DNA of 64,000 bases from Parcubacteria group bacterium (lineage in GTDB: Bacteria; Patescibacteriota; Minisyncoccia; Moranbacterales; GCA-2747515), in contig JBAZXC010000003.1 of assembly GCA_041660065.1 (NCBI GenBank), positions 1,495 to 65,494 of the forward strand, written 5' to 3'. A model generated the notes under the pieces. The model was not told the origin of the DNA and made no database searches. It saw nothing but the letters and a program-made list of their open reading frames with translations. A program made the translations under genes and the position numbers. This document shows positions 1 through 64,000 of the stretch, one piece after another (within the stretch, counting starts at the first letter, position 1; each line of letters begins with the position of its first letter).

Positions 1-1441
1 TTATGAAAAACAATTATGGGAAGGTTCTGGTGGGAAAGATATTCTCACGTATGTGCGAAATCGCGGGATCGGGGACGCAACGATCAAAAAATTTCAATTG
101 GGCTTTGCACCGGACGGATGGCATTTTTTAGAGAAATTCTTGGAAGATAAGGGTTTTGAAAAAGATGCGATCGTGCAAACCGGTATGCTGATCAAAAAAG
201 ATTCCGGTGAATATTACGATCGGTTTCGCGGGAGGATCATGTTTCCTATTGCAGATGTGATGGGACGTGTAATCGGGTTTACAGCACGTGCATTACCCGG
301 CCAAGATGCACAGGCAAAATATATCAACACACCTGAATCACTCCTCTATCATAAAAGCAGCGTGTTGTATGGGATCCATCACGCAAAACAAGCAATCAAA
401 AGTCAGGATAGTGTGGTCATCGTGGAGGGAAATATGGACGTGGTGGCGGCGCATGATGCGGGCGTGAATAATGTGATCGCTGTGTCAGGTACGGCAATGA
501 CCGATGAACACATTCGCCTTTTAAAACGCTATACAAAAAATTTCATACTTTTTTTCGATTCTGATAAGGCGGGTATTCAAGCGGCGCGCCGCAGTGCGAT
601 CGCATGCTATGCTGCGGATGTGCAATTACGCATGGTGCTCCTCAAGGAAGGAAAGGACGCGGCTGATATTGTGCGCGAAGATCCACAGAAGTTGCACAAG
701 ATCATCAGTGATGCGGAAAACGCCGTGATGGTGTTTATCCGCATGGCACAGGACACTTTTGTCATAGCGGATCCGCATGGAAAAAGGCAGGCGATCGAAT
801 ATGTGGCGGAGATCATTGCGCATATTGCCAATGATATAGAAAAAAATGAATGGATCGGGAAATGTGCACAAATCTTTGCTGTATCCGAGCAGATGATCCA
901 TAAAACGATGCAGGCGTTTGTCAAAAGTCCGGAGAAGTTGCCATACATACCAGAAAGTCAACCGGTTGCGGATGGTGATGACGACATGGATGACGAGATA
1001 CGCATGCAAATGCAACGAATTTACAGATCGATCATCCTCATGATGATGGCATATCCGCATGTGTGGGAACATATTTACAAAAATCGTGATCGATACGGAC
1101 CAATAATCGAACAAAGTCATATTTCCGCGCTTGTGCGCGAAGGACCGGAATGTGGATTTTCTATCGGAGATTTTGTGAGTAAAGACATCCGTCGCGAGGC
1201 GCTGTATAAAGCGGCAATGAAAATGCAACAGCTCTATGAGCTCGAACGTGAGGATGGAGGCAGTCCAATCAAAGATACAGAAACGTATATCGCGATCGCT
1301 CTCGAAAATATCAACCAAAAAAAGATCGATCATCTACTCAAAAAAATGACAGAAGCGGAAAGGAATGGGGACAGCATTGCGCAGAAAAAAATCCTCGCAC
1401 AAATCAACACATTATCACAACAAATAATACGTAATATATAA
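1..1441 (+). CDS. dnaG: DNA primase DnaG, 5'-truncated at the window edge; TOPRIM region and C-terminal helicase-interaction region present
   Basis: The ORF runs in frame from position 2 with no stop. TOPRIM-like 'VVIVEGNMDVVAAHDAGVNNVIAVSGTA' and 'FFDSDKAG' motifs are present. Overall it resembles DnaG downstream of the zinc-binding domain, which is missing and presumably lies upstream of the window. Confidence 0.85.
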   Translation, partial: YEKQLWEGSGGKDILTYVRNRGIGDATIKKFQLGFAPDGWHFLEKFLEDKGFEKDAIVQTGMLIKKDSGEYYDRFRGRIMFPIADVMGRVIGFTARALPGQDAQAKYINTPESLLYHKSSVLYGIHHAKQAIKSQDSVVIVEGNMDVVAAHDAGVNNVIAVSGTAMTDEHIRLLKRYTKNFILFFDSDKAGIQAARRSAIACYAADVQLRMVLLKEGKDAADIVREDPQKLHKIISDAENAVMVFIRMAQDTFVIADPHGKRQAIEYVAEIIAHIANDIEKNEWIGKCAQIFAVSEQMIHKTMQAFVKSPEKLPYIPESQPVADGDDDMDDEIRMQMQRIYRSIILMMMAYPHVWEHIYKNRDRYGPIIEQSHISALVREGPECGFSIGDFVSKDIRREALYKAAMKMQQLYELEREDGGSPIKDTETYIAIALENINQKKIDHLLKKMTEAERNGDSIAQKKILAQINTLSQQIIRNI

Positions 1442-1444
1442 TCA

Positions 1445-2839
1445 ATGACCAGAAAATCAGAAAAAAAGGTAACCAAGAATTCTGCAAAGAAACTAGCGTC
1501 AAAGAAAAAAGGCGTAAAAAAACCTCTGAAAAAAGGACAAAAAAAAGTTGTCCAAAAACGTAGTGCAAAAAAGATTGCGCACATAAAAAAGGCACATAAA
1601 AAACGACCGGTGACGAAAAAGAAAAATATAAAACAAGTGAAGAAAAAACCGGCACAAAAGAAACAGGGGAAACCGGTGGCAAAAACTGTGGAAGAACGAC
1701 GCGTTGAACGCAAGAGTCATGTAAAGAGCGCATTGCCAAAACAGCTTGAGGAGTTGATGAATCGTGGACGTCAGAGGGGCTTTGTGACGGAAGATGAGAT
1801 CATGCATGCGATGCCGGACATTGAGAAGGATCTTGGCGGTCTGGAGGCGTTTTATGAGGGTGTGGAGTCATTTGGCATTGACATTGTCCATTCGGATGAC
1901 ATTTTACAGCTTGATATGGAGGTTGACCAAAAGAAGGGTGCACAAGGGAAAAAATTTCAGCATCAAAAAGATGTGCTTTTGGTTGAAGAGGCAGCAGCTT
2001 TGGAAGGGGGTACGGCGGATCTGGTGCAGATGTATCTCAAAGAAATCGGTCGTGTGCCATTGTTGTCCACAGAAGAAGAAATTACCATTGCCAAAGCGAT
2101 TGAAAGCGGTGACGAAGCCGCGCGTCAAAAACTTACAGAAGCAAATCTGCGTTTGGTCGTGAGCATTGCAAAAAAATATGTGGGACGTTCCACCAATCTC
2201 TCACTTCTCGATCTGATCCAGGAGGGTAATATCGGACTATTTCGTGCAGTGGAAAAATTCGACTATCAAAAAGGATTTAAGTTTTCAACTTATGCGACAT
2301 GGTGGATCCGTCAAGCGATCACGCGTGCGCTCGCCGATCAATCGCGCACAATTCGCATCCCTGTGCATATGGTGGAAACGATCAATAAATACATCCAGGT
2401 AGTGCGTCGATTGGTGCAGGAACTTGGGCGTGAACCGCTTCCGGAAGAAATTGCCGCGGAAATGGATATCGAAGTAGAAAAAGTACGTCATATTCAAAAG
2501 ATCTCACAAGAAACCGTATCATTGGAAACATCCGTAGGCGACAGTGATGATGACAGTGTCTTGGGTGACTTCATTGAGGATACAGAGTCGATCGCACCGC
2601 AACAGGGCGCATCGCGTACGTTACTTTCTGAGCATGTGGCGCAAGTGTTGGAGGATTTGTCACCACGCGAACAAAAGATCCTCAAAATCCGTTTTGGACT
2701 TGAAGATGGCGTGACACATACATTGGAAGAAGTAGGACAGGAGTTTGGCGTGACACGTGAGCGCATCCGTCAGATCGAGGCAAAGGCACTGGAAAAGATT
2801 CGTGATAATGCGATCATCGAAAAACTGAAAGATTATTAA
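1445..2839 (+). CDS. rpoD: RNA polymerase sigma-70 factor RpoD with a strongly lysine-rich N-terminal extension
   Basis: Region 2 motifs '[41 protein letters not shown]' and region 4 '[23 protein letters not shown]' are present. It sits immediately after dnaG, the classic dnaG-rpoD arrangement. Confidence 0.9.
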
Positions 2840-2856
2840 TTTTTTGATAAAAGTAT

Positions 2857-3285
2857 ATGGAAAAAGGTTTTGAATCTCCCCTAAAAAAACAAACCCCTGC
2901 AAAATCTCACGAAGGTCCGATAGAGATCACAAAGGAGATGTTGGAAAGCGGTGAGGTGGACAAATTATTTCCCGGATTAGAGGGTGTGAGTTTTGAAAAT
3001 GCCGATTTTGAAAAGATATTTGATCTTGCGCGAGAAAAGATCAATGCTGATGATGAGATCAGGCAATATATATTCACCCCAGAAGATCTGCAAACGGTCG
3101 GTCGCATTATTGAGGGAGAAATAGAAGCAAGTAAGAATAGCGGTGTGTATAATCTGCGTGTCAATGAGTTATTGGGTGACAAGCAAAAAATGGATGAATA
3201 TGTGGATAATTCAGCTACCAATTTGCACAAAAAGATCAAGAAAGCCATTCAAGAAAAATTGGGATCTTCTGTCGATACACACTGA
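2857..3285 (+). CDS. hypothetical protein
   Basis: 142-aa ORF in the same orientation as rpoD, followed by a hairpin plus T-run. No recognisable motif. Confidence 0.4.
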   Translation: MEKGFESPLKKQTPAKSHEGPIEITKEMLESGEVDKLFPGLEGVSFENADFEKIFDLAREKINADDEIRQYIFTPEDLQTVGRIIEGEIEASKNSGVYNLRVNELLGDKQKMDEYVDNSATNLHKKIKKAIQEKLGSSVDTH

Positions 3286-3295
3286 TTTTTTCCAA

Positions 3296-3335
3296 AAAGA
3301 CGCAAAATCATCAGATGCTTGCGTCTTTTTGATTT
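3296..3335 (+). terminator. rho-independent terminator-like hairpin (agacgcaa...ttgcgtct plus T-run)
   Basis: Inverted repeat followed by TTTTTGATTTTT, directly after the 2857-3285 ORF. Confidence 0.5.
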
Positions 3336-3350
3336 TTACTCTATAATCAG

Positions 3351-3440
3351 ACCTGTATCGATTTGATACAGGAATATTCTGCGATAGCCCCGACGTTGTG
3401 TCGGGGTTCCGACAGACAAATGTCTCGTCGGAGCTTAGCA
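3351..3440 (+). repeat. degenerate copy of the hairpin plus tRNA-Asn 5'-half unit (unit 1 of 3)
   Basis: Hairpin cctgtatcgatttgatacagg is followed by 'aatattctgcgatagc', which resembles the tRNA-Asn 5' end 'aatattccgcgatagc'. Then come GC-rich hairpins and 'cttagca', where the tRNA has 'gtagagca'. Confidence 0.4.
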
Positions 3441-3448
3441 ATAAAAGT

Positions 3449-3657
3449 ATGGCTCACGTTTATATTTTGGAAAGTCTCAGAAAAGAGGAGGTACATATTC
3501 GACAAAAAGATTTGGAGGAGTTAAAATGGTTTTTATGCAAGAGTTTGCGTCTGTTGAATTGGCAAGAAAGATGGAAATGAAGTTAAAGAAAATGAAAAGA
3601 AAAGATTATTTGAAAAAAATTATTGAAGATGGATTTATTAAAATTCAAAGTAATTAA
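3449..3657 (+). pseudogene. frameshifted and degraded GIY-YIG nuclease relic
   Basis: The frame from 3449 gives 'MAHVYILESLRKEEVHIRQKDLEEL', compared with the intact neighbour's 'YVYCIY..KIYIGQTKDLENRL'. A +1 frame continues 'QEFASVELARKMEMKLKKMKRKDYLKKIIEDGF', resembling the intact copy's C-terminus 'EEVESRTDALNREKQLKSFRGREFVKEHI'. A middle block is deleted and the frame is shifted. Confidence 0.35.
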
Positions 3658-3667
3658 TAGTTGTTGA

Positions 3668-3757
3668 ATATTTAAAAATTTAATCAAAAAATTTTTTTGA
3701 TTAAAAATTGGATATTCCGCGATAGCTCTCCGCCAGCTGGCGGAGGTAGAGCAGTTG
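3668..3757 (+). repeat. unit 2: AT-rich palindromic leader (3668-3715) plus tRNA-Asn 5'-half copy with a 14-bp palindrome (CCGCCAGCTGGCGG) inserted in the D-loop (3716-3757)
   Basis: Near-identical to 4050-4125, the leader plus 5' half of the real tRNA, except for the D-loop insertion. It diverges after 'gagcagttg'. Confidence 0.6.
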
Positions 3758-3761
3758 CCAT

Positions 3762-4010
3762 ATGTTTTACGTCTATTGCATTTATAATAAAAAGAATAAT
3801 AAAATCTATATCGGACAAACAAAAGATCTTGAGAATAGATTAGAGTTACATAACCAGAAAACGTTTAAAGGTTTTACTTCTCGTTTTGATGGTGAGTGGG
3901 TTCTGATCTACTCTGAAGAAGTTGAATCTCGCACAGATGCTCTGAATAGAGAGAAACAACTAAAAAGTTTTAGGGGTAGAGAGTTTGTTAAAGAACATAT
4001 TCCGCGATAG
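3762..4010 (+). CDS. small stand-alone GIY-YIG nuclease (YhbQ/UPF0213-like, 82 aa)
   Basis: GIY-YIG signature 'YVYCIYNKKNNKIYIGQTKDLENRLELHN' and a conserved downstream R/E. The ATG lies in 'ccATATG' directly after tRNA-like fragment A. The last codons 'IPR*' are encoded by the next tRNA-like fragment (attccgcgaTAG). Confidence 0.75.
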   Translation: MFYVYCIYNKKNNKIYIGQTKDLENRLELHNQKTFKGFTSRFDGEWVLIYSEEVESRTDALNREKQLKSFRGREFVKEHIPR

Positions 4011-4038
4011 CTCTCCGCCAGCTGGCGGAGGTAGAGCA
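4001..4038 (+). repeat. unit 3 fragment: tRNA-Asn 5'-half copy with the same D-loop palindrome, truncated after 'gtagagca'
   Basis: Identical to 3716-3750. It overlaps the GIY-YIG stop codon. Confidence 0.6.
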
Positions 4039-4098
4039 TAAAGATGTTGAATGTTTAAAAATTTGATCAAAAAGAGCTTTTGGTCAAAAATTGAATAT

Positions 4099-4170
4099 TC
4101 CGCGATAGCTCAGCGGTAGAGCAGTTGACTGTTAATCAATTGGTCATAGGTTCGAATCCTATTCGCGGAG
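4099..4170 (+). tRNA. tRNA-Asn (anticodon GTT)
   Basis: Manual fold: acceptor tccgcga/tcgcgga, D-arm gctc-agcggta-gagc, anticodon stem gttga/tcaat with loop ctGTTaa, T-arm atagg-ttcgaat-cctat, discriminator g. No encoded CCA. Confidence 0.85.
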
Positions 4171-5760
4171 CATCATTGGAGAACTGGAGAATAAAACCTC
4201 CAGTTCTTCTTTATTTATCGGCAAATCGGGAGGTTCGAACCTCCCGATAATTGACTGAGACGCTTTTGATAATTTTTGGCATGCCAGAATTGGATTTTTG
4301 GCTTCAACATTGAACAATTTGTTAATAATGGTGAGGTTCGAACCTAAATTCGCAAGTATCTGTTTTTTTGTCTTATCATCTCCATCCTTAAATCTTCTTG
4401 CGATATCTTCTGAAACATCCAACGCTTTTTCTAGGCGATCCAGCCAAGTTTCTGTTTGGGTCGGCATGTCTTTTATAGCGCTCTTGAAATTTTCTTTTTC
4501 TTTCGTTATCTCTGTCTTTTTGGCTGCAAATTCTGCCTCAGAAATTTCATTATTGAGCCTCATGTCCATCAACCTGCTTAACTTCTTGTCAGCGGTCTCA
4601 ACGGCTGTAATTTGGCCGTCCAAGATTCTCTTGTCTGCTGCCAATTCTTCAGAATATCTATCTCTTAGATAGCGCACCGCCCAATCCTTAAAGCCTGGCG
4701 GAACATCCATGTTTTCTATGAAATCCATAATTTGACCCTCGAGCTTTTTTTCTTCCACTACTTTTCTTTCCGGACAGTTAGGATCTTTCCTCCGGGTGCA
4801 GTGGTAATAGGTGTAAAAATGCACGTTTCCATTTTTGTTCCTTTTGGTTTTGTGTTCAGCAGTTATCATTGCCTTACATTTGCCACACTGTATCACCCCA
4901 GTGTAGGCAAAGGTGTATTTTTGGGGTCGGGTAGTGCCTTTCTTTCCAAGTATGGCTTGGATTTTCAGAAATTCTGTTTGTGAGATCATCGCATTGTGTT
5001 TTCCCTCAAACCATTTGCCACTGCCTTTGGGATATTCGAATGTTCCCTGATAAAAAGAATTGTTTAACATGGCATACCAAGAACTAATTGATATTTTCCC
5101 TCCATTCTTGTTTGTTAAACCAAATTTAGTTGTAGCAATCCTAAAAGCATCAGCAGGAGTTTCTTTAAAGGTCGCAATCGATTTGAAAGCTTTGCGTATT
5201 ATATCAAATTTGTCAGGGTCATTGATGACTTCCTTTTTGCCTTTATCTTTTTTCGGAGCGGGAAGATATCCAAGCGGAGGAGAATAAGGACACCATCCGC
5301 TTTCAGCTTTGGTACGCAGTCCTCTTTTTGTATCTATGCTTAGGTCGCGAATAAACTGGTTGGCCATTCCTTGCTCGACCGCCATTACCAATACATTATC
5401 TTCCGGGTAGTAGCTTCTTTCAAAAGTGAGAATGTGTTTGAGTTTTTCCGATTGGAGCATCCAGCTTATCCGACCGCTGTCGATTGGATTCCGTGAGAGC
5501 CGATTCATCTTCCAGCATATGATCCCATCGGCTTCGCCTTTTTCTATTCTGGTCATCATTTTACTAAACATTGGTCGACCTGGGGCTTTAGCCGACATGG
5601 ATTCGGTAAATGTTTCCACTATTTCTACGCCATGTCTTTCGGCAAGTTTGTCTAGTTCCTCTATTTGGGATTCTATGGATTGCACTTGGCGATCCTCGCT
5701 TTCAGAAGATTTGCGAGCATACACAAAGTATTTGATTGATTGAGCATTTTTTTGATACAT
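4159..5760 (-). CDS. large serine recombinase (resolvase/invertase-type catalytic domain, recombinase domain, Cys-rich zinc-ribbon region, coiled-coil tail)
   Basis: N-terminal 'YARKSSESEDRQVQSIESQ' with the catalytic Ser context, then 'GVEIVETFTESMSAKAPGRPMFSKMM...GIICWKMNRLSRN'. Cys cluster 'CGKCKAMITAEH...YYHCTRRKDPNCP'. The 3' end overlaps the tRNA-Asn 3' end by 12 nt. Confidence 0.8.
   Translation of the reverse strand: MYQKNAQSIKYFVYARKSSESEDRQVQSIESQIEELDKLAERHGVEIVETFTESMSAKAPGRPMFSKMMTRIEKGEADGIICWKMNRLSRNPIDSGRISWMLQSEKLKHILTFERSYYPEDNVLVMAVEQGMANQFIRDLSIDTKRGLRTKAESGWCPYSPPLGYLPAPKKDKGKKEVINDPDKFDIIRKAFKSIATFKETPADAFRIATTKFGLTNKNGGKISISSWYAMLNNSFYQGTFEYPKGSGKWFEGKHNAMISQTEFLKIQAILGKKGTTRPQKYTFAYTGVIQCGKCKAMITAEHKTKRNKNGNVHFYTYYHCTRRKDPNCPERKVVEEKKLEGQIMDFIENMDVPPGFKDWAVRYLRDRYSEELAADKRILDGQITAVETADKKLSRLMDMRLNNEISEAEFAAKKTEITKEKENFKSAIKDMPTQTETWLDRLEKALDVSEDIARRFKDGDDKTKKQILANLGSNLTIINKLFNVEAKNPILACQKLSKASQSIIGRFEPPDLPINKEELEVLFSSSPMMLRE
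4179..4216 (+). terminator. hairpin plus T-rich tract immediately 3' of tRNA-Asn
   Basis: The imperfect inverted repeat ggagaactggag...ctccagttcttc is followed by tttatttat. It lies inside the predicted 3' end of the minus-strand recombinase ORF. Confidence 0.45.
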
Positions 5761-6017
5761 ATTTTTCTTTTTGGCTTGTTATAGAGCTTTTCCAACAACA
5801 CAATACCCCATAAAGGCATACAAGTCTATCTGAGAAACTTAAGTTTTCTCAAGGCCTAATTTTTAAACATTTTTAAACCTTTTTAGACCTGTTGAAATTG
5901 AAAATTGCTTTATTTGAGCCATTATTAATTTTGATGATTAATGTGATATTTGGTTGAAATGGCAAAATACACATGTATTATATGGGATGAAATTTTGCCG
6001 TTTCAGAACCTTGTTAT

Positions 6018-7073
6018 TTATTTGGATTCTTTTGGGCGTATTAACTTTTGATTTCCTCGACCCTGCACCTCCTCAATAATGCCATCCTCGATAAGTGCAT
6101 TGATTGCCCAGCGCACTACTTTCATTCCAACATTGCTCTTTGTCTTGATTTCTTTGGTTAAATCTCCACGTAATATTCCCGCCGCATATCCTTGGAGGAC
6201 TACTGGTATAGCATCCTTTGCTTTTTTGTAGGCAGATTCTTTTTTTGAATCCAGTTTTCCTTTAAATTCAAACCACATATTATCTTCAGTCTCTATGATT
6301 TCTAAGGCAAATGAGCCTTCCTCTCGTGCGCATCTGCATTGGGCATGTTCAACAATAATCTTATTTTCATCATCAGGATCCTTTTTTATTGCTATATGCG
6401 AATCAACAGCGGCACTAATGTCTGATGATCCTCGCATCCTAACTGGAGCAGCGCTATTGTGAGCACCCTCTTTTCTTTCATGGTGCAGAATAATCACGGT
6501 AAGTTTGTTTTCGCACAAACGCTTAATCTGCGCAAAGACTTTTGCTATGTCTTTTGAGCTATTTTCCTCCAAATCATGTAAGCGCACCAATGAGTCCAAG
6601 ATAACCACCTTGGCCTCTCTTTCTTCGCATATTCCTATTAGACCGTCTATATGGTCGTCATTTGTTAGGGAAAATCCCTTTTGAGATATGAAAGATATTC
6701 CCAAATTTTCTATTGCTCCAAGTTTCTTTACTCTTTCTTTTATGAATCGTTCATGATTTTCTTCATCGACAATTATAATGCCGTTATTTTTGCAATCATA
6801 TTGCTCAAAAGCTTTCTTTCCCTGAGATATACAAAGTGCAAGATAAAGCGATATAAACGATTTATATGATTTTGGAGCCCCTGAAATTATAGTAATAGCT
6901 TCTGCTGGTATCAGTTTTTCGACTATCCATAATGGAGCTTCAAAGTTCTTTTCCAGTAAATTGTTTAGATACACTGGTTTAAAAAACTTATTATAATCAA
7001 ACTCCCCAAATTCATCGTATGCTTCAAAGTCTTTGGATATTTTTCGATCCCTAAATACTTTTGGTAATAACAT
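6018..7073 (-). CDS. RecA-like ATPase (AAA_25/RepA-DnaB-like, plasmid or phage replication-associated) with a C-terminal winged-helix-like tail
   Basis: Degenerate Walker A 'ISGAPKSYKS', Walker B-like 'KVVILDSL', 'LTVIILHHERKEG'. The C-terminal region resembles a GntR-like wHTH 'VVRWAINALIEDGII'. Confidence 0.55.
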   Translation of the reverse strand: MLLPKVFRDRKISKDFEAYDEFGEFDYNKFFKPVYLNNLLEKNFEAPLWIVEKLIPAEAITIISGAPKSYKSFISLYLALCISQGKKAFEQYDCKNNGIIIVDEENHERFIKERVKKLGAIENLGISFISQKGFSLTNDDHIDGLIGICEEREAKVVILDSLVRLHDLEENSSKDIAKVFAQIKRLCENKLTVIILHHERKEGAHNSAAPVRMRGSSDISAAVDSHIAIKKDPDDENKIIVEHAQCRCAREEGSFALEIIETEDNMWFEFKGKLDSKKESAYKKAKDAIPVVLQGYAAGILRGDLTKEIKTKSNVGMKVVRWAINALIEDGIIEEVQGRGNQKLIRPKESK

Positions 7074-7377
7074 AGTTTTATTGTTAATAACGAATTAGTT
7101 TTTATTTCCCCGATAACTTACAAATCAAACTAGGGAGGAGAATTGCTTGAAGAGCTAGGTTCTTTTTTATAGGTAGCAACTAATAAATTTAAAAATTGCT
7201 CAGCATTTCGGCAAGCTTCTTTTCCGGAGATATCTAAATCCAGCTCTGATTTGAACAAAGAGACTAATTCTTCCGTTTCACTTTTAGAAAATATAGACAT
7301 ATGGTTTCGTGCTATTATGTCTATTTGAGCACGAAACCATTGCTTAAAAATATAGTAAGACCACTTAAAATAAACAA

Positions 7378-7400
7378 AAAAAACGCTCTTATGAGCGAAT
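7378..7400 (-). terminator. terminator hairpin (cgctcataagagcg plus T-run on the minus strand) downstream of 7432-8223
   Basis: On the plus strand it reads aaaaaaaacgctcttatgagcg, a perfect 6-bp stem with a GC core preceded by an A-run. Confidence 0.45.
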
Positions 7401-7431
7401 GTTTGGAGGTGTTATAAAATTAAGTACTTAA

Positions 7432-8223
7432 TTAAGTTCCTATTCTATTTTTTTGTTTACTAAGATTCCTTTTGTAATCCTGGCTTGTCATCTTTCGCGT
7501 AGTCACTTTTTTGGATATTTCTAACTTTCTGTCATGCTTGTATGGGTCATCAAATCGAACAATTTCTGTTAGTTTGTAAATTTGTTTTTTTCCATCTTTA
7601 CCTCGATATAATTTACAACTGGCATTTGAATTCAAATAATCTCTACACTGAACTAGATCATCACATTTTAATACGTCAGTGCCATCCTCAATTGCTTCAA
7701 TCATGGCTTTTATATTTTTAGACGTGGAGCCTACGATTGTTACTGCTTCATTGTAGTCTTTATTGATAACCATAAGTGGATCAGCTTGCTGTGTTTTGGT
7801 TACGACTATAATATCCTTAATCTCTTTCATATTCTCATCATTCACAATTTTGTCTGGGATTTCTTCCTTCTTGATTTTTTCCTCATAAAAACCCGCGAAG
7901 GAAAGTGCTTCATCTAGTCCCTTAATTAAAATATCATGCACTTGGTGAATAGCCTCAAAATCCTTTTTCATTTCATCTATAGTACCAGATCCTATATCTA
8001 GCCATTCTTCAAAAGGCAGCTCCTCGCTAGGTATGAGTCCACTTTGCAAATCTTCTCCCAATATTTTTTTAAAAATTCCATCGTTTTGAACATATTCAAA
8101 ATAAGCATCGCGCGCTGATAAAAAAAGCTTGTTATCCTTTTTTTTCACGCAATCACTTAAAGCCTGAAATCTTTGCTTAAGGCCATATCTAGCTATTGCA
8201 GTTTCTGTTGCTAATTCGCTCAT
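7432..8223 (-). CDS. hypothetical protein (263 aa)
   Basis: Long ORF, no recognisable motif. Confidence 0.45.
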   Translation of the reverse strand: MSELATETAIARYGLKQRFQALSDCVKKKDNKLFLSARDAYFEYVQNDGIFKKILGEDLQSGLIPSEELPFEEWLDIGSGTIDEMKKDFEAIHQVHDILIKGLDEALSFAGFYEEKIKKEEIPDKIVNDENMKEIKDIIVVTKTQQADPLMVINKDYNEAVTIVGSTSKNIKAMIEAIEDGTDVLKCDDLVQCRDYLNSNASCKLYRGKDGKKQIYKLTEIVRFDDPYKHDRKLEISKKVTTRKMTSQDYKRNLSKQKNRIGT

Positions 8224-8313
8224 AAACTTTTCCTTTCCTTTAATCTACCTTAGCGAGCGCAAAAAATCAATCAAATACTTGTATAATAAGCCATTTGATG
8301 GTATTTTATATGC

Positions 8314-8430
8314 GAACCCACAATCAAAAAATACTGAGGCATAACCTTGAGGTTTTTGTCCTATCACGCCCTTTAGCGGGCGGCTCGGCGCACATGATAG
8401 GACACCTCGGTGTTTCTTGATTGTGGGTTC
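8314..8430. repeat. about 117-nt nested inverted-repeat structure
   Basis: Outer 14-bp inverted repeat gaacccacaatcaa / ttgattgtgggttc and inner inverted repeat gtcctatca / tgataggac, with a GC-rich centre. It sits in a divergent intergenic region. Confidence 0.4.
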
Positions 8431-8501
8431 CGTCGGGTCGTCCACTCAAGCGGAACTTCTCGACGACTTATTTACTAAGTCGTTTTTTGTTATCCAAATT
8501 T

Positions 8502-8696
8502 ATGGAAAAGCCAAATGAAAAATCTTTTTTCAGACAGGCACTTGAGTTTGCAGGTGTTTATATTTTGAGTATGTTTCTTGTTTTATTTGCCTTCGGACAT
8601 TCTCCGAGTAATCAAATTCGGTTTTATTTTTCTTCCCTGATGGTCGCAATGGCTATATTCACTGCATACGAAGTCGGGAAAAGTAAGGCGGTGTAG
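8502..8696 (+). CDS. small membrane protein (about 65 aa, 2 predicted TM)
   Basis: Hydrophobic segments 'VYILSMFLVLFAF' and 'LMVAMAIFTAY'. The start was chosen at the internal Met, since the longer track ORF overlaps the hairpin. Confidence 0.35.
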   Translation: MEKPNEKSFFRQALEFAGVYILSMFLVLFAFGHSPSNQIRFYFSSLMVAMAIFTAYEVGKSKAV

Positions 8697-8719
8697 TTAA
8701 TTATGTAATTTTAATAAGC

Positions 8720-8869
8720 ATGAAAAATATACTTATATTGATATTTTTCGCAGTCGTGGTCTTTTTAGAAGTTAGAAACAAAAAGATGAAGGACTATGGC
8801 GTTAAAGAGGTAGGTTTAATTATATTAACTGCGTTAATAGCATTTGGTTTTATAAGAGTGCTTTTTTAA
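8720..8869 (+). CDS. small membrane protein (50 aa), not in the ORF track because it is under 60 aa
   Basis: Manual translation gives MKNILILIFFAVVVFLEVRNKKMKDYGVKEVGLIILTALIAFGFIRVLF, two hydrophobic stretches. It lies in the same orientation between two other tiny TM ORFs. Confidence 0.3.
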   Translation: MKNILILIFFAVVVFLEVRNKKMKDYGVKEVGLIILTALIAFGFIRVLF

Positions 8870-8892
8870 TTAGCCACTAGAGAAATTAAAAA

Positions 8893-9075
8893 ATGAAATT
8901 TTTACTTTTCGTATTCAATTTAATAGCAGTTATTTATCTGATGTCCTTTATAAATATAAACAGCGACATCTTTGGTATGGCTATTATTTGGAGTATTGCT
9001 TTTGGAGTGCTTCTTTTTCTGAATGTTCTTATGTTTATTTGTTATAGATATTTGAAGAGATTTTGCAACAAATAA
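8893..9075 (+). CDS. small membrane protein (60 aa, 2 TM)
   Basis: MKFLLFVFNLIAVIYLMSF...IIWSIAFGVLLFLNVLMFICY. Confidence 0.35.
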   Translation: MKFLLFVFNLIAVIYLMSFININSDIFGMAIIWSIAFGVLLFLNVLMFICYRYLKRFCNK

Positions 9076-9220
9076 ACTGCTATGCTTTATAAAATTTGCA
9101 ATAGTGATAGACTGGTTATGAGACCAGTTTTTTAAATAAGAGTGGCCTAGAATTCCTTACAAACACTTATATAAGGGTCGATGATTTAAAAAGCAATTGA
9201 ATTAAGAGAAGAAAAGTTAT

Positions 9221-12200
9221 ATGACAAATACCAATCGCACAAGCTCAATTAGAAGCGGTTTTGCCTACCAGAATTTCTGGGGTTTAAGGCTGTGCGGAGA
9301 ATGGTTGGCTAGTCCAGAGCAGTACAAATGGATTCAATTTGAAACATGTCCTGATGAAAAAGATCCAAATAAATTCTATTTGGACGACATTGTTTGTCTT
9401 GATTCAGATAACTTATGGCATTTGTATCAAACTAAATATAGACAGGATTGCACTAATAAGTGGACCTGGGATAATTTTTTAAATGCGGAACGGAGTGGCG
9501 GAACTTCACTTATAAGAAAATGGGCAAATTCTTTAGCTAATCGTCTCGACAAAACCAAGGCGGCATTTTTTATAACAAATGGTGATTCTGAAGATTGCAT
9601 TAGCAAATATATATACGATGAATTGCTTAATATCGAAGAAATAAAGAAAAAGGACCCCGCTCTTTATGATCGAATTGTTGTAGAAATAGGAATCGAGAAT
9701 GATGTTGATTGTATTTTTCAAACACTTCGTTTTCAATTCAATCAAGAAAATCTGTCATCTGATGAATTAGAAAAAAACATACGAAAATATTATTATGAAA
9801 AACTTAATGCGACTGAGTCCGGTGTTACTAATTTATATCATGAAATAGACAAGGAGTGCAGGCAAAAGAATACTCAACAACTAAGCATCGAGCTACTTCG
9901 TAAGTGGTGTGAATTTGATACGCCTCGGTCACTGGATGAACAGTTTGATATTCCGACTGATTTTGAATTTTTTGATGATAAAACTCATCAGTCTATCCTA
10001 AATGATCTAGGGAAAACAGAGGGCGGTATCCGAGTAATTTTTGGTAATCCAGGTGTTGGCAAGAGCGTATATTTATCAAAGCTTTCTGATGAGCTGGGTG
10101 AGAAAAAAATAATTTCAATCAAGCATCATTACCACATTTCACCAGAAGATTCTAATCCCCAAGAGCGCTTGAACGCGAAGCGAGTAATTGAGGCCATAAA
10201 GTCACAATTAAAGTCTCACAAGGAAGCTCTTGGTGATTTGGCGAATAAGGACTCAAGAAAAATACCAGTTGGAGAGTTTATTACAAAAATAGGCACGAAA
10301 CTCAATGGAAATAACAAAACTCTCGTTATAATTATTGATGGACTTGATCATGTTTTGCGCTATGGTGAAAAGGAAGAATTAGAGAGTTTTTTAAGAGAAA
10401 TATGCGTACCGCAGCCTGGAGTTTGGATAGTTATTGGTATGCAATTAATTGCTAAGTCGCATTTGCCTCAAGTGGTTTTTGATAAGTTTCCAGAGAACAA
10501 ATGGATGGAAATAAAGGGATTGAGCAAGGAAGCTGTCTCAAGGGTTATCCAAAAAAACAACATAAAGTTACATCTACCAGATCAAGCAGAGCTACTCAAG
10601 AGTTTAGTGGAAAAGTTATTTTCAATCACAGATGGTAATCCATTGCATTTGCGTTATAGTTTGCAGCAATTAAAAAATATATCTGGGAATAGTATCGTTA
10701 CGGAATATTCCTGCAACGATCTCATATCGTATGGAGATGGTATAGAAAAGTATTATGATTCTCTCTGGAATCATATTTCAGATAACGCAAAATCACTCCT
10801 GCTTACAATGGCTAGTGTTAATTTTCTTTTTACGGAGCAGCAACTTATTGAATGCATTTCTTTTTTTGTGACCGATTCTAAGGATGTAACAGATGGGTTT
10901 AATCAAATCTCACATTTAATTTCAAAAAATATACGCGGGCAGATGAGCGTATTTCATAACAGTTTCGAATTATTTTTGAGGAATCGGAAGGAAATGACAC
11001 AGCAAAAAATTGTTATAAAAACAAATATTAAGAAATGGCTGGAGCAATCTAATTATGAATATCTAAAATGGGCAGAATTAAGGATAATTGAGCATGAACT
11101 TGGAAATAGTGAACGGATTCTTGAAATAGATAGAGAGTGGCTTATAGATGCTATTTGCTATCCATGCAATACTGCTCAAATTTCTAAGCAAATGAAATTA
11201 GCTGTCAGAGTGAATCTTGAAAAAGAAGACTTTGGAGCGGCATTGCAAATTTCTTATTTGCATACTTACTATATAAATTCCAAAGATTTTGCAGAGGAGA
11301 CTCCCGAATTAATTTTCGAAGAAGCACTTTGTCTGAAGCAAAATATCTTTGAATATATTGATTTTAAATCATTACCAACAACGCTGTTTTCTGTTGTTGC
11401 AGAAATGGCAGATTCCAACGGAAATAATCTTGCAGCAGAGGAAGCTAAAGACGAGTTAATCGAGCGCTTAAGTCGGCAAGAATATCGTAAGAATGAAATT
11501 CCTCGAGTAACGGGTGTATTTCTAGATGTCATTCCTTTTGATAGAGCTCATAAATTAGTCAAAGTTTATAAATATATAGTTCAATTTAGAAATCTAGATG
11601 TAACAGGTGAATTATTTAAAATTTATTCTCGTAGACTATTGGAATTAGGTCAAAAAAACAAAGTGCTTGAGTTACTAAAACTTAAGCTCAATGATATTGA
11701 GAAGAGAGCTGTTTTAGCGGAATGTGCTGTACATGGATTTAAGAATAGGACCGAAGATTGCTCCATCTATTTTAATGAGGAACAAAATTTAACGCCACTT
11801 TGCTTGCTGTATAAATCAATAAGGAATGAGAAATTTAATCTTCCTGCTCTTCCAAAATATGATATTTTTCCTGAAACAATTCGTGAGCATGATCCCGAAG
11901 AGCGAAAAAAATGGAGTGAATTTTATTATCATAATTTTATTGTTGGATTGTTATATGGTTTTTCTGACAATAAAAAAGATATAGAAAAATGGATTGCTAA
12001 TATTCCTGATGCATGGCCAGCTAAGGCAGTAGCCGCCTTATTTGTTGCAAGTTTAAAAGTTAGTGACGGCATTAAAAACTGTAAATTTGAATATGTAGAT
12101 TTATTCAATTCATTGGTTGACTTGCAAGCTCTGAAGTGGCCCGAAGATCGGGATGTTTTAAACTTTCAGACTGCATTCAGTGACGCTATTAGCGAAATAT

Positions 12201-15200
12201 TTGAAATCGTTATTTATATTAAGGGATACATTGGAGACAATCAAGAAATTACTCTGTCTGATTATATAATGATCACTGGTAGCACAAGTTTCTTAAATGA
12301 AAATAATCTGACGGCGTTAGTTCTAAAAATATACAGGCCACTATTTTCACGTGAGGTATATGAAAAAATAAAAAATAAAAATATATACGGACTTCGTGAT
12401 ACCGTAGATCAGTTTCCCATTAGGGCTAGAGAATACGGCGTCATCTCAAAACTTGCTAGATTGTATGAAGATTTAAAATTATCAAAAGAGGTCCTGAAGA
12501 AAGCGGCGGATAATCTTCTTGGCTATGGTGACCATAAAGACGTCTATTTGTTTGATGTGCTTGAAGTAATAGAGTTTTGTGCACAAGCTGGGGTTGGTCA
12601 AGAAAAAATTAATGAATGGATTTTAAAAACTATTCCATTGATAGAAAATGTCGGAAAATATACCGATGGAGATGAAACACATGCCCTACCTATCGAACTT
12701 GCAGATGTTTTAGCTAAATATAATCCCGGGCTATTGCGTAAGTATTATTATTGGTCTGCTGATCAGGAGAATCTTTATCACGCTGAAGACTTATTTGAGT
12801 GTGTATTGACCTCTCTTGTGTTTAAAAGTGAAGAGGAGATTGCCTTAGCAAAGACTGTTGTTGAAAAAGATTCTTTTTTGAAGCTTAAAGCAACTGCAGT
12901 GAATAATCTCGGCGCCTCAGAGGCTTTGAATGACACGCAGGCTTATCTTGGTGAAATTAGTTTTCCTGAAGAAAAACAAAGTCCTTATACCGGCTCAGGC
13001 AAGCCCGTATATAACTATTCAGAGATTAATCCTGATAAATTAGTAGACCACATTAGCAATAATTTTGAGAATAAATGGGAGCGAAATAGCTATTTAGAGG
13101 GATGGTTTATTTATTGGTTGGAAAAAAATAATAAAGCCAAAATATATGACATTTTCAAAAATGTTATTGACAAATTTGGCGTTCAATCTGTATCAGGAGA
13201 GATTCTTGATATAGCATACCCTCTAGCGTATGAATTTGATAATGAAGCCGCTTTTGATATTGTATGCAAAGCTCAATCAAAGGATAATGGATGGCAAGGA
13301 TATTGGACTGACAAGAAAAAATCTGAAAAAAGATGGCAGTTTATTAAAGAAAAGTACCCGCAACGATATGTAGATTTTTTTCAGAAGAGCACTAATGGCT
13401 ATATTCCATTATCAAGAGGGGTTGAATACTTTCTTTTATTCAATGATTTAAAGCGGGCCGAAGAAATAGTGGAGGCAAGTATCCAGTTTGCAAAATCCTT
13501 GATGGCAAATAGCAATCTGCCATCGCCAGCATGGCTGGAGGAAAAAGAAATTGACGCGCTTGATATTTTAATTCAGCGATTAATTTGGCCTAGTCCATTA
13601 GTCCGAGAAAGAGCTGCCACTGCCTTAGCGAGCTTGCTTTGTTCGAGTAAGAAAAAATTGAATATCTTTAACCATCTGTTGCTCTGGCTTAAACAACAAA
13701 AGATAGAATCTGTAGCAGCAATTGGACTTCTTCCTATCATCAAAACTTTTTATATATGTAAAGACACTAAAGATTTAAAATACATCAACATTGACGATGT
13801 AGCCTCTTCAATGTCAGTAAGTTCCGAAGTTATAGAAGCATTATTTAAGGAGCTTTCAGATTTAAAAAACAAGCCAACGCCAAATTTAAAGCCCTTTAAA
13901 AATATTAAGGAATTTGGAGATGGTTATATTCCAAGTAGCTTCTTCTCTAAACATGTGCAAACATTTCTTGCACCTATTTATATGGATAGGGCAAAAAATA
14001 TTGAAAGGCGATCAGGGAAAAGCTTTATCAAACAATGGGCGTTTATTTCAGATGAGATAATAAAGGATTTAGGAATAGAGCCTAACCATGACCATGTTTA
14101 TTATTATGGTCGCAGTCAACAAGGTGAATTTTTACTTGGTTTTTCCACAAAAATAAGTGAAGTATATAGATCAGCATTTTTAAGAGCTATACAATATTTT
14201 TACCAAAATGGAGATATCGAGAAAGATTTTTATTTGGAATATGCTTATGCGACGCTGCCTATAGAATTATCCAAATGGAAAATTTTACCAAATCGTGCGC
14301 CAGAATGGTGGCCGCAGATCGCATCCAAAAGTAGGGAAGACGATAATGAAGATACTTCTTTGGAGAGTATTTCTTTTAAGAAAGCTCCGGAGGATTTGAT
14401 TAATAATCAGGATGATAAATTAATAATTGCAGCTGAGGGTGCTATCAAGCCAGATAATGGCTGGAAAAATGATCCAGAACATTCATTTAAGTTGATCGCC
14501 TTTGGCTACAGAGCTGTAGGTCCAGAAGTGCCAACCCCGGATGAGGTTTCAGATAGAATTTCTTATGCTTCTCCTGGTTTGATTACTATCCCCTCAAGAA
14601 CACACAAGCCCTTTAATTTCTTAGAAGATAAGGAAAATCATTTACCAGTTAGGCATGAGCCATTCCGAATCAAGGATATTGTAATCTATCCTATCATAGC
14701 CAGGGAACGCGATCTTTCCATTGCCCTTTGGCAATATTTCAGAGATTATAATGTACCATTCAATTTAAACCTCCCACTTTCACAAGAGCTTAAGCTCGTT
14801 TTACAAAAAAATAGCTGGCAGCTGGAGGATAAAAATGGTAAAGCTGTGGTCATGCATAGTGATTGGCTTGAGGGATTAAAGGAGAGATACAATCGAGATA
14901 TGCCCATACCGCATGGTCAGTTTCTGATAGTGGAACAAAGCTTCTTAGATGATTGCTTGGGCAAAGATATTAAGATTGGATATATGCTGAAAACTACCTA
15001 TAGGACAAGGAAGCACAGCTATGATGAGGTTGAAAAGGATAGTAAGATTAAATTAATAAATGTTATTGGTATACCCGAAAAGCCCAAGGGGTATGATTTA
15101 AATGAAATTGAAGAAAGGAACGCTGCATTAAATAAATATCTCGAAAACATTACTGATGAAGAGCTTCTGGAAAAAAGTGAAAAAGAGACAGCCCAAACCG

Positions 15201-16009
15201 AATTGGATTTTCAAGCGCTAAAAGAAGCACTTAAAAATAATAAGTGCAGCTTATGTGGTAATTCAATCTCTCAGTTCTCTGAAAAAAAGCCTTGCCTTCA
15301 TTGGCTATTGAAGCCCAATGGTTTCAAAAAAAAGCATTTTCCATTATTATTTGAAAAATATAATTTTCATAGAATGGAGGCTTATCTTCGGTGGGTGGCA
15401 AATACTGATGTGCCATTAAAAAATATAAATGATCTTGTTGAGGAAAAAACATCTTCAAAGAAAATTGAGTTAACAATTCGGTATAAAAACTTAGAATGGT
15501 CTTTTTCATGTGCAGAATCTGACTTTAGCGGACATCAAGATAGTCATGAAGGAAAAATGCCACACTATCATTTTCAAATGAAATTAGATGACAGAGTTAT
15601 TATAAATTATGGAGGTTTTCATATTCCGTTCCACGATGAGGATTTTTTTGGTTTTTCTATAAGCGAAGGAAAGATACCAAGGCTCGGCTACAAGCATATA
15701 CATGGGGCAGGGATGCAGGAATTATTAGATAACTTTTCTCCAGATGAGCTTTTGGATCAAATGATTAGGGCTGAAAACTATGATGATGCTCAATTGCACA
15801 CGTCTACTTTGGTTGAAGCAGCCCCCGGAACAACCATATCGGGCACGGATATCGCAAATCTTTATAAAGAACATAAAGAAACAGGCATACCAATGGCTAA
15901 ATTAATCAAAAAATTGCCCAATGTAAAAGCAATGAGCGTGATATCTCCTGGTCCTGGTGTGCCAGATCTGGCTAAGCGCACGTCGCGTCGTCGTAAAGGC
16001 GATAAGTAG
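9221..16009 (+). CDS. giant (2262 aa) P-loop NTPase, NACHT/STAND-like, with an N-terminal about 260-aa domain of unknown type (possible nuclease-like effector), a very long helical middle and a C-terminal Cys/His-rich domain
   Basis: Walker A 'IRVIFGNPGVGKSVYLSKL' at about aa 275. Walker B 'KTLVIIIDGLDHV' (hhhhDGLD, NACHT-like) at about aa 370. N-terminal 'SGFAYQNFWGLRLCGEWL' and 'PDEKDP...LDDIVCLDSDN...YQTKY'. C-terminal 'CSLCGNSISQFSEKKPCLHWL...HQDSHEGKMPHYHFQ'. The uninterrupted 6.8-kb ORF is preceded by an SD-like 'agagaagaaaag'. Confidence 0.8.
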   Translation: MTNTNRTSSIRSGFAYQNFWGLRLCGEWLASPEQYKWIQFETCPDEKDPNKFYLDDIVCLDSDNLWHLYQTKYRQDCTNKWTWDNFLNAERSGGTSLIRKWANSLANRLDKTKAAFFITNGDSEDCISKYIYDELLNIEEIKKKDPALYDRIVVEIGIENDVDCIFQTLRFQFNQENLSSDELEKNIRKYYYEKLNATESGVTNLYHEIDKECRQKNTQQLSIELLRKWCEFDTPRSLDEQFDIPTDFEFFDDKTHQSILNDLGKTEGGIRVIFGNPGVGKSVYLSKLSDELGEKKIISIKHHYHISPEDSNPQERLNAKRVIEAIKSQLKSHKEALGDLANKDSRKIPVGEFITKIGTKLNGNNKTLVIIIDGLDHVLRYGEKEELESFLREICVPQPGVWIVIGMQLIAKSHLPQVVFDKFPENKWMEIKGLSKEAVSRVIQKNNIKLHLPDQAELLKSLVEKLFSITDGNPLHLRYSLQQLKNISGNSIVTEYSCNDLISYGDGIEKYYDSLWNHISDNAKSLLLTMASVNFLFTEQQLIECISFFVTDSKDVTDGFNQISHLISKNIRGQMSVFHNSFELFLRNRKEMTQQKIVIKTNIKKWLEQSNYEYLKWAELRIIEHELGNSERILEIDREWLIDAICYPCNTAQISKQMKLAVRVNLEKEDFGAALQISYLHTYYINSKDFAEETPELIFEEALCLKQNIFEYIDFKSLPTTLFSVVAEMADSNGNNLAAEEAKDELIERLSRQEYRKNEIPRVTGVFLDVIPFDRAHKLVKVYKYIVQFRNLDVTGELFKIYSRRLLELGQKNKVLELLKLKLNDIEKRAVLAECAVHGFKNRTEDCSIYFNEEQNLTPLCLLYKSIRNEKFNLPALPKYDIFPETIREHDPEERKKWSEFYYHNFIVGLLYGFSDNKKDIEKWIANIPDAWPAKAVAALFVASLKVSDGIKNCKFEYVDLFNSLVDLQALKWPEDRDVLNFQTAFSDAISEIFEIVIYIKGYIGDNQEITLSDYIMITGSTSFLNENNLTALVLKIYRPLFSREVYEKIKNKNIYGLRDTVDQFPIRAREYGVISKLARLYEDLKLSKEVLKKAADNLLGYGDHKDVYLFDVLEVIEFCAQAGVGQEKINEWILKTIPLIENVGKYTDGDETHALPIELADVLAKYNPGLLRKYYYWSADQENLYHAEDLFECVLTSLVFKSEEEIALAKTVVEKDSFLKLKATAVNNLGASEALNDTQAYLGEISFPEEKQSPYTGSGKPVYNYSEINPDKLVDHISNNFENKWERNSYLEGWFIYWLEKNNKAKIYDIFKNVIDKFGVQSVSGEILDIAYPLAYEFDNEAAFDIVCKAQSKDNGWQGYWTDKKKSEKRWQFIKEKYPQRYVDFFQKSTNGYIPLSRGVEYFLLFNDLKRAEEIVEASIQFAKSLMANSNLPSPAWLEEKEIDALDILIQRLIWPSPLVRERAATALASLLCSSKKKLNIFNHLLLWLKQQKIESVAAIGLLPIIKTFYICKDTKDLKYINIDDVASSMSVSSEVIEALFKELSDLKNKPTPNLKPFKNIKEFGDGYIPSSFFSKHVQTFLAPIYMDRAKNIERRSGKSFIKQWAFISDEIIKDLGIEPNHDHVYYYGRSQQGEFLLGFSTKISEVYRSAFLRAIQYFYQNGDIEKDFYLEYAYATLPIELSKWKILPNRAPEWWPQIASKSREDDNEDTSLESISFKKAPEDLINNQDDKLIIAAEGAIKPDNGWKNDPEHSFKLIAFGYRAVGPEVPTPDEVSDRISYASPGLITIPSRTHKPFNFLEDKENHLPVRHEPFRIKDIVIYPIIARERDLSIALWQYFRDYNVPFNLNLPLSQELKLVLQKNSWQLEDKNGKAVVMHSDWLEGLKERYNRDMPIPHGQFLIVEQSFLDDCLGKDIKIGYMLKTTYRTRKHSYDEVEKDSKIKLINVIGIPEKPKGYDLNEIEERNAALNKYLENITDEELLEKSEKETAQTELDFQALKEALKNNKCSLCGNSISQFSEKKPCLHWLLKPNGFKKKHFPLLFEKYNFHRMEAYLRWVANTDVPLKNINDLVEEKTSSKKIELTIRYKNLEWSFSCAESDFSGHQDSHEGKMPHYHFQMKLDDRVIINYGGFHIPFHDEDFFGFSISEGKIPRLGYKHIHGAGMQELLDNFSPDELLDQMIRAENYDDAQLHTSTLVEAAPGTTISGTDIANLYKEHKETGIPMAKLIKKLPNVKAMSVISPGPGVPDLAKRTSRRRKGDK

Positions 16010-16087
16010 TCGCACTCTTGATTAAAAGTGCACACAAGCCCAAACAAAGGCCTAGTCTTGTCTTTTATGCTCAAGCACGGGACTATT

Positions 16088-17608
16088 TTATTTTTTCAAT
16101 AAGGTTCTGACTTCTTCCATAACGTGGAGCAATTTTCCAGTTTTCTGGTAAGCAATGACCCCTGCAAAGGGGTTTTTTGTTTCAAATACTAAAATTTTTC
16201 CTTGTAACGAAAAGTTCTGAAATACGAAATTGATGAGTTGTGTTTTCTCCTCTGGTTCCGCAACTTGAAAAATCTCCCATGACTTCTGAGATAAGTCTAT
16301 AATAGTACCAGCTGTAATATAGAAGTTCTGGTTTGCTTTGCTATGATCTTCTAATTGCTCCATTAAGTCCTGTTCTTGTAATTTATAGTCATTGCAGCGC
16401 TTATCATAATCTTCAGTTGTTATACGTCCATCCAATCGATCCTCGTACATCACTTTATATCGATTTCGGATTTTACTGAGCTTATGCTCTAATGTATTTT
16501 TATTTTGTATAAAGTATTCTTGCTCTGAATCGTGAATTCGTCGCATTTCGGTAGTTAGTTTATCCAAGGATTTTTTTGTGAGTTTCATATTTTGAAACTC
16601 TTGTTTGATTTGCAAAATCAAATCTTTTTCTCGTATCCAAACAACGTTTGTGCAATTTCCATGGTAATTTGTACAATGATAGTAAATGTATTTTCCCTTC
16701 TTAATTTCTGGAGAAATTGCGCATCCACATTCTGCGCATTTTACAAGTCCCCGAAAAATGTATGGCTTGTTGGTTCGCTTGTAGTTTTGTTTGTTATATC
16801 CAGCAATGACTTTTTGAACTTTTTCAAAAAGATGTCTCGGGACGACCGTGTCATATCTATGTTTGTAAATTTTTCCATTATAAAGCATTTCCCCGTGATA
16901 GAATGAATCTTTGAGTATCTTGTGAATTTGACTGGCTGTAACTGGTTTATTGCTTGGATAATTTGTAAGACCTCTCTTATTCATTTCTTTTGCAAGTGAT
17001 TTTGCAGAATATCCGCCAGCGGCATAAAGTTCAAATGCTTTTAGAATATAGTGACTGCGCTCTTCGTCAATAACAATATCTTTTTTACCATCACTCAATG
17101 TGATATTTTTGTATCCAATGTGAGCTTTCCCAGGCAGCTCACCGTTGTTTAGTTTTTCTCGTAAACTACGCTTTACGTTATCGCCAAGTTGTAGGACATA
17201 ACTTCTTGCAAACATTACTCCCATATCCCAACGCAATAGGTCCGCGCTGTTTGAATCTTTGTTGAGAATGAGGTTTTCACGTAAAAAATGCAATTCCAAT
17301 TTTTCTTGTTTGCGAAAATCATCCAAAATAACAGATTCCTTGAAGCCTCTTTGTAAGCGATCAATGGTATCAGTGATCAATGCAATTGGTTCTTTGGATT
17401 TTTTGATGATCTCAATGATGCTGGAAAATTCGTTGCGAACATCCTTTGTTGATGATTCTGTAATCTCAAACACTTCATCAACAAGAAGATTTCTATATTC
17501 GCAATATTCTCTCATACGACGAACTTGTGATGGTATTGATTGCCCCTCTTCCATTTGCTCTTTTGTGGATACACGAGCAAGTATCAATGCTTTCATAAAT
17601 TTTTTCAT
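16088..17608 (-). CDS. large serine recombinase (second copy, different sequence from 4159-5760)
   Basis: N-terminal 'ALILARVSTKEQMEEGQSIPSQ' with the catalytic Ser context, then 'IALITDTIDRLQRGFKESV'. Zinc ribbon 'CAECGCAISPEIKKGKYIYYHCTNYHGNC'. Confidence 0.8.
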   Translation of the reverse strand: MKKFMKALILARVSTKEQMEEGQSIPSQVRRMREYCEYRNLLVDEVFEITESSTKDVRNEFSSIIEIIKKSKEPIALITDTIDRLQRGFKESVILDDFRKQEKLELHFLRENLILNKDSNSADLLRWDMGVMFARSYVLQLGDNVKRSLREKLNNGELPGKAHIGYKNITLSDGKKDIVIDEERSHYILKAFELYAAGGYSAKSLAKEMNKRGLTNYPSNKPVTASQIHKILKDSFYHGEMLYNGKIYKHRYDTVVPRHLFEKVQKVIAGYNKQNYKRTNKPYIFRGLVKCAECGCAISPEIKKGKYIYYHCTNYHGNCTNVVWIREKDLILQIKQEFQNMKLTKKSLDKLTTEMRRIHDSEQEYFIQNKNTLEHKLSKIRNRYKVMYEDRLDGRITTEDYDKRCNDYKLQEQDLMEQLEDHSKANQNFYITAGTIIDLSQKSWEIFQVAEPEEKTQLINFVFQNFSLQGKILVFETKNPFAGVIAYQKTGKLLHVMEEVRTLLKK

Positions 17609-17629
17609 AGTGAATTATAAATACTAAAA

Positions 17630-17724
17630 GGACGGTTCTAGCTTACCCAATAAATCCAAGGAAATACTGGTAGAACCGCCCTTTGAGTAGGACGATGTCC
17701 TTGAATTTATTCTATTGGGTAAGC
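17630..17724. repeat. nested inverted-repeat site between the serine recombinase and the tyrosine integrase; contains ACGGTTCTAG and CCCAATAA half-sites
   Basis: gcttacccaataaatccaagga (17641-17662) pairs with tccttgaatttattctattgggtaagc (17698-17724). ggacggttctagc pairs with ctggtagaaccgccc. The half-site pair recurs in inverted orientation at 31562-31585. Confidence 0.45.
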
Positions 17725-17764
17725 AATGAAATTATACAGTAAGAAAGTGTTTTTTGGTAGGTCT

Positions 17765-18844
17765 CTATTTTATGAGCAATGCATTTCTCACTGCTTTGCC
17801 GAGTTCCTCATTTGATATGTTTATACTCAGTCCATTATTTTTCAGATTTTTCATAGCTTTTACCCGTTCAACGGCCTCAATGGGGGTTAGGGAGCCGTAG
17901 CCGTATGAGCCAAATGTTGTACCGATATGTTCATGTCCAAGTACGAGGCTGATAGCGCGCTTATCCGCTTCAGTCAATCCGAGTTCACTCATAAATGCAA
18001 CAGCGGAATGGCGAAATGAATGAGGATTGTAATAGGGAACATTTGCTTCCTTGCATCTCTCTTGTATGATTTTTCGCGCAGGGTTTGATGATTGCCAAAA
18101 TTCATCCGAGACTTTTTTGAGTGAGAAATCTTGTGTTGCTGGGAATATTGGCTTTTTGCTCCCAAAGCCCTTTTCTTCTGTAAGATAGGAATACCATTCA
18201 AGAAAAATTCTCTCACCATCATCCCAGCCAATGGGAAAAAATGTTGATATAATTTTTTTTGAGTTTTTTGTCTTGACGCCCATTGCGGGGCTCTGTTCGA
18301 TGTGGAGTTTGTGTTTGTCAAATGCTTGCATAGGTAGAGATACAACGGCACTGATGCGCATGCCTGTCAAGATGAGGAATGCAATCATTGCTCTATCGCG
18401 CAGGGCAACCTCGTGATTTCCCGAGATGCTCTGGACAATTGATTTGATTTCCTCAAGTGTTGGAATATCTTTTTCCGTTTTTTCAAGTGCGATGCTCGTT
18501 TCTTTCTTTGAAAGGCGCAGGTAGTCAAGGTCCGTTTTCTTGATTTTATCATAGAATGGTTGATCACTAAGCCATAAAAAGAAGCGTTTAGTGTGTCTGA
18601 GAATGTCATATTGATTTGAGAGTGAAGTGTTATTCTTATCAGCCTCTCGCTTGAGGTATTTTTTGAACTCATCACATAAATCCCGATCAAACTCTGCAAA
18701 ATCAGAATTTTCAAAACACACTTGCCACTTGTAGATGCACTGCGCGTATTTATTGATCGTGCTTTCTGCAAAGCCTTTTGCGCTACGACAATGATTGAAA
18801 TATTCACGTTTTGCCGCCTCATTCTTTATGATCGAATTGGTCAT
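17765..18844 (-). CDS. tyrosine-type site-specific integrase/recombinase
   Basis: C-terminal catalytic region 'HSFRHSAVAFMSELG...LVLGHEHIGTTFGSYGY' with the R..H..R..Y pattern. N-terminal SAM-like DNA-binding region. Confidence 0.85.
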   Translation of the reverse strand: MTNSIIKNEAAKREYFNHCRSAKGFAESTINKYAQCIYKWQVCFENSDFAEFDRDLCDEFKKYLKREADKNNTSLSNQYDILRHTKRFFLWLSDQPFYDKIKKTDLDYLRLSKKETSIALEKTEKDIPTLEEIKSIVQSISGNHEVALRDRAMIAFLILTGMRISAVVSLPMQAFDKHKLHIEQSPAMGVKTKNSKKIISTFFPIGWDDGERIFLEWYSYLTEEKGFGSKKPIFPATQDFSLKKVSDEFWQSSNPARKIIQERCKEANVPYYNPHSFRHSAVAFMSELGLTEADKRAISLVLGHEHIGTTFGSYGYGSLTPIEAVERVKAMKNLKNNGLSINISNEELGKAVRNALLIK

Positions 18845-18912
18845 ATTAGTGTTGTTATCAAATTATGGACATTCGGACATTTATCTAATCTTAGATAAAA
18901 CATGGTAGTACA

Positions 18913-19296
18913 TTATGGCGAACGTATTTGGACGTTTGCCTTTCCGATTGTTTTACAGATATGAGAACCACATTTTTTGCACAATGAATGACGAATATTG
19001 CCAACTGCACGGATGTTTTTTTCTTTTGCTTTGACACCTTTTTTGCACTTGAAACATGGATAGCTTCCTCCTGACATATTCCATTTGCGCGTTTTGATTT
19101 TATTATGCAGATAGTCAGCAACAGCGTCTCCCATAAAAAAATATGGTTTTGAGCCTGGATTATAAGGCGCAAGACCATCTGCAATCCAGCGTTCTACTGT
19201 TTTGCGAGTTTTGTCGCAGATAAACGCCACGTCATCGATGGTGTATGATTGGTATTTACTAAATCTATTCTTTTTTGATGTAGTTATTTTTTTCAT
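18913..19296 (-). CDS. excisionase-like HTH DNA-binding protein with a C-terminal zinc ribbon
   Basis: 'YTIDDVAFICDKTRKTVERWIADGL' is an HTH of the MerR/Xis type. 'CFKCKKG...CKKCGSHIC' is the zinc ribbon. It is adjacent to the integrase. Confidence 0.5.
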   Translation of the reverse strand: MKKITTSKKNRFSKYQSYTIDDVAFICDKTRKTVERWIADGLAPYNPGSKPYFFMGDAVADYLHNKIKTRKWNMSGGSYPCFKCKKGVKAKEKNIRAVGNIRHSLCKKCGSHICKTIGKANVQIRSP

Positions 19297-19356
19297 AGAG
19301 TTTTTTGAGGAAAAATATTTTGATCTGCCATAAAGACACAGGAAACTCTCAAAAAC

Positions 19357-19548
19357 CTATGAGATGTATGGCAGGTCAGAATATTTTTCTTTCTTGATGA
19401 GTGTTTTTTCCTTTTCGCGTTTATTTATGCGATAGAGCAGGTCGAAAAAACCGACAAAGTTTTGATTTGCTTCGATAACTTCCTCATTCGATAATTTCTT
19501 TTGAGAGAGTTCCTCATAGAATGGTTTTTCGTCTTCAATTTTTTGCAT
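19357..19548 (-). CDS. hypothetical small protein
   Basis: 63-aa ORF only. Confidence 0.2.
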   Translation of the reverse strand: MQKIEDEKPFYEELSQKKLSNEEVIEANQNFVGFFDLLYRINKREKEKTLIKKEKYSDLPYIS

Positions 19549-19656
19549 AAATAAAAACTGATCTTATCCTTGAGACCAGTTTATATCTTTCAAGTTTAGT
19601 AAATTTTAGTAAATTTTAGTACTTTTTTACCTAATTTCAGTATATTCCACCATATT

Positions 19657-20367
19657 CTAGTAATAATTTAGCTGAAGACATTTATTCTTAATTGTTAGAA
19701 ACTCGCTAAATCCAGTCCTCTTAAGAATTTGTGCATTTATGTGGTTTTTTGCGCTATAAAATGATTTTTCATTCAATTTATGGGTCTCGTCCGTTCTAGT
19801 AATAATTTCATTTGCGGTTTGGAAATCCAATAATTGTCCAGGTGAATAATATTCATCATGCGTATCAAATAATGCACTGAGGATGTAATAAGAGGCGGTG
19901 CCAATTTCAAAATAAATAAAAGAGTCAGAAATTTTAAGTGCACCATTTGCAGTATTGAAAGAGATTTGTATATTTTGTGATTTTGTATTTTCATACAAAG
20001 AATATATATCGGAAATAGATTTTCTATTTACTTTAAGTGTGTAGTTTTGAGGCTTAGTAGATATAACTCCTCCAAATGCGGCTTTTGTTTTTATGAATGA
20101 ATCAACGAGTGGCGAATCGGAATACATGCTTCTTTCTATAGTAATAATACTTGCATTTTGCAGAAATCTTAAAACACGTCTTTGGTCGTCTGGTTTTGGC
20201 AGAGTCGAATCGGCGCTTTGAATACGGATTTCTATCTTATCACTGATGCTTGCATCAATTTCTTTTCGGATTTCTTGCAACATCCAAAAGACAGCAATCT
20301 TGAATTCTGCGCTTTGCGTTCTGATAATTTCTTTAAGATCCATATATTGAGAGTTATTTATATCCAT
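19657..20367 (-). CDS. hypothetical protein (236 aa)
   Basis: ORF, no motif recognised. Confidence 0.4.
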   Translation of the reverse strand: MDINNSQYMDLKEIIRTQSAEFKIAVFWMLQEIRKEIDASISDKIEIRIQSADSTLPKPDDQRRVLRFLQNASIITIERSMYSDSPLVDSFIKTKAAFGGVISTKPQNYTLKVNRKSISDIYSLYENTKSQNIQISFNTANGALKISDSFIYFEIGTASYYILSALFDTHDEYYSPGQLLDFQTANEIITRTDETHKLNEKSFYSAKNHINAQILKRTGFSEFLTIKNKCLQLNYY

Positions 20368-20432
20368 TTTGCTTCATTTGAGAGAAAAAATCAATATTAT
20401 TGCTTGAATTTTATCTTTTTAGATGGTACATT

Positions 20433-20562
20433 GGTAATGTCACACCCAACTGAATATTTAGCACGAATGCCGTTTTTGGCGACGAGGTTGTTCTTGGAAA
20501 GGGGCAACCTTGCTAAAAACAATTGAGCGCAACCTCGTGTTCGTGTTCAGTTGGGTGTGACA
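20433..20562. repeat. about 130-nt nested inverted-repeat structure
   Basis: Outer 16-bp inverted repeat gtcacacccaactgaa / ttcagttgggtgtgac and inner inverted repeat gacgaggttg / caacctcgtg. It sits in a divergent intergenic region and has the same architecture as 8314-8430. Confidence 0.4.
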
Positions 20563-20630
20563 ACCAGCAGGTTGTCCTTTTTTGTTTGGATAATCTTGTT
20601 GAAATAAAAATAATTTGTAATAAAAATGCT

Positions 20631-21497
20631 ATGGATAGCAATATGCCTATTGATGAGGCTCAAAAAAATCAAGAACAAAAGTGGTACAAAAAATGGTGGG
20701 TTATACTAATTGCAATAATAGTAATGTTGCCGTTTTTTTGGTTTTTTATTCCAGTTGGACTGATTGTTCTCATTTGGACTAGACAATGGAGTAATGGCGG
20801 TAAAATCGCCGCTACGATCGGTTTCATTTTATTTTTGATGACAGTCCTGGTTATAATTGGTTCTAATGCTTCAACAAAAACACAAACAACTTCAAAGGAA
20901 CAAAAGCAGGAAATTGCGAAAAATTTGCCTATTGATGATAAAAAAGAAGATTCAAATACTGGTAGTATGGCACAGGTTGTTGAACAGAATGATCAAATTA
21001 CGGAGGAAAAGAATGCAATTTCAGAAAACAGTTCGGAAATAGCCAGTCAAAATGAAAAAGTTGAAGAAGTTCAGGATATTCAAAAAACACCGAACTATGA
21101 AGTTGTTTATACAATAAATAATAAATATGGGCAAGGTGAGATTGATTTTGGAATTTTGATTGATCCAGTCGATGTACAAAGTAACTATTTCAAAGAAGAT
21201 ATAAAATTTATTGTGACAAAAGTTGTACAAGAGAAAGGAAAAAAAGTTTCTATTGATATATTAGATGATAAAAAGACTCTTGGTTTGTACCAGAAAAGTC
21301 ACTATGCTCAAAATACTTTAGGGAGAATTCTTACTCAAGATGAAATGGAGTTGATCGGAGATCACCTTGTTGCAAGTTTTTCTGGACAGTTTGGAGAAGA
21401 AATTGTACAAAATTCATTGTCGTTTTTTCCAGCAACTGGGTCCGATAATCCAAGAGTTGGTAAATATGTCGAAACTCTCAAATTTGAGGTGAAATGA
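20631..21497 (+). CDS. membrane-anchored protein with an acidic low-complexity region
   Basis: Two TM segments 'WVILIAIIVMLPFFWFFIPVGLIVLIW' and 'IGFILFLMTVLVIIG', then a Glu/Gln-rich tract. The start was set at the Met after the hairpin. Confidence 0.45.
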   Translation: MDSNMPIDEAQKNQEQKWYKKWWVILIAIIVMLPFFWFFIPVGLIVLIWTRQWSNGGKIAATIGFILFLMTVLVIIGSNASTKTQTTSKEQKQEIAKNLPIDDKKEDSNTGSMAQVVEQNDQITEEKNAISENSSEIASQNEKVEEVQDIQKTPNYEVVYTINNKYGQGEIDFGILIDPVDVQSNYFKEDIKFIVTKVVQEKGKKVSIDILDDKKTLGLYQKSHYAQNTLGRILTQDEMELIGDHLVASFSGQFGEEIVQNSLSFFPATGSDNPRVGKYVETLKFEVK

Positions 21498-21608
21498 TGT
21501 AAAAAAAGAATTTTTTTCCGATATGGTTATTTCAGTCGTTTATTCAAGGCTGCTTGATTGAACGTTCTTTTGATTGTACACTAAATTTGTATATCAGTTA
21601 TTACTTTT

Positions 21609-22520
21609 GTGATGAATAATAGAAAAAATAAGAAAAAAATAGGTGAGAATTATACTTTTATAGATTTGTTTGCTGGGATAGGGGGATTTCACCAGGCTTT
21701 TCATAATATCGGAGCTGAGTGTGTGTTTTCTTCAGAATGGGATGAAAATGCCAGAAAAACGTACGAACTCAATTTCAAAAAGATTTCTCCAAATCTTTTT
21801 GAAAAAAATAAATTTATAGGGGATATAAACTCAATCAAAAACATCAAAAAGGAGATTCCTGATTTTGACATTTTGACGGGAGGATTTCCTTGCCAGCCCT
21901 TTAGTCACGCTGGACACAGAAAGGGTTTTTTGGATACCAGAGGCACTTTATTTTTCAATATAGTCGAAATATTGAGACAAAAAAAACCAAAAGCGTTTTT
22001 TATAGAAAATGTCAGGGGATTATTGAATCATGATGATGGCAATACTTTTTCAGTAATCAAAAAAACAATAGAAGAAGAACTGAACTATTCTTTTTATCCT
22101 GAGATTATTAGAGCCTCCGATTTTGGTTTGCCCCAGCATAGACCTCGTTTATTTATGGTTGGCTTCAAAAATAAAAAGATAGAATTTGAGTTTCCAGATC
22201 CAGTTGGCTTGAAAATGAACATGTCTGACATATGGGGAGGAAAATGCAGTAGAGATGTGGGATTTACTCTCAGATGCGGTGGTAGGGGGTCTGGTTTGAA
22301 TGACAGGAGAAATTGGGACACATATTTGGTTGACGGTAAAGAAAGAAGATTGTCTTCTGCGGAGGGGAAAAAAATGATGGGATTTCCGAAAGGTTTCAAA
22401 TTTCCAGTTTCTGAAACCCAAGCAATGAGGCAGCTTGGGAATGCTGTAGCTGTGCCAGCCATTCAAGCTGTTGCACAGGCAATAATTGAATCATTGAACT
22501 CTTATGATAAAAGGAAATAA
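21609..22520 (+). CDS. DNA (cytosine-5)-methyltransferase with a short target-recognition region
   Basis: Motif I 'FIDLFAGIGGFHQAF', motif IV 'GGFPCQPFSHAG', motif VI 'ENVRGLL', motif X 'RQLGNAVAVP'. Confidence 0.85.
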   Translation: MMNNRKNKKKIGENYTFIDLFAGIGGFHQAFHNIGAECVFSSEWDENARKTYELNFKKISPNLFEKNKFIGDINSIKNIKKEIPDFDILTGGFPCQPFSHAGHRKGFLDTRGTLFFNIVEILRQKKPKAFFIENVRGLLNHDDGNTFSVIKKTIEEELNYSFYPEIIRASDFGLPQHRPRLFMVGFKNKKIEFEFPDPVGLKMNMSDIWGGKCSRDVGFTLRCGGRGSGLNDRRNWDTYLVDGKERRLSSAEGKKMMGFPKGFKFPVSETQAMRQLGNAVAVPAIQAVAQAIIESLNSYDKRK

Positions 22521-23586
22521 AGGAGAATGGAGTGAATTTTATGCTTTTCTCAAAATATTGACTGATGGCAAAATGTTTACTGCAGATAAAGATCTCGAAA
22601 TATTGAGAGATAATTATTATATTGTTTTGAAAATTATTAGAGAGGAAACTAATGGGAAGAAATCTTATGATATTTCTAAGCGGGATGGCAAAGTTGTGAT
22701 TTTTGATGAAATGATGAAATTGAGTGATGTTGTTGATTTGGAAAAAATAAAAAAAAGAGTTGCGGATATTTTTGATGAAATGAGAAAAGCGAAAGGATCT
22801 ACTTTCCAGATATTACTTGCTGAAGAGGCTATGAGGGATTTGCATTGTTCCCAGATAAAAGCATCAAGCGGACGAAAGGCGGACTTAATGATTGTTTTGC
22901 ACGACAAAAAATCACCAGCCTTTCCTGAATTGGGGTTTAGCGTGAAATCCATGCTCGGATCACCATCAACACTTTTGAATGCCTCAGGGGCGACAAATTT
23001 CGTCTATAAGGTTGCTGAAAGCGGCAAGTCTGATGAAGAGCTTGATGTGTGTAACAAATCGCTTACAGTTCGAGATAGGGCCGAATTTATCTATGATGCA
23101 GGTGGCCGTTTTGAATATTGTGGGATGGACAGTGCTAAATTTAGAAAAAACCTTAGAAAGATTGATTCGAATTTTCCAGAAATAATTGCAGAAATTGTAA
23201 GGCATTACTATGGTGGCAGGGGAAATAGCATTTCTGATTTGGTTGATCATATTTCGAAGGATGTTGATTTTTGCAAAAAGCTTGATTTAGACAAAAGTGA
23301 CTTTATTTTTAAGGTAAAGAGATTTTTATCAGATGTTGCTTTGGGCATGACTCCAAGCAGAGAATGGGATGGACATGCCAGTGCACACGGTGGATACATA
23401 ATTGTAAAAGAAAATGGAGAAATAATCTGTTATCATATCTACAATCGAGACGAATTTGAGGACTATCTTTATAATAATACAAAGCTGGATACTCCAAGTA
23501 CGACACGACATAAATTTGGCGACGTTTATGATGAAAATGGAGAGAAAAAAATCAAATATAATTTGCAGATTAGATTTATAAAATAA
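22504..23586 (+). CDS. probable type II restriction endonuclease partnered with the C5-MTase
   Basis: Its start overlaps the MTase 3' end by 17 nt, and it is followed immediately by vsr. No catalytic motif was confidently identified, so the call rests on context. Confidence 0.5.
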   Translation: MIKGNKGEWSEFYAFLKILTDGKMFTADKDLEILRDNYYIVLKIIREETNGKKSYDISKRDGKVVIFDEMMKLSDVVDLEKIKKRVADIFDEMRKAKGSTFQILLAEEAMRDLHCSQIKASSGRKADLMIVLHDKKSPAFPELGFSVKSMLGSPSTLLNASGATNFVYKVAESGKSDEELDVCNKSLTVRDRAEFIYDAGGRFEYCGMDSAKFRKNLRKIDSNFPEIIAEIVRHYYGGRGNSISDLVDHISKDVDFCKKLDLDKSDFIFKVKRFLSDVALGMTPSREWDGHASAHGGYIIVKENGEIICYHIYNRDEFEDYLYNNTKLDTPSTTRHKFGDVYDENGEKKIKYNLQIRFIK

Positions 23587-23590
23587 GCAA

Positions 23591-24019
23591 ATGGTAGATA
23601 TTTTTTCAAAAGAAAAAAGGTCCGAAATAATGTCGAAAATAAGATCAAAAGAAACCAAAATGGAGGTAAAATTCAGAAAAAAACTTTGGCATTCTGGATT
23701 TCGATATCGAAAGAACGCGTCTGGTTATTTTGGAAAACCAGATATTTTACTTAAAAAATATAGAACAGTTATTTTCATCGATTCTTGTTTCTGGCATGGA
23801 TGCAAAAAACATTTCAAACTTCCTTCAACAAGACAGAAATTTTGGAGTGAAAAGATGGTACAAAACCAAAAAAGAGATAAGGACGTTACAGGTTATTATA
23901 AAAAAAATGGTTGGAAAATTATCCGAATTTGGGAGCATGATTTGAAGAGGAATTTTCAGAAATCGTTTGACAAAACTAGTTATTTATTATTGAAAGATGA
24001 AAGTGCACGAATAAAGTAA
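23591..24019 (+). CDS. vsr: very-short-patch repair endonuclease Vsr
   Basis: 'FRYRKNASGYFGKPDILLKKYRTVIFIDSCFWHGC' is the Vsr signature, including the FxDGCFWHG-like block. Confidence 0.8.
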   Translation: MVDIFSKEKRSEIMSKIRSKETKMEVKFRKKLWHSGFRYRKNASGYFGKPDILLKKYRTVIFIDSCFWHGCKKHFKLPSTRQKFWSEKMVQNQKRDKDVTGYYKKNGWKIIRIWEHDLKRNFQKSFDKTSYLLLKDESARIK

Positions 24020-24108
24020 TGGAAATACAATTATTTTTGATCAAGAAATCGGAATTTTGATTTTTTGGAAATATCTGTTATATTGAAATTATTAAGATAT
24101 TACTATAT

Positions 24109-24606
24109 ATGGCTACAAAATACTTAAGGGCTATCGAGGTGGCGGAGTATTTTATCGCAAGAGCGTGTAAGGAAGGGGATGAAATGACGCCAAAAAAATT
24201 ACAAAAGATGCTTTATTATGCTCAAGCGTGGTTTTTGGTTTTTGAAAACAGGAGGCTTTTTGATGACAAAATAGAGGCGTGGATGCATGGACCGGCGATC
24301 TACTCCATTTATCAAGAGTATAAGATGTTCGGTTTTTTTCCAATTAGAAAGGAAATTGATAAGGATTTTTTGGATAAAATATCAGATAATACGAAGAGGT
24401 TTTTATCGGATATTTGGAAAGTGTATGGAAAATATGATGCTGATTATTTAGAAATCTTATCACATAACGAAAAACCTTGGCGTGTTGCACGCGCTGGAGT
24501 TGGCGAGTTCAATGCTTCAAAAAATGAGATTGATACAAAATTGATGAAAAGTTTTTATAAAGAACTGCTTGCTAAAACAACGGATGATGTCCAAGAATCG
24601 AAATAA
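24109..24606 (+). CDS. Panacea-domain (DUF4065, SocA/PanA-like) putative antitoxin
   Basis: 'KLQKMLYYAQAWFLVFENRRLFDDKIEAWMHGPAIYSIYQEY' matches the DUF4065 core pattern. Confidence 0.65.
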   Translation: MATKYLRAIEVAEYFIARACKEGDEMTPKKLQKMLYYAQAWFLVFENRRLFDDKIEAWMHGPAIYSIYQEYKMFGFFPIRKEIDKDFLDKISDNTKRFLSDIWKVYGKYDADYLEILSHNEKPWRVARAGVGEFNASKNEIDTKLMKSFYKELLAKTTDDVQESK

Positions 24607-25099
24607 CAAAAGAAAACAGGAGAGAAGACTTCAAAAAAAGAAGTCTTCTTTGATAGAGTGCGTTGTTGGTGTACAACGAGATGATGTAAATGAGGGTAGA
24701 GTTCCTGAAAGTGTTGCCAGTATGGGTGATGTATTTGATGATAGTGAAGTTTATTCTATAAGTTTTTCTCAATATGCCAGTAATGAATGTGAGATAGACG
24801 CAATGATTAGCAATGGAGATAAATGTTCAGGTCGAGCATTGCAACTATTGAAACTGATTGGATCGCACTGTAGCAACCTTAGGACGCTTAAACATCTTGG
24901 TTTTGAAACAAAAAAGATTGCAAACGATAATCAGTATAAAAGGTTATATAATAAACTGAAAATGTGCGGTGTGGACATAAAGGAAACTACGATTTATGAA
25001 TCATACATTTCAAATCAAGGTGGTAGAATATTTTTTTGGGTGTATGGACAAAAAAAGATGATATATATTGTTGCTATACGAAGAAATCACTACAAATAA
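24569..25099 (+). CDS. putative toxin partner, with a RelE/ParE/Gp49-like C-terminus; the true start probably lies further in (Met at 24722 or 24803)
   Basis: C-terminal 'GGRIFFWVYGQKKMIYIVAIRRNHYK' resembles the RelE/HigB/Gp49 C-terminal beta-strands. It overlaps the Panacea gene's end. Confidence 0.35.
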   Translation: MLKQRMMSKNRNNKRKQERRLQKKKSSLIECVVGVQRDDVNEGRVPESVASMGDVFDDSEVYSISFSQYASNECEIDAMISNGDKCSGRALQLLKLIGSHCSNLRTLKHLGFETKKIANDNQYKRLYNKLKMCGVDIKETTIYESYISNQGGRIFFWVYGQKKMIYIVAIRRNHYK

Positions 25100-25124
25100 T
25101 TTTTTGTAAGAATAATTGTAAAAT

Positions 25125-27119
25125 ATGCCAATAACTCAAAGTCAAACATTCTATGTAAAAAAAATATATCTGAAAAATTTTAAGAAATTCAGTAATGCTG
25201 AAATTGATTTTGGGGCTGGACTTAATTTCTTGATAGGTCCGAACAACGCTGGAAAAAGTACAATTCTTCAAGCTGTGGATATTGTTGTGGGGGATACGTG
25301 GCTTTCTGAGGATATGCTTGACCATTCTTTTTTTTATGAAGAGGAGAATAACTTTGTTGTTTGTGTGGAAATTGCCTTTCCAAACATCGGTTGTTCATCT
25401 AATAGAAACAGAATAAACTTCATTAGAAATCTGAAGCTTGCAAAAGGCAATGTTCGATCAATGGTGTATGGACAATTTTCAAATGCCACACCTCGAGAAT
25501 TTCTTGATGGAGATGAAATAGATAGCATAACAGATGTAGTTGGGGAGGATATAAATATTGAGTCCGTACATTTCTTTACTGTTGCTAAAAGAGAAGATGG
25601 TAGTCTGAGTGTTGAAAATTTCGTCGTACTTAATTTGTGTGAGCCAGTTTATAAAAATGATGGCAACTATACATCCATTCAAATTTCATTGACCAAGTGG
25701 GTGAGGAGTAATCTGATTTCATTTTTGTTTATACCAGCTGCCAGATCTGAAAATCGACAAATATTTCAAGTGGCACAACACACGTGGCTTGGCAAATATT
25801 TGAAAATTCTACAAAAAGAAAAAAATAGTGAAGTCGAAAGTTATTTTGATCAATGTCATTTGCAATCATTTCCATTGGAATTTGATAATTCTGTAAAAGA
25901 TATTCTCAAGGATCTCTTTGGTGATATAAGTGAATTGTCACTTCACACCTTTGATCATGAGCATTGTGACTCATTGTATAAATACGCTCATGTTTTTTTA
26001 TCTGATCCTTTTCTTGCTGAAATTGATAAGAAGGGTCACGGTATCCAATCTGCGAGTGCTATAGCATTGTTTTTGGGCTTTCTTGAACGAGAGGCTCTCA
26101 ATCATCCAGAATATAGCACATCTCGGAGTGGATCCGCTCCATCACACTGGGCTACGATTTTACAGATAGAAGAGCCTGAATCACACTTTCATCCTCCAGC
26201 GCGAATAAAGCTCGTATCTATTCTTAAACAGAAATTTGCTGACTCTGGGGCGCAAGTAATTGTTTCGACGCATGATGAGGGATTTGTTAAGTGGCCTTTT
26301 ATGAATGGCTCAAATTTGATATTCCCAGGTGCGATTGATCCAGACGGAAAGATCAAATCTATACTATTTCATGATGGATCGACAGATAGCACTATGGAAA
26401 TAAACTCTCGTATATTACGGTTTCAAGCGTCAACAATTTTTTCACAAAGAGTGTTGATAGTTGAGGGGTGCGAGGCGGTGTGTCTAAATGCTATTTTCAT
26501 GAGATTATTGAATGAAGACTTAGAATCTAATGCAATTACAATGGCTCAATCAGTATCTTCGCAACCAAGAACTGATCACGGAGATAGTGGCAATTTACAG
26601 CCAGCTGGTGGCGCATCTCAAATACCTGATACAGTTCAATTATATAAGCAATTGGGAATAAAAAGTGCATGTCTGATTGATATCGATTGTTTATTCAATG
26701 GTTCGATTGGAAGAATTATTGAGTCATTTGGTGGGGTACCAAGGGCTTTCATTTTTGATGAGGTGCTTACACAAGAAGAGGTGAGAGGGGGTAGTGGGAT
26801 GGTATCAGCTCAGGATATGAGAAGTATTATAGCGGCTAGCCCAGATAAAGAGCGTAGATTTAGTGATTTAGTCGAACGATTATCAAATATTGGAATTTTT
26901 GTATATAACAAAGGTGATTTTGAAGGAAATTTTACGGATAGATTTGTGAATAATTATATTAGTCGGAACAATAAAATTATTAAGGAGGCATTGTGCTATG
27001 CTATAAAAAGTAAAGCGGAAATGAGTAATACATTTGATGTGGATTGTTTGCAAAGTAATGCAAGGCAAGATTTAGAACAAGCTTTGGCATGCATAAAAGC
27101 TTTCTTTAGCACTGACTGA
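25125..27119 (+). CDS. OLD-family nuclease (N-terminal ABC-type ATPase plus C-terminal TOPRIM), class-1/GajA-like
   Basis: Walker A 'LIGPNNAGKSTILQA', Walker B/H-loop 'ILQIEEPESHFHP...VIVSTHDEGFV', TOPRIM 'RVLIVEGCEAVCLNAIF' and DxD 'ACLIDIDC'. Confidence 0.7.
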   Translation: MPITQSQTFYVKKIYLKNFKKFSNAEIDFGAGLNFLIGPNNAGKSTILQAVDIVVGDTWLSEDMLDHSFFYEEENNFVVCVEIAFPNIGCSSNRNRINFIRNLKLAKGNVRSMVYGQFSNATPREFLDGDEIDSITDVVGEDINIESVHFFTVAKREDGSLSVENFVVLNLCEPVYKNDGNYTSIQISLTKWVRSNLISFLFIPAARSENRQIFQVAQHTWLGKYLKILQKEKNSEVESYFDQCHLQSFPLEFDNSVKDILKDLFGDISELSLHTFDHEHCDSLYKYAHVFLSDPFLAEIDKKGHGIQSASAIALFLGFLEREALNHPEYSTSRSGSAPSHWATILQIEEPESHFHPPARIKLVSILKQKFADSGAQVIVSTHDEGFVKWPFMNGSNLIFPGAIDPDGKIKSILFHDGSTDSTMEINSRILRFQASTIFSQRVLIVEGCEAVCLNAIFMRLLNEDLESNAITMAQSVSSQPRTDHGDSGNLQPAGGASQIPDTVQLYKQLGIKSACLIDIDCLFNGSIGRIIESFGGVPRAFIFDEVLTQEEVRGGSGMVSAQDMRSIIAASPDKERRFSDLVERLSNIGIFVYNKGDFEGNFTDRFVNNYISRNNKIIKEALCYAIKSKAEMSNTFDVDCLQSNARQDLEQALACIKAFFSTD

Positions 27120-27222
27120 ATTGTAGCAGTCGTATTTCTTGTGATATTTCTCTCATATTTAAGTTGCGGAACATGTCCATTAGCGGGAGCCCCATACAAG
27201 ATGACATTTGAACTAAACAAGA

Positions 27223-27260
27223 AAAGAGCTTCCTGCATTTATGCAAGAAGCTCTTTTTTT
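27223..27260. terminator. bidirectional terminator hairpin between convergent genes
   Basis: agagcttcctgcat tt atgcaagaagctct, flanked by A- and T-runs. Confidence 0.5.
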
Positions 27261-28404
27261 ATGCTATTGCCTCAGTTGCTATTGGCAAAGCGTTTTCGGG
27301 TAGTTTGTGCGCATTGATCAGTTTCATTGGAATCCAATCTTTTGGTGCACGGTCTAATGGGATGTTGCCACAGCCAGGTTTTCTTCTCCAATGGGCTCTT
27401 CTCCAATGCACACGTTTTTCCTGTGATGCCTTAGATGATTTGATGAAGCTAACCAATTGGTCGATTTTTTCTTGTTTCATCTTGAACTTAGCTGATACAG
27501 TGAATAAATCAGATGTTTGATCAATGAATGCATTTTCTAAAGAAACTCGTTTTTTTGAACTTGATTTCATTTTTTCATTTTTCTTTGTTGTACTTGCTGG
27601 AAAATTTTCCAGATAAATACATAAGTTTATGAAAATATGAAACGCAGAGTTTATTGCAAAATCTTTAAGCGGAGCACTTATATCGAGAATGTTAGCATTT
27701 AGAAATGTCTTAATCACAAAATTTTCGGACATCTCATTTGGTTTGAAATACATTATCGGAAGTGTCATTTTGCCATCTTTGTCATAGCTAAGATGTTTTT
27801 CAAAAAAACACTCAATTTCATGCTCTGATGCCTGTCTCCTTATTAAATTTAACAGCTCTTTTCTTTCGGTTTTTTTGAGTCTTTTACATCTAGAAAGACT
27901 TGGTGGCAAAAGACGTAGCTCCCATAAATCGGAAGAATCAGCAGAAGGAAGAAACTTGCCGATATTGCTCACAATAATTGAATCGTAAGCTGTTCCATCA
28001 TAGGATACCAACAAATCGGTTAATGTGATAATGAATGAATCAAAAGGAAATCTAATTTCCTTCCACCGAACTGCGTTAATGGTTGTCGCGTCTAATAGAT
28101 TTTGGACGTTTGAGGGTAAGTGAAATATCCTTCTGGAGGAAAAATTCCATGATAATATGGAAAATGGAATAAATCCATTTGCTTCACTTTCTTCATTATA
28201 ATTTGGTATGTAATTCAAAAATCTTTTTTCAAAGAGATCTTTTTTTGTTAGATTTAAAAGACATTCTCTGAAAGAATCAAAATCTCTGTGATTTTGAGGC
28301 AATGAATTTTGCAAATTCATTGATGTTGCACTTCGAAGGAAACACAAATTTTCCCAGTGGGATAATAAGTGGTCGATTCTCTGTAATCCAACATTTGAAG
28401 ACAT
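27259..28404 (-). CDS. hypothetical protein (381 aa), convergent with the OLD gene
   Basis: ORF, no motif recognised. Confidence 0.4.
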   Translation of the reverse strand: MSSNVGLQRIDHLLSHWENLCFLRSATSMNLQNSLPQNHRDFDSFRECLLNLTKKDLFEKRFLNYIPNYNEESEANGFIPFSILSWNFSSRRIFHLPSNVQNLLDATTINAVRWKEIRFPFDSFIITLTDLLVSYDGTAYDSIIVSNIGKFLPSADSSDLWELRLLPPSLSRCKRLKKTERKELLNLIRRQASEHEIECFFEKHLSYDKDGKMTLPIMYFKPNEMSENFVIKTFLNANILDISAPLKDFAINSAFHIFINLCIYLENFPASTTKKNEKMKSSSKKRVSLENAFIDQTSDLFTVSAKFKMKQEKIDQLVSFIKSSKASQEKRVHWRRAHWRRKPGCGNIPLDRAPKDWIPMKLINAHKLPENALPIATEAIA

Positions 28405-28754
28405 GATTGTTCCTCCAGTGTATTTGAATTGTATTATTCTTCTGTTAATTTACATGCAAAAAGCAACTGAGAATGATATCGTATTTTAACTATTTAGTCA
28501 ATCATTTTGTATAGGATTCTTGCAAATCAATTCGAATGTCGTCCAGGATGCGGAACAAACACATTTTAAGGCTTTTTAAAGCCTTTTTTTGTTGGTTGTA
28601 TTTGATTAAAATATAGTTATATGGTAGAATTTTTTTTTAGTTCTTTTCATATAAACTTTTCACAAGCTGACAATAAAGTAATCAAGTTATTTATTATTTT
28701 ATTGTCAGTTTGTACAAGAAGCATTCAATTAACCATCATTTGGTGGAGGAGAAA

Positions 28755-29141
28755 ATGAACAGGAGTAAAGTGAACGACTCAAGGCTATGGGAAATATGGC
28801 AAAAATCGGGAGCGATTGGAACAATCAAAACCGCACGGCATCGAAAGAGAATGATTAAAGCTATTAATGACGCTCGGGGAGTGGAAATCGTCAGAGATAG
28901 TGAATCAATTCGTTTTATCGGCCATTTTGGCTTGGGAAACAAGTCTGAAATGATCTTGACGTTAGCCGATGCGACCAATCTTCTGAACTCTGGTCTATTT
29001 GAAACATCTGGAGCATATGGCAAAGTACTTATCGAGGCCAAAATGGTTCGTGCCTGGTTTAAGCCCGTTCAAGGCAATGATCTTATTTGTCTCGGGACTC
29101 GTGATTTCGTCAGCAATTTGAGACAGATTCTCTTAAATTAA
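28755..29141 (+). CDS. hypothetical protein
   Basis: ORF with SD 'ggtggaggag' 6 nt upstream of the internal ATG at 28755. The track ORF starts earlier at 28710. Confidence 0.35.
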   Translation: MNRSKVNDSRLWEIWQKSGAIGTIKTARHRKRMIKAINDARGVEIVRDSESIRFIGHFGLGNKSEMILTLADATNLLNSGLFETSGAYGKVLIEAKMVRAWFKPVQGNDLICLGTRDFVSNLRQILLN

Positions 29142-29434
29142 GAATCACGCATGATGTGAAGTCGAGGACCGTCATTGATTGGGGTCACAACTATATAACT
29201 CCAGAAATATGGCGGCCCGTTGCAACCCAACTGGTCGCCTTTTTATTTCCCAACAGCCAACATTTCCAATGATTGCATTATTTTTTTAAGTCCAGAGTTT
29301 TGAACATATCAACCAACTGGAGCAATGACATTGACAAGGGTGTAGCATTTGTGTTACGCTCTTTTGTTGAGTTATTTCATAAAATTTTTTTCTATAGAAA
29401 GGGCTAGACGATAAACAAACTTCCAGAGGAGGAA

Positions 29435-29692
29435 TTGATTATGCCGGCACTGGTAAAAGTCATAAAAAAGAATGGTACTATGTACAAGGGTTTCCATTTT
29501 GGTAGCGAAGGAGGATTGATTTATTTGATCAATCCATGGGAATTGACAGAGGATGAAGATAATGAAAATCTCATGCCGGGCGACCATATGGAAAGCCCGG
29601 TCGGAAAAGAAATTGTTGGCACAGCGGGAGAAGAATTTAGGTTTATTCAAATCCCTGTTGTTGATATAGAAACAATTGAATCCACAGATTGA
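29435..29692 (+). CDS. hypothetical small acidic protein
   Basis: SD 'agaggagga' upstream, 85 aa. Confidence 0.35.
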   Translation: MIMPALVKVIKKNGTMYKGFHFGSEGGLIYLINPWELTEDEDNENLMPGDHMESPVGKEIVGTAGEEFRFIQIPVVDIETIESTD

Positions 29693-29862
29693 TTTTAAGC
29701 TCGCCACGGAAAGCTTTCCGTTTAGGTGAGCTTTCTTTTTGGCTAGGTTTTTCTATGACTGTCCTAGTAATTCATCAAGATTTTTTTAAGCATTTATTTC
29801 GGGTGTCCGAACGGGATTTAAACTGTTTTGCGCTTAATGTTTATTTATGATACTTTTTAATT

Positions 29863-31464
29863 ATGAAATACAAAAAATCAATCATTGTAATTTTATTGAT
29901 TCTAATCCTTCTTGCAAGCGCGGGATTTTTTGTAGTGTATCGCACCAAGACTCAAGTGAAAGATCTTTTCCGGATGAACAAAGAATCGCAAGAAGCAGGT
30001 TATTACATGGGTGATTTTGAATTCAAAATGATGGGGGTTTTGTATTGGCTGGATAAAGGAGAATACTATCGTGCCCTAGTGCAGCTTAACAAACTGCATA
30101 ATCAGTTCGAAACCAGAGAAGGACTAATCAAATTGCCCGAGTTTAATAATAAAGCGGAAGAAATTGAGTTTTATTTGAATTTACAAAATCCCAAGACAGG
30201 TGCTTTCATTGACGATATTTATCCGTATGCAGTTTACAATGAAGTTACAGAAAATGCGATAAACAATCTTGACGCGCTGACAAAAGAAACTGGACAGCCA
30301 CTCAAATTAAAATATCCTTTAAAATATCTCGACGAAATCAATACACCGGAAAAATTAAAAGCATTTCTCGATGATGTTGCTTATGTCAGTTGGATTTCAA
30401 CGAAGTTTCCGCAAACGTCTTATGTTTTTGCCAGAAGCATATTAAGTTATGCCAATGGCGAGGGAATGATGGAAGAAAAAGGTCTTTATAAATTTTCTGA
30501 CGAATGGAAGCAGGCCTTGCTCCAATGGTTTTATGACAATCAGGATCCGGAAACAGGATTCTGGGGACCGAGATCGAGAGCGGATCATAAATTATTAAAA
30601 AAAGATTTAACCAATACCGCTTCAGTTATTAAAGCGTTCGTTGATAAGGATGGCAATAATATTTATGAGACCTTCCCTTTACGATATGGAAGTCAAATGT
30701 TCAAGACTGCTCTTGAAGTTATGTCTGAGCCAACGCCAGATGTCGAGGATTTAGATGAATGGCACGAATGGGAATTAAAGATGGGGAAAGGCACTTATAT
30801 GATAACTAGATATATATGGCAATATGCTTCAACGGAAGACAAGGTTGAGGCCAAAAAAATACTTGAAAATCTTGTTAAAACCAACTTTGCCGAGTGTTAT
30901 GTTCCAGAGGAAGGGGCATTTAGCTATTATCCGCATGGAGAGCATGCCACTCTGGACGGCAGCGGATTTTTTTCAATCTTCAAGGATATTGGAGCATTGT
31001 CTAATGAGAAACAAAAGAAACTTTGGGGAGAACCGGAAAAAATAATAACTGATCTGGGAAATCGAAAAGTGTCGATGCTTACAGAAAAAGATTTAGATCT
31101 GATTGCAACAAAAGAAGACGTCAATTCTATTCGTATTTATAAAACTGTTGCGGATTATAATAATTTGATGTTAGGTGTTTCGGTGATTGTTTATCCTAAT
31201 GAATCATCCATTCCAGATATTATGGATCTGACTGCTAAAATGAAAACATGGCTCAACACAACTCCACAGACAATGGGAAATTGGACATCAAAAGAGGAGA
31301 TGAAGCAAGAGTTGGAGGCTGTTCAATTTGAAGAAGCTCCGGTCTATGAAAAAGAAACAGCAATTGAAAATATGAATTCAATCCTGCAGGCAAACGGAAA
31401 AGTAGTGGTCATCGGATTTGATACCTTGCAAATTCCGAGATATAAAATAGTGTTTGAGAAATAA
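29863..31464 (+). CDS. N-terminally membrane-anchored hypothetical protein (533 aa)
   Basis: N-terminal 'IIVILLILILLASAGFFVVY' TM. No catalytic motif recognised. Confidence 0.5.
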   Translation: MKYKKSIIVILLILILLASAGFFVVYRTKTQVKDLFRMNKESQEAGYYMGDFEFKMMGVLYWLDKGEYYRALVQLNKLHNQFETREGLIKLPEFNNKAEEIEFYLNLQNPKTGAFIDDIYPYAVYNEVTENAINNLDALTKETGQPLKLKYPLKYLDEINTPEKLKAFLDDVAYVSWISTKFPQTSYVFARSILSYANGEGMMEEKGLYKFSDEWKQALLQWFYDNQDPETGFWGPRSRADHKLLKKDLTNTASVIKAFVDKDGNNIYETFPLRYGSQMFKTALEVMSEPTPDVEDLDEWHEWELKMGKGTYMITRYIWQYASTEDKVEAKKILENLVKTNFAECYVPEEGAFSYYPHGEHATLDGSGFFSIFKDIGALSNEKQKKLWGEPEKIITDLGNRKVSMLTEKDLDLIATKEDVNSIRIYKTVADYNNLMLGVSVIVYPNESSIPDIMDLTAKMKTWLNTTPQTMGNWTSKEEMKQELEAVQFEEAPVYEKETAIENMNSILQANGKVVVIGFDTLQIPRYKIVFEK

Positions 31465-31529
31465 AATTCATTCCTAATTTTGATTCCAACCGTATGAAAG
31501 GTACACCATTTGCCGAGCATGTCTGGAAA

Positions 31530-31560
31530 CTGCCCATATGAAGGGGCAGTTTTTCTTTTT
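31530..31560 (+). terminator. rho-independent terminator
   Basis: ctgccc atatgaag gggcag followed by tttttcttttt. Confidence 0.5.
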
Positions 31561-31561
31561 C

Positions 31562-31593
31562 TTATTGGGCTATTTCTAGAACCGTTCTAGCGA
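31562..31593. repeat. inverted copy of the ACGGTTCTAG / CCCAATAA site found at 17632-17653; near-palindrome CTAGAACCGTTCTAG
   Basis: The reverse complement of 31562-31585 is ACGGTTCTAG-aaatagc-CCCAATAA. The left site is ACGGTTCTAG-ctta-CCCAATAA. Confidence 0.45.
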
Positions 31594-31647
31594 CTCATTT
31601 TTTATATCCAAGTGGGGCGATAGAACTTTTTGTGGTAAAATATTGAT

Positions 31648-32091
31648 ATGAAAAAAATTCTTCTACAAAAATCTTGGGTTATAAATGCTCCTCGCGAAGA
31701 AGTTTATAAAATAATGAGCGATTTTGAAAATATGCCCAAATATTTTCCGAAAGTAGCTCAGTCACTGCACATCTTAAAAAGGGATGGGAATAATCTTACT
31801 ATTGAAGCTAAAGCTAAAACATTTGGACGTATTATTTCCGTGCAAATGGAAACTCAATTGCGTCCACCAAAAGGATATGTTTCAGATAATAAAAGTGGCA
31901 TTGGAACTTTTGGTTACGAAGAATTTCTTATGGAAGAAATTTCGGAAGGTACAAGAATCAACTATTCATATAATATTGAATTAAAAAATCCAATCCTTCG
32001 TATTTTGGGTGGATTCTTAATTGGATGGTATGCGATGCGTTTTTGGGAACATGCTGTTATAGACAAATTAAAAGAAATGTTAGAGAAGTAA
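31648..32091 (+). CDS. SRPBCC (START/Bet v1/polyketide cyclase-like) domain protein
   Basis: 'WVINAPREEVYKIMSDFENMPKYFP' is the typical SRPBCC N-terminus. Confidence 0.55.
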   Translation: MKKILLQKSWVINAPREEVYKIMSDFENMPKYFPKVAQSLHILKRDGNNLTIEAKAKTFGRIISVQMETQLRPPKGYVSDNKSGIGTFGYEEFLMEEISEGTRINYSYNIELKNPILRILGGFLIGWYAMRFWEHAVIDKLKEMLEK

Positions 32092-32160
32092 AAATTGTAA
32101 ACAGATTTTAACGGCATCCAGCGCTCGAAGCACATATAAAAAAGTATTATCGGTGATTTT

Positions 32161-32670
32161 ATGAAAGAAACAAAACTTATTGTTTTGCGCGGTCCGTCTG
32201 GCTCTGGGAAAAGCTCAATTGCAAAAGCGATTCAAACGGAGTGGCTCGATCACAATAATCCAATGGCGTACGTGGAGCAAGATTATTTCAGACGAATCGT
32301 CCTTAAGGAAAAAGATGTTGCTGGGGGTTTTAATATACAGATGATTAAAGAAACGGTGTTATTTCTTTTGCACAATCAATATGATGTCATCATGGAAGGC
32401 ATCTTTGATAAAGGGCGTTATGAAGAGATGTTCAAGGAAATTATCCGCAACCATCCATCAAATAATTTTTTCTTTTACTTTGACATCTCTTTTGAAGAAA
32501 CTCTCAGACGGCATGACACAAGACTAAATAATAATGAATTCGGCGAAAAAGAGATGCGATCATGGTACAAAAGTGAGAATTTCCTAGAGAGTATCAGAGA
32601 AAATATCATTGGAGAAAGGCATGCTTTCGACGATACGGTTAAACATATTCGAATAGTCGCTAATTTGTGA
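32161..32670 (+). CDS. P-loop kinase/NTPase (AAA_33-like)
   Basis: Walker A 'LRGPSGSGKSSIAKAI'. Confidence 0.55.
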   Translation: MKETKLIVLRGPSGSGKSSIAKAIQTEWLDHNNPMAYVEQDYFRRIVLKEKDVAGGFNIQMIKETVLFLLHNQYDVIMEGIFDKGRYEEMFKEIIRNHPSNNFFFYFDISFEETLRRHDTRLNNNEFGEKEMRSWYKSENFLESIRENIIGERHAFDDTVKHIRIVANL

Positions 32671-32796
32671 AACTGCTTCTAATTCATCCAATCATGCTTG
32701 ACATTGGACATTTTTTGCGTTAGGATGGAGCGTTGTGAGGAGTATAGACAAAGTAATTTAACAAATGATCAAAATGTCAATTTGAAGGAGGAAAAC

Positions 32797-33021
32797 ATGG
32801 GCACGACAAGAGCTAGTGGGGCAGTTCTCACGGAAGAGAAAAGAGTAGGAAACCAAATTACATTCGGGCTTACGCTTCATCGTAAGAAAACCACATTTAC
32901 GATCACTTTCGATGATGTGAAGGAGGTGGAACCTGTGACCGAGCATGGTGTGAGGATACTGACCAAAGATGGCGCACCAGTATTTGTTACCTTTTCTGCA
33001 CTACAGAGCATAGTGCTCTAA
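32797..33021 (+). CDS. hypothetical small protein
   Basis: SD 'aaggagga' upstream of the ATG at 32797. The track ORF extends upstream without an SD. Confidence 0.3.
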   Translation: MGTTRASGAVLTEEKRVGNQITFGLTLHRKKTTFTITFDDVKEVEPVTEHGVRILTKDGAPVFVTFSALQSIVL

Positions 33022-33190
33022 AATCATTCAATTCAAACCGCCATAAGCCACTTAGTAACTATAATTAGTGAAAAGCGGCTTTTTTGTAAGCATATAGTTT
33101 GACAAAATATGATTTGCTTGATAATCTTTATCAAATTAGTTTATAATGGGCATTACGCCAAATTGTTACTTTGACAAAAGGAGCTGTAAG

Positions 33191-33970
33191 ATGAAAACAA
33201 GAACGAAAAGCGTGCTTCAGGTTTTGTTGTTGGTTTTGACGGTATCTTTTCTGGTAACAGGGTGCAAAGAAGAACCAAAAAAAACCGAAAAAAAAATCGG
33301 GCAAGCTGGTTCAGCTGTCCAGATGTTTTTAAGGAACATGGAGTTCAAGCGATATGAACAGATGCATGCGCAGACAGTAAATTCCAGAGAGAAGTTGATT
33401 TTTGTTCAAAGTATAACCCAAACACCTATTGTGGTGAAAAATGCTGCTGTTTTGTCAGATAGATGTTCTGATACCGACGGCGATTGTGAAGTAAATGTGT
33501 CAATGGATGTTACTGATATCACGTCGGCCTTTGCTGCATATATCGTTAATCTGAGGTTATCTAGAGACCCAGACTCTACAAGATCACCATTCTTTTTTTC
33601 TCCAAATATTTTGGGTATTGAAAAGTTTATACCCATACGGCAGACATGGAGAGTGGTCAAATTAGATGGCGCATATTTTATTGATATGGGCGCTGGTGGG
33701 GAGAAAACGGCACGGCATGAGAATATCATGAATTATGTGCTAGATGCAGGTGTTACTGAGGAAGATATCAATAAAAAAAGTGTAGACGAGAAGATAGATT
33801 CGGCTAGCATGTGGCTAATATTTCTGTCAATGGATCTAAATCTCTCTCCTGAGGAAATGAAGACCATCATACGTAACTCAGCGCCTCTTGTGGATGCATC
33901 CATAAGGAACTTGTCGTACATGGCAGAAAAAATGAAAGCAAATGGGGTCAAGTCAAAAACCGGGATATAA
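33191..33970 (+). CDS. lipoprotein
   Basis: Signal peptide plus lipobox 'LLLVLTVSFLVTGC'. SD 'aaaggag'. Confidence 0.6.
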   Translation: MKTRTKSVLQVLLLVLTVSFLVTGCKEEPKKTEKKIGQAGSAVQMFLRNMEFKRYEQMHAQTVNSREKLIFVQSITQTPIVVKNAAVLSDRCSDTDGDCEVNVSMDVTDITSAFAAYIVNLRLSRDPDSTRSPFFFSPNILGIEKFIPIRQTWRVVKLDGAYFIDMGAGGEKTARHENIMNYVLDAGVTEEDINKKSVDEKIDSASMWLIFLSMDLNLSPEEMKTIIRNSAPLVDASIRNLSYMAEKMKANGVKSKTGI

Positions 33971-33997
33971 TATCCTTGCAATCATCTGTAATCATTG

Positions 33998-34028
33998 CCC
34001 ACGCATCTAATGGCGTGGGTTTTTATTT
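33998..34028 (+). terminator. rho-independent terminator
   Basis: cccacgc atctaatg gcgtggg followed by tttttatttt. Confidence 0.55.
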
Positions 34029-34074
34029 TGTCTGAATAAGCAATTAAATATTTACGAGATTATTTTGTCGTGAC

Positions 34075-34102
34075 TTGACAAGGCGGTATATGCATTTATA
34101 AT
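34075..34102 (+). promoter_or_regulatory. sigma-70-like promoter (TTGACA, 16-nt spacer, TATAAT)
   Basis: ttgaca at 34075-34080 and tataat at 34097-34102. Confidence 0.5.
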
Positions 34103-34142
34103 GAAAGACATGAACACGAGATTAGACAATAAATTAGTATTG

Positions 34143-34260
34143 ATCCCCTCTCCGACGCCTAGATAGCAGTCGGGGTGTCTTATGTTTCTTAATGATATGC
34201 ATTCAGCGGCCCCGACCAAGAGGGGTTTTTGTTTTTCTCAATAATCCTGGAGCTGAATGC
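34143..34260 (+). promoter_or_regulatory. structured leader with a terminator-like hairpin and an alternative pairing (possible attenuator or riboswitch) upstream of the ornithine cyclodeaminase-family gene
   Basis: cccctctccgacg...gtcgggg, then ggccccgaccaagagggg followed by tttttgttttt, which is terminator-like. gcattcagc (34197-34207) is complementary to gctgaatgc (34252-34260). Confidence 0.4.
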
Positions 34261-34276
34261 CTTAATTAAAAAATAT

Positions 34277-35305
34277 ATGAAAGTTATCACTGAAGAAGTC
34301 TTGGTAAAACTAATCAAGATCCATGGCTTTGAAAATTTTTTGAAGGATTTCATGTTGGTGCTAAAAAATGATTTTAGTCGTTGGAATGAATTTAATTTAA
34401 TTCCTCGTCCTGCCATGCATGTGCGTGACGGCGTACTTGAATTGATGCCAATTTGCGATAAGGACATCTTTGCCTTCAAGTATGTAAATTGCCATCCTAA
34501 AAATACAGCAAACGGCATGATGACTGTGGTGGCAACTGGTCAACTTTCGCGTGTGGATTCGGGCTATCCTTTGCTGTTTTCTGAGATGACATTATTGACT
34601 GCCTTGCGTACTGCCGCAACGACCGCTATAGCCACTGATCTATTGTCCCGAAAGGACAGTCAAATTCTCGGGATCATTGGAACAGGCGCGCAAAGCGAGT
34701 TTTTGACAAATGCATTGCGATTGATACGCGATATCAAGGAAGTGAGATATTTTGATATCGATTCTCTGGCAATGGATAAGTTTGAAAGTAATTTCAAAAA
34801 TAGCAATCTAAAGCTGGTGCGATGCAACAATGGCAAAGAGACTGTCAAAGGAGCAGATGTAATCACAACGTGTACCGCTTGTCGAGCGCACGTGGATGTA
34901 CTCAAAAATGATTGGATCAATGCCGGCGTACACATCAACGGAATTGGCGGGGACTCCGAAGGCAAAACGGAATTGGAATTTGGCATACTTTCTCGTGGAC
35001 GTATCGTTGTGGAGTATTTGGATCAATGCATGACCGAAGGTGAGATCCAACGCTTTGATCGTCAGGAAGCCAAAAAACATGTACATGCCGAGCTTCACGA
35101 ACTTATTACCGGGGAAAAAATAGGACGAGAAAGCGATGAGCAAATCACGATTTATGATTCTGTCGGGATCGCTCTTGAGGATTATTCTGTTTTGCGGTTT
35201 ACCTATGATCTGGCAAATCGGTATGGTCTGGGACAGGAATTGAATTTTACGCCTGTCTTGGACAATACGAAAAATTTGATTGCAATGGTCACTGAAAAAA
35301 AGTAA
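34277..35305 (+). CDS. ornithine cyclodeaminase/mu-crystallin family protein
   Basis: 'LLTALRTAATTAIATDLLSRKDSQILGIIGTGAQSEF' is the OCD/mu-crystallin Rossmann signature. The ATG at 34277 was chosen, since the track ORF starts at a TTG inside the T-run. Confidence 0.7.
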   Translation: MKVITEEVLVKLIKIHGFENFLKDFMLVLKNDFSRWNEFNLIPRPAMHVRDGVLELMPICDKDIFAFKYVNCHPKNTANGMMTVVATGQLSRVDSGYPLLFSEMTLLTALRTAATTAIATDLLSRKDSQILGIIGTGAQSEFLTNALRLIRDIKEVRYFDIDSLAMDKFESNFKNSNLKLVRCNNGKETVKGADVITTCTACRAHVDVLKNDWINAGVHINGIGGDSEGKTELEFGILSRGRIVVEYLDQCMTEGEIQRFDRQEAKKHVHAELHELITGEKIGRESDEQITIYDSVGIALEDYSVLRFTYDLANRYGLGQELNFTPVLDNTKNLIAMVTEKK

Positions 35306-35346
35306 AACAATGATCTGTGATCATAGGCACAAAACAATCCCAAAAA

Positions 35347-35380
35347 AGCAGGCTCTATACGAGTCTGCTTTTTGTATCCG
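35347..35380 (+). terminator. terminator hairpin
   Basis: agcaggctc tatacg agtctgct followed by ttttg. Confidence 0.4.
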
Positions 35381-35414
35381 AGGAAAACACCGGAAATTGT
35401 GATACAGTATAGAT

Positions 35415-36503
35415 ATGGAGGAAAAAATGATAAAAATTGAAGATTTAGGGTGGAATGGATCTTTTGATGCTGATCGAAAAAAGTTCGGATCAGATGGTTT
35501 TTCGGTTGCGCGGGTAATTGCCGAATATAAAGGAGCGTATAAGGTCAAAAATACCAAAGGTGAATATCTGGCGAGGATAACTGGAAAGCAGATGCGTGAT
35601 GCGATATCCAGAGAAGATTATCCGGCAGTCGGTGATTGGGTAATGATCGCTGATGCTGATCAAAAGCAGGTGACGATCCATGCGGTGTTGCCGAGAAAAA
35701 CGGTAATGAAAAGAAGATATAGTGGCAAGGATGAAACGCAGATCATTGCCACAAATATCGATGTGGCTTTTGTCATCGAATCATTGGATCGGGATTATAA
35801 TCTCAATCGCATGGAAAGATATTTCGCCATTGCCAGAGACGGTGGCATCCAGCCAGCTGTTATTCTCAATAAGATCGATCTGATATCTCAGGAAGAGTTG
35901 GATTTGAAATTGGTCGAAATAAAAAACAGGTTGGGCGAAGTTGATGTGATCCCGACCAGTACGCGTAGCGAAGAGGGATTGGAAAAACTCAAAAAATATA
36001 TTGCGCCAGGTAAGACGTATTGTTTTCTCGGTTCATCGGGCGTGGGAAAATCATCTCTCATCAACAAATTGCTCGGTGCAGAATGCATCAAAACGGAAAA
36101 TATCGGAGCGCGTTCCGGGCGAGGTAAACACGTGACGACAACGCGGGAAATGTATTTTTTGGCTGAAGGTGGCATCGTGATCGACAATCCTGGCGTGCGG
36201 GAAGTGGGGATGACAGATACGAGTAGTGGTATCGACAATCTATTTGATGAAATAACTGCGCTTGCTGTAGGTTGCAGATATGTCGATTGTACGCACACGC
36301 ATGAACCCGGATGTGCAGTCCTCGTTGCGTTAAAAGAGGGCAAATTGGACGAGAATCAATACACCAATTACGTCAATCTCAAAAAAGAAGCAAAACATTA
36401 TACAATGACAAAAATTCAAAAGAAAGAAAAGAAGCGTCAGTTTGGGAAGTTTGTCAAAAAAGCAAAAAAGGGATTAAAGAATTTTGGGCATAAGGATTAC
36501 TGA
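35415..36503 (+). CDS. rsgA: ribosome small-subunit-dependent GTPase A
   Basis: 'VLNKIDLISQEE', P-loop 'GSSGVGKSSLINKL', 'GRGKHVTTTREMY', C-terminal zinc motif 'CRYVDCTHTHEPGCAV'. Confidence 0.85.
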   Translation: MEEKMIKIEDLGWNGSFDADRKKFGSDGFSVARVIAEYKGAYKVKNTKGEYLARITGKQMRDAISREDYPAVGDWVMIADADQKQVTIHAVLPRKTVMKRRYSGKDETQIIATNIDVAFVIESLDRDYNLNRMERYFAIARDGGIQPAVILNKIDLISQEELDLKLVEIKNRLGEVDVIPTSTRSEEGLEKLKKYIAPGKTYCFLGSSGVGKSSLINKLLGAECIKTENIGARSGRGKHVTTTREMYFLAEGGIVIDNPGVREVGMTDTSSGIDNLFDEITALAVGCRYVDCTHTHEPGCAVLVALKEGKLDENQYTNYVNLKKEAKHYTMTKIQKKEKKRQFGKFVKKAKKGLKNFGHKDY

Positions 36504-36571
36504 TCTATTCGCGTTTTGTTTTGATCATGTATGGAGTAATAAAGCAGAGTTTTCCAATATAATAAAGTATT

Positions 36572-38362
36572 ATGAAAAAAGTTTTTCTGAAAATAGTGGG
36601 CGGCTCTGTCATTATTTTTGTGCTTTTTGCTGTCGGAGTGGCCTATTATATCACAAGAACTCCGGAATATTCTCTTTATAAGTTGCGAGAGGCGATCATC
36701 ACTGATAGTGCTGATGTTAAAAAATATCTTGATAGTGAAAGTGTTGCAGAGAGTCTCGGAGAATCACCGGCACAATTGCAAGAATGGATCGATAGTCTGA
36801 ATACTTCCATAGTGGAAATCAAAGAAGAAAACCGTGATAAAAGTAAAGACGCCAGTGCATATGTCGATACGGAACTTTCCGGAAAAAATGTAAAGAATGC
36901 ATCTGTATCATTTACGGATAGAGATGAAGTAGTAATTTCTTTGACATTTGACGATGTCGGCACAAGGATCTTTGCGGATATTACCAAAAGGAATATTGGC
37001 AAAGAAATAGCTGTTTTTTTAAGAGGTAATTTGTCAAATGTTTTAATTATCCAGAATGAAATAACCAATGGTGAGATGGCAATTTCAGGAAAAGATACGG
37101 AGCATGCCATGTCTCTGGTTGATGCAATCAACAAGGAAAAAAGGAGTCGACTTGATGGTTTTGAGATTAGGCAGAGTGACATTAGAGGGAATTTTGCCGA
37201 GATATCAATAGGGGAAAAGAACAGTAAAAATAGTCTGAAAATACACATGATCAAAATGGATGGTGGATATTGGAAGGTAGATAAGATTGATACAATGATC
37301 AATGAAAATGATGAGGCCAAGCTCCCCAGTCCGGAAGGAGAAAAAGAGGTGACATTCAATTGGAAATATAAAGGAAAAAACTATTCTTTGGATGAAAAGC
37401 TATATGACTCATATTATACATTTTATGAGTCGCTTCCTGCACAAAATATTTTTAACGGAGAGTCTCTTGTTGGAGAGTTGGAAAAGAAGAACGAACTATT
37501 TGTGACGGAAAATACGAGAGATAAAACCATCGGTGATCTGGCGCAAGCAATCAAATCACTGGGAGAGAAGAACGATCTCAATGAAGACCAGATCGTGGAG
37601 CTGGTGGCGTCATTCGTTCAAACAATTCCGTATGATGACAATGAATATAATAACAGGGAAACAGTGGTGCCTAAAGAGGATTATCCATATGAGGTATTAT
37701 ATAAAAACAAGGGAATTTGTTCTGATAAAAGTTATCTGGCATACTCTTTGCTCAGAGATTTGGGATATGGCGTTGCTCTTTTTATCTTTCCGGAAGATCA
37801 GCATATGGCGATAGGGGTGGCTTGTCCTCGTGAATATTCCAATTATGATTCAGGGTATTGTTTTCTTGAAACCACGAGCATGGGAAACAAAATTGGATCT
37901 GCTCCAAGTATTATGGAAAAATCACGCATTGCTTCTTCGAAAACAGAGCTCAATGATTTTGGCGTCGATTCTTCGGAAGATCAATCCCATCCTCTGGGGG
38001 AAATTGAGATTTTAAACAAAATTAATGGACGGGTCTACACCGGAATAATTGAAACCATCAATACCCAAAAGGAAATTGAGAGTCTTCTTTCTGCTGTGAG
38101 AAAAATGGATGGTGAATTAAATGTTTTGAGAAAAGATTTGAATGATCAAAATGAAGAAATTGGTAAGATGGTAGACAAGCTTAATAAATTGGCAAAAAGC
38201 AGTGACAATAGTGCTTATGATGATTATAAAAAACTATATGCGAAATACAAAAATGCCGTTGCTAATTTTGAAGAAGACAGAAAGGTGTTTAATGCGAAAG
38301 TTGACGTGCGTAATCAATTAAACGCAAAGCACAAAAAAATTGTGGAGAGCTTCTATCAATAA
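36572..38362 (+). CDS. membrane-anchored protein with a transglutaminase-like Cys-His-Asp core and a C-terminal coiled coil
   Basis: N-terminal TM, then 'KGICSDKSYLAYSLLRDLGYGVALFIFPEDQHMAIGV' (Cys...His...Asp spacing typical of transglutaminase-like proteases). Confidence 0.5.
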   Translation: MKKVFLKIVGGSVIIFVLFAVGVAYYITRTPEYSLYKLREAIITDSADVKKYLDSESVAESLGESPAQLQEWIDSLNTSIVEIKEENRDKSKDASAYVDTELSGKNVKNASVSFTDRDEVVISLTFDDVGTRIFADITKRNIGKEIAVFLRGNLSNVLIIQNEITNGEMAISGKDTEHAMSLVDAINKEKRSRLDGFEIRQSDIRGNFAEISIGEKNSKNSLKIHMIKMDGGYWKVDKIDTMINENDEAKLPSPEGEKEVTFNWKYKGKNYSLDEKLYDSYYTFYESLPAQNIFNGESLVGELEKKNELFVTENTRDKTIGDLAQAIKSLGEKNDLNEDQIVELVASFVQTIPYDDNEYNNRETVVPKEDYPYEVLYKNKGICSDKSYLAYSLLRDLGYGVALFIFPEDQHMAIGVACPREYSNYDSGYCFLETTSMGNKIGSAPSIMEKSRIASSKTELNDFGVDSSEDQSHPLGEIEILNKINGRVYTGIIETINTQKEIESLLSAVRKMDGELNVLRKDLNDQNEEIGKMVDKLNKLAKSSDNSAYDDYKKLYAKYKNAVANFEEDRKVFNAKVDVRNQLNAKHKKIVESFYQ

Positions 38363-38643
38363 GTCTATAGAGCTTTGCCTATTGGTTACATACGAGTAGG
38401 GGTAAGTGAAATGTGAATATTTTTTTGATGGTCGCTGTTATCACAGGGCGACACAATTTATCTGCTGGATGCATATGTTATGTGGTTATATATTATCTGA
38501 TGCTAGCCATAGTACTATTTATAACCAAATGGATAATCAGAATCCGATAATGCCATTGTTACTTGATGTAAATTAGACTATGCTTTATAGTAAGGAAGAA
38601 ATTGTTCTTTGATCTGTCAACCAAAAAAATGGAGGGATAGTTC

Positions 38644-39645
38644 GTGAAAAAAAGAATAAGAAAAATACAAGGAAGAATTCGTGTCGGAGCGTTGCTTCTA
38701 TTGGGAATCATTGTCTTGCGAGGACCATTTCCGCTGTTAATGCGATTATTGCCGCGTTTTTTTGATTATATTTTCTTTGTGTATCCAGGTAAAGAAAGTG
38801 ACATTGGAGGATATTTGCCGTATTTTCTTGCGAACAGTGCATGGTGCAGGACGCAGATTTTCTTTGGAGGTATTATCACTGCTCCGCCAGGGAAAAAGGC
38901 GGGAAGGGGTTTTTTGATTGGTTCTCCGTCCACAGTGCGCAGTATGTTGCGGTCGGAAGTGGAATGTCGCATCTTAGAGAAAAAAATGAAAAAAATTGCA
39001 GACTGCTTTTCAGTGAAGGGGATTGCGATTGCTGGAAGAGCACCATCGATATTCATGCATCACGGCATAGTCTTAGAAGATCCTTTTGTCCAAGGAGAAA
39101 AGGGGATGGTGTTTTGTACGATTGAGACTTTGTATTTTGTTGCACAAAAGCATCAAATATCTTTACAAACGGCAAATATTGCCGTATTTGGGGCTGGCCG
39201 CGTGGGAAAGAGTATTGCGGAATTTTTATCAGCAGAGGGGTACAATGTGACAAATATACGTGCACAAAGTGTTTTTGATCCAGAAGGTCGAAAATTATCA
39301 AATGACGTGAATGATATTTTGCGTGTGGCAGATATCGTGATCGTAATTTCTGCCAAAGGGTCAGATTTTCATCCGCACATGAAGTACTTGAGAGATGGCG
39401 CGATTATCATTGGTGAAACTCATCCGCCCATACAGCGTCCGTTCGAAAAAGGATCAATATATCGGGCTGGGCTCTCTTTGGAGGGATTGAGATTTGTTCC
39501 AGCGTTAGAGACATACAGCGCGACAAGTATCCCCGGTTGTGTCGTTGAGGCAATTGTATTTGCACGGTACGGAGAAATTGCAGATCAAAAAACATTTAAT
39601 AAAATGGCGCGCGCAATCGGTTTCTGCGCATGTAATGTCGTGTAA
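38644..39645 (+). CDS. NAD(P)-binding Rossmann-fold protein (shikimate/quinate-dehydrogenase-like); the N-terminal extent is uncertain
   Basis: 'IAVFGAGRVGKSIAEFLSAEGYNV' is a GxGxxG dinucleotide-binding motif. Confidence 0.45.
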   Translation: MKKRIRKIQGRIRVGALLLLGIIVLRGPFPLLMRLLPRFFDYIFFVYPGKESDIGGYLPYFLANSAWCRTQIFFGGIITAPPGKKAGRGFLIGSPSTVRSMLRSEVECRILEKKMKKIADCFSVKGIAIAGRAPSIFMHHGIVLEDPFVQGEKGMVFCTIETLYFVAQKHQISLQTANIAVFGAGRVGKSIAEFLSAEGYNVTNIRAQSVFDPEGRKLSNDVNDILRVADIVIVISAKGSDFHPHMKYLRDGAIIIGETHPPIQRPFEKGSIYRAGLSLEGLRFVPALETYSATSIPGCVVEAIVFARYGEIADQKTFNKMARAIGFCACNVV

Positions 39646-39675
39646 ACCTGTTGATGTATGTGCTATTGAAATTGA

Positions 39676-39717
39676 AGGCGAATAGCTCACCTGCCACTAT
39701 TCGCCTTATTTTATTTT
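39676..39717 (+). terminator. rho-independent terminator
   Basis: aggcgaatag ...loop... ctattcgcct followed by tattttatttt. Confidence 0.55.
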
Positions 39718-40031
39718 CAGTCGATTTTTTTATAATGCGCATTATCAGAGGATTTTTGTTTGGGTGATTATTTTTCTTGAAAAATGGTATAATAAAAAAA
39801 TATTTTATACTATGCCAAAAATGCTGGTTTTTTTGAGCTCTGTATTTATAGGGGCGAGAATTATATTTTTTAACGGTCATCCAGTTAGTACTCGCGTTGT
39901 CTAGATAATATTTCATATTTTTATACGGGAACATTCCGTTTTAAAAAGATGGACAAAGTCCCAAAAATGTGCTAGGATGCGTAGTCCTAATATTTAGGCG
40001 AGCTTAACAAAAAAATAGAGAGGAGCTGTCT

Positions 40032-40586
40032 ATGAAAAATGCATATTTAATTGAGAGGTGGAGAAGTCTTTCACAAAAGGTGGTATTTGTAGCCAAAAGA
40101 TTTTCGATACTTAGTGTCGATTATTTACGGCCTGGCAATGAATTCTATAAGGATGTGTGTGTCAAACAAGAGCCGGATGGCGTAGGAATTTTTGCCATAA
40201 CAAAAAAACGTGAAGTTGTCATGGTAAGACACTTCAGACCCGGACCGGAAAAAATCTTGCTGGAATTGCCTGCGGGAGATGTGGACAAAGATGAAGATCC
40301 GGCAATTGCTGCAGAGAGGGAATTGCTTGAAGAAACGGGATATCGCGGCAAAGAATCATTAGCAGTCGGATCATCATTTCGCGATGCATATTCCACTGGA
40401 GTTTTTTTCTCAGTGGTAATTACAGAATGTGTGTTAGAAGAAATTCCGAAAGGACGCAAAAGACACCCTAGCCTTCGTGAAATTGTTTTGGTTCCACTCG
40501 GTGAGTTTCGGCAAATGTTAAGGAGTCAGCAAATGACAAATTCCGAAGCTGGGCTGAGAGGGTTGGATTATCTGAATCTTCTCTGA
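40032..40586 (+). CDS. NUDIX hydrolase
   Basis: Nudix box 'LPAGDVDKDEDPAIAAERELLEETGY'. Confidence 0.8.
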   Translation: MKNAYLIERWRSLSQKVVFVAKRFSILSVDYLRPGNEFYKDVCVKQEPDGVGIFAITKKREVVMVRHFRPGPEKILLELPAGDVDKDEDPAIAAERELLEETGYRGKESLAVGSSFRDAYSTGVFFSVVITECVLEEIPKGRKRHPSLREIVLVPLGEFRQMLRSQQMTNSEAGLRGLDYLNLL

Positions 40587-40617
40587 AATAGGCTTAACGA
40601 ATTTTTGTTCTTTTTGA

Positions 40618-40654
40618 GAAGGACTGCTAAAATTTTTAGCAGTCCTTTTATTTT
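40618..40654 (+). terminator. rho-independent terminator
   Basis: aggactgcta aaattt tagcagtcct followed by tttatttt. Confidence 0.55.
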
Positions 40655-40785
40655 AAACGTTATATTTTAAATGGATATTACTCTCCATTGACTAAACTGT
40701 TATTGCATATTAGAATCATTAGTCAGTTCTTTTATGTTGGTTTGCACAAAAATTTAAGCATAGTCATAAAAAAGGAGGATTAACA

Positions 40786-41178
40786 ATGGATTTTGTTCCC
40801 AATAAACAATTGAGCAAAAGAGAGATCGATGATGTTTTGCAGAATCCTGACAGGCGACATAAGGATGACCCGGTGATCGATCCTGTGTTATTGACGGCGG
40901 GTGATCTTTATAAATCTCTATGGACATTGAGTTGCGCGGCTATTGTACTTGCTAGAGAGCATTTGGAGAGTCAGCCAAATACAGAAGTCCTCCTGAGGAT
41001 CTTTCAAAACTCGGGGATCAAATATGTAGGGATGGCCATACTTGCTTTTGGGGTGGATCTGGATACAATTGAAAATTTGACTCCGGAAGCCAGTCAAAGG
41101 GTTGTGCAAATGCTTTTTGAAAAAATTATTAATGCAGTGAATGAGGATCTGCTTCATTCTCATTTTTCGATTGATTAA
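40786..41178 (+). CDS. hypothetical protein
   Basis: SD 'aaggagga' upstream, 130 aa. Confidence 0.4.
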   Translation: MDFVPNKQLSKREIDDVLQNPDRRHKDDPVIDPVLLTAGDLYKSLWTLSCAAIVLAREHLESQPNTEVLLRIFQNSGIKYVGMAILAFGVDLDTIENLTPEASQRVVQMLFEKIINAVNEDLLHSHFSID

Positions 41179-41266
41179 ATTTTTCTATATCAACCGTTTG
41201 CGTATGCAAAAAGAAAAAGCCAAATCTTTTTTAGATCTGGCTTTTTAAGTGGTTTGCATAATGTGA

Positions 41267-41596
41267 TTATTTCGTCAAAAGATATGGACATGATGTTGAA
41301 TGTGCGCTGGCACGAAACCCCGTTGAACAAAAATCAGTGTCATCATAACTTAACTCAAACACAATTTTTTGACCAGCGATATCATAGAATTTCCATTGGA
41401 TCGTGTTAGGGCTGTATTTGGCCTTGACGTCCATTTCCCCCTTGGTAATTTTTGGTAATTCACATAATTTGTCGTGCATTACCACAATTTCTCTCGGCTC
41501 TGGATCCGGTGTTCCGAAATGCTCCAGATCTTGGATGGTGAATGTCGTCTTATCATTTTCTTTCTTTGTGCCAGTGACGCTCATGAAATCCTCCAC
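41267..41596 (-). CDS. hypothetical protein
   Basis: 109-aa ORF, convergent with 40786-41178 and sharing a bidirectional hairpin at about 41216-41246. Confidence 0.35.
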   Translation of the reverse strand: MEDFMSVTGTKKENDKTTFTIQDLEHFGTPDPEPREIVVMHDKLCELPKITKGEMDVKAKYSPNTIQWKFYDIAGQKIVFELSYDDTDFCSTGFRASAHSTSCPYLLTK

Positions 41597-41766
41597 TAAG
41601 TGAGATTTTTGATTGTGTTTCGATTGTAAGAGAGCTTATCTAATGTTTTATTACACAATTCATATTTTGTCAAAGGTGGGACGAATGTCGTTAAAAATAA
41701 TTTTTCAAATAAAATAAAAAAACCACCAGAGGAAGTGTCTACCTCTCGTGGTTTTTGTTTTTTGAC

Positions 41767-42693
41767 TCATGTCTCGAGTGCTTCTAATGCGGCCAAACGT
41801 TTTGACATGCTCGGATGAGTTGACAACATGTCAGATGGATTTGGATCTGCGGTGCAGAGGAACCCTACAGCTGCGCCGACTTTTTCTGATCCAATCGTTG
41901 GATTTTTCACAATCTTTTGTAGGGCCGACACGAGATGTCGTGATGTTCCCATGATCTTTGAAGCTGAGGCATCCGCAGCATATTCTCTTTGGCGTGAAAC
42001 AAAAAGTTGGAGAATATATCCAAACAGACGTCCGAACAAGTACATTCCTCCACCGATGAGTAAAATTGCCAATAGCGCCAAACCGCTATCTTTTTTACTC
42101 GATGTTGGCCGATCGCTTCCTGACTGGTAAGGTCCAATCCTTAAAAGAATCCATCCGGTAAATGCCATTATCATGACGCTTATCGTCATCGCCATAGATA
42201 CAAGAATATCTCTATTGGCGATGTGGCCTATTTCATGAGCCATGACAGCTTCTAACTCTTCCTGTGTTAGATTGTCTATGATGCCTTGTGTTGCGCCCAC
42301 TGCAGAAAAAAAAGGCAGTCCCCAGCCGAATGCAAAAGCATTCATGCCACTTGTATCAACTAAGTAGATCCGCGGTGTCGGCTTTGCAATAAGTGGTGTT
42401 ACCTTGTGAACAGTATCCCACAGTCTTGGGGATTGTTCTCGTGATCTAATACGTTTTGCATGCATGGTCAGTGCGACGATAGGCTCGTTAAAAATGAGCA
42501 AAATTCCGCAAAGAAGCACAGCGCCAATAGCTCCCCAATAGAACAATCGTATTGCGCCAGGAGCAAATCTGGCAATTACCAGAAGGCATATACTCCACAT
42601 CAACGTCATTGCGATGAATGCAACAAAAAAAGATGCCCAACTCCGTACCCATGTAGAATACACCTTGTAGTTTTTTACTGTTTGATTTTTCAA
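41767..42693 (-). CDS. htpX: M48-family zinc metalloprotease (HtpX-like)
   Basis: 'HEIGHIANRD' is the HEXXH motif. Multiple TM segments and a downstream hairpin plus T-run at 41716-41766. Confidence 0.75.
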   Translation of the reverse strand: MKNQTVKNYKVYSTWVRSWASFFVAFIAMTLMWSICLLVIARFAPGAIRLFYWGAIGAVLLCGILLIFNEPIVALTMHAKRIRSREQSPRLWDTVHKVTPLIAKPTPRIYLVDTSGMNAFAFGWGLPFFSAVGATQGIIDNLTQEELEAVMAHEIGHIANRDILVSMAMTISVMIMAFTGWILLRIGPYQSGSDRPTSSKKDSGLALLAILLIGGGMYLFGRLFGYILQLFVSRQREYAADASASKIMGTSRHLVSALQKIVKNPTIGSEKVGAAVGFLCTADPNPSDMLSTHPSMSKRLAALEALET

Positions 42694-43065
42694 TGTACTT
42701 TCCTCCTATTGGTTGATGGTTGTTAATTTTTTGAACAACATGGGAATATATCATAAAAAATATGTCATGTCAAGAAATAAGTGAAGGAAAATTTATATCA
42801 AATTCATTTTTTGTCATGGTCACCTACCACTCATGTGTCGATGGACTTTCCAGCGACTTTTTTATTTCTGAGCTTGACAAATACAGGATATTTGCTATGG
42901 TAAAAGGTCTGCAAAAGCCATAAAAACGGATTTTTGCAGTAGATCTTTAACATTGTGAATACGTAAAAATATTTTACAAAAGGAGACGATAAAAAGATTA
43001 AAATGTTTGAGGGTGTTTCTTGATTTGTGGGAAAAAATAAAACAATAACAACAGGGAGGAAAAAG

Positions 43066-45459
43066 ATGAAAACAACTAAACTGTTTGTTTTGGTTTGGGT
43101 GTTGATCACCGTTGGTTTTTCTGGAGTTTTTGCTGCAGATCAACAGAATGCATTAATTGTTGACAACGCAAATCTGTTTGGTGGCAAGGCTCAAGATGTA
43201 CAGAGGGCAGCACAAGCCCTCCAGAGCAAAGGAGCGGATGTTCACATTTGGACAATCAGATCTTTTGCCGGAGAGGCGAGTTCGCTCATGGAGTATGAAG
43301 AAAAACTTGAGAAAAGTTTTCCGGCGTGGCAATCAGCCAATGGCAAACGAAAGAGCAATCTTATCGTGCTGATGATGTCTCTGACGGAAAGAAAGACCGG
43401 ACTGTATTATGGCAGTGAGTTTGGGAGACCGCTCGAAAAGAATTGGATTAGAATCCAGACAGATCTCATGAATCCTAAGTTTGGACGCGGTGAATTTGCG
43501 GAAGGATTTATCGCCGGACTTGATGAAGTTACGAGACTTGTTGATGAGCACATTCATCCGTCGCAAGTTTCTCCAAGTAAGACGGTGATAGTGCAACAGC
43601 AGGCGCCGTCAAAACCCACTGACCTGACTGGTCTTTGGACTGTGATGAAGTGGTGTCTCGGTATCCTGACTGTATGTATTGTCGGATTTTTTTTAATACG
43701 GATGTTCAACAGGCGTCGGGAAGAATGGGAAAAGAAACTGCGAGCGCAACAGCGAGCAAGGATCGAGAAACAAAATGCTACTGAGAAAATCACATCGATC
43801 AGAGCGGCAATGAGTGATCTCGAGACGCTTGTGACAGCAATAACTGGCGTGATGGATGAAAAATCGGCACAATTGCTCAGGAAAAAACTCCAAAAAGCAA
43901 AGGATGCACAGGCCAAATTGGCATCTGATTTTTCTGGAACAGGAACTGCGGCAGGTGATCCTGATGTTGATGGATTGATGGATGCACAATATGCTGCTAT
44001 GGAAGATAAGTACAAAGAAGTCACCGAATCTTCCAGTGGCGCGTTGAGTTTCATTCGGGAATTGGAAGAAGAAGTAAGAACTTTTCGTGATCAAGCAATG
44101 AATGCATCAAAGACATTGGAAACTCTCAATCAAAGAGCGGAAGAAGTCAGTGGCGTAGTTACTGCTTTGATCGGTAAGGGGTTCAAGATCGATGAAGTGT
44201 CAAAGCTTCTCAACACAACCCTGAAAATTCTTCAGCAGGCCAAAGGTCACCTTGATGGGAAACAGTATGAGCAGTTTGCTGTTGTTACTAACGAGGTGGA
44301 AGGTCAGCTCAACAGTATCGAGGAGCGGGCACTGGCCATTCCTGATCTCGGGGAAACGATCGAGAAGAGGGTTATGGACATTGAAGCCAAGATCCCTGTA
44401 GTCGTCAAGATGATTGGTGATGCCAAAGAAACATTCATGATGATTACCGCGTCTTTTGTTCTACGTTCGTGGGAGGCGATCAAGGGCAATGGCTCAGAAG
44501 CGGAGAATCGTATCAAAAAGGCGACGGCAACAATTGATGTAATCAGAAAATGCATCAGTATGGATGTCCAGGACTGGTCACAGGGGCAAGATCTTGTCGA
44601 AAAGGCAGGTCAATGGCTCGGCGAGGCTGAGTCGCTCATGCGATCCGTTTTTTCGCTCAAGGAGAATCTTGAGCGAGCAAAGGCAAATGTGGCCAAAGAG
44701 GTTACAGATACCGAGAGTGATATTCAGAAAGCATGGGATTATATCAAACAATACGATGCTGACATCCGAGACAGTCTCGAGGATGATCTCCGACAGGCAG
44801 AAAAAATGATCAAGGAGGTGAAGGACGAACTCAAAAAAACAATGCCTGACTATACCACGGCTTTCAAGAGGGCACAGGAAGCCAATGCGTTGGCCGATAA
44901 GATCTATGATCAAGCGGTCGATGAGCGTGAAACAGCTGAACGTCAGCGAAGGAAATTGAGCTCTCAACAGGACAATGTTGAGAGAAAAATTTCGAAGGCA
45001 AGGGAGTATTTTGAGGATCATGACAGGGATGTCAATCCAGAATCAAGAGAACATCTTTCGTCAGCGGAAAATAATTTCCAGCGAGCGGTGAATTGTGCAG
45101 ATCTCAATCAGAGATCACAACTTATGTTTTTGGCGGAAGAAGCGGCAGATCATGCGTATAACGTCGCCAAAGACGATGTAGAAAATGCACATCGATCCCG
45201 GAATAGAAATTCTTGGGGATCGCGTCGGGAATATGAATCACGAGATAACACAGTTGTCGTTGTCGGTGGATATTCTGGTGAGCATGAAGCTCATAATGAT
45301 ACTCGTGGCAGTGGCGGAAGAACATCAAATAGTGATGAAAGTTCTGGAGGAGGTGGCGACACGACATTCAGCATTGATACCGGTGGCGGCGGAGGTGGCG
45401 ACACGACATTCAGCATTGATACCGGTGGCGGCGGAGGTGGTGGTGACACTGGTTGGTAA
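43066..45459 (+). CDS. secreted or membrane TPM-domain (TLP18.3/Psb32/MOLO-1-like) protein with a TM segment, an about 500-aa coiled-coil region and a C-terminal Gly-rich tandem repeat
   Basis: SD 'agggagga', signal-like 'LFVLVWVLITVGFSGVFA', TPM-like 'ALIVDNANLFGG...VHIWTIRSF...LIVLMMSLTERKTGLYYGSEFG', TM 'WCLGILTVCIVGFFLI', C-terminal 'GGGGDTTFSIDTGGGGGGDTTFSIDTGGGGGGG'. Confidence 0.65.
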   Translation: MKTTKLFVLVWVLITVGFSGVFAADQQNALIVDNANLFGGKAQDVQRAAQALQSKGADVHIWTIRSFAGEASSLMEYEEKLEKSFPAWQSANGKRKSNLIVLMMSLTERKTGLYYGSEFGRPLEKNWIRIQTDLMNPKFGRGEFAEGFIAGLDEVTRLVDEHIHPSQVSPSKTVIVQQQAPSKPTDLTGLWTVMKWCLGILTVCIVGFFLIRMFNRRREEWEKKLRAQQRARIEKQNATEKITSIRAAMSDLETLVTAITGVMDEKSAQLLRKKLQKAKDAQAKLASDFSGTGTAAGDPDVDGLMDAQYAAMEDKYKEVTESSSGALSFIRELEEEVRTFRDQAMNASKTLETLNQRAEEVSGVVTALIGKGFKIDEVSKLLNTTLKILQQAKGHLDGKQYEQFAVVTNEVEGQLNSIEERALAIPDLGETIEKRVMDIEAKIPVVVKMIGDAKETFMMITASFVLRSWEAIKGNGSEAENRIKKATATIDVIRKCISMDVQDWSQGQDLVEKAGQWLGEAESLMRSVFSLKENLERAKANVAKEVTDTESDIQKAWDYIKQYDADIRDSLEDDLRQAEKMIKEVKDELKKTMPDYTTAFKRAQEANALADKIYDQAVDERETAERQRRKLSSQQDNVERKISKAREYFEDHDRDVNPESREHLSSAENNFQRAVNCADLNQRSQLMFLAEEAADHAYNVAKDDVENAHRSRNRNSWGSRREYESRDNTVVVVGGYSGEHEAHNDTRGSGGRTSNSDESSGGGGDTTFSIDTGGGGGGDTTFSIDTGGGGGGGDTGW
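45353..45442 (+). repeat. 2 x 45-bp perfect tandem repeat inside the CDS, encoding the DTTFSIDTGGGGGG repeats
   Basis: ggtggcgacacgacattcagcattgataccggtggcggcggaggt occurs twice. Confidence 0.7.
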
Positions 45460-45521
45460 ACGCGCTGGTCCGTTGAACAAAGGCAAATTCAATTCAAAAA
45501 AGTAAAAATGGAGGAAGTACA

Positions 45522-46220
45522 ATGATGACAATTTTTCAGAAGTTAAGAACGATCACTCTTGGTGCGGCACATGCGTTGCTTGATAAGGCCATCGATGAAA
45601 TGTCGATCCCTGCACTCAAGCAGAATCTGCGTGATATCGAAGCAGCTATCAAAACTCTTGATGAAGAGGCTGCAGAAGCAGAAGGAAGTATGGTTACCGC
45701 CAATAACAGGGCCACGGCCATTACAGCGCAGGTTGACGAGCTCAACACCAATATCGTTTTTATACTCAGTGATGGTGATGACTCAAATGACCATTTGTCC
45801 GAACCCCTTCAAGCAAGACTTACAGGTCTCGAGGTCCAGCAAAAATCTGCGCTAGCAGAAGTTGAGACCTTCAAGCAAACCATGATGGCCGTTGACCAAG
45901 TTGCATCTGCTCTTAAAGCGAAGCAACAGACGCGACTTACGCAGATCACCCTGCTCCAATCGCAGGCGAATACTGCCGAGGCCAAGAACAAAGCAGCTGA
46001 TGCGATTGAGCTGGCAAATAAGCTTGGTGGCGGAGAAATTTCTTCAGTGGATGATTTTCAGGAACGTATTGAAACGAAGTCAAATATCGCCGATGCCAGA
46101 TTGCGAAGAGCTATGGGCGACATGCAAACCGGTCTCGGTCAGGATGCGATCCTTGCCGATGCTAAAGCAAAGATTGCGGCCAGAAAAGCAAAGATTGCTG
46201 CAGACAAGGCAAAACAGTAA
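45522..46220 (+). CDS. pspA: PspA/IM30 (Vipp1/ESCRT-III-like) family protein
   Basis: N-terminal 'IFQKLRTITLGAAHALLDKAIDEMSIPALKQNLRDIEAAIKTLDEEAAEA' is the typical PspA helix alpha-1/2. A terminator hairpin follows at 46246-46280. Confidence 0.75.
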   Translation: MMTIFQKLRTITLGAAHALLDKAIDEMSIPALKQNLRDIEAAIKTLDEEAAEAEGSMVTANNRATAITAQVDELNTNIVFILSDGDDSNDHLSEPLQARLTGLEVQQKSALAEVETFKQTMMAVDQVASALKAKQQTRLTQITLLQSQANTAEAKNKAADAIELANKLGGGEISSVDDFQERIETKSNIADARLRRAMGDMQTGLGQDAILADAKAKIAARKAKIAADKAKQ

Positions 46221-46428
46221 ATAATATGTTCAGCTGAGCATATGACCTCTGGGAAGAGAAATTTTCCCAGAGGTTTTTATTTTAAAAGTTATTTTTTTAA
46301 TAAATATCATTCTCTTTACAAACAGCAAATATGTTGATAACATGGACCATTAGTTGTTTTATAATATGGTTTATTGTGGTGGAGATGTCTGTGTAGATCA
46401 AAAATCAACGAAAACAAGGAGAATGCGG

Positions 46429-46953
46429 ATGAATGAAAAAAACGGGAGTCCTATCAAGGTGGGCATTGTTATGGGGAGTGATTCTGACATAACGGAAATG
46501 AGCAAGGCAAGAGATGTTCTCGATGAATTTAATGTTCCTTATGCCGGGACAATTTGCTCGGCACATCGCACACCGGAAGACGTTCCAAAGCTCATTGACG
46601 CGTGGGAGGGACGTGGATGCAAGGTATTTATCGCCGGTGCGGGTTGGGCGGCACATCTCGCAGGAGCGTTTGCTGCCAATACAATACTGCCGGTAATCGG
46701 TGTTCCACTTTCCAGTTCCAAACTTAATGGTTTGGATGCGCTTTTGGCGACGGTGCAAATGCCTTCGGGAATACCTGTAGCAACAATCGCGATAGACTGT
46801 GCTGCCAACGCTGCGTTTCTGGCGATGGAAATTCTTGCTGTGGGCGGTGATCTTGATCTAAGAGATAAATTACTTCAGCATCGTCTTGAAATGGCAGATG
46901 GTGTGAGAGAGAAATCGAGAAAACTGAATGTCCATCAGGAATGGCCGGATTGA
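46429..46953 (+). CDS. purE: N5-carboxyaminoimidazole ribonucleotide mutase PurE
   Basis: 'VGIVMGSDSDITEM...AGTICSAHRTPE...FIAGAGWAAHLAGAFAANTILPVIGVP'. A terminator hairpin follows at 46971-47016. Confidence 0.85.
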   Translation: MNEKNGSPIKVGIVMGSDSDITEMSKARDVLDEFNVPYAGTICSAHRTPEDVPKLIDAWEGRGCKVFIAGAGWAAHLAGAFAANTILPVIGVPLSSSKLNGLDALLATVQMPSGIPVATIAIDCAANAAFLAMEILAVGGDLDLRDKLLQHRLEMADGVREKSRKLNVHQEWPD

Positions 46954-47060
46954 TCGGTAATCTCTTACAAAATGACGTTAACGGTGTAATATATCGTTTG
47001 ACGTCATTTTTTTTTGTTTTTGGGCTCAAGTGATATACTTGAAGTGTTATAATAAAAATT

Positions 47061-47747
47061 ATGGACAGAAAAATAATAACACTCAAAAACGCATATATAT
47101 TTTTAGGCTTTGTTTTAGTAGTGACCACGGTTCTGACTCCTTTGATGGTCCGTAGTGGCATATCTTTTGTTGAGGAAGAAACGGTGGAGGTTATCATGAT
47201 CATTACTCAGTTTATCATTGGTTTTGTTATCTACAGGATGTATAGGAATGAGATGGAAGTATTGGACTATCGATCTAAAGAGGCAGTAAGACATATAGGA
47301 ACTACCAATGTTGAAATACAGAGTTTACGAAAGATCTTTGATGATGTGCAGAAATACCCAAGAAGTTCACATGAGTTTGGCAAGGTAATGGCTGATCTGA
47401 CGAAAATTGTCGCGGGAATAACAAAGGCGGATCATGTGCTATTGAGAATCATAGACATTGAGGAAGCCAGGACTGTTACTGAAAAGGAATTAAAAAACAA
47501 TGAAAGCTTGTCGCATATTGGAAACAAGGAACTTATCGATGGACTGGTCAAGGATGGTTTTTTCGTCGTCTCATCTCGTCAAGATGTTCTCAGTGTAAAG
47601 GTTTTTTGCATTTTCAATGCTGACATAAATGATCGACAAAGAGATATGCTACAACGAATCGTTGAGGAAGTGGAGATGATCTATGTACTTTTTTCTTTTT
47701 GGCGGGGGACAAAAGCGGTTGAAATACAGTCCAAACGCATCGTCTGA
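47061..47747 (+). CDS. hypothetical membrane protein
   Basis: Two N-terminal TM segments. Confidence 0.4.
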   Translation: MDRKIITLKNAYIFLGFVLVVTTVLTPLMVRSGISFVEEETVEVIMIITQFIIGFVIYRMYRNEMEVLDYRSKEAVRHIGTTNVEIQSLRKIFDDVQKYPRSSHEFGKVMADLTKIVAGITKADHVLLRIIDIEEARTVTEKELKNNESLSHIGNKELIDGLVKDGFFVVSSRQDVLSVKVFCIFNADINDRQRDMLQRIVEEVEMIYVLFSFWRGTKAVEIQSKRIV

Positions 47748-47829
47748 TATTTTTGGAGATGATATTGTAAGACCACTTGAACCTTGATGGTACAAGTCTT
47801 GACATTACAAAGTGGTGTAGAGGCATTTT

Positions 47830-48240
47830 TTGGTGTATGATATAATCATAAGAATTAAAAATACAACAATGAATGACGCACAAATCTTTCAAATTTTTGG
47901 GATCGGATTATTCTTGATCGGTCTCGCATGGGTAATTGATGGCAAAGCGTACAAACAAACATTAAGAGATATACTAAATAACAGGGGAGTCCTTCTTCTG
48001 ATGGGACTGTTTGCTCTTATTACAGGATATCTCATTGTCGCGCTATATGATACGGACTCCATCATTGTTACCATACTTGGATGGGTAGCTCTTGTAAAAG
48101 GGTTATTTATCATCGTTATTCCTTCATTGGGGAAGAGTTTGTATGCTGCTTTAGAAAATATAAAAAAATATCTCATCATCATGCCGTGGATCGTTCTTGC
48201 TATGGGAGCGGCGTTGATCTACGCAGGATATTTCGCGTAA
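47830..48240 (+). CDS. hypothetical membrane protein (4 TM)
   Basis: Hydrophobic throughout. A bidirectional terminator follows at 48290-48325. Confidence 0.4.
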   Translation: MVYDIIIRIKNTTMNDAQIFQIFGIGLFLIGLAWVIDGKAYKQTLRDILNNRGVLLLMGLFALITGYLIVALYDTDSIIVTILGWVALVKGLFIIVIPSLGKSLYAALENIKKYLIIMPWIVLAMGAALIYAGYFA

Positions 48241-48344
48241 GTCCTAATTTGGAAAATTTTTTACAATAGCGAAGTTAAAGGAATCAAAAGAAAAACACCC
48301 AATATATGTTGGGTGTTTTTCTTATGTAGTTATCGTTTATGCTT

Positions 48345-48584
48345 TTATCGCAAGGCTCTTACAATGGTGATGAGTACTATCGCTCCGAGTAAGGCTACCA
48401 AGAAACTATAGAGGTTGAAGCCGGTAACTCCGCCTTCCCCCAAAAAGCTCATGAGCCATCCGCCTAAAACCGATCCCACAATGCCCAAAATAATGTCTAA
48501 GATCAAACCCTCGTTGGTCCCCATGATCATAGAGGCGATCCACCCCACAATTGCCCCAAAGACGATCCATAGAATGATTCCCAT
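48345..48584 (-). CDS. GlsB/YeaQ/YmgE-family transglycosylase-associated small membrane protein
   Basis: 'MGIILWIVFGAIVGWIASMIMG...GVTGFNLYSFLVALLGAIVLI' is the family signature. Confidence 0.65.
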   Translation of the reverse strand: MGIILWIVFGAIVGWIASMIMGTNEGLILDIILGIVGSVLGGWLMSFLGEGGVTGFNLYSFLVALLGAIVLITIVRALR

Positions 48585-48609
48585 ATGTATTATGTGATGA
48601 TATAAATTA

Positions 48610-48963
48610 TTATTCTTGGTCGTTCAATTTTGTTGCCGCTTCGGTCGTTGATACCGTTTTGCCCATGAGAAATAATTTGATGATGCCCACGGCCAAGAGC
48701 CAATATACCAACATCGCCAAAAGCGTTGTCCACTCAAAAATACTACCTGCAATCTTTGTGATATGAAATACGCTGAGAAATGGCGCTACGAAAAAATGCG
48801 TTATGCTATAGATAAAATTGGTAAATCCGGCAATAGGATTTGCGCCCAATAATTTCAAGACAAACCGAAAAACAAGTAATGCTTCCAGTATACTTAAAAC
48901 GTACCAAACGATTTGCGTTCCTCTGTACAATGGTTTTGTGCTTGGAGAATTTGATGAATCCAT
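48610..48963 (-). CDS. small membrane protein (YggT-like?)
   Basis: 3 TM. Only weak resemblance to YggT. Confidence 0.35.
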   Translation of the reverse strand: MDSSNSPSTKPLYRGTQIVWYVLSILEALLVFRFVLKLLGANPIAGFTNFIYSITHFFVAPFLSVFHITKIAGSIFEWTTLLAMLVYWLLAVGIIKLFLMGKTVSTTEAATKLNDQE

Positions 48964-49237
48964 GTGATTATGTTAAAAATAAAAACCTTTCTTCCTCTTT
49001 GATATTTTGTCTACATGACGCTACGACCTTGCAACATGCGTATGACAAGCAAAATGATCGCAACGATTATCAGGATATGGAGAAGTCCACCCAGCGTGTG
49101 CGATGTGATCAGTCCCAAAATCCAGAGAAAGAACAGAGTCACAATTATTGCCCACATAATTTGTCAAAAGTTAATTACACCGATAGTACACAAAAAAATG
49201 GCTTTTTATTTCAATTTTATGAAAGACGTCGTATGGA

Positions 49238-50182
49238 TTGATTTTTTTGGACAGGTGTTTGAAGGTGCTGTTTTTGCGTGGTACAATGGTAGCATATAAA
49301 TACAAATACAAAGAGATGAAAAAAATTCCAATCTATACAAAACTTCTGGTGGTGTTTCCCCTGTTCTTTCTGATGGCAATTGTCATTGATGGAGGCACGA
49401 ATTTTGATTTTTCGGAGGTGATCGCGTATGTGGTGTTGATCATTACGGTTTTTAGTTTCGGTCTGTATATCGTTTTTTCTATGGAGAACAGGCGGGATCG
49501 CATAAACACGATCAAGATTACTTTGCGCGATCAAGATGCGCGATTATTCAATCTCTATCAATTCTCGCAATATTTCGATCCTGCCGTTACTATTGCAGTG
49601 AGAAACCAGATCGATCAGTATTTGATCGCACAAATCGATTGGAAGCTCGAAGACATCGGCAAATCGAGCAAAAACCTCTCATATATCTTTGGCATGGTGA
49701 GGGGCATCAAAGCGGTTGGCGCAGAACAGGAGATGATCAAAGAAAAAATGCTTGATAACTTGCAGGAGATCAGTATTCTTTTGAAAGAGTCCGCATTTCA
49801 AGTAAAGAATAAAATGAGCGGTTATGAATGGGGGAGCTTGTTATTTCTTTTTGGGATCATCTTGTTCGCATTGTTTTATGAGAACGTCGGATCACCCATT
49901 GCGGCGTTAGTGATCGCGATCATTGCATCGACATTGGCATTGTCATTATTTATCTTGAGTGAATATGATTCATTGCAATGGCAAGAGCAAAAATGGATCT
50001 GGGAGCCGTTGGTAGAGTTGTTTCAGGATTTGGATTTGGTGCCATATTTTCCTGGTGTACTTTTTTGGGAAAATCGTGTGAATATAAAAAAGATCGACGG
50101 TCTGAAAAAGGCGCGCATTGCCAAATACAAACATCCCTATCCGAATGTTCACGATAAAGAAGTGGAGGAAGTTTGCTTATAA
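49238..50182 (+). CDS. hypothetical membrane protein; start uncertain
   Basis: Several TM segments. Confidence 0.4.
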   Translation: MIFLDRCLKVLFLRGTMVAYKYKYKEMKKIPIYTKLLVVFPLFFLMAIVIDGGTNFDFSEVIAYVVLIITVFSFGLYIVFSMENRRDRINTIKITLRDQDARLFNLYQFSQYFDPAVTIAVRNQIDQYLIAQIDWKLEDIGKSSKNLSYIFGMVRGIKAVGAEQEMIKEKMLDNLQEISILLKESAFQVKNKMSGYEWGSLLFLFGIILFALFYENVGSPIAALVIAIIASTLALSLFILSEYDSLQWQEQKWIWEPLVELFQDLDLVPYFPGVLFWENRVNIKKIDGLKKARIAKYKHPYPNVHDKEVEEVCL

Positions 50183-50234
50183 GTGGAACGGTGGATAGAT
50201 TCCGGATTACGTTCGTAATGGGAATTTTTTATGG

Positions 50235-52085
50235 CTATGCAGCGGATTTCCCGTTTCCATTTTTTGCATTGAGAGTGCACAGACTTTCTAAATAGACGTT
50301 TTCCCATATCTCGCGATCTGCTTTTTGTTGCGGCGTATATGCATTTCCCTTGTTTTTTCTTAATGCAGTGAGAAATTCTTTTTTTCTTGTAGCATCAAAT
50401 CCTTTTGTTTTTTCGTCAATTTTTTCTTTGTAAATGCGACGCAGAGTGACGCTCTGATTTTTCAAAATAGAAAAAACATTCTCGGTCGGTATATTTTTCT
50501 TGGCAAATCTTTCACGCAAAGATGCGGTTGTAAAATCTTTGTTTTCCGCTATATCTGTCATAATCTCTTTTGCAAGGTCATTTGTCCTCAATGCTTTTTG
50601 GAGGGATGGCGGAATATCACGATCGTCGCCAGATAAGCGTGAAAGCAGGTCTTTCAGTCCGATTTGTAGGGGCTTGTCATTATTTGGGTACATCCACATA
50701 TGTTCGCGTACCATAAGTCCATCTCTTTTTTCATCAAGAGCCGGACCGAATGTCATTGCATTTTTTGTGTAAATTACAAAGGAGTTTTGTTCAGGCGACC
50801 AAATCATGTAAGCGCCATACTTTGGTTTGCCATCGGGGTCTTTCTCATTGAATACGGATAATTGTGCGGAAGCGCCTGATCCTGATACACGGTTATATGC
50901 CCGTCCATTTGTTAGCACTTTCTTTGGATCAATTAAAATTTTACCAAAGTGATTTGCTCCAGAATCAAACACTAATCCTTCGCGCTCCAATTCAGCGATA
51001 TCTCTCTTTGCATTTTCCATGTGATTTTCTATCTCTTTACTGAGTGTTTCCAGTGTTTTTTTCTGTCCATCCCGCATTGTGTATTCATGTTGTGCAAGAT
51101 ATTCTGGCTCCAATGGTTGTGCGGGATCGGTATTATTTTTGAATAATGCGATCACATCGTGCACTTCCAGAGCATTGGCCAAACCGTAGAGATTTTTGGG
51201 ATAATTGGCACAGATCGCATTCCACTGATCCTGGGGGATATCAAAGTTATCCATGCGCGTGACAAAGTCCACGTACTGATCCAAATACGGTTCACGTGTC
51301 AAAAGACCCATATCAACAAGTGTTTCATATACAAATTTTGTCGCGGAAGTGCCACGCGTAGACTTGTCTTTATCATGATGATCAAAGATCAAGACCTTGC
51401 CACCATTTTCAGACAATACACCGTCTCGTCCTGATGTATCCATGATGATGCCGCTTTCGAGAGTGTCTCCTTTCGGCAAAAAAGTTACTTTATCACGATC
51501 TATTTTTATACCAGCCAGATCCATCAACATGAGACAACTCTCTCCGTCCAGGTCGGATTCCTTGGCCCATGTTTTTCCACCATCTCCGCTCATGCCATGG
51601 ACCGCAAATTCTGTCCACAGATTTCGCGTGAGTTCCAAAAACTTTTTATCGCCAGCATCCTCTGTTTCCGCATACAAATCCGCGTATGTCTGATGAGGAG
51701 AATTTTCCAATTTGTGGATCGTGTGCCATGCGGCAGCGCGGGTATGTGCATAGTCCGTCTTATATTTGTCCATGATGTCGTTCTCGGGTGTATCGTCTTG
51801 CACACGTTCAGTCGGCGTATCATTTTGTGTGTCTGTTGCAACCGTAATTTCTGGGGCGGGTTGTCCAATTTTTGCGGAGACTGGTCGGTCGGTCTGCGAG
51901 TCGTCTGCAATTTTTGGTTCTGGCGTAGTAGTTTTTTCTCTTTCTATACGATCATACAGTTCTTTTTCTCTTACTACCGCGGCCTCACGTTGGCTCAATA
52001 ATAATCCCTGACGTGATTTTTCTTTTGCTGCCTCTGCCTCCGCAGAAACTTTATTGTAGATCTGATTCCAATTGTGATTTTCCAT
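50235..52085 (-). CDS. hypothetical protein (616 aa) with a possible DHH-like phosphoesterase motif
   Basis: 'GGKVLIFDHHDKD' and an upstream 'CLMLMDLAGI' resemble DHH motifs III and II. The N-terminal about 120 aa are low-complexity and acidic. Confidence 0.4.
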   Translation of the reverse strand: MENHNWNQIYNKVSAEAEAAKEKSRQGLLLSQREAAVVREKELYDRIEREKTTTPEPKIADDSQTDRPVSAKIGQPAPEITVATDTQNDTPTERVQDDTPENDIMDKYKTDYAHTRAAAWHTIHKLENSPHQTYADLYAETEDAGDKKFLELTRNLWTEFAVHGMSGDGGKTWAKESDLDGESCLMLMDLAGIKIDRDKVTFLPKGDTLESGIIMDTSGRDGVLSENGGKVLIFDHHDKDKSTRGTSATKFVYETLVDMGLLTREPYLDQYVDFVTRMDNFDIPQDQWNAICANYPKNLYGLANALEVHDVIALFKNNTDPAQPLEPEYLAQHEYTMRDGQKKTLETLSKEIENHMENAKRDIAELEREGLVFDSGANHFGKILIDPKKVLTNGRAYNRVSGSGASAQLSVFNEKDPDGKPKYGAYMIWSPEQNSFVIYTKNAMTFGPALDEKRDGLMVREHMWMYPNNDKPLQIGLKDLLSRLSGDDRDIPPSLQKALRTNDLAKEIMTDIAENKDFTTASLRERFAKKNIPTENVFSILKNQSVTLRRIYKEKIDEKTKGFDATRKKEFLTALRKNKGNAYTPQQKADREIWENVYLESLCTLNAKNGNGKSAA

Positions 52086-52161
52086 AGCATTAGATCATTA
52101 GTGGATATTAGTAAGTATACACTACTTTTCTTTTTGTAAAAAAGTGTTTTATATATGTCCA

Positions 52162-52190
52162 TTGACAAAAATAGGTATGTGACATATAAT
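52162..52190 (+). promoter_or_regulatory. consensus sigma-70-like promoter (TTGACA, 17 nt, TATAAT) embedded in a palindrome atatgtc...gacatat (probable MarR operator)
   Basis: ttgaca 52162-52167 and tataat 52185-52190. Inverted repeat atatgtc (52151-52157) / gacatat (52181-52187). Confidence 0.5.
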
Positions 52191-52216
52191 TGATATATCA
52201 AATATTAATCAAACAT

Positions 52217-52654
52217 ATGACAAAGAAAATTACATTAGGTAACGATGCAAAGTTTTTTATCGATCTCGCAAAGATCCATGCGATCATGCAGAGGCGTTTT
52301 GATAATGGTTTGGGTGGCCTGGGATTCAATGAATTTATCATCCTTTTTCATCTGAGCCAAGCGGAAAATGAGACGATGCGCAGGATCGATCTGGCAGAGA
52401 AAGTTGGTCTGACAGCATCCGGCATTACACGGTTGCTTTTGCCTATGGAGAAGATCGGCTTGGTCAAAAAAGAGGTCAACGATCATGATGCACGCGTAAG
52501 CTTGATCAGTATTGCCTCCGGAGGAAAACAGAAATTCATTGAGGCAATCGAAAGGGCGGATGTCATCGTGGATGACATTTTCTCCGCGGAGCAAAAGAAA
52601 GAGATCAAAAAAATTGCAGGTGTAGTGGCTACTATACAAAAAAATCTTCGGTGA
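52217..52654 (+). CDS. MarR-family transcriptional regulator
   Basis: wHTH 'ETMRRIDLAEKVGLTASGITRLLLPMEKIGLVKKEVNDHDARVSLISIASGG'. The start was set at the Met after the promoter. Confidence 0.65.
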   Translation: MTKKITLGNDAKFFIDLAKIHAIMQRRFDNGLGGLGFNEFIILFHLSQAENETMRRIDLAEKVGLTASGITRLLLPMEKIGLVKKEVNDHDARVSLISIASGGKQKFIEAIERADVIVDDIFSAEQKKEIKKIAGVVATIQKNLR

Positions 52655-52655
52655 G

Positions 52656-53549
52656 TTATTTCTCGGGAAGCTTTTGGGGAATGGAAGAATGGATATGTGA
52701 TGCGAGAAATGTGTATGCGCCTTGGACTTCATGCGATTCGGATGTGATGCCGGGAAATCTATTGACCTCAAGGACGTAGGGGAGGCCGGTATTTTTATCA
52801 ATAATGATATCAGTGCGCGACCATGAAAGTCCGAGTAGGTCACTGGCATCAATTGCCATTTTTTTGATGTTTTCCGGTATATCCTTTATGTTTACAAAAC
52901 ATTCCTTTGCACCATTGCAGGTGTTGTTTCTGAATTCTCCGCCGGTTGGATAACTTTTCTCTCCTGCGACAACAACGCCGTTTGCTACCATGATGCCCCA
53001 ATCGTACTCATTGGGGATAAATCGTTGGAAGAGAAATTTTTTGCTCTTTGGCAATGTCGTCATTTTTTCCAAGAGTTCTGCTTCTGAGGAGATGAATGCG
53101 GAGTGTTTTCCTTGGCATCCTCTGATATCTTTTACGATCAAAGGAAAACTGCACACTTCTTTAATAAGAGACAGATGTTTTTCGACTCTCGAACGACTGA
53201 CGAAAACAGTGTCCGGCATCGGAAGACCGTTTAATGCAAATGCCATGCAATCAGTTACTTTTGATGAGCTTTTTTCAACGTAGGAGTGGGGCGTTTTTGT
53301 GTGGTTGAAATAAAGATTGATCGCATAAGCAATGTCGCGCTGGCTCCATCCGGAACTCAACCATACGAAAGAAAACGTGCTTGTATCGACATCATTATGC
53401 AAAACGCGCACTTTCCCATTATGCATAAAAATTACAATGTTGGGATAGGATCCTTTTGTGAGCGCAATGGGAAAAGGAAATTTTTTGATAACCTGCCGTG
53501 TGTTTTTGACAGTAGGGAGACTAAGAAGTGTAAAAGGTTTTTCTGTCAT
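52656..53549 (-). CDS. ATP-grasp domain protein (RimK/glutathione-synthetase-like)
   Basis: 'FPLIVKDIRGCQGKHSAFISSEAELLE...LFQRFIP...LEVNRFPGI'. Confidence 0.65.
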   Translation of the reverse strand: MTEKPFTLLSLPTVKNTRQVIKKFPFPIALTKGSYPNIVIFMHNGKVRVLHNDVDTSTFSFVWLSSGWSQRDIAYAINLYFNHTKTPHSYVEKSSSKVTDCMAFALNGLPMPDTVFVSRSRVEKHLSLIKEVCSFPLIVKDIRGCQGKHSAFISSEAELLEKMTTLPKSKKFLFQRFIPNEYDWGIMVANGVVVAGEKSYPTGGEFRNNTCNGAKECFVNIKDIPENIKKMAIDASDLLGLSWSRTDIIIDKNTGLPYVLEVNRFPGITSESHEVQGAYTFLASHIHSSIPQKLPEK

Positions 53550-53779
53550 GGGAGTGAGAGATTAAAGAGTAAGAGATTTCTCGTTTGCAGGCCTTTTTAA
53601 AATGCATATGTGCAAAGAAGAAAGAATGACTTTAAGATCAAAGTAATGAAATCAACTTATTATACAATGATTCTAACTTTTTGTCCAATGTTTGACATAA
53701 TATGAGTCACCTTGCTATGATAATGTCAGTTACTTACTAATAAAACTCATGAGATCAATTTAGTTAGGGGAGGTGATGT

Positions 53780-54010
53780 ATGCAGACAGAATTGCCGATC
53801 ATATCGACGATCCAAAAGTTTGAAATTACTCTCAGGAGTGGAGAGAGTAAAGCTGTTTATCTGCAGTTTTTGGGTGATCCGTCAAATCAGGAAAAATGTA
53901 GCATGTGCAATCATCCATTTGCCAATGGTCTGTGGATGGGTAATATTAAAATGGCTAATGGGAATCTTTCTATAAAACGTTGTCCACGATGTGAAAATTT
54001 GTACACGTAA
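53780..54010 (+). CDS. small Cys-containing (zinc-ribbon-like) hypothetical protein
   Basis: Strong SD 'ggggaggtga'. 'CSMCNH...CPRCEN'. Confidence 0.35.
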   Translation: MQTELPIISTIQKFEITLRSGESKAVYLQFLGDPSNQEKCSMCNHPFANGLWMGNIKMANGNLSIKRCPRCENLYT

Positions 54011-54080
54011 TGAAATTGAATCATCCAAAAAAAGTCGTCAGCTCTATATAGATTGGCGACTTTTTTATTATCGACTGAGT

Positions 54081-54848
54081 CTAGACTTCAATTTTAGAAA
54101 AGAGATAACTGCCGATCGTAAGTGTGATAAAAGCAAAAAGGGAAAGGACAAAAAAATCAGTATGCAAAGTGAAGTGTATTTGACCGGTGAGCACGGCACG
54201 AATGCCATCTACGCCGTAAGAGAGAGGGTTGACATAGGTGATGGTCTGGATTGCTTTAGGAAGGCCACTCAGAGGAAAGAGTGCACCAGAAAGGAAAAAT
54301 AGAGGCATAATGAGGAAATTGATGATAAGTGGGAACGCCTGCATATCTTCCATCGGTGAAGCAATGGCTGTACCAAGTGCGGTAAAAAATGTTGCAATCA
54401 ACACCATATAAATGATTGCAAGCGGAGCGATAAAATAATTTTCCGGTCGAAATCCCACGAGGAGCGCGATCAAAAAAACGATAATGCCTTGCGCCGTCGC
54501 GACAGTTGCACCGCCAAAGGTGCGTCCCAGCATGATCGTCCAGCGAGGTACCGGAGCGACAAGGGTCTCTTTGAGAAATCCGAATTGTCTGTCGTAGATC
54601 ACTTCAATGCCGGCAAACATTGCTGTAAAAATGATGCTCATGGAAATAATACCTGGAGCGATGAATTGGATATAATTGCCACCGCCCGCTGCTTGGTAGA
54701 TTGGCCCGAAGCCAAATCCGAGTGCCACCAAAAAAAGGATTGGTTGGGCGAGAGAGCCAAACATGCGCGCACGTGAGCGGTAATATCTTTTGATCTGGCG
54801 AAGCCACAGGATATAAATGACTTTTGCATATTGTTTTATCTTCTCCAT
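54081..54848 (-). CDS. ABC-2 type transporter permease
   Basis: Six hydrophobic segments. It overlaps the start of the downstream ATPase gene. Confidence 0.7.
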   Translation of the reverse strand: MEKIKQYAKVIYILWLRQIKRYYRSRARMFGSLAQPILFLVALGFGFGPIYQAAGGGNYIQFIAPGIISMSIIFTAMFAGIEVIYDRQFGFLKETLVAPVPRWTIMLGRTFGGATVATAQGIIVFLIALLVGFRPENYFIAPLAIIYMVLIATFFTALGTAIASPMEDMQAFPLIINFLIMPLFFLSGALFPLSGLPKAIQTITYVNPLSYGVDGIRAVLTGQIHFTLHTDFFVLSLFAFITLTIGSYLFSKIEV

Positions 54849-55624
54849 ACACGTCGCATATTTCTTAAGTGATCAATGCCTTTGGCGCCTTCTTCGCGAA
54901 TTTGCTTGCCTGTGAGTTGCAGGAAGGCGTCTTCGAGAGTGTCTGTTTTTGTTTGATCTTTGAGTGTCTGTGCTGTGCCTTCCGCGACAATTGTGCCATT
55001 ATCGATGATTGCGATCCGATCCGCCATACGGTCGGCTTCTTCCATATAATGGGTGCTAAAAAATACCGTGATTCCTTCCTTTTGATTCATATCTCTGATG
55101 TAACTCCATAGATGATTTCTCGTTTGCGGATCGAGCCCGAGTGTCGGTTCATCGAGGAAAATGATCTGCGGGTGATGGAGTAGTCCGCGTGCGATCTCCA
55201 AACGTCGCTTCATGCCGCCGGAAAATTCTTTGACAAGGTCATCGCGACGTTTTTCCAGCTCAACAATTTTGAGAAGTTCTTCAATGCGGATGTGTCGAAT
55301 CTTTTTTGGTACGTTATAAAGTACGCCGTGAAATTCCAGATTTTCAAAAGCAGTCAATTCGTCATCAAGACTCGGATCTTGAAAAATGATGCCAAATGAA
55401 CGCCGGACATTGTCCGGATCAGTGGCGGGATCAAATCCATTGATCAATATTTTTCCACTGGTCGGTTGCAAAAGAGTGGTGAACATCTTGATCGTGGTAG
55501 TTTTGCCTGCGCCGTTGGGTCCGAGAAAGGCAAAAATCTCTCCTTTTTCTACATTAAAAGAGATGTCATCTACTGCTGTGATGTCATCAAATTTTTTGAC
55601 CAAGTTTTTGACCTCGATAATATT
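54836..55624 (-). CDS. ABC transporter ATP-binding protein
   Basis: Walker A 'GPNGAGKTTTI', signature 'LSGGMKRRLEIARGL', Walker B 'IIFLDEPTLGLD'. The start was set at the internal Met 'MNIIEVKNL'. Confidence 0.8.
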   Translation of the reverse strand, partial: NIIEVKNLVKKFDDITAVDDISFNVEKGEIFAFLGPNGAGKTTTIKMFTTLLQPTSGKILINGFDPATDPDNVRRSFGIIFQDPSLDDELTAFENLEFHGVLYNVPKKIRHIRIEELLKIVELEKRRDDLVKEFSGGMKRRLEIARGLLHHPQIIFLDEPTLGLDPQTRNHLWSYIRDMNQKEGITVFFSTHYMEEADRMADRIAIIDNGTIVAEGTAQTLKDQTKTDTLEDAFLQLTGKQIREEGAKGIDHLRNMRRVWRR

Positions 55625-55726
55625 CATCCTCTCATTATACCGTATATATAAAGACGTATCAATGCAACGCAAGAAAATAAAAACTGCCAGAAATAGTTTT
55701 GCTAATACTGGCAGCGTTTTTATACG

Positions 55727-56014
55727 TCAGATGACTCTGTAGCCTATAAGCGTATCTGATCCGTCGTATGGACGTAAAAAACCTTCGTGAGGAACAGATA
55801 ATTCTTCGATGGTCATGTAGGTTTTTGCCTTGCCAAATCCTGCGAAGAGTTCATAAGTATGAATGAGTGAAAATTGGGGAGGAAAAAGCGATGTGTCAAA
55901 ATTTCCTATGAAGTCTCCTTTTTGCGATCTTTTCTTTTTTAAAACGATCTCATAAACGCCATCCACCAAAAAAACCTCTTTTCCCATCAATTCGATCAAT
56001 TTAATGTATCTCAT
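55727..56014 (-). CDS. hypothetical protein
   Basis: 95-aa ORF. Confidence 0.3.
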   Translation of the reverse strand: MRYIKLIELMGKEVFLVDGVYEIVLKKKRSQKGDFIGNFDTSLFPPQFSLIHTYELFAGFGKAKTYMTIEELSVPHEGFLRPYDGSDTLIGYRVI

Positions 56015-56035
56015 TTCTTTCTCCCATGATCATTG

Positions 56036-56602
56036 TTAATGTACTTTTTGTGATTTTTTCAACAAATATTCAAAAAAATCTTTTCCCCAGGCCAAGATCT
56101 TGCCATCTTTTTTCAAAAGTTTCTTTGCTTTCTTTTTGAATCGGACATACTCTCCTAAAAATTCGGTATCAATATCTTGCCAGATATCACCAACGATGCA
56201 ATCAAATTTTTTATTATCAGGCAGGTCATAAAAATCACACACGATGATCTTTCCCTCTAGGCGATCAAATTTTTTTACGGCGTTCAATACAGCGCTGTAT
56301 TTTTCTATGGTTACTACTGACACAACATTTGGATTTTCCAGTAAGAATTTTGTAACGATACCAAATCCATATCCGGCAACCAATACATCACCAAATGCCT
56401 GTTCGCTTAATCTTTTCTGCATTTTTTGTTCTCGTGGCGTATCCCACATCCACAGATCATCATCAATAAACAAAAAACGATTGTTTTTATGACGCAAAAT
56501 TTTTACTTTTTTCATAATAGGGTTGGTTTTATGCCTTAAGAGGTCGGAGCTTATGTGATTAATTAATTGTTCCAGTGTATCGATGAGATCATAATTTATC
56601 AA
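56036..56602 (-). CDS. class I SAM-dependent methyltransferase-like protein
   Basis: Motif I-like 'VLVAGYGFG' and an acidic motif 'VCDFYD'. Confidence 0.4.
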   Translation of the reverse strand: MINYDLIDTLEQLINHISSDLLRHKTNPIMKKVKILRHKNNRFLFIDDDLWMWDTPREQKMQKRLSEQAFGDVLVAGYGFGIVTKFLLENPNVVSVVTIEKYSAVLNAVKKFDRLEGKIIVCDFYDLPDNKKFDCIVGDIWQDIDTEFLGEYVRFKKKAKKLLKKDGKILAWGKDFFEYLLKKSQKVH

Positions 56603-56694
56603 TAGAAAATATCAAAATTATAATGTTCATTATAAATAAATCTTTATAATAAGCCATTATTTATCAAATTAGTCATAAATAATGTCACAAATAT

Positions 56695-56723
56695 TGACAT
56701 TTGATGCATTTTTGCTATGCTGG
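56695..56723 (+). promoter_or_regulatory. sigma-70-like promoter (TTGACA ... TATGCT)
   Basis: ttgaca at 56695-56700, 16-nt spacer, tatgct. Confidence 0.4.
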
Positions 56724-56727
56724 CACT

Positions 56728-57471
56728 ATGGAAAAGTTACAAAACACTCTCATAAGTTATGGACTGAGCACTAATGAGGCTAAAGTGTATTTGGCCATGG
56801 TGAATTTTGGGCACAGCACGATCGTGACTATCGCCAAGGAAACGGAGGTCAAAAGACCGACGGTGTATTTAACGATCGAAAGTCTGATAAAAAAAGAATT
56901 GATCAAAACGATCATCAAGGGAAAGAAAAAATATTATCTGCCGGAAGAACCGGAGAGACTATTGCGCATATTGGAATCAAAGAAGCGATCGATCGAAAAT
57001 ATCTTGCCGGACCTTAAAAACAACTATTTTAATAAGAGTGAAAAACCAAAGGTCGTTTCCTATGAAGGGAAGGATGGCATCAGAAAGATCTACGAAGAAA
57101 CAATCCGCAGTAAAACAGAGGTTCTTTGGTTTGGGTCGATGAAAGACGTCATGGAGGAATTTCGAGAGAGCTACAACAAAATTTGTCAGGAAGAATCTGC
57201 GTATTCAAAAGGTTCCAGGGAAATCGTCAACAACACCTCCTTTGATAGGAATTATGCCAAAAGGACAAACGACCGGAAAAATTCTAAATTCAGTGTCCGC
57301 GTCTTGCCCAATGCGCATCTTTTTTCCAGTGTGGATAATATTATTTATGATAATAAAGTGGCTATTCTATCGATCAAAAAAAATTATTATGGCGTAATCA
57401 TAGAGGACAGTGACATCGCAAATGCCTATCGGACGATGTTTGAACTGGCGTGGAAATCGGCTGTGAAATAA
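56728..57471 (+). CDS. TrmB-family transcriptional regulator
   Basis: N-terminal wHTH 'LISYGLSTNEAKVYLAMVNFGHSTIVTIAKETEVKRPTVYLTIESLIKKELI'. Confidence 0.55.
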   Translation: MEKLQNTLISYGLSTNEAKVYLAMVNFGHSTIVTIAKETEVKRPTVYLTIESLIKKELIKTIIKGKKKYYLPEEPERLLRILESKKRSIENILPDLKNNYFNKSEKPKVVSYEGKDGIRKIYEETIRSKTEVLWFGSMKDVMEEFRESYNKICQEESAYSKGSREIVNNTSFDRNYAKRTNDRKNSKFSVRVLPNAHLFSSVDNIIYDNKVAILSIKKNYYGVIIEDSDIANAYRTMFELAWKSAVK

Positions 57472-57500
57472 ATTTCGCTGTAACAAAAACCATATATTTT

Positions 57501-57618
57501 TGTCATTGCGGGGAATCCCGATGATAGTCAGGATTGACTGTGGCAATCTTCTTATGTTGTGAGCTAGTTGTAATGTTGTGAGATTGCTTCACTGCATTGC
57601 ATTTCGCTCGCAATGACA
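57501..57618. repeat. MITE-like element 1: 10-bp perfect terminal inverted repeats tgtcattgcg / cgcaatgaca with internal direct repeats (atgttgtgag x2)
   Basis: Seen directly. The internal palindrome gggaatccc is also present. Confidence 0.4.
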
Positions 57619-57680
57619 GAATTTTTATAGTTTTAATGAGAAGGGGTATATTTTGTTTAAATTGAAAAAAATCAATCAGT

Positions 57681-57844
57681 ATGTCATTCCCGCGGAGGCG
57701 GGAATCCATGGAAACTGTAAAGTTATCGGAAACCTGTGGATCCCCGGGTCAAGCCCGAGCCTGCCTGCCCTGCCTACCGGCAGGCAGGCGGTAGGCAGGG
57801 GCAGGGATGACAGGGGATAGATTCCCGCCTCCGCGGGAATGACA
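57681..57844. repeat. MITE-like element 2: 24-bp perfect terminal inverted repeats (gtcattcccgcggaggcgggaatc) flanking a strongly GC-rich palindromic core
   Basis: Arms at 57683-57706 and 57820-57843. The core is cctgcctgccctgcctaccggcaggcaggcggtaggcagg. GC content is far above the surrounding AT-rich DNA. Confidence 0.5.
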
Positions 57845-57958
57845 ATTGGGGATGGTAGGATATGAACTCTCTTAATAGTTGTCGGCATTGATTGATCGAT
57901 GACTATCGTAGTATAATAAGTAATAGAGAGAATAATCAAATAATAGCAATATGCGCAT

Positions 57959-58330
57959 ATGGCAAAAAAAATATTGATCATCGAGGACGAAGCATCACTT
58001 CGCATGGCGTTGGAAGAAAAATTTAATGGGGAAGGCTTTGCTGTCCTTACGGCGGATAATGGTGAGGATGGCTTGGTACTTGCACAACAACATATACCAG
58101 ATCTGATCCTCTTGGATATTATTTTGCCAAAAATGAACGGATTTGATGTGTTGAGCCGTTTGGCAAAGGATGATGCAACAAAAGAAATCGATGTTATGAT
58201 CCTGACAAATCTGAGTGAGACGGGCAAGGTGGGAGAGATCGTGCGCAAAGGCGTATCCGAATATCTCGTGAAAGCGGATTGGACTTTGGAAGAAATTTCT
58301 GAGAAAGTGAGAAACAAGTTGGCTGACTGA
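57959..58330 (+). CDS. single-domain response regulator (CheY-like receiver)
   Basis: 'KKILIIEDEASLRMALEE...DLILLDIILPKMNGFDVL...KADW'. Confidence 0.8.
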   Translation: MAKKILIIEDEASLRMALEEKFNGEGFAVLTADNGEDGLVLAQQHIPDLILLDIILPKMNGFDVLSRLAKDDATKEIDVMILTNLSETGKVGEIVRKGVSEYLVKADWTLEEISEKVRNKLAD

Positions 58331-58371
58331 AATAGTATATAAATTATGGGATAAATAAAAACGCGACTATA

Positions 58372-60675
58372 TTAGTCGCGTTTTTCGTTTTTGATTGGCA
58401 GAGTGAACCACACTGTTGTGCCGTGTTGTAGTTGTGAATAAAATCCAATCGTACCATCACACATGTCAATGATCGTTTTTGCGATGAATAGACCCAAGCC
58501 CGTGCCTTCGGAATATTGTGCCTGTACGTTTGATGCACGGTAGAAGCGTTCAAATATGCGCCCTTGCTCTTGCGGAGGAATGCCGATGCCGGTATCTGTA
58601 ATTGTCACACGAATGCGATCGGGAATCTCCTCTACGGTGAAAGAGATGAGGCCTTTCTCCGGTGTGTATTTGATCGCATTGGAGAAGATATTTACGATCA
58701 CTTGGCGGATAAGGATCGGGTCCATATCAACGAGGGGGAGATGTTCTGCATAATGTGTGGTGACGATGATGTCTTTGGATTTATAATGAACCTCCATCTC
58801 ATGAAAGATATCTGTGAGCAGATCGGTGATTTTTGATGGCGTTTTTTTGACTGTGACCCTGCCCATCTCGATGCGATTGATACTTAGGATGTCGCTGACC
58901 AAAAGTGCAAGGCGATTTGTGGATGCATAGGCTTCATCGAGAAACTTTTTTTGTTTGGCATTGAGATCGCCGGTTTTCTGTTCGCGCAGGAGCTCGATCA
59001 GCCACTTGATCGATGTGAGTGGTGTGCGCAATTGATGCGATACAAGTGAAACAAAAGTATCTTTGGCGATTTCCATTTCTTTTTCTCTCGTGATGTCTTT
59101 GCCGATACCGACAAAGAAGATGATATTGTGAAATTCATCAAATATCGGCGCAATAGAGAGTGCCACATGGTATTCTTTACCAAAGATCGTTTTGTTCTTT
59201 ATATTGCCGACAAAGGGCTCCTTTTTTGTTTTGATCGTGCGCCAGATGTCATCGTATTTTTGCTTGTCAGTTTGTCCGCCCCAAAAATGTGTAGCGGCAT
59301 CGGGAAGAGAAAAAATGTCATCATGCGATAAACCACTGATATTTTCTGCTGCAGTGTTGGCATAGACCATCTTGCCAAATATGTCGGTAATGATGATGAA
59401 GTCTGATGTACTGTCTGCTGCGCGTTTGAATTTTTCTAGATCATGTGCGAGCGCATCGGAGAGGGATCGAGATCTTTCCGTTTCTTTTAGTGCGCGAGTT
59501 GTCTCCTGAGTGCTTTCGTCGAGTCTTTGGGTCATGATGTTAAAGAATGTGGCAAGCTCGCCGATCTCATCTTTGGATGTGTAGGTAATCTTTTGAGAAA
59601 AGTCCCCGGAGGCAACAAGCGCAGATGTGCGCTTGAGTTCTTTGACGGGGCGGAGGACAAATCGATGTAGGAGAATATAAAAAATGATGATAAAAACAGC
59701 AAAAACGATGGCAATGGTCGCGAGTTCGATCATAAAAGCATTGCGGTTGGTAATGAGCATCGGAGTGATGTCATGTGCGACGATCACTGTGGCGATCGTT
59801 TCATCGTTTTCATTTTTGATCGGAAAACCCGCACATAAAAACTTTTTCTCATCGGCGGTGATTTCCCTGTAAAGCGAGCGATCTTGCACTAACGTGTCGA
59901 TCTCTATACCGGACACACATAATGTCGTGGCGCTGTCATGCGTCTTTGTTTCTGCCAAAAGCACGTAATTTGGACGATCATCCCATGTATCCGGCTGACC
60001 TTTCCGTTCGGCACTTGCGATGAAATCATCATGATCAAGGTGGGATTTTTTGCCATAAATCGCGAAATCGTCGCTGGTTTCATAGGCAAGTGTTTCCAAA
60101 AAATTGGTGATCTCACGACCGAGTTCGATATAGCCGATGAGTGTGTCGCCGTCATAATATGGCGTTACGATACGCAGAGCAAAGGAGTTTTTGCCGAGTT
60201 CCAGACTATTTTCCGTCTTGTGAGAAACAACAGACCGGAGAAAAGATTGACGCTGGATATGATCGTCGAATGTCTGTGGATCCTGCAAACGTAAAAAGAT
60301 TTTTTCATTTGGTGTGATGAAATTGAAATGCGTTACGCCGTAAGTGCCACGCGCCTCTGCAAAAAATGGTTGCATTTTTTGATACAGGAGGTCACGGTCG
60401 CCTGTGAGGAAAGCGTCTTTGATCTCTTGATTTGCAGTAAAAAAATATGCACCGAGAGAAAGCATTTGAATGTCTTGCGCGCGCAGATTTTCAAATTTCT
60501 TTTGTGTCTCGTCGGCATATGTGACGACTTGTTTTTGCGTCAATGTGCGGATATTGAGGATGCTGACATAATAGGAAACACACCCGATGCCAATCGCGAG
60601 AAAAAACAATACATATAAGAATTTTGTTTTGAGTTTCATTTCCTCTATTGTAATGCAAAAACATACTTTTTTCAA
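58372..60675 (-). CDS. sensor histidine kinase with an N-terminal TM/extracytoplasmic region and PAS-like domain(s)
   Basis: H-box 'VSLVSHQLRTPLTSI', N-box 'IFSNAIKYT', G-boxes 'TDTGIGIP' and 'GTGLGLFIAKTI'. Confidence 0.8.
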   Translation of the reverse strand: MKKVCFCITIEEMKLKTKFLYVLFFLAIGIGCVSYYVSILNIRTLTQKQVVTYADETQKKFENLRAQDIQMLSLGAYFFTANQEIKDAFLTGDRDLLYQKMQPFFAEARGTYGVTHFNFITPNEKIFLRLQDPQTFDDHIQRQSFLRSVVSHKTENSLELGKNSFALRIVTPYYDGDTLIGYIELGREITNFLETLAYETSDDFAIYGKKSHLDHDDFIASAERKGQPDTWDDRPNYVLLAETKTHDSATTLCVSGIEIDTLVQDRSLYREITADEKKFLCAGFPIKNENDETIATVIVAHDITPMLITNRNAFMIELATIAIVFAVFIIIFYILLHRFVLRPVKELKRTSALVASGDFSQKITYTSKDEIGELATFFNIMTQRLDESTQETTRALKETERSRSLSDALAHDLEKFKRAADSTSDFIIITDIFGKMVYANTAAENISGLSHDDIFSLPDAATHFWGGQTDKQKYDDIWRTIKTKKEPFVGNIKNKTIFGKEYHVALSIAPIFDEFHNIIFFVGIGKDITREKEMEIAKDTFVSLVSHQLRTPLTSIKWLIELLREQKTGDLNAKQKKFLDEAYASTNRLALLVSDILSINRIEMGRVTVKKTPSKITDLLTDIFHEMEVHYKSKDIIVTTHYAEHLPLVDMDPILIRQVIVNIFSNAIKYTPEKGLISFTVEEIPDRIRVTITDTGIGIPPQEQGRIFERFYRASNVQAQYSEGTGLGLFIAKTIIDMCDGTIGFYSQLQHGTTVWFTLPIKNEKRD

Positions 60676-60794
60676 TATTTATAAATCATTGCCAAATAAA
60701 AAATACTTTGCTAGGCTTGGGGCTAGTAACTTAAAATATGTTTGAAACGGCATGATCGAAAACTCTCGAATAAATAATCTGATGGAGGTGTTAT

Positions 60795-62063
60795 ATGGGT
60801 GAGGGCGTAGGACGGAGTGGCAGAAGCAGCGCATCGAGTAGTGGCAGTGAGGGTGGTATAAGAGCGACTTCAACGGGTGCTCGTGGTCTAATTGGCACTC
60901 GAGGTGCTTATACTGGCGGTGCAAGTGCCTGTGATAGAGAAGGCTGTGCAGAGGGACGGAGCTTTTCTGACTATGAAAAAATTGATCCACCTGTATTTCG
61001 AGACGATCAGCCGTCTGACATGCCAGTAAAAGAGTCTAGAGGGTATAAATTTTGTGCTGTGGCAACAGTCATCTATGAGGGCAACGAGGATCATCCAATG
61101 GTTGAGAGGTTGAGACAATTTCGCGATAACCGATTGATGATGTATCCACGGGGTCGGAAGTTTATCGATTTTTACTACAATGGCTTCGGCTTTCGGCTTG
61201 CATTGATTATGTGGAGATATTTTCCGCAGGTTTTGCCAATCGTCAGAAAATTGTTTGATCGGATCATTCCATCGTTGCCAACAAGTCTCATCACAGAGAA
61301 CAAAGAAATTCCAGCAGATGTTTTTACAATGGACTTTGTAAAATTTTGTTTGGTGTGTACTGATTTTTTACACAAAAAAGCAAAAGCACGCGAAGCAAAA
61401 TGTCTCTGTGTGGGACTCAGTGGCGGGATTGATTCGGCGTTGGTTGCAAAAATGTGCAAATTGACCGGCATGGAGGTAGTGGCGATCACCATATCTGGCG
61501 AGGGATTTATTCGCGAGCAAGATGTGTGTGATGCACAGACAGTGGCAACACATCTCGGCATTCGGCACATTGTGCTGGACATGACCGATCTTTTTGAAAA
61601 AGCTGTCATGTATAATCTGCCAAATCATGCGCACATTATCATGGGTTTGCGCAATACAGTGATCAAGGAAGTTGCTGAGAGTTTGGGAGGATTTTTGATC
61701 GGTACCAGCGTGAAAACGGAATTGTATAGTGGGCTTTTTTCTCCCAATTCAATGGCAGGCGCGACGCAACCATTGGAAAGTCTTTTCAAAACGCAGGTAT
61801 ATGCCCTTGCAGATTATCTCAACCTTCCAGATTGTGTCTTGAAAAAACCAAGTCACAGTGGTATCAATGGTGATGGCGATGATTCTTTCTTTGGACTGGG
61901 TTGTGCATTATTTGATTGGGTGGCATATCTTATAGAAAGAGAGTTATCTACAAAGGAGATTGCAAGTGAGACAGGTGTTGAGAAATGTGTTATCGATGCG
62001 ATAAAACGCCAAAAGAAACTCTCCGATGAACTGCTGAGTTTTCCTGAACTACATTTCAAATGA
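60795..62063 (+). CDS. nadE: NAD+ synthetase (NadE-like PP-loop amidotransferase, C-terminal about 245 aa) fused in frame to an about 178-aa N-terminal extension (Gly/Ser-rich segment plus a conserved-looking Cys-containing block)
   Basis: PP-loop 'CLCVGLSGGIDSALVAK' and NadE-like 'FLIGTSVKTELYSGLFSPNSMAGATQPLESLFKTQVYALADYLNLP'. Strong SD 'gatggaggtg' before the ATG at 60795. The N-terminal part reads 'GEGVGRSGRSSASSSGSEGG...FCAVATVIYEGNEDHPMVERLRQFRDNRL'. Confidence 0.6.
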   Translation: MGEGVGRSGRSSASSSGSEGGIRATSTGARGLIGTRGAYTGGASACDREGCAEGRSFSDYEKIDPPVFRDDQPSDMPVKESRGYKFCAVATVIYEGNEDHPMVERLRQFRDNRLMMYPRGRKFIDFYYNGFGFRLALIMWRYFPQVLPIVRKLFDRIIPSLPTSLITENKEIPADVFTMDFVKFCLVCTDFLHKKAKAREAKCLCVGLSGGIDSALVAKMCKLTGMEVVAITISGEGFIREQDVCDAQTVATHLGIRHIVLDMTDLFEKAVMYNLPNHAHIIMGLRNTVIKEVAESLGGFLIGTSVKTELYSGLFSPNSMAGATQPLESLFKTQVYALADYLNLPDCVLKKPSHSGINGDGDDSFFGLGCALFDWVAYLIERELSTKEIASETGVEKCVIDAIKRQKKLSDELLSFPELHFK

Positions 62064-62201
62064 TCACGGAACATATGGTCCGTCATGCTTCACAAGCAAG
62101 GCGGACTATTTTTTGTTAAATTTTAGGATAAATAAAAAAGGGAAGCACATTTTTTTGCCTCCCTGGTCAAAAGATTATTGTTCGAATTATTTGTTCAAAA
62201 T

Positions 62202-62528
62202 TCACACGTCTTTCTTTGTATGATCAAGACTTTTATTTTCAGCTCGTTTTTCAAGTCTAGCAGTTTTTATGTAGATATATGCGAGAAAGATAACTACTAG
62301 GACTGTGAGAAAATCATACAATCTCATGCACCACACCCAATTTCTCACTTTTGGAAAACTTATGTAAAGTATTCCGTAACAAATGGACAATAAACCATAC
62401 AGACTCATCAAAGGTATTGCGCTTAAGGCACATTCTCTGGCCTCGTTTTTGCAATTTTCAGGCGTAATTTTGCATTTGTCGCATAATTCGCCATACTCTT
62501 TCTCATGATTGCATTTATGATTTTTCAT
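62202..62528 (-). CDS. small zinc-ribbon plus TM protein (paralogue of 62766-63275)
   Basis: 'MKNHKCNHEKEYGELCDKCKI' followed by TM segments. Confidence 0.4.
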   Translation of the reverse strand: MKNHKCNHEKEYGELCDKCKITPENCKNEARECALSAIPLMSLYGLLSICYGILYISFPKVRNWVWCMRLYDFLTVLVVIFLAYIYIKTARLEKRAENKSLDHTKKDV

Positions 62529-62776
62529 TCTTCATCCTCTCCACTTTGATCAGTAAAAATTATGAAGCTTAGTGTAAGAGCTAGCAACAAAAAAATAAGG
62601 GATATCAATATGGAAAACATTTCTAGTCCCGGAGGATTTTCTGATGTGTCATACCAGATATCCGTCCCGTTCACTGCAGAACAAATGGTCATACAAAAAA
62701 TGATTATCCACAGACTGAAATACATACCTTTTGCATAATATTTTTTGGATCCTTGATTTGATTTTTTACTTTCCAC
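62525..62776 (-). CDS. small membrane protein
   Basis: 2 TM. Its start and end overlap the neighbouring genes by 4 and 11 nt, as in an operon. Confidence 0.35.
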   Translation of the reverse strand: MESKKSNQGSKKYYAKGMYFSLWIIIFCMTICSAVNGTDIWYDTSENPPGLEMFSILISLIFLLLALTLSFIIFTDQSGEDEE

Positions 62777-63275
62777 TTTTCACCCCCTCCGCTTTACGGA
62801 TGATATCGGCGTGATCCGGATATTTTTCCGCGAATCGCTTTTTGACCTCAAATTCTTTTTTGTGCTTCCATTTTTTTCCGCGACGAACGGATAGCGTGTG
62901 AAATACGATGGATAAAAAACCGAATAATAGAATAACTTTTGTTGTGTGGGGTGAACTGGGCGCCATGGCAAGTGTCACCATACAAATACAAAAGCAACTT
63001 AAGCCAAGAAAACTAAAAAGGCTTTTTCTCTCAGTAGAGATTTTTTCTTCAACAAAAAAATCTCTTTTGGCGTGTGCTTCTGCGAGTTTGGTTTGGCAAA
63101 CAATCCGCCCGATCGGCTCTATGCTATTGCATTCGGGACATTTTTCTCCGATCCGCATGCCACAATTTCGACAAAAGATCCCACATTCTCCCCGGTGATC
63201 GCATTCCAATGGTATGCCACATTGACTACAAAACTTCCCGTGTTCGTCTTCGTGCATGCATTTATTTGATCCCAT
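62766..63275 (-). CDS. zinc-ribbon plus TM protein (paralogue of 62202-62528)
   Basis: 'MGSNKCMHEDEHGKFCSQCGI...CRNCG...CPECNS', then TM segments. The start was set at the internal Met. Confidence 0.4.
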   Translation of the reverse strand: MGSNKCMHEDEHGKFCSQCGIPLECDHRGECGIFCRNCGMRIGEKCPECNSIEPIGRIVCQTKLAEAHAKRDFFVEEKISTERKSLFSFLGLSCFCICMVTLAMAPSSPHTTKVILLFGFLSIVFHTLSVRRGKKWKHKKEFEVKKRFAEKYPDHADIIRKAEGVKSGK

Positions 63276-63915
63276 TTTCTCCTCCTTCCGTATTTTGTGC
63301 CAGTCGAAACATTTCATCAAGGAATTGCGCATCTTTTAGAACTTTTTTGGCATACATCCTTCGTCCTGAAAGCGAGTTTGGATAGACAAAAAACAGACGT
63401 ACAACTATAGCCAAGAGTCCAAAGCCGACACTGATCACTGTTAGCAAGCTCTTCACTATGTTCCAAGGTGTAAAGATCGATCCTTCAGCACAGCCCATCA
63501 TTACAAAAGAAATGATCAATGCCATGGCTATGAGCTTGAGACTAAAAGTTACTTCAGCCCAAAAAATTTTTGTAAAGTCAACAGTTTCCGTCAGGTCGTA
63601 TGTTTGTAATCCTCCGCGACCAAAGTATTCATAAAATTCCATATCGAGAATGTCAGCAAATTTTTCTTTGCAATCTTTTACTATCCCATCAAACTGCTCC
63701 GAATTGCACACCCCATCATAACAACTAAAATATGTCAGTTTAGTATTTTCTTCAACGAGTGGCGTGATGGCTTTCTCAAAAGTGGTTCGTCCGCTCAGGA
63801 CATCTTCTACCAAAGGTCTTTCCTTTCTCCATTTAGTACCAATGCTTTTGATGGCATGTTGATGGAGATATTTTGGGAGAGATTTCACTTTTTGCAACAA
63901 TGTGAGTAATGACAT
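63262..63915 (-). CDS. hypothetical membrane protein
   Basis: TM segments in the C-terminal half. Confidence 0.35.
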   Translation of the reverse strand: MSLLTLLQKVKSLPKYLHQHAIKSIGTKWRKERPLVEDVLSGRTTFEKAITPLVEENTKLTYFSCYDGVCNSEQFDGIVKDCKEKFADILDMEFYEYFGRGGLQTYDLTETVDFTKIFWAEVTFSLKLIAMALIISFVMMGCAEGSIFTPWNIVKSLLTVISVGFGLLAIVVRLFFVYPNSLSGRRMYAKKVLKDAQFLDEMFRLAQNTEGGENGIK

Positions 63916-64000
63916 TTTTTGATCCTCCGTGAGAGTATTTTATTGTTAAACAACTTTCCGATTTTCAGCGACCGTGTAAATTATCACAGTAGTTTATAAA

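Follow-up and report, generated by a model that had tools for sequence, protein, structure and literature searches.

The described systems closest to the locus reported here include antiviral STAND proteins that carry a Cap4 nuclease. In SeAvs7 and other Cap4-bearing Avs proteins, which are single-gene systems residing in defense islands, recognition of a conserved phage protein by the sensor lets the Cap4 effector oligomerize into an active form (Lee et al., Nature 2026, PMC13581612). The same work describes 589 STAND clades (PMC13581612). In NACHT proteins, including those termed bNACHT, the Walker B motif follows the signature D[GAS]hDE (Kibby et al., bioRxiv 10.1101/2022.07.19.500537). SeAvs3 (Salmonella enterica Avs3, AVAST type 3; PDB 8DGC) possesses a large C-terminal sensor, and in CBASS the Cap4 domain (PF14130/DUF4297) is coupled to a SAVED cyclic-oligonucleotide sensor.

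Patescibacteria (CPR), with their tiny genomes, are frequently described as poor in defenses. The window analyzed here, a stretch of 64,000 nucleotides from a Parcubacteria (Patescibacteria/CPR) MAG, contains a composite ORF of 2262 aa (9221..16009, + strand) that starts with ATG and is deposited as MFA5986505.1, "MAG: ATP-binding protein [Parcubacteria group bacterium]." At 35% GC, an ORF of 2262 codons cannot be a product of chance. With a probability of roughly 70%, we read it as two adjacent, co-oriented, overlapping genes that became one frame when a single G was lost; under this reading, gene 1 encodes an Avs3-like antiviral STAND protein that has diverged strongly, and gene 2 belongs to a separate family of 305-aa proteins. 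The merged pair is part of a genomic island at a tRNA-Asn gene. Here, a CPR bacterium spends about 6 kb on an Avs3-like sensor-nuclease for which no recognizing sequence model exists.

The one-base junction

The original prediction described one uninterrupted 6.8-kb ORF, and such a frame is present at 9221..16009; its continuity, however, depends on the loss of 1 nt at 15093-15096, where DNA alignments reveal that one G found in all relatives is absent. At the junction (15074..15106, + strand), TATGATTTAAATGA comes after the linker PEKPKG, in place of the ATGGAT of relatives. When the G was put back in silico, the STAND gene ended at a TGA 14 nt past the ATG of the next gene, giving gene 1 a length of about 1961 aa. 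The family boundaries fall at the same place: the approximately 120 listed relatives of the STAND protein all stop at aa ~1951, and aa 1958-2262 form a gene family of their own. The 2262-aa size is therefore not a feature of the STAND protein, nor is the protein larger than most described members, as had been proposed, since its STAND part measures ~1961 aa against 2028 aa for SeAvs3. The case is a warning for genome scans: a protein of "record size" may turn out to be neighboring genes joined through one base.

Architecture of the STAND protein

The predicted layout of effector, STAND/NACHT NTPase, and sensor is borne out by the domain content of gene 1. A Cap4-type dsDNA nuclease domain occupies aa 11-216 (9251..9868, + strand) and matches the PF14130 profile over positions 7-199 of 200 (E 9.9e-5; 23.1 bits against a cut-off of 26.2); precomputed annotation records the same domain on roughly half of the 120 listed relatives. 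The motifs quoted for this region are all present (SGFAYQNFW at aa 12-20, LDDIVCLD at 54-61, and YQTKY at 69-73), and G13, D55, D56, Q70, and K72 are invariant in the family. A PD-(D/E)xK-type nuclease had been recognized correctly as a possibility, but the domain is the known Cap4/DUF4297 nuclease and hence a canonical effector, not the non-canonical one suggested; its D...QxK residues, a form of the PD-(D/E)xK motif, are conserved in CBASS Cap4 as well, with which it is homologous. Its fusion partner in gene 1 is a STAND NTPase, in place of the SAVED sensor of CBASS Cap4.

The NACHT/STAND NTPase follows at aa 250-477 (9968..10651, + strand). Three Pfam models match aa 250-445 above their gathering cut-offs, namely NPHP3_N (32.8 bits; PF24883, cut-off 24.8), AAA_22 (31.2 bits), and NACHT (29.7 bits; PF05729, cut-off 26.7). 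Walker A (GNPGVGKS, aa 275-282; 10043-10066) and Walker B (IIIDGLDHV, aa 370-378; DGLDH, 10328-10354) lie as originally placed. Across 56 relatives, P277, G280, K281, and S282 of Walker A are invariant, as are D373-G374-L375-D376 of Walker B; the fifth position is a nearly invariant His377 instead of the Glu of D[GAS]hDE. In common with bNACHT proteins, gene 1 has a Pfam NACHT match above cut-off, a D-G-h-D Walker B, an N-terminal nuclease effector, and a repeat sensor of the "antigen-receptor type," while differing from them in this last signature residue and in matching neither EruA nor PADLOC models.

Beyond the NTPase, a putative winged-helix/helical linker region conserved across the family (aa 478-751; 10652..11473, + strand) includes a weak Pfam match to HTH_TANC1 (aa 538-596, E 0.033). 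The sensor, of about 1300 aa, consists of an alpha-helical solenoid (aa 752-1686; 11474..14278, + strand), in which GYGxHKD (aa 1101-1107) and YTDGDET (aa 1147-1153) are invariant, and of a beta-rich domain (aa ~1719-1946; 14375..15058, + strand) that is the true C-terminus of the STAND family. The earlier description of some 1600 mostly helical residues consequently applies as far as aa ~1686 and fails for the beta-rich part.

The large C-terminal sensor has an Avs3 fold similar to that of SeAvs3, although the structural alignment shows an identity of 10% and similarity to the SeAvs3 sequence is undetectable, phmmer and hmmsearch searches with gene 1 having returned no match in the PDB. The two further differ in that the NTPase of gene 1 scores as NACHT/NPHP3_N in Pfam, in the additional beta-rich terminal domain of the gene 1 family, and in the host, a CPR bacterium rather than Salmonella enterica. 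SeAvs7, like gene 1, has a Cap4 nuclease as its effector; its sensor is a bilobed TPR of the kind also found in Dsr1, in contrast to the alpha-solenoid and beta domain seen here.

The query has no match to any curated defense model. In the PADLOC search, no Avs model was matched, the only match being mad8 on the P-loop (E 0.0099); among NCBIfam models, EruA gave no match, and Avs1b covered the NTPase part only (E 1.5e-9; 35.6 bits against a cut-off of 1500). With more than 130 metagenomic members, the family extends the Avs3 architecture to proteins that PADLOC- and NCBIfam-type annotation cannot see.

A family of 305-aa proteins

Gene 2 (aa 1958-2262; 15092..16009, + strand) is complete except for Met1 and aligns end to end with a stand-alone family of 389 clusters, whose members have ~295-313 aa and begin with MDxxEIExRN. 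It comprises a coiled-coil hairpin, a CxxC...CxH zinc knuckle, a PHYHFQ / FHxPFxDxD beta sheet, an alpha/beta C-domain, and a basic tail. The family carries a conserved histidine/aspartate cluster. No Pfam, PHROG, PADLOC, or NCBIfam model covers it, and its confidently predicted fold has no relative in PDB or BFVD. The fused copy is 84% identical to its relative P0121 from end to end. The family is sporadically distributed and always stand-alone in relatives, and gene 2 looks like an island- or defense-associated cargo gene, usually located immediately 3' of another gene. Of 82 loci, 63 have an upstream gene of the same orientation, and the gap is at most 40 nt in 23 of these 63.

This tight spacing is among the observations that would fit a biologically real and functional fusion, in which the 305-aa module serves STAND/Avs-type sensors as an accessory sensor, regulator, or second effector, and the composite ORF is a "Rosetta-stone" fusion of interacting partners. 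If natural, such a fusion would point to direct functional interaction. The fused copy retains every residue that is invariant in the family (C52, C55, C68, H70, H158, H160, H177, and D184), and dN/dS is 0.10. Moreover, family members occur beside unrelated pattern-recognition defense genes in five lineages, including the overlap or fusion in this window. At one locus (L154), the 305-aa gene is divergent to a 59%-identical relative of the same NACHT family; in Psychrobacter (L076, L085, L185), it lies 18 nt from an Mrr-NACHT gene; in Denitrovibrio, a single gene separates it from Avs2 (PADLOC, 1113 bits); and in CPR (L003/L004/L007), it is two genes away from a Dsr1/Avs7-sensor-like protein of 1176 aa. 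However, the majority of 305-aa loci have no STAND neighbor, many copies adjoin housekeeping genes (DnaK, ParC/GyrA, aconitase, RF3, GlnE, NorB), and no neighbor family is conserved around them. The Mrr-NACHT adjacency is gone in relatives of 73% and 56% identity, the fusion is absent among the best 150 representatives and 120 listed homologs, and 83 of 85 NACHT-family loci lack the 305-aa gene. General clustering in defense islands could account for the co-occurrence, and we consider a functional fusion unlikely. The broader proposal is doubtful too, namely that the 305-aa protein is an unrecognized partner module of bacterial pattern-recognition receptors, captured independently beside or downstream of Cap4-NACHT (twice), Mrr-NACHT, Avs2, and the Dsr1/Avs7-sensor protein, with the Rosetta-stone fusion found here. 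Were the link functional, the family would be a previously undefined accessory part of innate immunity in bacteria. As a lead, this compact family, recurrently found beside unrelated STAND/Avs sensors, has the greater potential.

Genomic island and proposed mode of action

The composite ORF lies in a mobile, low-GC defense setting. The left edge of the island is tRNA-Asn(GTT) (4099..4171, + strand), the 3' end of which is overlapped by the 3' end of a first large serine recombinase gene (4159..5760, - strand). A gene for an AAA_25 / primase-helicase-like ATPase of a mobile element follows (6018..7073, - strand), and then three small hydrophobic ORFs (8421-8696, 8720-8869, and 8893-9075) upstream of the composite ORF. 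A second large serine recombinase gene (16088..17608, - strand) lies beyond it, after which come genes for a tyrosine integrase (17765-18844) and an HTH_17 excisionase-like protein (18913-19296). The flanking recombinases near a tRNA had been pointed out correctly, and so had the higher AT content: the ORF has a GC of 0.353 (GC3 0.298), compared with 0.45 for dnaG/rpoD. Because the two recombinases share only 23.5% identity, the idea of one recombinase-bounded element fits less well than tandem islands that each bring an integrase of their own. The three tiny TM ORFs, for which a check of co-occurrence had been suggested, are not conserved beside relatives. Defense genes of the window include HpaII R-M, Vsr, SocA/Panacea, and OLD/AriA-like genes.

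If gene 1 works as SeAvs3 and SeAvs7 do, its sensor would recognize a conserved protein of the phage, in all likelihood a large-terminase-type one, and this binding would lift autoinhibition. The NTP-bound NTPase would then oligomerize, bringing the Cap4 domains together as an active nuclease that would degrade DNA and abort the infection.

A non-defensive role for the ~1950-aa STAND family, as a mobile-element maintenance or addiction protein or as a regulatory STAND merely riding islands, is improbable. It would agree with the lack of a matching curated defense model, with one distant relative on an IMG/VR contig, and with the recombinases and integrases that often adjoin the family (8 of the relatives' loci have serine recombinases and 8 have tyrosine integrases). 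However, experimentally validated Avs proteins have this very architecture, in which a Cap4 nuclease and a STAND NTPase are combined with a large Avs3-like sensor (PMC13581612), and R-M, Gabija-like, and OLD systems are among the neighbors (type I R-M in 9 and OLD+UvrD in 3-4 of those loci).

That the ORF is one ancestral, novel giant NACHT protein of 2262 aa, with the Cys/His-rich C-terminus as an integral sensor or effector domain, is exceedingly improbable: the assembled sequence does hold one ORF, but every relative ends at aa ~1951, the residues beyond the junction amount to an entire member of an independent family that has its own start there, and the junction bears a 1-nt indel signature. 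The Cys/His motifs reported for this terminus are present (CSLCGN at aa 2009-2014, PCLHW at 2024-2028, and PHYHFQ at 2114-2119), as part of the 305-aa family and not of the STAND protein.

Probable fusion of two overlapping genes

As originally noted, a single ATG-initiated open reading frame runs through 2262 codons at 9221..16009 (+) with no interruption, and all motifs quoted for it were found in place. The exact composite protein was found only once in a search of 5.8 billion proteins (NCBI MFA5986505.1, encoded on a 99.7-kb contig of a Parcubacteria-group MAG). About 120 relatives were among the matches listed from that search, with 31–66% identity; all of the full-length ones measure 1926–1988 aa and run collinear with the query from its first residue to residue 1948–1956, where they end. 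Used as a separate query, the last 311 residues gave 684 protein matches, all stand-alone and 246–339 aa long; the best match covers 98% of the query at 84% identity. These small proteins start with MD(L/W/I)xEIExRN, in exact alignment with Y1958-DLNEIEERN of the query, and the C-terminus of the STAND relatives, KLLNVSNIII-stop, marks the point at which the query runs on with PEKPKG. At the DNA level, the junction reads ...ATGGAT... in relatives versus ...GGGTATGATTTAAATGAA in the window.

When one G was put back in silico after the ATG at 15093-15095, two ORFs with a 14-nt overlap were obtained: a 1961-aa STAND gene ending in ...KPKGYGFK-TGA and a 305-aa gene starting with MDLNEIEERN. A profile of the small family matched 389 clusters among 1.84 billion cluster representatives, the best 150 of which are all ≤336 aa, and the small gene was fused to or downstream of the STAND gene in none of 84 other STAND-family loci. 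Both halves of the composite ORF retain every family-invariant residue, with dN/dS values of 0.07–0.10 against their nearest relatives. The most economical reading is that a 1-nt deletion, real or an assembly error, joined two overlapping neighbour genes. The 2262-aa size, first taken as exceptional and larger than that of most described members, is accordingly a product of the fusion; the STAND protein itself, at ~1961 aa, is not unusually large, and the C-terminal Cys/His block once assigned to it belongs to the neighbouring 305-aa family.

A divergent Avs3-like STAND protein

Residues 250-445 match the Pfam models NPHP3_N, AAA_22, and NACHT above gathering thresholds, in keeping with the NACHT-type NTPase proposed from sequence, and the Walker A (GNPGVGKS) and Walker B (IIIDGLDH) motifs are invariant in the family. 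The NACHT signature D[GAS]hDE (Kibby et al.; bioRxiv 10.1101/2022.07.19.500537) is present apart from its last residue, which is His. The N-terminal effector had been regarded as non-canonical, a description that is not supported: residues 11-216 match Cap4_nuclease (PF14130; profile positions 7-199 of 200; E-value 9.9e-5; 23.1 bits, slightly below the 26.2-bit cut-off), a model also recorded on many relatives, and the invariant G13, D55, D56, Q70, and K72 give the D...QxK form of a PD-(D/E)xK site. Sequence models do not recognise this family: PADLOC returned a P-loop match only, NCBIfam Avs1b gave 35.6 bits (cut-off 1500), and no PDB chain was found by phmmer or hmmsearch. The description that suits it best is that of a very divergent antiviral STAND of the Avs3-like kind, to which the present protein adds a new and highly divergent member.

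By analogy with SeAvs3 of Salmonella enterica and SeAvs7 (PMC13581612), the sensor would bind a conserved phage protein, which to judge from the fold match may be of the terminase type. Binding would lift autoinhibition and allow the NTPase to oligomerise; the Cap4 domains could then come together as an active dsDNA nuclease that would abort infection.

Within the predicted sensor solenoid, GYGxHKD and YTDGDET (D1107, T1148, D1149; aa 1101-1153, window 12521-12679) are also invariant. Conservation this strict is not usual in a repeat that binds ligands, and the motifs might mark a metal or nucleotide site.

A 305-aa family beside defence sensors

The more interesting, unexplained item is the 305-aa family, which has a fold with no known relative and recurs beside STAND/Avs sensors. 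No Pfam, PHROG, PADLOC, or NCBIfam model matched it. C52, C55, C68, and H70 (CxxC...CxH) are invariant, as are H158, H160, H177, and D184 (PHYHFQ ... FHxPFxDxD). Its distribution is sporadic, covering Patescibacteria, many Proteobacteria (Enterobacter, Pseudomonas, Acinetobacter, Marinobacter, Psychrobacter), Bacteroidota, Nitrospirota, and others. It is present on 13 IMG/VR contigs, and no match came from plasmids or phage genomes.

In five lineages the family adjoins unrelated pattern-recognition defence gene families. Besides the window, where it overlaps or is fused with the STAND gene, it is arranged divergently from a second, 59%-identical Cap4-NACHT family member (locus L154, 1-3307). 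In Psychrobacter it lies 18 nt from a 1617-aa Mrr-NACHT gene (L076, 5096-10858; also L085 and L185). In Denitrovibrio (L061, 4776-10867) it is near an Avs2 (PADLOC, 1113 bits), with a gene for a 315-aa TM protein between the two that overlaps Avs2 by 4 nt. The fifth case is a CPR operon (L003, 4743-10918; L004, L007) headed by a 1176-aa Dsr1/Avs7-sensor-like protein, with two unknown genes between it and the 305-aa gene. These placements are suggestive of a functional association with STAND/Avs sensors, and ordinary defence-island clustering is equally compatible with them. The link is not obligate, since relatives that are 73% and 56% identical lack the Psychrobacter adjacency.

Genomic setting

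The ORF lies in a low-GC island extending from tRNA-Asn (4099-4171, 5 kb from the ORF) to ~34 kb, where ornithine cyclodeaminase and RsgA resume. The ORF's GC of 0.353 (GC3 0.298), versus 0.45 in the neighbouring dnaG and rpoD, agrees with the higher AT content judged by eye, and it is flanked as described by large serine recombinases at 4159-5760 (-) and 16088-17608 (-). With the ORF, motifs, Pfam matches, recombinases, tRNA-Asn, and GC all verified, the observation is confirmed as written, and the recognition of a defence-type STAND protein, equipped with a nuclease effector and placed in a mobile island, was correct. Tandem integrated elements are more likely than the single recombinase-bounded element envisaged, because the two recombinases are only 23.5% identical and a tyrosine integrase and an excisionase-like gene follow the second. 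Three small hydrophobic ORFs upstream, suggested as TM partners, are not kept beside relatives of the STAND gene.

Relatives of the STAND gene adjoin type I R-M operons (HsdM, Ymh, HsdS, HsdR, YgjP), OLD+UvrD (Gabija-like) pairs, Fic, and serine and tyrosine recombinases. For example, a 62%-identical relative (L001; GCA_963851915.1, CAWKSA010000005.1) lies between 1277-bp direct repeats of 96% identity (8512-9788 and 16069-17344), each encoding a serine recombinase of 340 aa. The two recombinases are 98.5% identical in amino-acid sequence, and beyond the next cargo gene stands a third paralogue of 517 aa; the locus is an array of recombinase-plus-cargo modules.

The same island in the window also holds a defence cluster (21609-27119) of an M.HpaII-like C5 methylase (21609-22520), R.HpaII (22504-23586), Vsr (23591-24019), a SocA/Panacea antitoxin gene (24109-24606), whose partner may be the 176-aa product of 24569-25099, and an OLD-family (OLD/AriA/GajA-like) ATPase (25125-27119; PADLOC Old 113 bits, AriA 104 bits, many GajA). 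Near the island's right end, a 169-aa P-loop kinase-like ORF (32161-32670) has weak Zeta_toxin/CPT matches. Within 3659-4111, an 82-aa GIY-YIG-like ORF ('...YIGQTKDLENRLELHNQ...'; 3762-4010, +) lies between two exact direct repeats of 42 nt (3712-3753 and 3997-4038) that copy the 5' half of tRNA-Asn but have TCCGCCAGCTGGCGGAGG, an 18-nt palindrome, at the D-loop position. After these repeats comes the intact tRNA-Asn, and the arrangement resembles a homing-type insertion in which the tRNA 5' end was duplicated.

Follow-up and report, generated by a model that had tools for sequence, protein, structure and literature searches.

A conserved structured leader between two recombinase genes and a matching site at the tip of a tandem tRNA-Asn island in a Parcubacteria-group bacterium

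Introduction

Islander-type islands and the "tycheposons" of Prochlorococcus insert into the 3' part of tRNA genes, carry a recombinase next to the tRNA and variable defense or other cargo, and push older elements distally, with partial tRNA copies left between elements (10.1101/2020.12.28.424599; PMC4383910). The tandem model applied here is the one set out in the tycheposon preprint (10.1101/2020.12.28.424599). A locus in a 64 kb stretch of DNA (hereafter, the window) from a Moranbacteria/Parcubacteria-group CPR bacterium displays all of these traits but differs in three respects. A large serine recombinase (LSR) abuts the tRNA gene where a tyrosine integrase would be usual, an LSR forms a single conserved module together with an Xer-like tyrosine recombinase and an Xis-like gene, and the distal end lacks the long direct repeat that a displaced tRNA fragment would form.

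The attP half-site of a serine integrase is 25 bp long; the recombinase domain binds its inner part, and a zinc-ribbon motif lies at bp 16–24 (PMC3783163). As in the large serine integrases of the A118/LI, phiC31, and Bxb1 type, the LSR of the outer island has Resolvase, Recombinase, and zinc-ribbon domains. The island ends without long direct repeats, fitting a 2-bp crossover, and a site at its tip has two blocks that resemble the layout of recombinase-domain and zinc-ribbon motifs in a 25-bp half-site (PMC3783163). Unlike in those systems, the palindrome at this site has an odd center, and a near copy of the putative arm lies upstream of the LSR gene, inside an RNA-structured leader. A search for the partner arm of the terminal site found no significant candidate.

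Terminator/antiterminator leader RNAs (attenuators and riboswitch expression platforms) resemble this leader: both have a pair of mutually exclusive conserved folds, one of them closing with a GC-rich stem and U-tract shortly before the regulated gene, and both show covariation and strand-specific folding. However, the leader matches no known family in Rfam and shows neither an evident leader peptide nor a ligand pocket or binding protein, and the gene downstream encodes a serine integrase and the gene upstream a tyrosine recombinase. An arm copy within an RNA-structured leader upstream of the recombinase gene is, to our knowledge, not known for serine integrases, and a literature search for such an arrangement yielded no match.

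Results

Approximately 27.4 kb of inserted DNA is flanked by a tRNA-Asn gene on one side and a conserved SRPBCC host gene on the other. The insertion consists of two tandem integrative islands, A and B, stacked at one tRNA-Asn gene. This tRNA-Asn (GTT) gene (4099..4171, + strand; ARAGORN and Rfam) is the chromosomal integration target, and at its 3' end it shares sequence with the final codons of the LSR of island A, LSR1 (4159..5760, − strand; Pfam Resolvase, Recombinase, and Zn_ribbon_recom). Island A (~4172–16090) extends from LSR1 to a STAND NTPase. Its cargo (6018..16009) includes an AAA_25 ATPase (6018–7073, −; Pfam), a 263-aa ORF (7432–8223, −), and a 2262-aa STAND/NACHT NTPase (9221–16009, +; Pfam), for which PADLOC gave no match. 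LSR1 is 34–39% identical to the tRNA-abutting LSRs of loci L003–L009 and 58% identical to the same-locus LSR of L011. In the latter, a close relative, this locus is occupied by a distinct LSR1-type island.

Island B (~16090–31596) has LSR2, a tyrosine recombinase, an Xis-like gene, and defense cargo. A decayed remnant of a tRNA-Asn 3' half (AAGGTTCTGACTTCTTCCATAACGTGGAGCA; 16101..16131, +) overlaps the 3' end of LSR2, and when LSR2 3' ends are aligned, the corresponding position in L040, L042, and L049 holds an intact tRNA-Asn. Because the LSR2 3' end is homologous to tRNA-overlapping ends in relatives and its tRNA part has decayed, we read the remnant as the place where island B once met the tRNA and where A and B meet today. 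Island A, the tRNA-proximal element, is probably the newer of the two; its later insertion at the same tRNA-Asn would have displaced island B outward and left the decayed tRNA half behind.

The cargo of island B (19357..31464; Pfam, PADLOC, and Logan annotation) includes a C5 methylase (21609–22520), an HpaII-type REase (22504–23586), Vsr (23591–24019), a Panacea-domain protein with a partner ORF (24109–25099), an OLD/GajA-class nuclease (25125–27119), an AcrVA2-like ORF (27259–28404, −), and a 533-aa unknown ORF (29863–31464). Further unknown ORFs are present in the same span. An intrinsic terminator follows the last island gene (31525..31554, +; 11-bp stem, then a T-run, in a terminator scan). 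The host flank (31597..32091, +) comprises the SRPBCC promoter region and gene and aligns to L052 from ~31597 on. SRPBCC homologues with 56–95% identity are widespread in Patescibacteria, and in the genome of P0246 a GIY-YIG gene 156 bp upstream of SRPBCC represents a gene-level empty site.

At its tRNA-proximal end, island B carries a conserved module of an Xis-like HTH gene, an Xer-like tyrosine recombinase, a leader of ~110 nt, and LSR2. LSR2 (16088..17608, −; Pfam Resolvase, Recombinase, and zinc-ribbon domains) belongs to a family abundant in CPR, and its best NCBIfam matches are XisF/CcrB-like and below cut-off. The tyrosine recombinase (Int; 17765..18844, −; Pfam Phage_integrase) is Xer-like by profile, with best NCBIfam matches to XerD/XerA/XerC that are all below cut-off, and is 66–69% identical to those of L040, L042, and L048 and 44–49% to those of L003–L009. 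The HTH_17 (excisionase/AlpA-like) gene (18913..19296, −; Pfam HTH_17, E = 4e-4, below cut-off) has a homologue upstream of Int in the relatives that encode a related Int; the only exceptions are L049 and the distant L010. A spacer of 156 bp separates the LSR2 start (17608) from the Int stop (17765).

The initial annotation placed LSR2 outside the module, but it belongs to the same island B. The order Int-spacer-LSR2 recurs in its closest LSR2 relatives, L040, L042, L048, and L049 (LSR 66–73% identical), with wholly different cargo. The module adjoins sigA/dnaG in L040, L042, and L043, and the LSR 3' end overlaps tRNA-Asn in these three and L049. No cargo is common to island B and L040, L042, or L048, and only generic Panacea and C5-methylase domains are common to island B and L045 and L049. 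Int, leader, and LSR2 are inherited as a unit. L049 keeps the leader despite a different Int subtype (46% identity), suggesting that the leader goes with LSR2. In LSR1-type relatives the gap between Int and LSR is as short as 15 bp (L006 and L008) or is occupied by a small HTH gene.

Matching inverted sites had been reported at 17632–17653 (+) and 31562–31585 (−), and both are present. The left site, correctly placed in the spacer between LSR2 and Int, reads ACGGTTCTAG-ctta-CCCAATAA. The right site reads ACGGTTCTAG-aaatag-CCCAATAA on the − strand, with an internal spacer of 6 nt (aaatag) and not 7 nt ("aaatagc") as first given.

The left site is the 3' portion of a conserved structured leader of ~110 nt (17618..17730; transcribed from the − strand). 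In + strand coordinates, its boxes are B1 (17713–17724), C1 (17698–17708), X (17689–17696), A1 (17669–17681), C2 (17652–17662), B2 (17641–17651), and A2 (17630–17642), followed by a U-tract (17626–17629); read on the + strand, A2 and B2 together make up the left site. The "95-bp nested palindrome" previously described here exists, although its two pairs interleave (B1..A1..B2-A2) and are not nested. Spacers of the window and the four relatives with LSRs 66–73% identical align, and this set of five sequences, three of them close to one another, limits covariation statistics. RNAalifold finds nine pairs with double-sided changes. By pair count, 98.9% of cells are paired and five pairs changed on both sides, a level matched by 0 of 500 shuffles, whereas slid registers pair 28–50% and a wrong-register run 35% in the helix concerned. 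Covariation in the A1:A2 stem extends to a compensated indel (UUCUA:UAGAA in the window, UCUG:CAGA in L040, and UCCUG:CAGGA in L049), and UUUU directly follows it in all five sequences. Sequences of the C stems are wholly different among leaders, yet pairing is kept.

The leader conserves U·G pairs and has changes from U·G to C·G, and its sense strand folds 7–12 kcal/mol better than the antisense in all five sequences; these features suggest that it acts as RNA. Each of the five can adopt two mutually exclusive folds: a long hairpin, B1-C1-[X:A1]-C2-B2, or the A1:A2 stem followed by UUUU. Rfam contains no family for the leader, and a covariance model of the leader matches only Int-LSR2 spacers. 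From the folds we infer a terminator/antiterminator-like design, in which the switch would decide readthrough from transcription of the Xis-Int operon into LSR2.

Two interpretations of the left site were rejected. It is not an island boundary, as it lies inside the conserved leader and LSR2 belongs to the same island, and it is not a recombinant junction or transposon end, as it is intact in all relatives. The initial annotation's proposal that the two sites delimit a module is correct only on the right, where the site is at the true end of the island (L052 homology from ~31597); on the left, relatives have the same flanks with a different internal boundary.

The final ~30 bp of island B form the right site (31562..31591, +), which reads TTATTGGG-ctattt-CTAGAACCGT plus a palindromic arm, GTTCTAGC. 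Its description as a near-palindrome located after a terminator is accurate: CTAGAAC-C-GTTCTAG at 31576–31590 has an odd center (7-1-7) and lies beyond the 11-bp-stem terminator. The site is within the last ~35–40 bp of the insertion, and host homology to L052, which fixes the island end independently of the motif, resumes 6–12 bp beyond it at ~31597. Island B is an ordinary tRNA-targeting genomic island and the right site is its outer tip.

The right site repeats the B2-A2 words of the leader, TTATTGGG, then 4–6 nt, then CTAGAACCGT. Generic pairs of a 10-mer and an 8-mer with a flexible gap are not rare, as the window has 64 clusters against a mean of 24.5 in Markov-1 simulations (~11 of them inverted), and by generic local-alignment score the pair of spacers does not stand out. 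With the conserved leader as a fixed query, however, a 10+8 match occurs anywhere in only 11 of 400 random sequences (2.8%). Apart from the leader itself, only the right site matches the B2-A2 segment anywhere in the window, and CGGTTCTA has only three copies in 64 kb (A1, A2, and the right site, all in the two spacers). The joint chance of a leader match and its location at the island tip is roughly 2e-5. The left and right sites are genuinely related, their match is non-random, and each lies beside recombination functions. The covariance model does not recognize the right site as a copy of the leader. L040, the only relative with enough DNA upstream of Int (~8.7 kb) to test for a terminal copy, has no far-end copy of its own B2-A2 version, even with mismatches allowed. 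The terminal echo may be specific to the island in the window; alternatively, the far end of the L040 island may be outside the locus.

The right site is a candidate island-side (P) arm of a serine-recombinase attR, sitting where that arm of LSR2's attR should lie. If the central dinucleotide is set at ~31586–31587, the two boxes are ~1–10 and 17–24 bp away, which fits the layout of a 25-bp half-site (PMC3783163). Against an att arm, the odd 7-1-7 center is unusual for a 2-bp staggered crossover, and the distance between the boxes changes by 2 nt from one site to the other, versus 5 nt for the zinc-ribbon motifs of attP and attB. Inverted similarity between the LSR2 3' end, where the island-side arm is expected, and the right site was not significant under a generic score.

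Discussion

Building on the tandem-island anatomy, the conservation, covariation, and two folds of the leader, and the terminal position and non-random match of the right site, we tentatively favor a reading to which we give slightly less than an even chance: the leader is an RNA switch, the right site is a terminal att arm, and one protein serves both sites.

The right-terminal 24 nt could instead be a historical leftover without present function, such as a leader fragment copied by old recombination or repair or a lineage-specific accident, beside a leader that is a plain LSR2 regulatory RNA. The lack of a terminal copy in L040, the unremarkable alignment scores, the abundance of 10+8 pairs window-wide, and the abrupt end of similarity on both sides of the 24 nt, with no extended match by the covariance model, are consistent with this. 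We nevertheless judge it rather unlikely. Few random windows contain a match to this leader, and the one here coincides precisely with the end of the island. Next to it, a perfect 7-1-7 palindrome uses the A-box word again, which is more suggestive of a dimeric protein's binding site than of debris, and both boxes exactly match the window-specific variant of the leader, implying that the copy is recent or under selection.

It is more doubtful that the left element acts as DNA, either as inverted protein-binding sites or as a folded single-strand (attC-like) site for an Xer/integron-like tyrosine recombinase. Covarying inverted repeats are also expected for sites of dimeric proteins, the right site resembles a protein-binding palindrome, and Int scores, below cut-off, against XerA and integron-integrase profiles. 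Yet on the opposite strand these U·G pairs, which change to C·G, would read as A·C mismatches, the sense-strand advantage and the U-tract after A1:A2 hold in every leader, and the C stems preserve pairing over sequence. A strand-specific fold of single-stranded DNA is compatible with the same pairing and strand data.

The initial annotation also offered inversion of the 14-kb segment by the tyrosine or serine recombinase, as in shufflon- or Fim-like systems, which is very unlikely. As in the invertible segments of Hin/Gin/Cin, Fim, and the R64 shufflon, short inverted sites adjoin recombinase genes (here two), and Int has a weak match to an NCBIfam tyrosine-type invertase (E = 3.9e-5, far below cut-off). 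But the segment, at 14 kb, holds a recombinase and all the cargo, and a flip would bring no obviously useful promoter or coding change. The same sample is represented by two independent Logan contigs, which run unbroken across each site, 100% identical to the window and without orientation heterogeneity. Relatives keep the left element without a partner site (tested in L040, ~8.7 kb upstream of Int), and its RNA-type covariation and strand-specific fold already explain it. Large serine recombinases normally recombine attP with attB only (PMC3783163).

Least probable is a separate 14-kb element of Int and defense genes inserted beside LSR2, its ends being terminal inverted repeats (the other initial proposal) or attL/attR halves of a palindromic attP: right and left sites joined form a near-perfect palindrome (TTATTGGG-6-CTAGAAC-C-GTTCTAG-4-CCCAATAA), GTTCTAGC is an 8-bp direct repeat at 17635–17642 and 31584–31591, and Int adjoins the left site and points its 3' end toward it, an arrangement known from lambda-type prophages, but the left site is no hybrid junction (B1-A1-B2-A2 to the LSR2 start is kept in four other spacers with different cargo), the short or HTH-filled Int-LSR gaps of LSR1-type relatives leave no room for an att site, and Int and LSR2 identities covary as one module.

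Returning to the reading of a leader RNA switch and a terminal att arm, one island protein, most plausibly LSR2, would recognize both sites, as judged from their shared words. LSR2 would bind the island terminus to recombine it and, by binding the leader/promoter region of its own gene, would autoregulate.

Two Islands Stacked at a tRNA-Asn Gene

The sigA protein places the host in the Parcubacteria/Moranbacteria group of candidate-phyla-radiation (CPR) bacteria. The left host flank consists of dnaG, sigA, a 142-aa ORF, a GIY-YIG gene, and a tRNA-Asn gene (4099–4171), in that order, and the right host flank of an SRPBCC gene followed by other ordinary genes. As judged by homology with relatives, the ∼27.4 kb between them (4172 to ∼31596) is inserted DNA. 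SRPBCC is a conserved Patescibacteria gene; in L052, a relative for the right host flank, it is 95% identical, the gene before it is a different one, and homology with the window starts at ∼31597. In the genome of P0246, a relative known by its gene table (JGI 3300075153), a GIY-YIG gene is 156 bp upstream of SRPBCC, an adjacency that, at the level of the gene table, implies that the left and right flanks of the window are joined without the island. After sigA, comparison contigs L011 and L012 carry another island or none. The insertion thus extends from the tRNA gene to the conserved host flank, and relatives lack it.

The inserted DNA divides into two islands. [quoted passage not shown] Island B has, in order, a second large serine recombinase gene (LSR2), a spacer, a tyrosine recombinase gene (Int), an HTH_17 Xis-like gene, and cargo that includes a C5 methylase, an HpaII-type REase, Vsr, a Panacea protein, an OLD/GajA-class nuclease, and unknown ORFs. 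In both islands, a recombinase gene occupies the end nearest the tRNA: LSR1 overlaps tRNA-Asn, and LSR2 abuts a decayed stretch resembling the 3' half of tRNA-Asn (16101–16131), located between the islands where relatives have an intact tRNA at the equivalent position. The 3' end of LSR2 in the window no longer overlaps a tRNA gene; tRNA-Asn is now occupied by island A (LSR1 to STAND). The initial annotation took two matching inverted sites, a left site (17632–17653) and a right site (31562–31585), as the ends of a single 14-kb module; the right site (31562–31591) is the outermost tip of the inserted DNA. If this reading holds, the locus comprises two stacked tRNA-Asn islands rather than one module with inverted ends, with boundaries at ∼4172, 16090–16100, and 31591–31597. 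Tandem, push-outward arrangements like this one are known for tRNA-targeting islands such as tycheposons (10.1101/2020.12.28.424599). The greater part of the finding, defence islands integrated in tandem beside a tRNA, is ordinary biology.

The distal ends of the window and of L040, L042, and L045, relatives with a similar recombinase, had no recognisable displaced tRNA fragment, and a search for the empty site through OCD homologues in metagenome contigs gave best matches of 64–74% identity without synteny. A 5-bp direct repeat, TCATT, is present immediately 3' of tRNA-Asn (4172–4176) and at the junction with the right host flank (31595–31599), and may mark the crossover region or be original sequence downstream of the tRNA gene. 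Serine recombinases require just 2 bp of identity.

Several other features of the locus were observed. The region 3659–4111 has duplicated promoter and 5' tRNA fragments, including an exact 42-nt direct repeat (3712–3753 and 3997–4038) composed of nucleotides 1–13 of tRNA-Asn, a 16-nt palindrome (TCCGCCAGCTGGCGGA), and GGTAGAGCA. These repeats flank the GIY-YIG nuclease ORF (3762–4010; Pfam E = 8.7e-19), and the two together look like a small cassette associated with the tRNA gene; a similar palindrome is beside tRNA-Asn in L042, and in the P0246 genome a GIY-YIG gene precedes SRPBCC. The STAND/NACHT-type NTPase (9221–16009), the main cargo of island A, has no match in PADLOC, which makes it a candidate for an uncharacterised, Avs-like protein in defence. 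In island B, a 381-aa ORF (27259–28404, minus strand) is labelled AcrVA2-like (PF26125) in the Logan annotation of an identical contig, had no match in a Pfam scan at E ≤ 0.001, and is possibly an anti-defence gene inside a defence island. L011, the closest relative strain (sigA 96–98% identical), has another LSR1-type island at the same locus (5170–8301), with a serine recombinase of 58% identity, a second recombinase fragment, a Toprim primase, and type I R-M genes; ARAGORN found no intact tRNA-Asn at that locus. Beyond the insertion, a near-perfect long inverted repeat (GTCATTCCCGCGGAGGCGGGAATC...; 57681–57710 and 57820–57845, arms ∼110 bp apart) may represent a structured or MITE-like element.

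A Two-Recombinase Module Recurs across CPR Lineages

Both serine recombinases have the Pfam domains PF00239, PF07508, and PF13408 (resolvase, recombinase, and zinc-ribbon). Relatives of Int and of LSR2 alike pair a tyrosine recombinase with a serine recombinase. All seven distant relatives of Int (L003–L009; 44–49% identity), from Saccharibacteria, Paceibacterota, Komeilibacteria, and other taxa, have an HTH_17 gene upstream of Int and then a serine recombinase. With the exception of L005, this recombinase is of the LSR1 type (six relatives) and its 3' end overlaps an opposite-strand tRNA gene. The closest relatives of LSR2 (L040, L042, L048, and L049; 66–73% identity) have a tyrosine recombinase directly upstream, separated by a spacer of 130–157 bp. 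L040 and the further relative L041 are Logan contigs SRR31838814_589 and SRR31838815_35146. The 3' end of the serine recombinase gene overlaps an intact tRNA-Asn in L040, L042, L043, and L049, and in L040, L042, and L043 the gene is beside sigA/dnaG, the chromosomal site of the island in the window. Int, HTH_17, and LSR2 are inherited together, and the window has no cargo in common with L040, L042, or L048. Joint inheritance and the recurring layout of Int and LSR2 assign LSR2 to island B, along with Int and the defence genes. In a viral collection, a single distant relative of LSR2 was found (34% identity). Gene order and homology thus indicate that the pairing of a Xer-like tyrosine recombinase with a large serine recombinase abutting a tRNA gene is repeated in different CPR lineages. 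This is not ordinary, and literature searches on CPR islands with serine and tyrosine recombinases and on tRNA-targeting serine integrases found no direct precedent.

Across Saccharibacteria, Paceibacterota, Komeilibacteria, and Moranbacteria (L003–L009, L040–L051, and window 16088–19296), the module was observed with unrelated cargo. In it, an HTH_17 Xis-like gene and a Xer-like tyrosine recombinase gene are accompanied by either a small HTH gene or a structured leader and by a large serine recombinase gene, the last codons of which overlap an opposite-strand tRNA gene (Ser, Arg, Gln, Asp, or Asn). In the LSR1-type relatives L003 (11117–11153), L004, L007, and L009, as well as in L045 (7482–7520), a strongly conserved promoter-like sequence, TTGC(A/T)ATGTAAAGAAT(A/T)GTAAAGTATAAT, immediately follows the tyrosine recombinase gene; it has a GTAAAG direct repeat inside and conservation beyond the need of a plain promoter.

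The Spacer between Int and LSR2 Contains a Structured Leader

The left site is inside a 156-bp spacer between LSR2 (16088–17608, minus strand) and the tyrosine recombinase (17765–18844, minus strand), as originally described. Five distinct Int-LSR2 spacers align across ∼110 nt, and covariation among them demonstrates a conserved leader structure. On the sense strand of Int and LSR2, the leader has the order B1, C1, X, A1, C2, B2, A2, and UUUU (the U-tract at 17626–17629, minus strand); the left-site motif corresponds to A2 and B2 on the opposite strand. B1 and B2 form an 11-bp stem in which four pairs are changed on both sides, and its versions include GCTTACCCAAT/ATTGGGTAAGC in the window, GCTTATCCAA/TTGGATAAGC in L040, and GTTAACCTAAT/ATTAGGTTAAC in L049. 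For this stem and the inner hairpin, 98.9% of cells are paired and none of 500 shuffles matched the observed covariation; slid registers of the same helices have 28–50% pairing. Independently, RNAalifold identified nine pairs with compensatory changes. The A1:A2 stem also covaries, with a compensated indel (UUCUA:UAGAA, UCUG:CAGA, and UCCUG:CAGGA; checked by hand), and keeps a G·U pair and a C-C mismatch at fixed positions, with UUUU next in all five sequences. The C stems differ entirely in sequence and keep their complementarity.

In each of the five sequences, two folds of the leader are predicted: a long hairpin, at −25.5 to −31.9 kcal/mol, and a stem of A1 with A2 followed by UUUU, at −21.8 to −24.9 kcal/mol. 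They are mutually exclusive because A1 is common to both. The sense strand folds better than the antisense strand by 7–12 kcal/mol in all five. The conserved U·G pairs together with this advantage suggest that the element acts as RNA or, at minimum, as a strand-specific structure. As in terminator/antiterminator RNAs, one of two exclusive folds is a stem with a U-tract ahead of a gene. We infer that the leader would exert terminator/antiterminator-type control of read-through into the serine-integrase gene. A simple terminator scan did not call A1:A2, the loop of which is larger than the 8-nt limit of the scan.

A conserved, folded leader ahead of a serine-integrase gene is not ordinary, and this one is absent from Rfam, where only tRNA reached the gathering score and the best subthreshold matches (E > 1) were to irrelevant families. 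When a covariance model was used to search 19 sources for additional copies, only the Int-LSR2 spacers on which it was trained were matched. L049 has another subtype of Int yet keeps the leader, indicating that the leader goes with LSR2.

The Tip of Island B Echoes the Leader

The motif shared by the two sites is present at both locations, as ACGGTTCTAG-ctta-CCCAATAA on the plus strand (17632–17653) and ACGGTTCTAG-aaatag-CCCAATAA on the minus strand (31585–31562), with 6 nt between the boxes of the right site instead of the 7 nt first reported. The right site includes a perfect palindrome, CTAGAAC-C-GTTCTAG (31576–31590), and is preceded by the previously noted terminator, which has an 11-bp stem (31525–31554). 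By itself, the motif pair is not beyond chance across the window. Clusters of a 10-mer and an 8-mer with a flexible gap number 64 in the window versus a mean of 24.5 in Markov-1 simulations, and a plain local alignment that compared all island spacers did not rank the left/right pair. A motif scan of the viral collection returned four unrelated matches, consistent with chance. In context, however, the pair is beyond chance. All three occurrences of CGGTTCTA in the 64 kb are in the left and right spacers, and TACCCAATA occurs in the window solely in the left spacer, as a palindromic pair. With the leader as a fixed query, a 10+8 match arose anywhere in 11 of 400 random sequences, and the real match lies among the final ∼40 bp of the insertion, the end of which was set independently by homology; the joint chance of a leader match and its position at the island tip is ∼2e-5. 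The 3' segment of the leader is echoed nonrandomly at the island tip, and this too is not ordinary.

The right site makes up the final ∼30 bp of island B, where the island-side attR arm of the serine recombinase should lie. The attP half-site of serine integrases is 25 bp; its inner part is the recombinase-domain region, and bp 16–24 hold a zinc-ribbon motif (PMC3783163). With a crossover at ∼31586–31587, the A box is ∼1–10 bp and the B box ∼17–24 bp from the center, a spacing that fits such a half-site. The predicted attB would join tRNA-Asn directly to ...TCATTTTTTATATCC. Island-side arms were not found as imperfect inverted copies at both ends. Local alignment of the region at the 3' end of LSR2 with the right spacer, a weak test given the decay of the tRNA-side junction, gave no significant inverted partner arm (p = 0.22), and the same was true of inverted half-sites between the ends of L045 (p = 0.68); AAGGTTCT..CCATAA and ACGGTTCT..CCCAATAA show no more than a weak resemblance.

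One protein, most plausibly LSR2, may recognize the terminus and also, for autoregulation, the leader region of its own gene. The main rival is that the likeness of the right site to the leader is a nonfunctional historical leftover. Exact words, local alignment, and a fuzzy two-box search detected no version of the relatives' own B2-A2 segment (e.g., TTGGATAA..CAGACCGT) at the far end of their islands, a comparison in which L040 is the only relative covering substantial cargo DNA.

The initial annotation had also suggested that the paired sites might direct inversion of the segment between them. Logan contigs from sample SRR18595301 that cover the right site (L001) and the left site (L002) are unbroken and 100% identical to the window; as assemblies of one sample, they are weak evidence against it. 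No conserved partner site was found, as the DNA of relatives, with substantial cargo covered in L040 alone, holds the leader copy only, and the left element behaves like an RNA structure. The other options, that the sites are terminal inverted repeats of a 14-kb unit or a split palindromic attP, with the left site as a module boundary, are rejected because in relatives the left element is conserved intact between Int and LSR2, internal to island B; no further copy of the 14-kb unit was found.

Separately, AAGGTTCTGA has exactly two copies in the window, inverted relative to each other: one in the spacer upstream of LSR1 (6003–6012, minus strand) and one at the island A/B junction within the tRNA remnant (16101–16110, plus strand). 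This pair parallels the echo between the LSR2 leader and terminus and is marginal (estimated p ∼0.06).

Implications for Integrase Control and Defence Islands

The leader and the tip echo can be joined in a single model, to which we assign a low probability: the leader would have a dual purpose, as an RNA gate and as a mimic of an att arm that senses integration, in a two-recombinase module that is undescribed and widespread in CPR bacteria. As RNA, the leader would control whether transcription of the Xis/tyrosine-recombinase operon continues into the gene for the serine integrase. At the DNA level, B2-A2 would mimic the terminal att arm of the island. Integrase molecules not engaged at the ends of the island would then bind the leader of their own gene and stop further integrase synthesis, acting as a built-in sensor of integration state. 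The literature searched had no description of the leader, the two-recombinase module, or the tip echo.

If, apart from this model, the main reading of the locus holds, the map is corrected to two stacked tRNA-Asn islands, and a sequence of ∼110 nt before a serine-integrase gene becomes a candidate new cis-regulatory RNA in CPR bacteria, in which, to our knowledge, gene regulation and control of mobile elements are scarcely known. From the tip echo follows a concrete, testable hypothesis, that integrase expression might be coupled to the occupancy of att sites. The main reading would also expose a conserved two-recombinase module that, in several CPR lineages, freely exchanges its defence cargo. 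Such a module could help explain how defence islands move among reduced genomes and could supply tRNA-specific serine integrases.

Follow-up and report, generated by a model that had tools for sequence, protein, structure and literature searches.

An intergenic repeat cluster in a Parcubacteria genome: a probable mosaic, similar to NIMEs or BIMEs, of hairpins of the dRS3/NTS/SRM type

Introduction

What kind of sequence is a 344-bp cluster of inverted repeats, part of it very GC-rich, that interrupts an AT-rich intergenic spacer? The cluster (57501–57844) belongs to a Parcubacteria MAG, and all positions given here refer to the window, which is the whole stretch of 64,000 nucleotides that was analysed. 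An initial annotation had divided the cluster into two adjacent MITE-like structures, Element 1 (57501–57618) and Element 2 (57682–57844), and had suggested that they are small non-autonomous mobile elements or a horizontally acquired structured RNA.

Several published motifs are similar to parts of this locus. The dRS3 repeat is defined as ATTCCC-N8-GGGAAT (PMC11893778). The Neisseria Transformation Sequence (NTS) is a 28-nt motif, CGTCATTCCCGCGMAVGCGGGAATCYRG (Chenal et al., Nat Commun 2025, PMC11893778), which is bound and cut by SsnA, a 94-aa single-domain GIY-YIG nuclease. SsnA requires single-stranded DNA and is specific for the forward strand; it cuts a few nucleotides 5' of the motif and does not act on RNA (PMC11893778). 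SsnA depends critically on the palindrome, on the GTC that precedes it on the 5' side and on the C that follows it directly on the 3' side, and the identity of the loop is reported to be non-essential (PMC11893778). For their NTS searches, the authors allowed one mismatch at most, and they described an 'Ssn-related motif' (SRM) by the pattern HGTCWYN(0-2)YYVSBRHN(0-5)WNVSBRGN(0-2)RNCYNB (PMC11893778). According to a publication of 2007, NIMEs, which have the structure dRS3-RS-dRS3, had not been observed in organisms other than Neisseria (PMC1797815).

Results

Genomic context and layout of the cluster

The cluster is located in a 487-bp spacer between the gene of a TrmB-like regulator (56704–57471, plus strand; start taken from the Logan gene call, stop at 57471) and a downstream gene encoding a stand-alone receiver domain (57959–58330), next to which a convergent histidine kinase gene was found. 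Between the TrmB-like gene and the cluster, an intrinsic terminator was sought and none was found. The receiver-domain gene is preceded by a sigma70-like promoter (TTGATT-18-TATAAT, 57888–57917, plus strand), which follows the repeat cluster at a distance of 44 nt. The local GC content reaches 0.62–0.67 compared with about 0.39 in the window.

The inverted repeats, the palindromic arms and the GC-only palindromic core that had originally been described for this spacer were all recovered, and the TGTCATT end shared by the two elements is a genuine family signature. The repeat units are hairpins of about 26–28 nt, which we assigned to three classes (A, B and C) with the common frame [C/T]GTCAT-stem-loop-stem-ATC. 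In spacer order, the modules are B-like (+), B (−), A (+), C (−) with a nested GC palindrome, and A (−). A CRISPR or tandem-repeat reading was ruled out, since the geometry is inverted and not direct.

The arms of Element 2 are class A hairpins

The left arm of Element 2 (57682–57709, plus strand) is a class A hairpin (TGTCATTCCCGCGGAGGCGGGAATCCAT) with an 8-bp stem and a folding energy of −9.5 kcal/mol. The right arm (57817–57844, minus strand) is a class A hairpin as well (TGTCATTCCCGCGGAGGCGGGAATCTAT); it is convergent with the left arm and the GTCAT ends of both face outward. The two arms are 96% complementary over 28 nt, with 24 nt matching perfectly, and each of them forms a hairpin by itself. 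The 24-mer is present at these two sites only in the 64 kb, where shuffled sequences let one expect 0.00 sites. When folded as single-stranded DNA, the entire Element 2 reached −64.5 kcal/mol (z = −11.4), a much more stable fold than that of shuffled sequences, and the folding statistics are compatible with hairpin DNA. Being identical, the two arms seem to be either recent or maintained.

Both arms include an exact dRS3 motif (57686–57705 and 57821–57840), and the two motifs are 115 bp apart. When the arms were compared with NTS, 25 of the 28 positions were shared and the three substitutions concerned position 1, the first loop base and the last base, which exceeds the one-mismatch limit of the NTS search. 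The SRM pattern is missed at one base only, which is the G at the first loop position. The SsnA-critical bases are intact in both arms (GTC-ATTCCCGC....GCGGGAAT-C). Thus, the three substitutions and the G in the loop place the arms outside the literal search rules of the authors, but the functional determinants are nonetheless retained.

The interior of Element 2 is a split hairpin

A unique, AT-richer spacer of 28 nt (57710–57737), for which no matches were found elsewhere, separates the left arm from a class C hairpin on the minus strand (57738–57811; GTCATC followed by CTCGGGCTTGACCCGGGGATCC). A 46-nt insertion disrupts the 5' stem of this hairpin. Once the insert is taken out, the hairpin has 26 of the 27 canonical positions and satisfies the SRM pattern; with the insert in place, the pattern fails. 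An uninterrupted version of the same arrangement, A (+) and C (−) separated by 10 nt (GGATCCCCGGGTCAAGCCCGAG followed by GATGACA), was found in a metagenome contig (L314).

The insertion is a GC-only palindromic module (57760–57805) with a 20-nt core, CCTGCCTACCGGCAGGCAGG, at 57769–57788. Elsewhere, this core constitutes a free-standing or apical palindrome. We counted 14 copies in 12 viral stretches with host GC contents of 0.33–0.70, and in four metagenome contigs it forms the tip of other hairpins of the family (L323, L370, L368 and twice in L393). As a unit, the interior of Element 2 had no BLAST match in about 4.4 Mb of hairpin-bearing loci, and BLAST of Element 2 against plasmids yielded one marginal match of 33 nt. 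The two open reading frames that run across Element 2 had no real homologues in protein collections of 5.8 billion clusters and 1.84 billion representatives; the only peptide match (P0169) stems from translated tandem hairpins of class A.

Element 1 consists of two decayed hairpins

The perfect 10-bp terminal inverted repeat reported for Element 1 is present (TGTCATTGCG at 57501–57510, its complement at 57609–57618) and extends to 13 nt at 92% identity. Taken alone, this 10-mer occurs at chance frequency (6 matches with up to one mismatch vs 5.07 expected) and is not significant; Element 1 is significant because its right arm retains 26 of 26 positions of a recurrent 26-nt repeat. This right arm (57582–57617, minus strand) is a class B hairpin, GTCATTGCGAGCGAA[ATGCAATGCAGT]GAAGCAATC, in which all canonical GTCATTGCGAGCGAAGCGAAGCAATC positions are present and a 10-nt insertion lies within the loop.

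The left arm (57502–57548, plus strand) was detected by the hairpin finder as a decayed hairpin of the form GTC-ATTGC-[33-nt loop]-GCAAT-C. Its class B remnants are the terminal GTCATTGCG and GCAATC only, and its loop holds GGGGAATCCC, which is similar to the 3' half of the class A hairpin. The alignment of the left arm with the canonical repeats is gappy and its fold is weak (z −2.3); weak folding applies to the arms of Element 1 in general. The internal direct repeat of the initial annotation was confirmed and measures 15 nt: between the two hairpins (57549–57582), the imperfect copies TTCTTATGTTGTGAG (57549–57563) and TTGTAATGTTGTGAG (57568–57582) follow each other with a 19-nt period and are 87% identical. 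The interior of Element 1, including this repeat, had no BLAST match in the 4.4 Mb of hairpin-bearing loci. Class B hairpins do not match the SRM pattern. Element 1 is a pair of decayed hairpins of a sister class, and its arms are decaying relics.

Taken together, the arms, the split class C hairpin and the recurrent nested palindrome indicate that the 344 bp form a nested mosaic of five modules.

The hairpins and not the elements recur in other genomes

Copies of all three classes were found in IMG/VR. Class A (GTCATTCCCGC-N4-GCGGGAATC) is present in at least 120 viral stretches, class B (GTCATTGCGAGCGAAGCGAAGCAATC) in 111 and class C (GTCATCCTCGGG-N5-CCCGAGGATC) in 46. Class B is nearly invariant, with 116 of 122 copies being identical to the canonical 26-mer. 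The rare ...ATCYAT subvariant of the class A arm, which is the one present here, was detected in at least 120 metagenome loci. Each class thus recurs in tens to hundreds of unrelated contigs, and in these contigs an individual hairpin is mostly solo. When the two elements were compared by BLAST with the approximately 4.4 Mb of fetched loci, only hairpin modules of 24–32 nt matched and the flanks never did. No direct repeat of 2–12 bp, which might represent a target-site duplication, was found at any tested boundary of either element. Since there are neither interior copies nor target-site duplications, the repeated entity is the hairpin and not a MITE of 118 or 163 bp. From the mobile-repeat reading of the initial annotation, it can be retained that the terminal sequences belong to repeat families spread through many genomes; the complete elements are not the repeats.

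Neighbouring hairpins follow a pairing rule. Among the matches listed, class A neighbours have their GTCAT ends directed outward in a ratio of 15:1 in viral and 23:2 in metagenome loci (38:3 together), and for class C pairs in viral loci this ratio was 13:5. The spacers of such convergent pairs vary between 11 and 349 nt and are unrelated in sequence; the longest of them enclose a GIY-YIG gene. Mosaics of mixed classes are frequent: more than one stem type was seen in 34 of the 120 metagenome loci listed, and dense clusters with at least three perfect hairpins within 400 nt in 8 of these 120.

Within about 74 kb of the source genome (the window plus 9.9 kb of contig L426), we found this cluster only. 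Four clear hairpins were detected in these 74 kb, all of them in this spacer, vs about 1.4 chance matches per shuffle. GC-rich perfect palindromes are clustered only here and at a tRNA/GIY-YIG array.

The high GC content had been taken as a sign of horizontal acquisition. However, it is intrinsic to the hairpins, and the ...ATCYAT subvariant resides mostly in low-GC contigs (median 0.44, lower quartile 0.40 among the matches listed). Thus, GC-richness is no evidence of recent transfer.

Class A hairpins adjoin GIY-YIG nuclease genes

Class A hairpins bracket or adjoin GIY-YIG open reading frames in three viral loci (L103, L043, L004), and in L103 one hairpin precedes the frame by 14 nt and another follows it after 7 nt. 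Of the 120 metagenome class A loci listed, 11 carry such a frame, and in 9 of the 11 a hairpin lies 13–63 nt from the domain. Several of the contigs with class A-linked GIY-YIG genes have a GC content of 0.39–0.43. The encoded proteins comprise about 95 amino acids and have invariant Y7, Y18 and E65, which compare with Y6, Y17 and E64 of SsnA. The family of these proteins is very large and includes Omnitrophota, Planctomycetota, Cyanobacteria, Proteobacteria and a 'Candidatus Pacebacteria' (CPR) member. A PDB sequence search for an SsnA structure gave weak UPF0213 matches only.

A profile search of 1.4 Mb around class B and class C copies plus the orthologous loci yielded no GIY-YIG gene, and thus the nuclease link of Element 1 and of the inner hairpin is by analogy only. 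An association with putative ssn genes (single-domain GIY-YIG of the cd10448 type) is seen for class A in other contigs and is absent at the 57.5-kb locus. In about 74 kb of the source genome, no Ssn-type gene of about 95 codons with the C-terminal extension was found. The only GIY-YIG gene of the window (3762–4010, plus strand; PF01541, 68 bits) is 53 kb away from the cluster and encodes an 82-aa single-domain nuclease of a shorter subtype. Its product shares 41% identity with a hairpin-flanked Ssn-type protein and is devoid of the C-terminal extension. The gene is bracketed by a different palindrome of its own, CTCCGCCAGCTGGCGGAG, for which there was no exact match in IMG/VR. This protein is a candidate relative of the partner enzyme. 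The initial annotation had seen no transposase in the window. This holds for DDE, Y1, TnpB and IS110 enzymes, all of which were absent from 58 open reading frames searched with Pfam, but the relevant class is GIY-YIG, and a gene of this class is encoded at 3762–4010.

Orthologous spacers lack the cluster

When GTDB species representatives were searched with the histidine kinase, only paralogue-level matches (23–28% identity) were obtained, which indicates that no close species is present in GTDB. Orthologues of the kinase at 71, 66, 58 and 49% identity were compared together with their neighbourhoods (four groups). Here, we found that the pair of histidine kinase and response-regulator (receiver-domain) gene is conserved, and that the gene upstream of the response regulator differs per lineage. 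The spacers upstream of the response regulator in the four groups are 74–116 bp long, AT-rich and free of hairpins, and they share with the receiver-domain promoter of the window the −10 box TAGTATAAT only. When the 344 bp are subtracted from the spacer of the window, 143 bp remain, which is close to the length of the orthologous spacers. In about 160 kb of orthologous loci, family hairpins did not exceed chance. The possibility that the cluster is a conserved regulatory region of the response-regulator gene, which the initial annotation had named as speaking against its own reading, does not agree with these spacers; the terminal sequences come from widespread repeat families, and the region is thus repeat-derived.

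An independent assembly reproduces both sides of the cluster

The same organism is represented in an independent Logan assembly (SRR18595301). A first Logan contig extends from 46249 to about 57785 and carries Element 1, the left class A arm and hairpin C. A second one begins at 57818 with the class A arm of the minus strand, and approximately 32 nt at the centre of the palindrome are not bridged. Each contig matches its half of the cluster together with the genes on that side.

Discussion

Our data suggest that the 344 bp are probably a mosaic of hairpin repeats of the dRS3/NTS/SRM type, similar to NIMEs or BIMEs and located in a Parcubacteria (CPR) genome. The likeness to the NTS/SRM-SsnA system (PMC11893778) is close: the arms of Element 2 agree with NTS at 25 of 28 positions, among them the complete dRS3 palindrome with the GTC on its 5' side and the C on its 3' side; they would form hairpins in single-stranded DNA; the same hairpin flanks genes of about 95-aa GIY-YIG proteins with the catalytic spacing of SsnA elsewhere; and the inner class C hairpin, once its insert is removed, fits the SRM pattern. 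There are also differences. The host is a CPR bacterium, a group unmentioned in PMC11893778, the G-initial loop is excluded by both published patterns, class B falls outside SRM, a cognate gene is not adjacent, and there is one cluster in 74 kb vs hundreds of copies. The locus also resembles a NIME (PMC1797815), since inverted ATTCCC-N8-GGGAAT motifs flank an interior of 115 bp, which is within the RS range of 19–214 bp, and since the structure is intergenic and mosaic with a GC profile of peaks and troughs. Unlike NIMEs, however, it occurs outside Neisseria, it is a single unit and not a long array, and its interior consists of other hairpin modules and not of a repeated RS family.

By analogy with the Neisseria system (Chenal et al. 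2025, PMC11893778), the intact hairpins may fold whenever the DNA becomes single-stranded during replication, DNA uptake or repair. An Ssn-family GIY-YIG nuclease would then bind the stem and the 3' C of the forward strand and nick a few nucleotides 5' of the GTC. For the convergent pair of Element 2, the cut position of SsnA predicts nicks just outside each end and on opposite strands. Sites of this kind might modulate the recombination of incoming single-stranded DNA, and they may multiply by a route that is linked to hairpin-ssn-hairpin units (PMC11893778). Most likely, the cluster does not serve a regulatory function of its own, and the most that can be expected of it is a stable 3' structure or an insulator between the two genes.

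A bolder version of this interpretation, which we regard as improbable, is that doublets of hairpins behave as REPIN-like mobile units, are served by Ssn-type GIY-YIG nucleases and are active in CPR bacteria, with the 46-nt palindrome being an insertion caught in the act. The 38:3 outward bias would place the predicted Ssn nicks outside the doublet and on opposite strands, and the palindrome in the stem of hairpin C would suggest that hairpins are mutual insertion targets. If this scenario were true, GIY-YIG nucleases would drive an uncharacterised transposition or copy mechanism based on single-stranded DNA, and the tRNA-Asn-associated hairpin-GIY-YIG-hairpin cassettes at 3.4–4.1 kb would be a second manifestation of it in the same genome.

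True MITEs, that is, non-autonomous transposons of 118 and 163 bp whose terminal inverted repeats are recognised by a transposase from elsewhere in the genome, which moves each unit in its entirety, appear improbable. Like bacterial MITEs such as Correia/CREE, the two elements are small, non-coding and intergenic, lie near a promoter and have terminal inverted repeats, and the strong bias of hairpins in other contigs toward outward-facing pairs would fit such a model. In addition, the hairpin-GIY-YIG-hairpin units are IS-like (L103; remarked likewise in PMC11893778), and the nested insertion in hairpin C implies some insertion activity. However, target-site duplications are lacking for every boundary choice, and neither a conserved interior nor multiple full-length copies were found: the interiors are unmatched in the remainder of the window, in the 4.4 Mb of hairpin-bearing loci and, as translated reading frames, in the protein collections. 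Moreover, convergent pairs elsewhere enclose 11–349 nt of unrelated sequence, the window encodes no DDE, Y1, TnpB or IS110 transposase, and each supposed terminal repeat is a complete, autonomous hairpin repeat, which mostly stands alone.

We consider it similarly improbable that the cluster encodes a structured non-coding RNA or regulates the receiver-domain or TrmB-like gene in cis, for instance as a small RNA, a terminator or a stabiliser in the 3' UTR. A very stable structure is predicted, and its position between a terminator-less gene and the next promoter would be compatible with such a function. REP/BIME-type repeats stabilise upstream mRNAs, and this also counts in its favour. Furthermore, a class A hairpin (GTCATTCCCGCGTAGGCGGGAATC) is contained in the expressed small RNA FtrB of Francisella, an organism with a low-GC genome (RF02748; PMC3091763), and this explains the weak FtrB matches that Rfam returned at both arms. 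These matches scored 19 and 17 bits vs a gathering threshold of 66, and the similarity to FtrB is confined to the hairpin. The best Rfam match reached 26 bits vs a gathering threshold of 94; with permissive as well as gathering cut-offs, the matches were limited to miRNA and FtrB noise below threshold, and no family reached its own threshold. Both strands fold equally, as expected of DNA palindromes, because the sequence is symmetric. The structure is absent from the four groups of orthologous spacers, in which the −10 box alone is kept, and a terminator role was ruled out by the lack of a terminator-like T-run. In addition, SsnA is inactive on RNA (PMC11893778).

It is very unlikely that the cluster is a REP/BIME array serviced by a RAYT (an IS200/IS605-like Y1 enzyme), or a target array of an IS110-type recombinase, with no involvement of GIY-YIG enzymes. 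The organisation follows the same logic as REP/BIME/REPIN-RAYT systems, as it combines short extragenic palindromes, oriented inverted doublets (REPIN-like), arrays and multi-class mosaics with an enzyme gene that is flanked by its own repeats (PMC11893778), and in Neisseria a phage recombinase is known to target dRS3 for integration (PMC1797815). However, neither a RAYT or other Y1_Tnp protein nor an IS110-family protein was found in the sweep of the window, and the genes that adjoin class A hairpins encode GIY-YIG enzymes and not Y1 HUH transposases. The 5' signature differs as well, since the conserved motif is GTCAT and not GTAG, the 5' motif typical of REPs. Finally, it is very unlikely that the assembly artificially joined two contigs at a repeat common to both. 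The Logan contigs do end at about 57785 and start at 57818, inside Element 2. However, Element 1, arm A and hairpin C are all present on the left contig and the matching inverted arm on the right one, the flanking kinase/response-regulator and RimK/ABC genes are neighbours in relatives too, and since no 31-mer is repeated locally, the palindrome or low coverage is the simpler cause of the break.

For the preferred reading as a mosaic of dRS3/NTS/SRM-type hairpin repeats, the only points that exceed the literature are the preference for outward-facing pairs, the palindrome inserted into hairpin C, the hairpin classes that the SRM pattern does not cover and the occurrence in a CPR bacterium. The speculative interpretation as MITEs or as an acquired RNA is replaced by a concrete identity, and the Ssn enzymes that are the partners of such repeats were characterised only in 2025. 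The Parcubacteria MAG that hosts the cluster represents a lineage outside the published Ssn survey, and class A hairpins, as well as the Ssn-type genes of about 95 codons that adjoin them, are abundant in low-GC metagenomic contigs. The GTCATTGCGAGCGAAGCGAAGCAATC sister class and the CCTGCCTACCGGCAGGCAGG GC module have the same architecture and lie outside the published SRM pattern. For practical work, it is of importance that clusters of such hairpins break short-read assemblies and yield spurious reading frames, such as MSFPRRRES... and VIPAEAGIH. The outward pairing rule and the nested insertion provide quantitative clues to how repeats of this kind spread.

Repeat clusters in an independent assembly

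Independent Logan contigs from SRR18595301 represent the same organism as the window (loci L427, L428 and L001). The ends of these contigs coincide exactly with both repeat clusters (window ~4117, ~57785 and 57818), and the breaks are located within the tRNA-fragment array and within the palindrome of Element 2, the composite of class A and class C hairpins. L428 carries small indels relative to the window, for instance in poly-A length near 57670, and these suggest variation at strain level.

Surroundings of the 57.5-kb hairpin cluster

TrmB-like regulators are encoded by at least four paralogous genes in about 12 kb (window 56694-57471; 6418-9274 of L001 and 4619-9681 of L426, two contig loci tied to the source organism). 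For the paralogue upstream of the hairpin cluster, a promoter-like site (TTGACA-17-TATGCT) ends only ~6 nt before the in-frame ATG 56728 and thus, the mRNA of this gene could lack a leader. A different start, ATG 56704 (255 aa), is used by the Logan gene call.

CCGG, the site of the HpaII-type restriction-modification system encoded in the same window (21609-23586), occurs both in the nested GC palindrome (57769-57788), which has ACCGGC at its centre, and in the CCCCGGG of the class C hairpin. This overlap is probably due to chance and a consequence of GC-rich palindromes.

Class A hairpins in other contigs

Four other contig loci (L019, L090, L092, L337) carry long arrays of class A hairpins, in which all copies share the same orientation and are regularly spaced at about 45-155 nt; L019 has 13 copies within 1.4 kb. 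These arrays are reminiscent of the Neisserial intergenic mosaic element (NIME) arrays of Neisseria. A 181-aa entry of the protein representative library (P0169; …WIPAFAGMT…SFPRRRESM…HSRAGGNP…VIPAQAGI…) is a spurious "protein" that derives wholly from the translation of class A hairpins in tandem, and it exemplifies the pollution of protein databases by this repeat.

tRNA-Asn, mobile island and GIY-YIG cassettes

Immediately downstream of tRNA-Asn(GTT) (4099-4171) lies a mobile/defence island (4159-29000). It encodes two large serine recombinases (4159-5760, 16088-17608), a tyrosine integrase (17765-18844), an AAA_25 protein (6018-7073), a NACHT/STAND-like protein of 2262 aa (9221-16009), the HpaII-type system with Vsr (21609-24019), a SocA/Panacea antitoxin (24109-24606) and an OLD-family AAA_15+TOPRIM nuclease (25125-27119).

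Ahead of this tRNA, hairpin-GIY-YIG-hairpin cassettes are stacked (whole region 3358-4172). Two tRNA-Asn fragment copies (3711-3757, 3997-4042), each comprising ~20 nt upstream of the tRNA and its first ~13 nt, bracket an intact GIY-YIG gene (3762-4010; 82 aa), the final five codons of which fall within the repeat. In both copies the D-loop AGC lies inside a 16-nt palindrome (TCCGCC-AGC-TGGCGGA), which is followed by GGTAGAGCA. A more decayed unit upstream retains a palindrome (CCCCGAC-GTTGT-GTCGGGG; 3388-3406) and a frameshifted GIY-YIG remnant (3451-3657). The array looks like the product of a tiny GIY-YIG cassette that duplicated a tRNA 5' half more than once, and these cassettes may be more novel than the 57.5-kb hairpin cluster.
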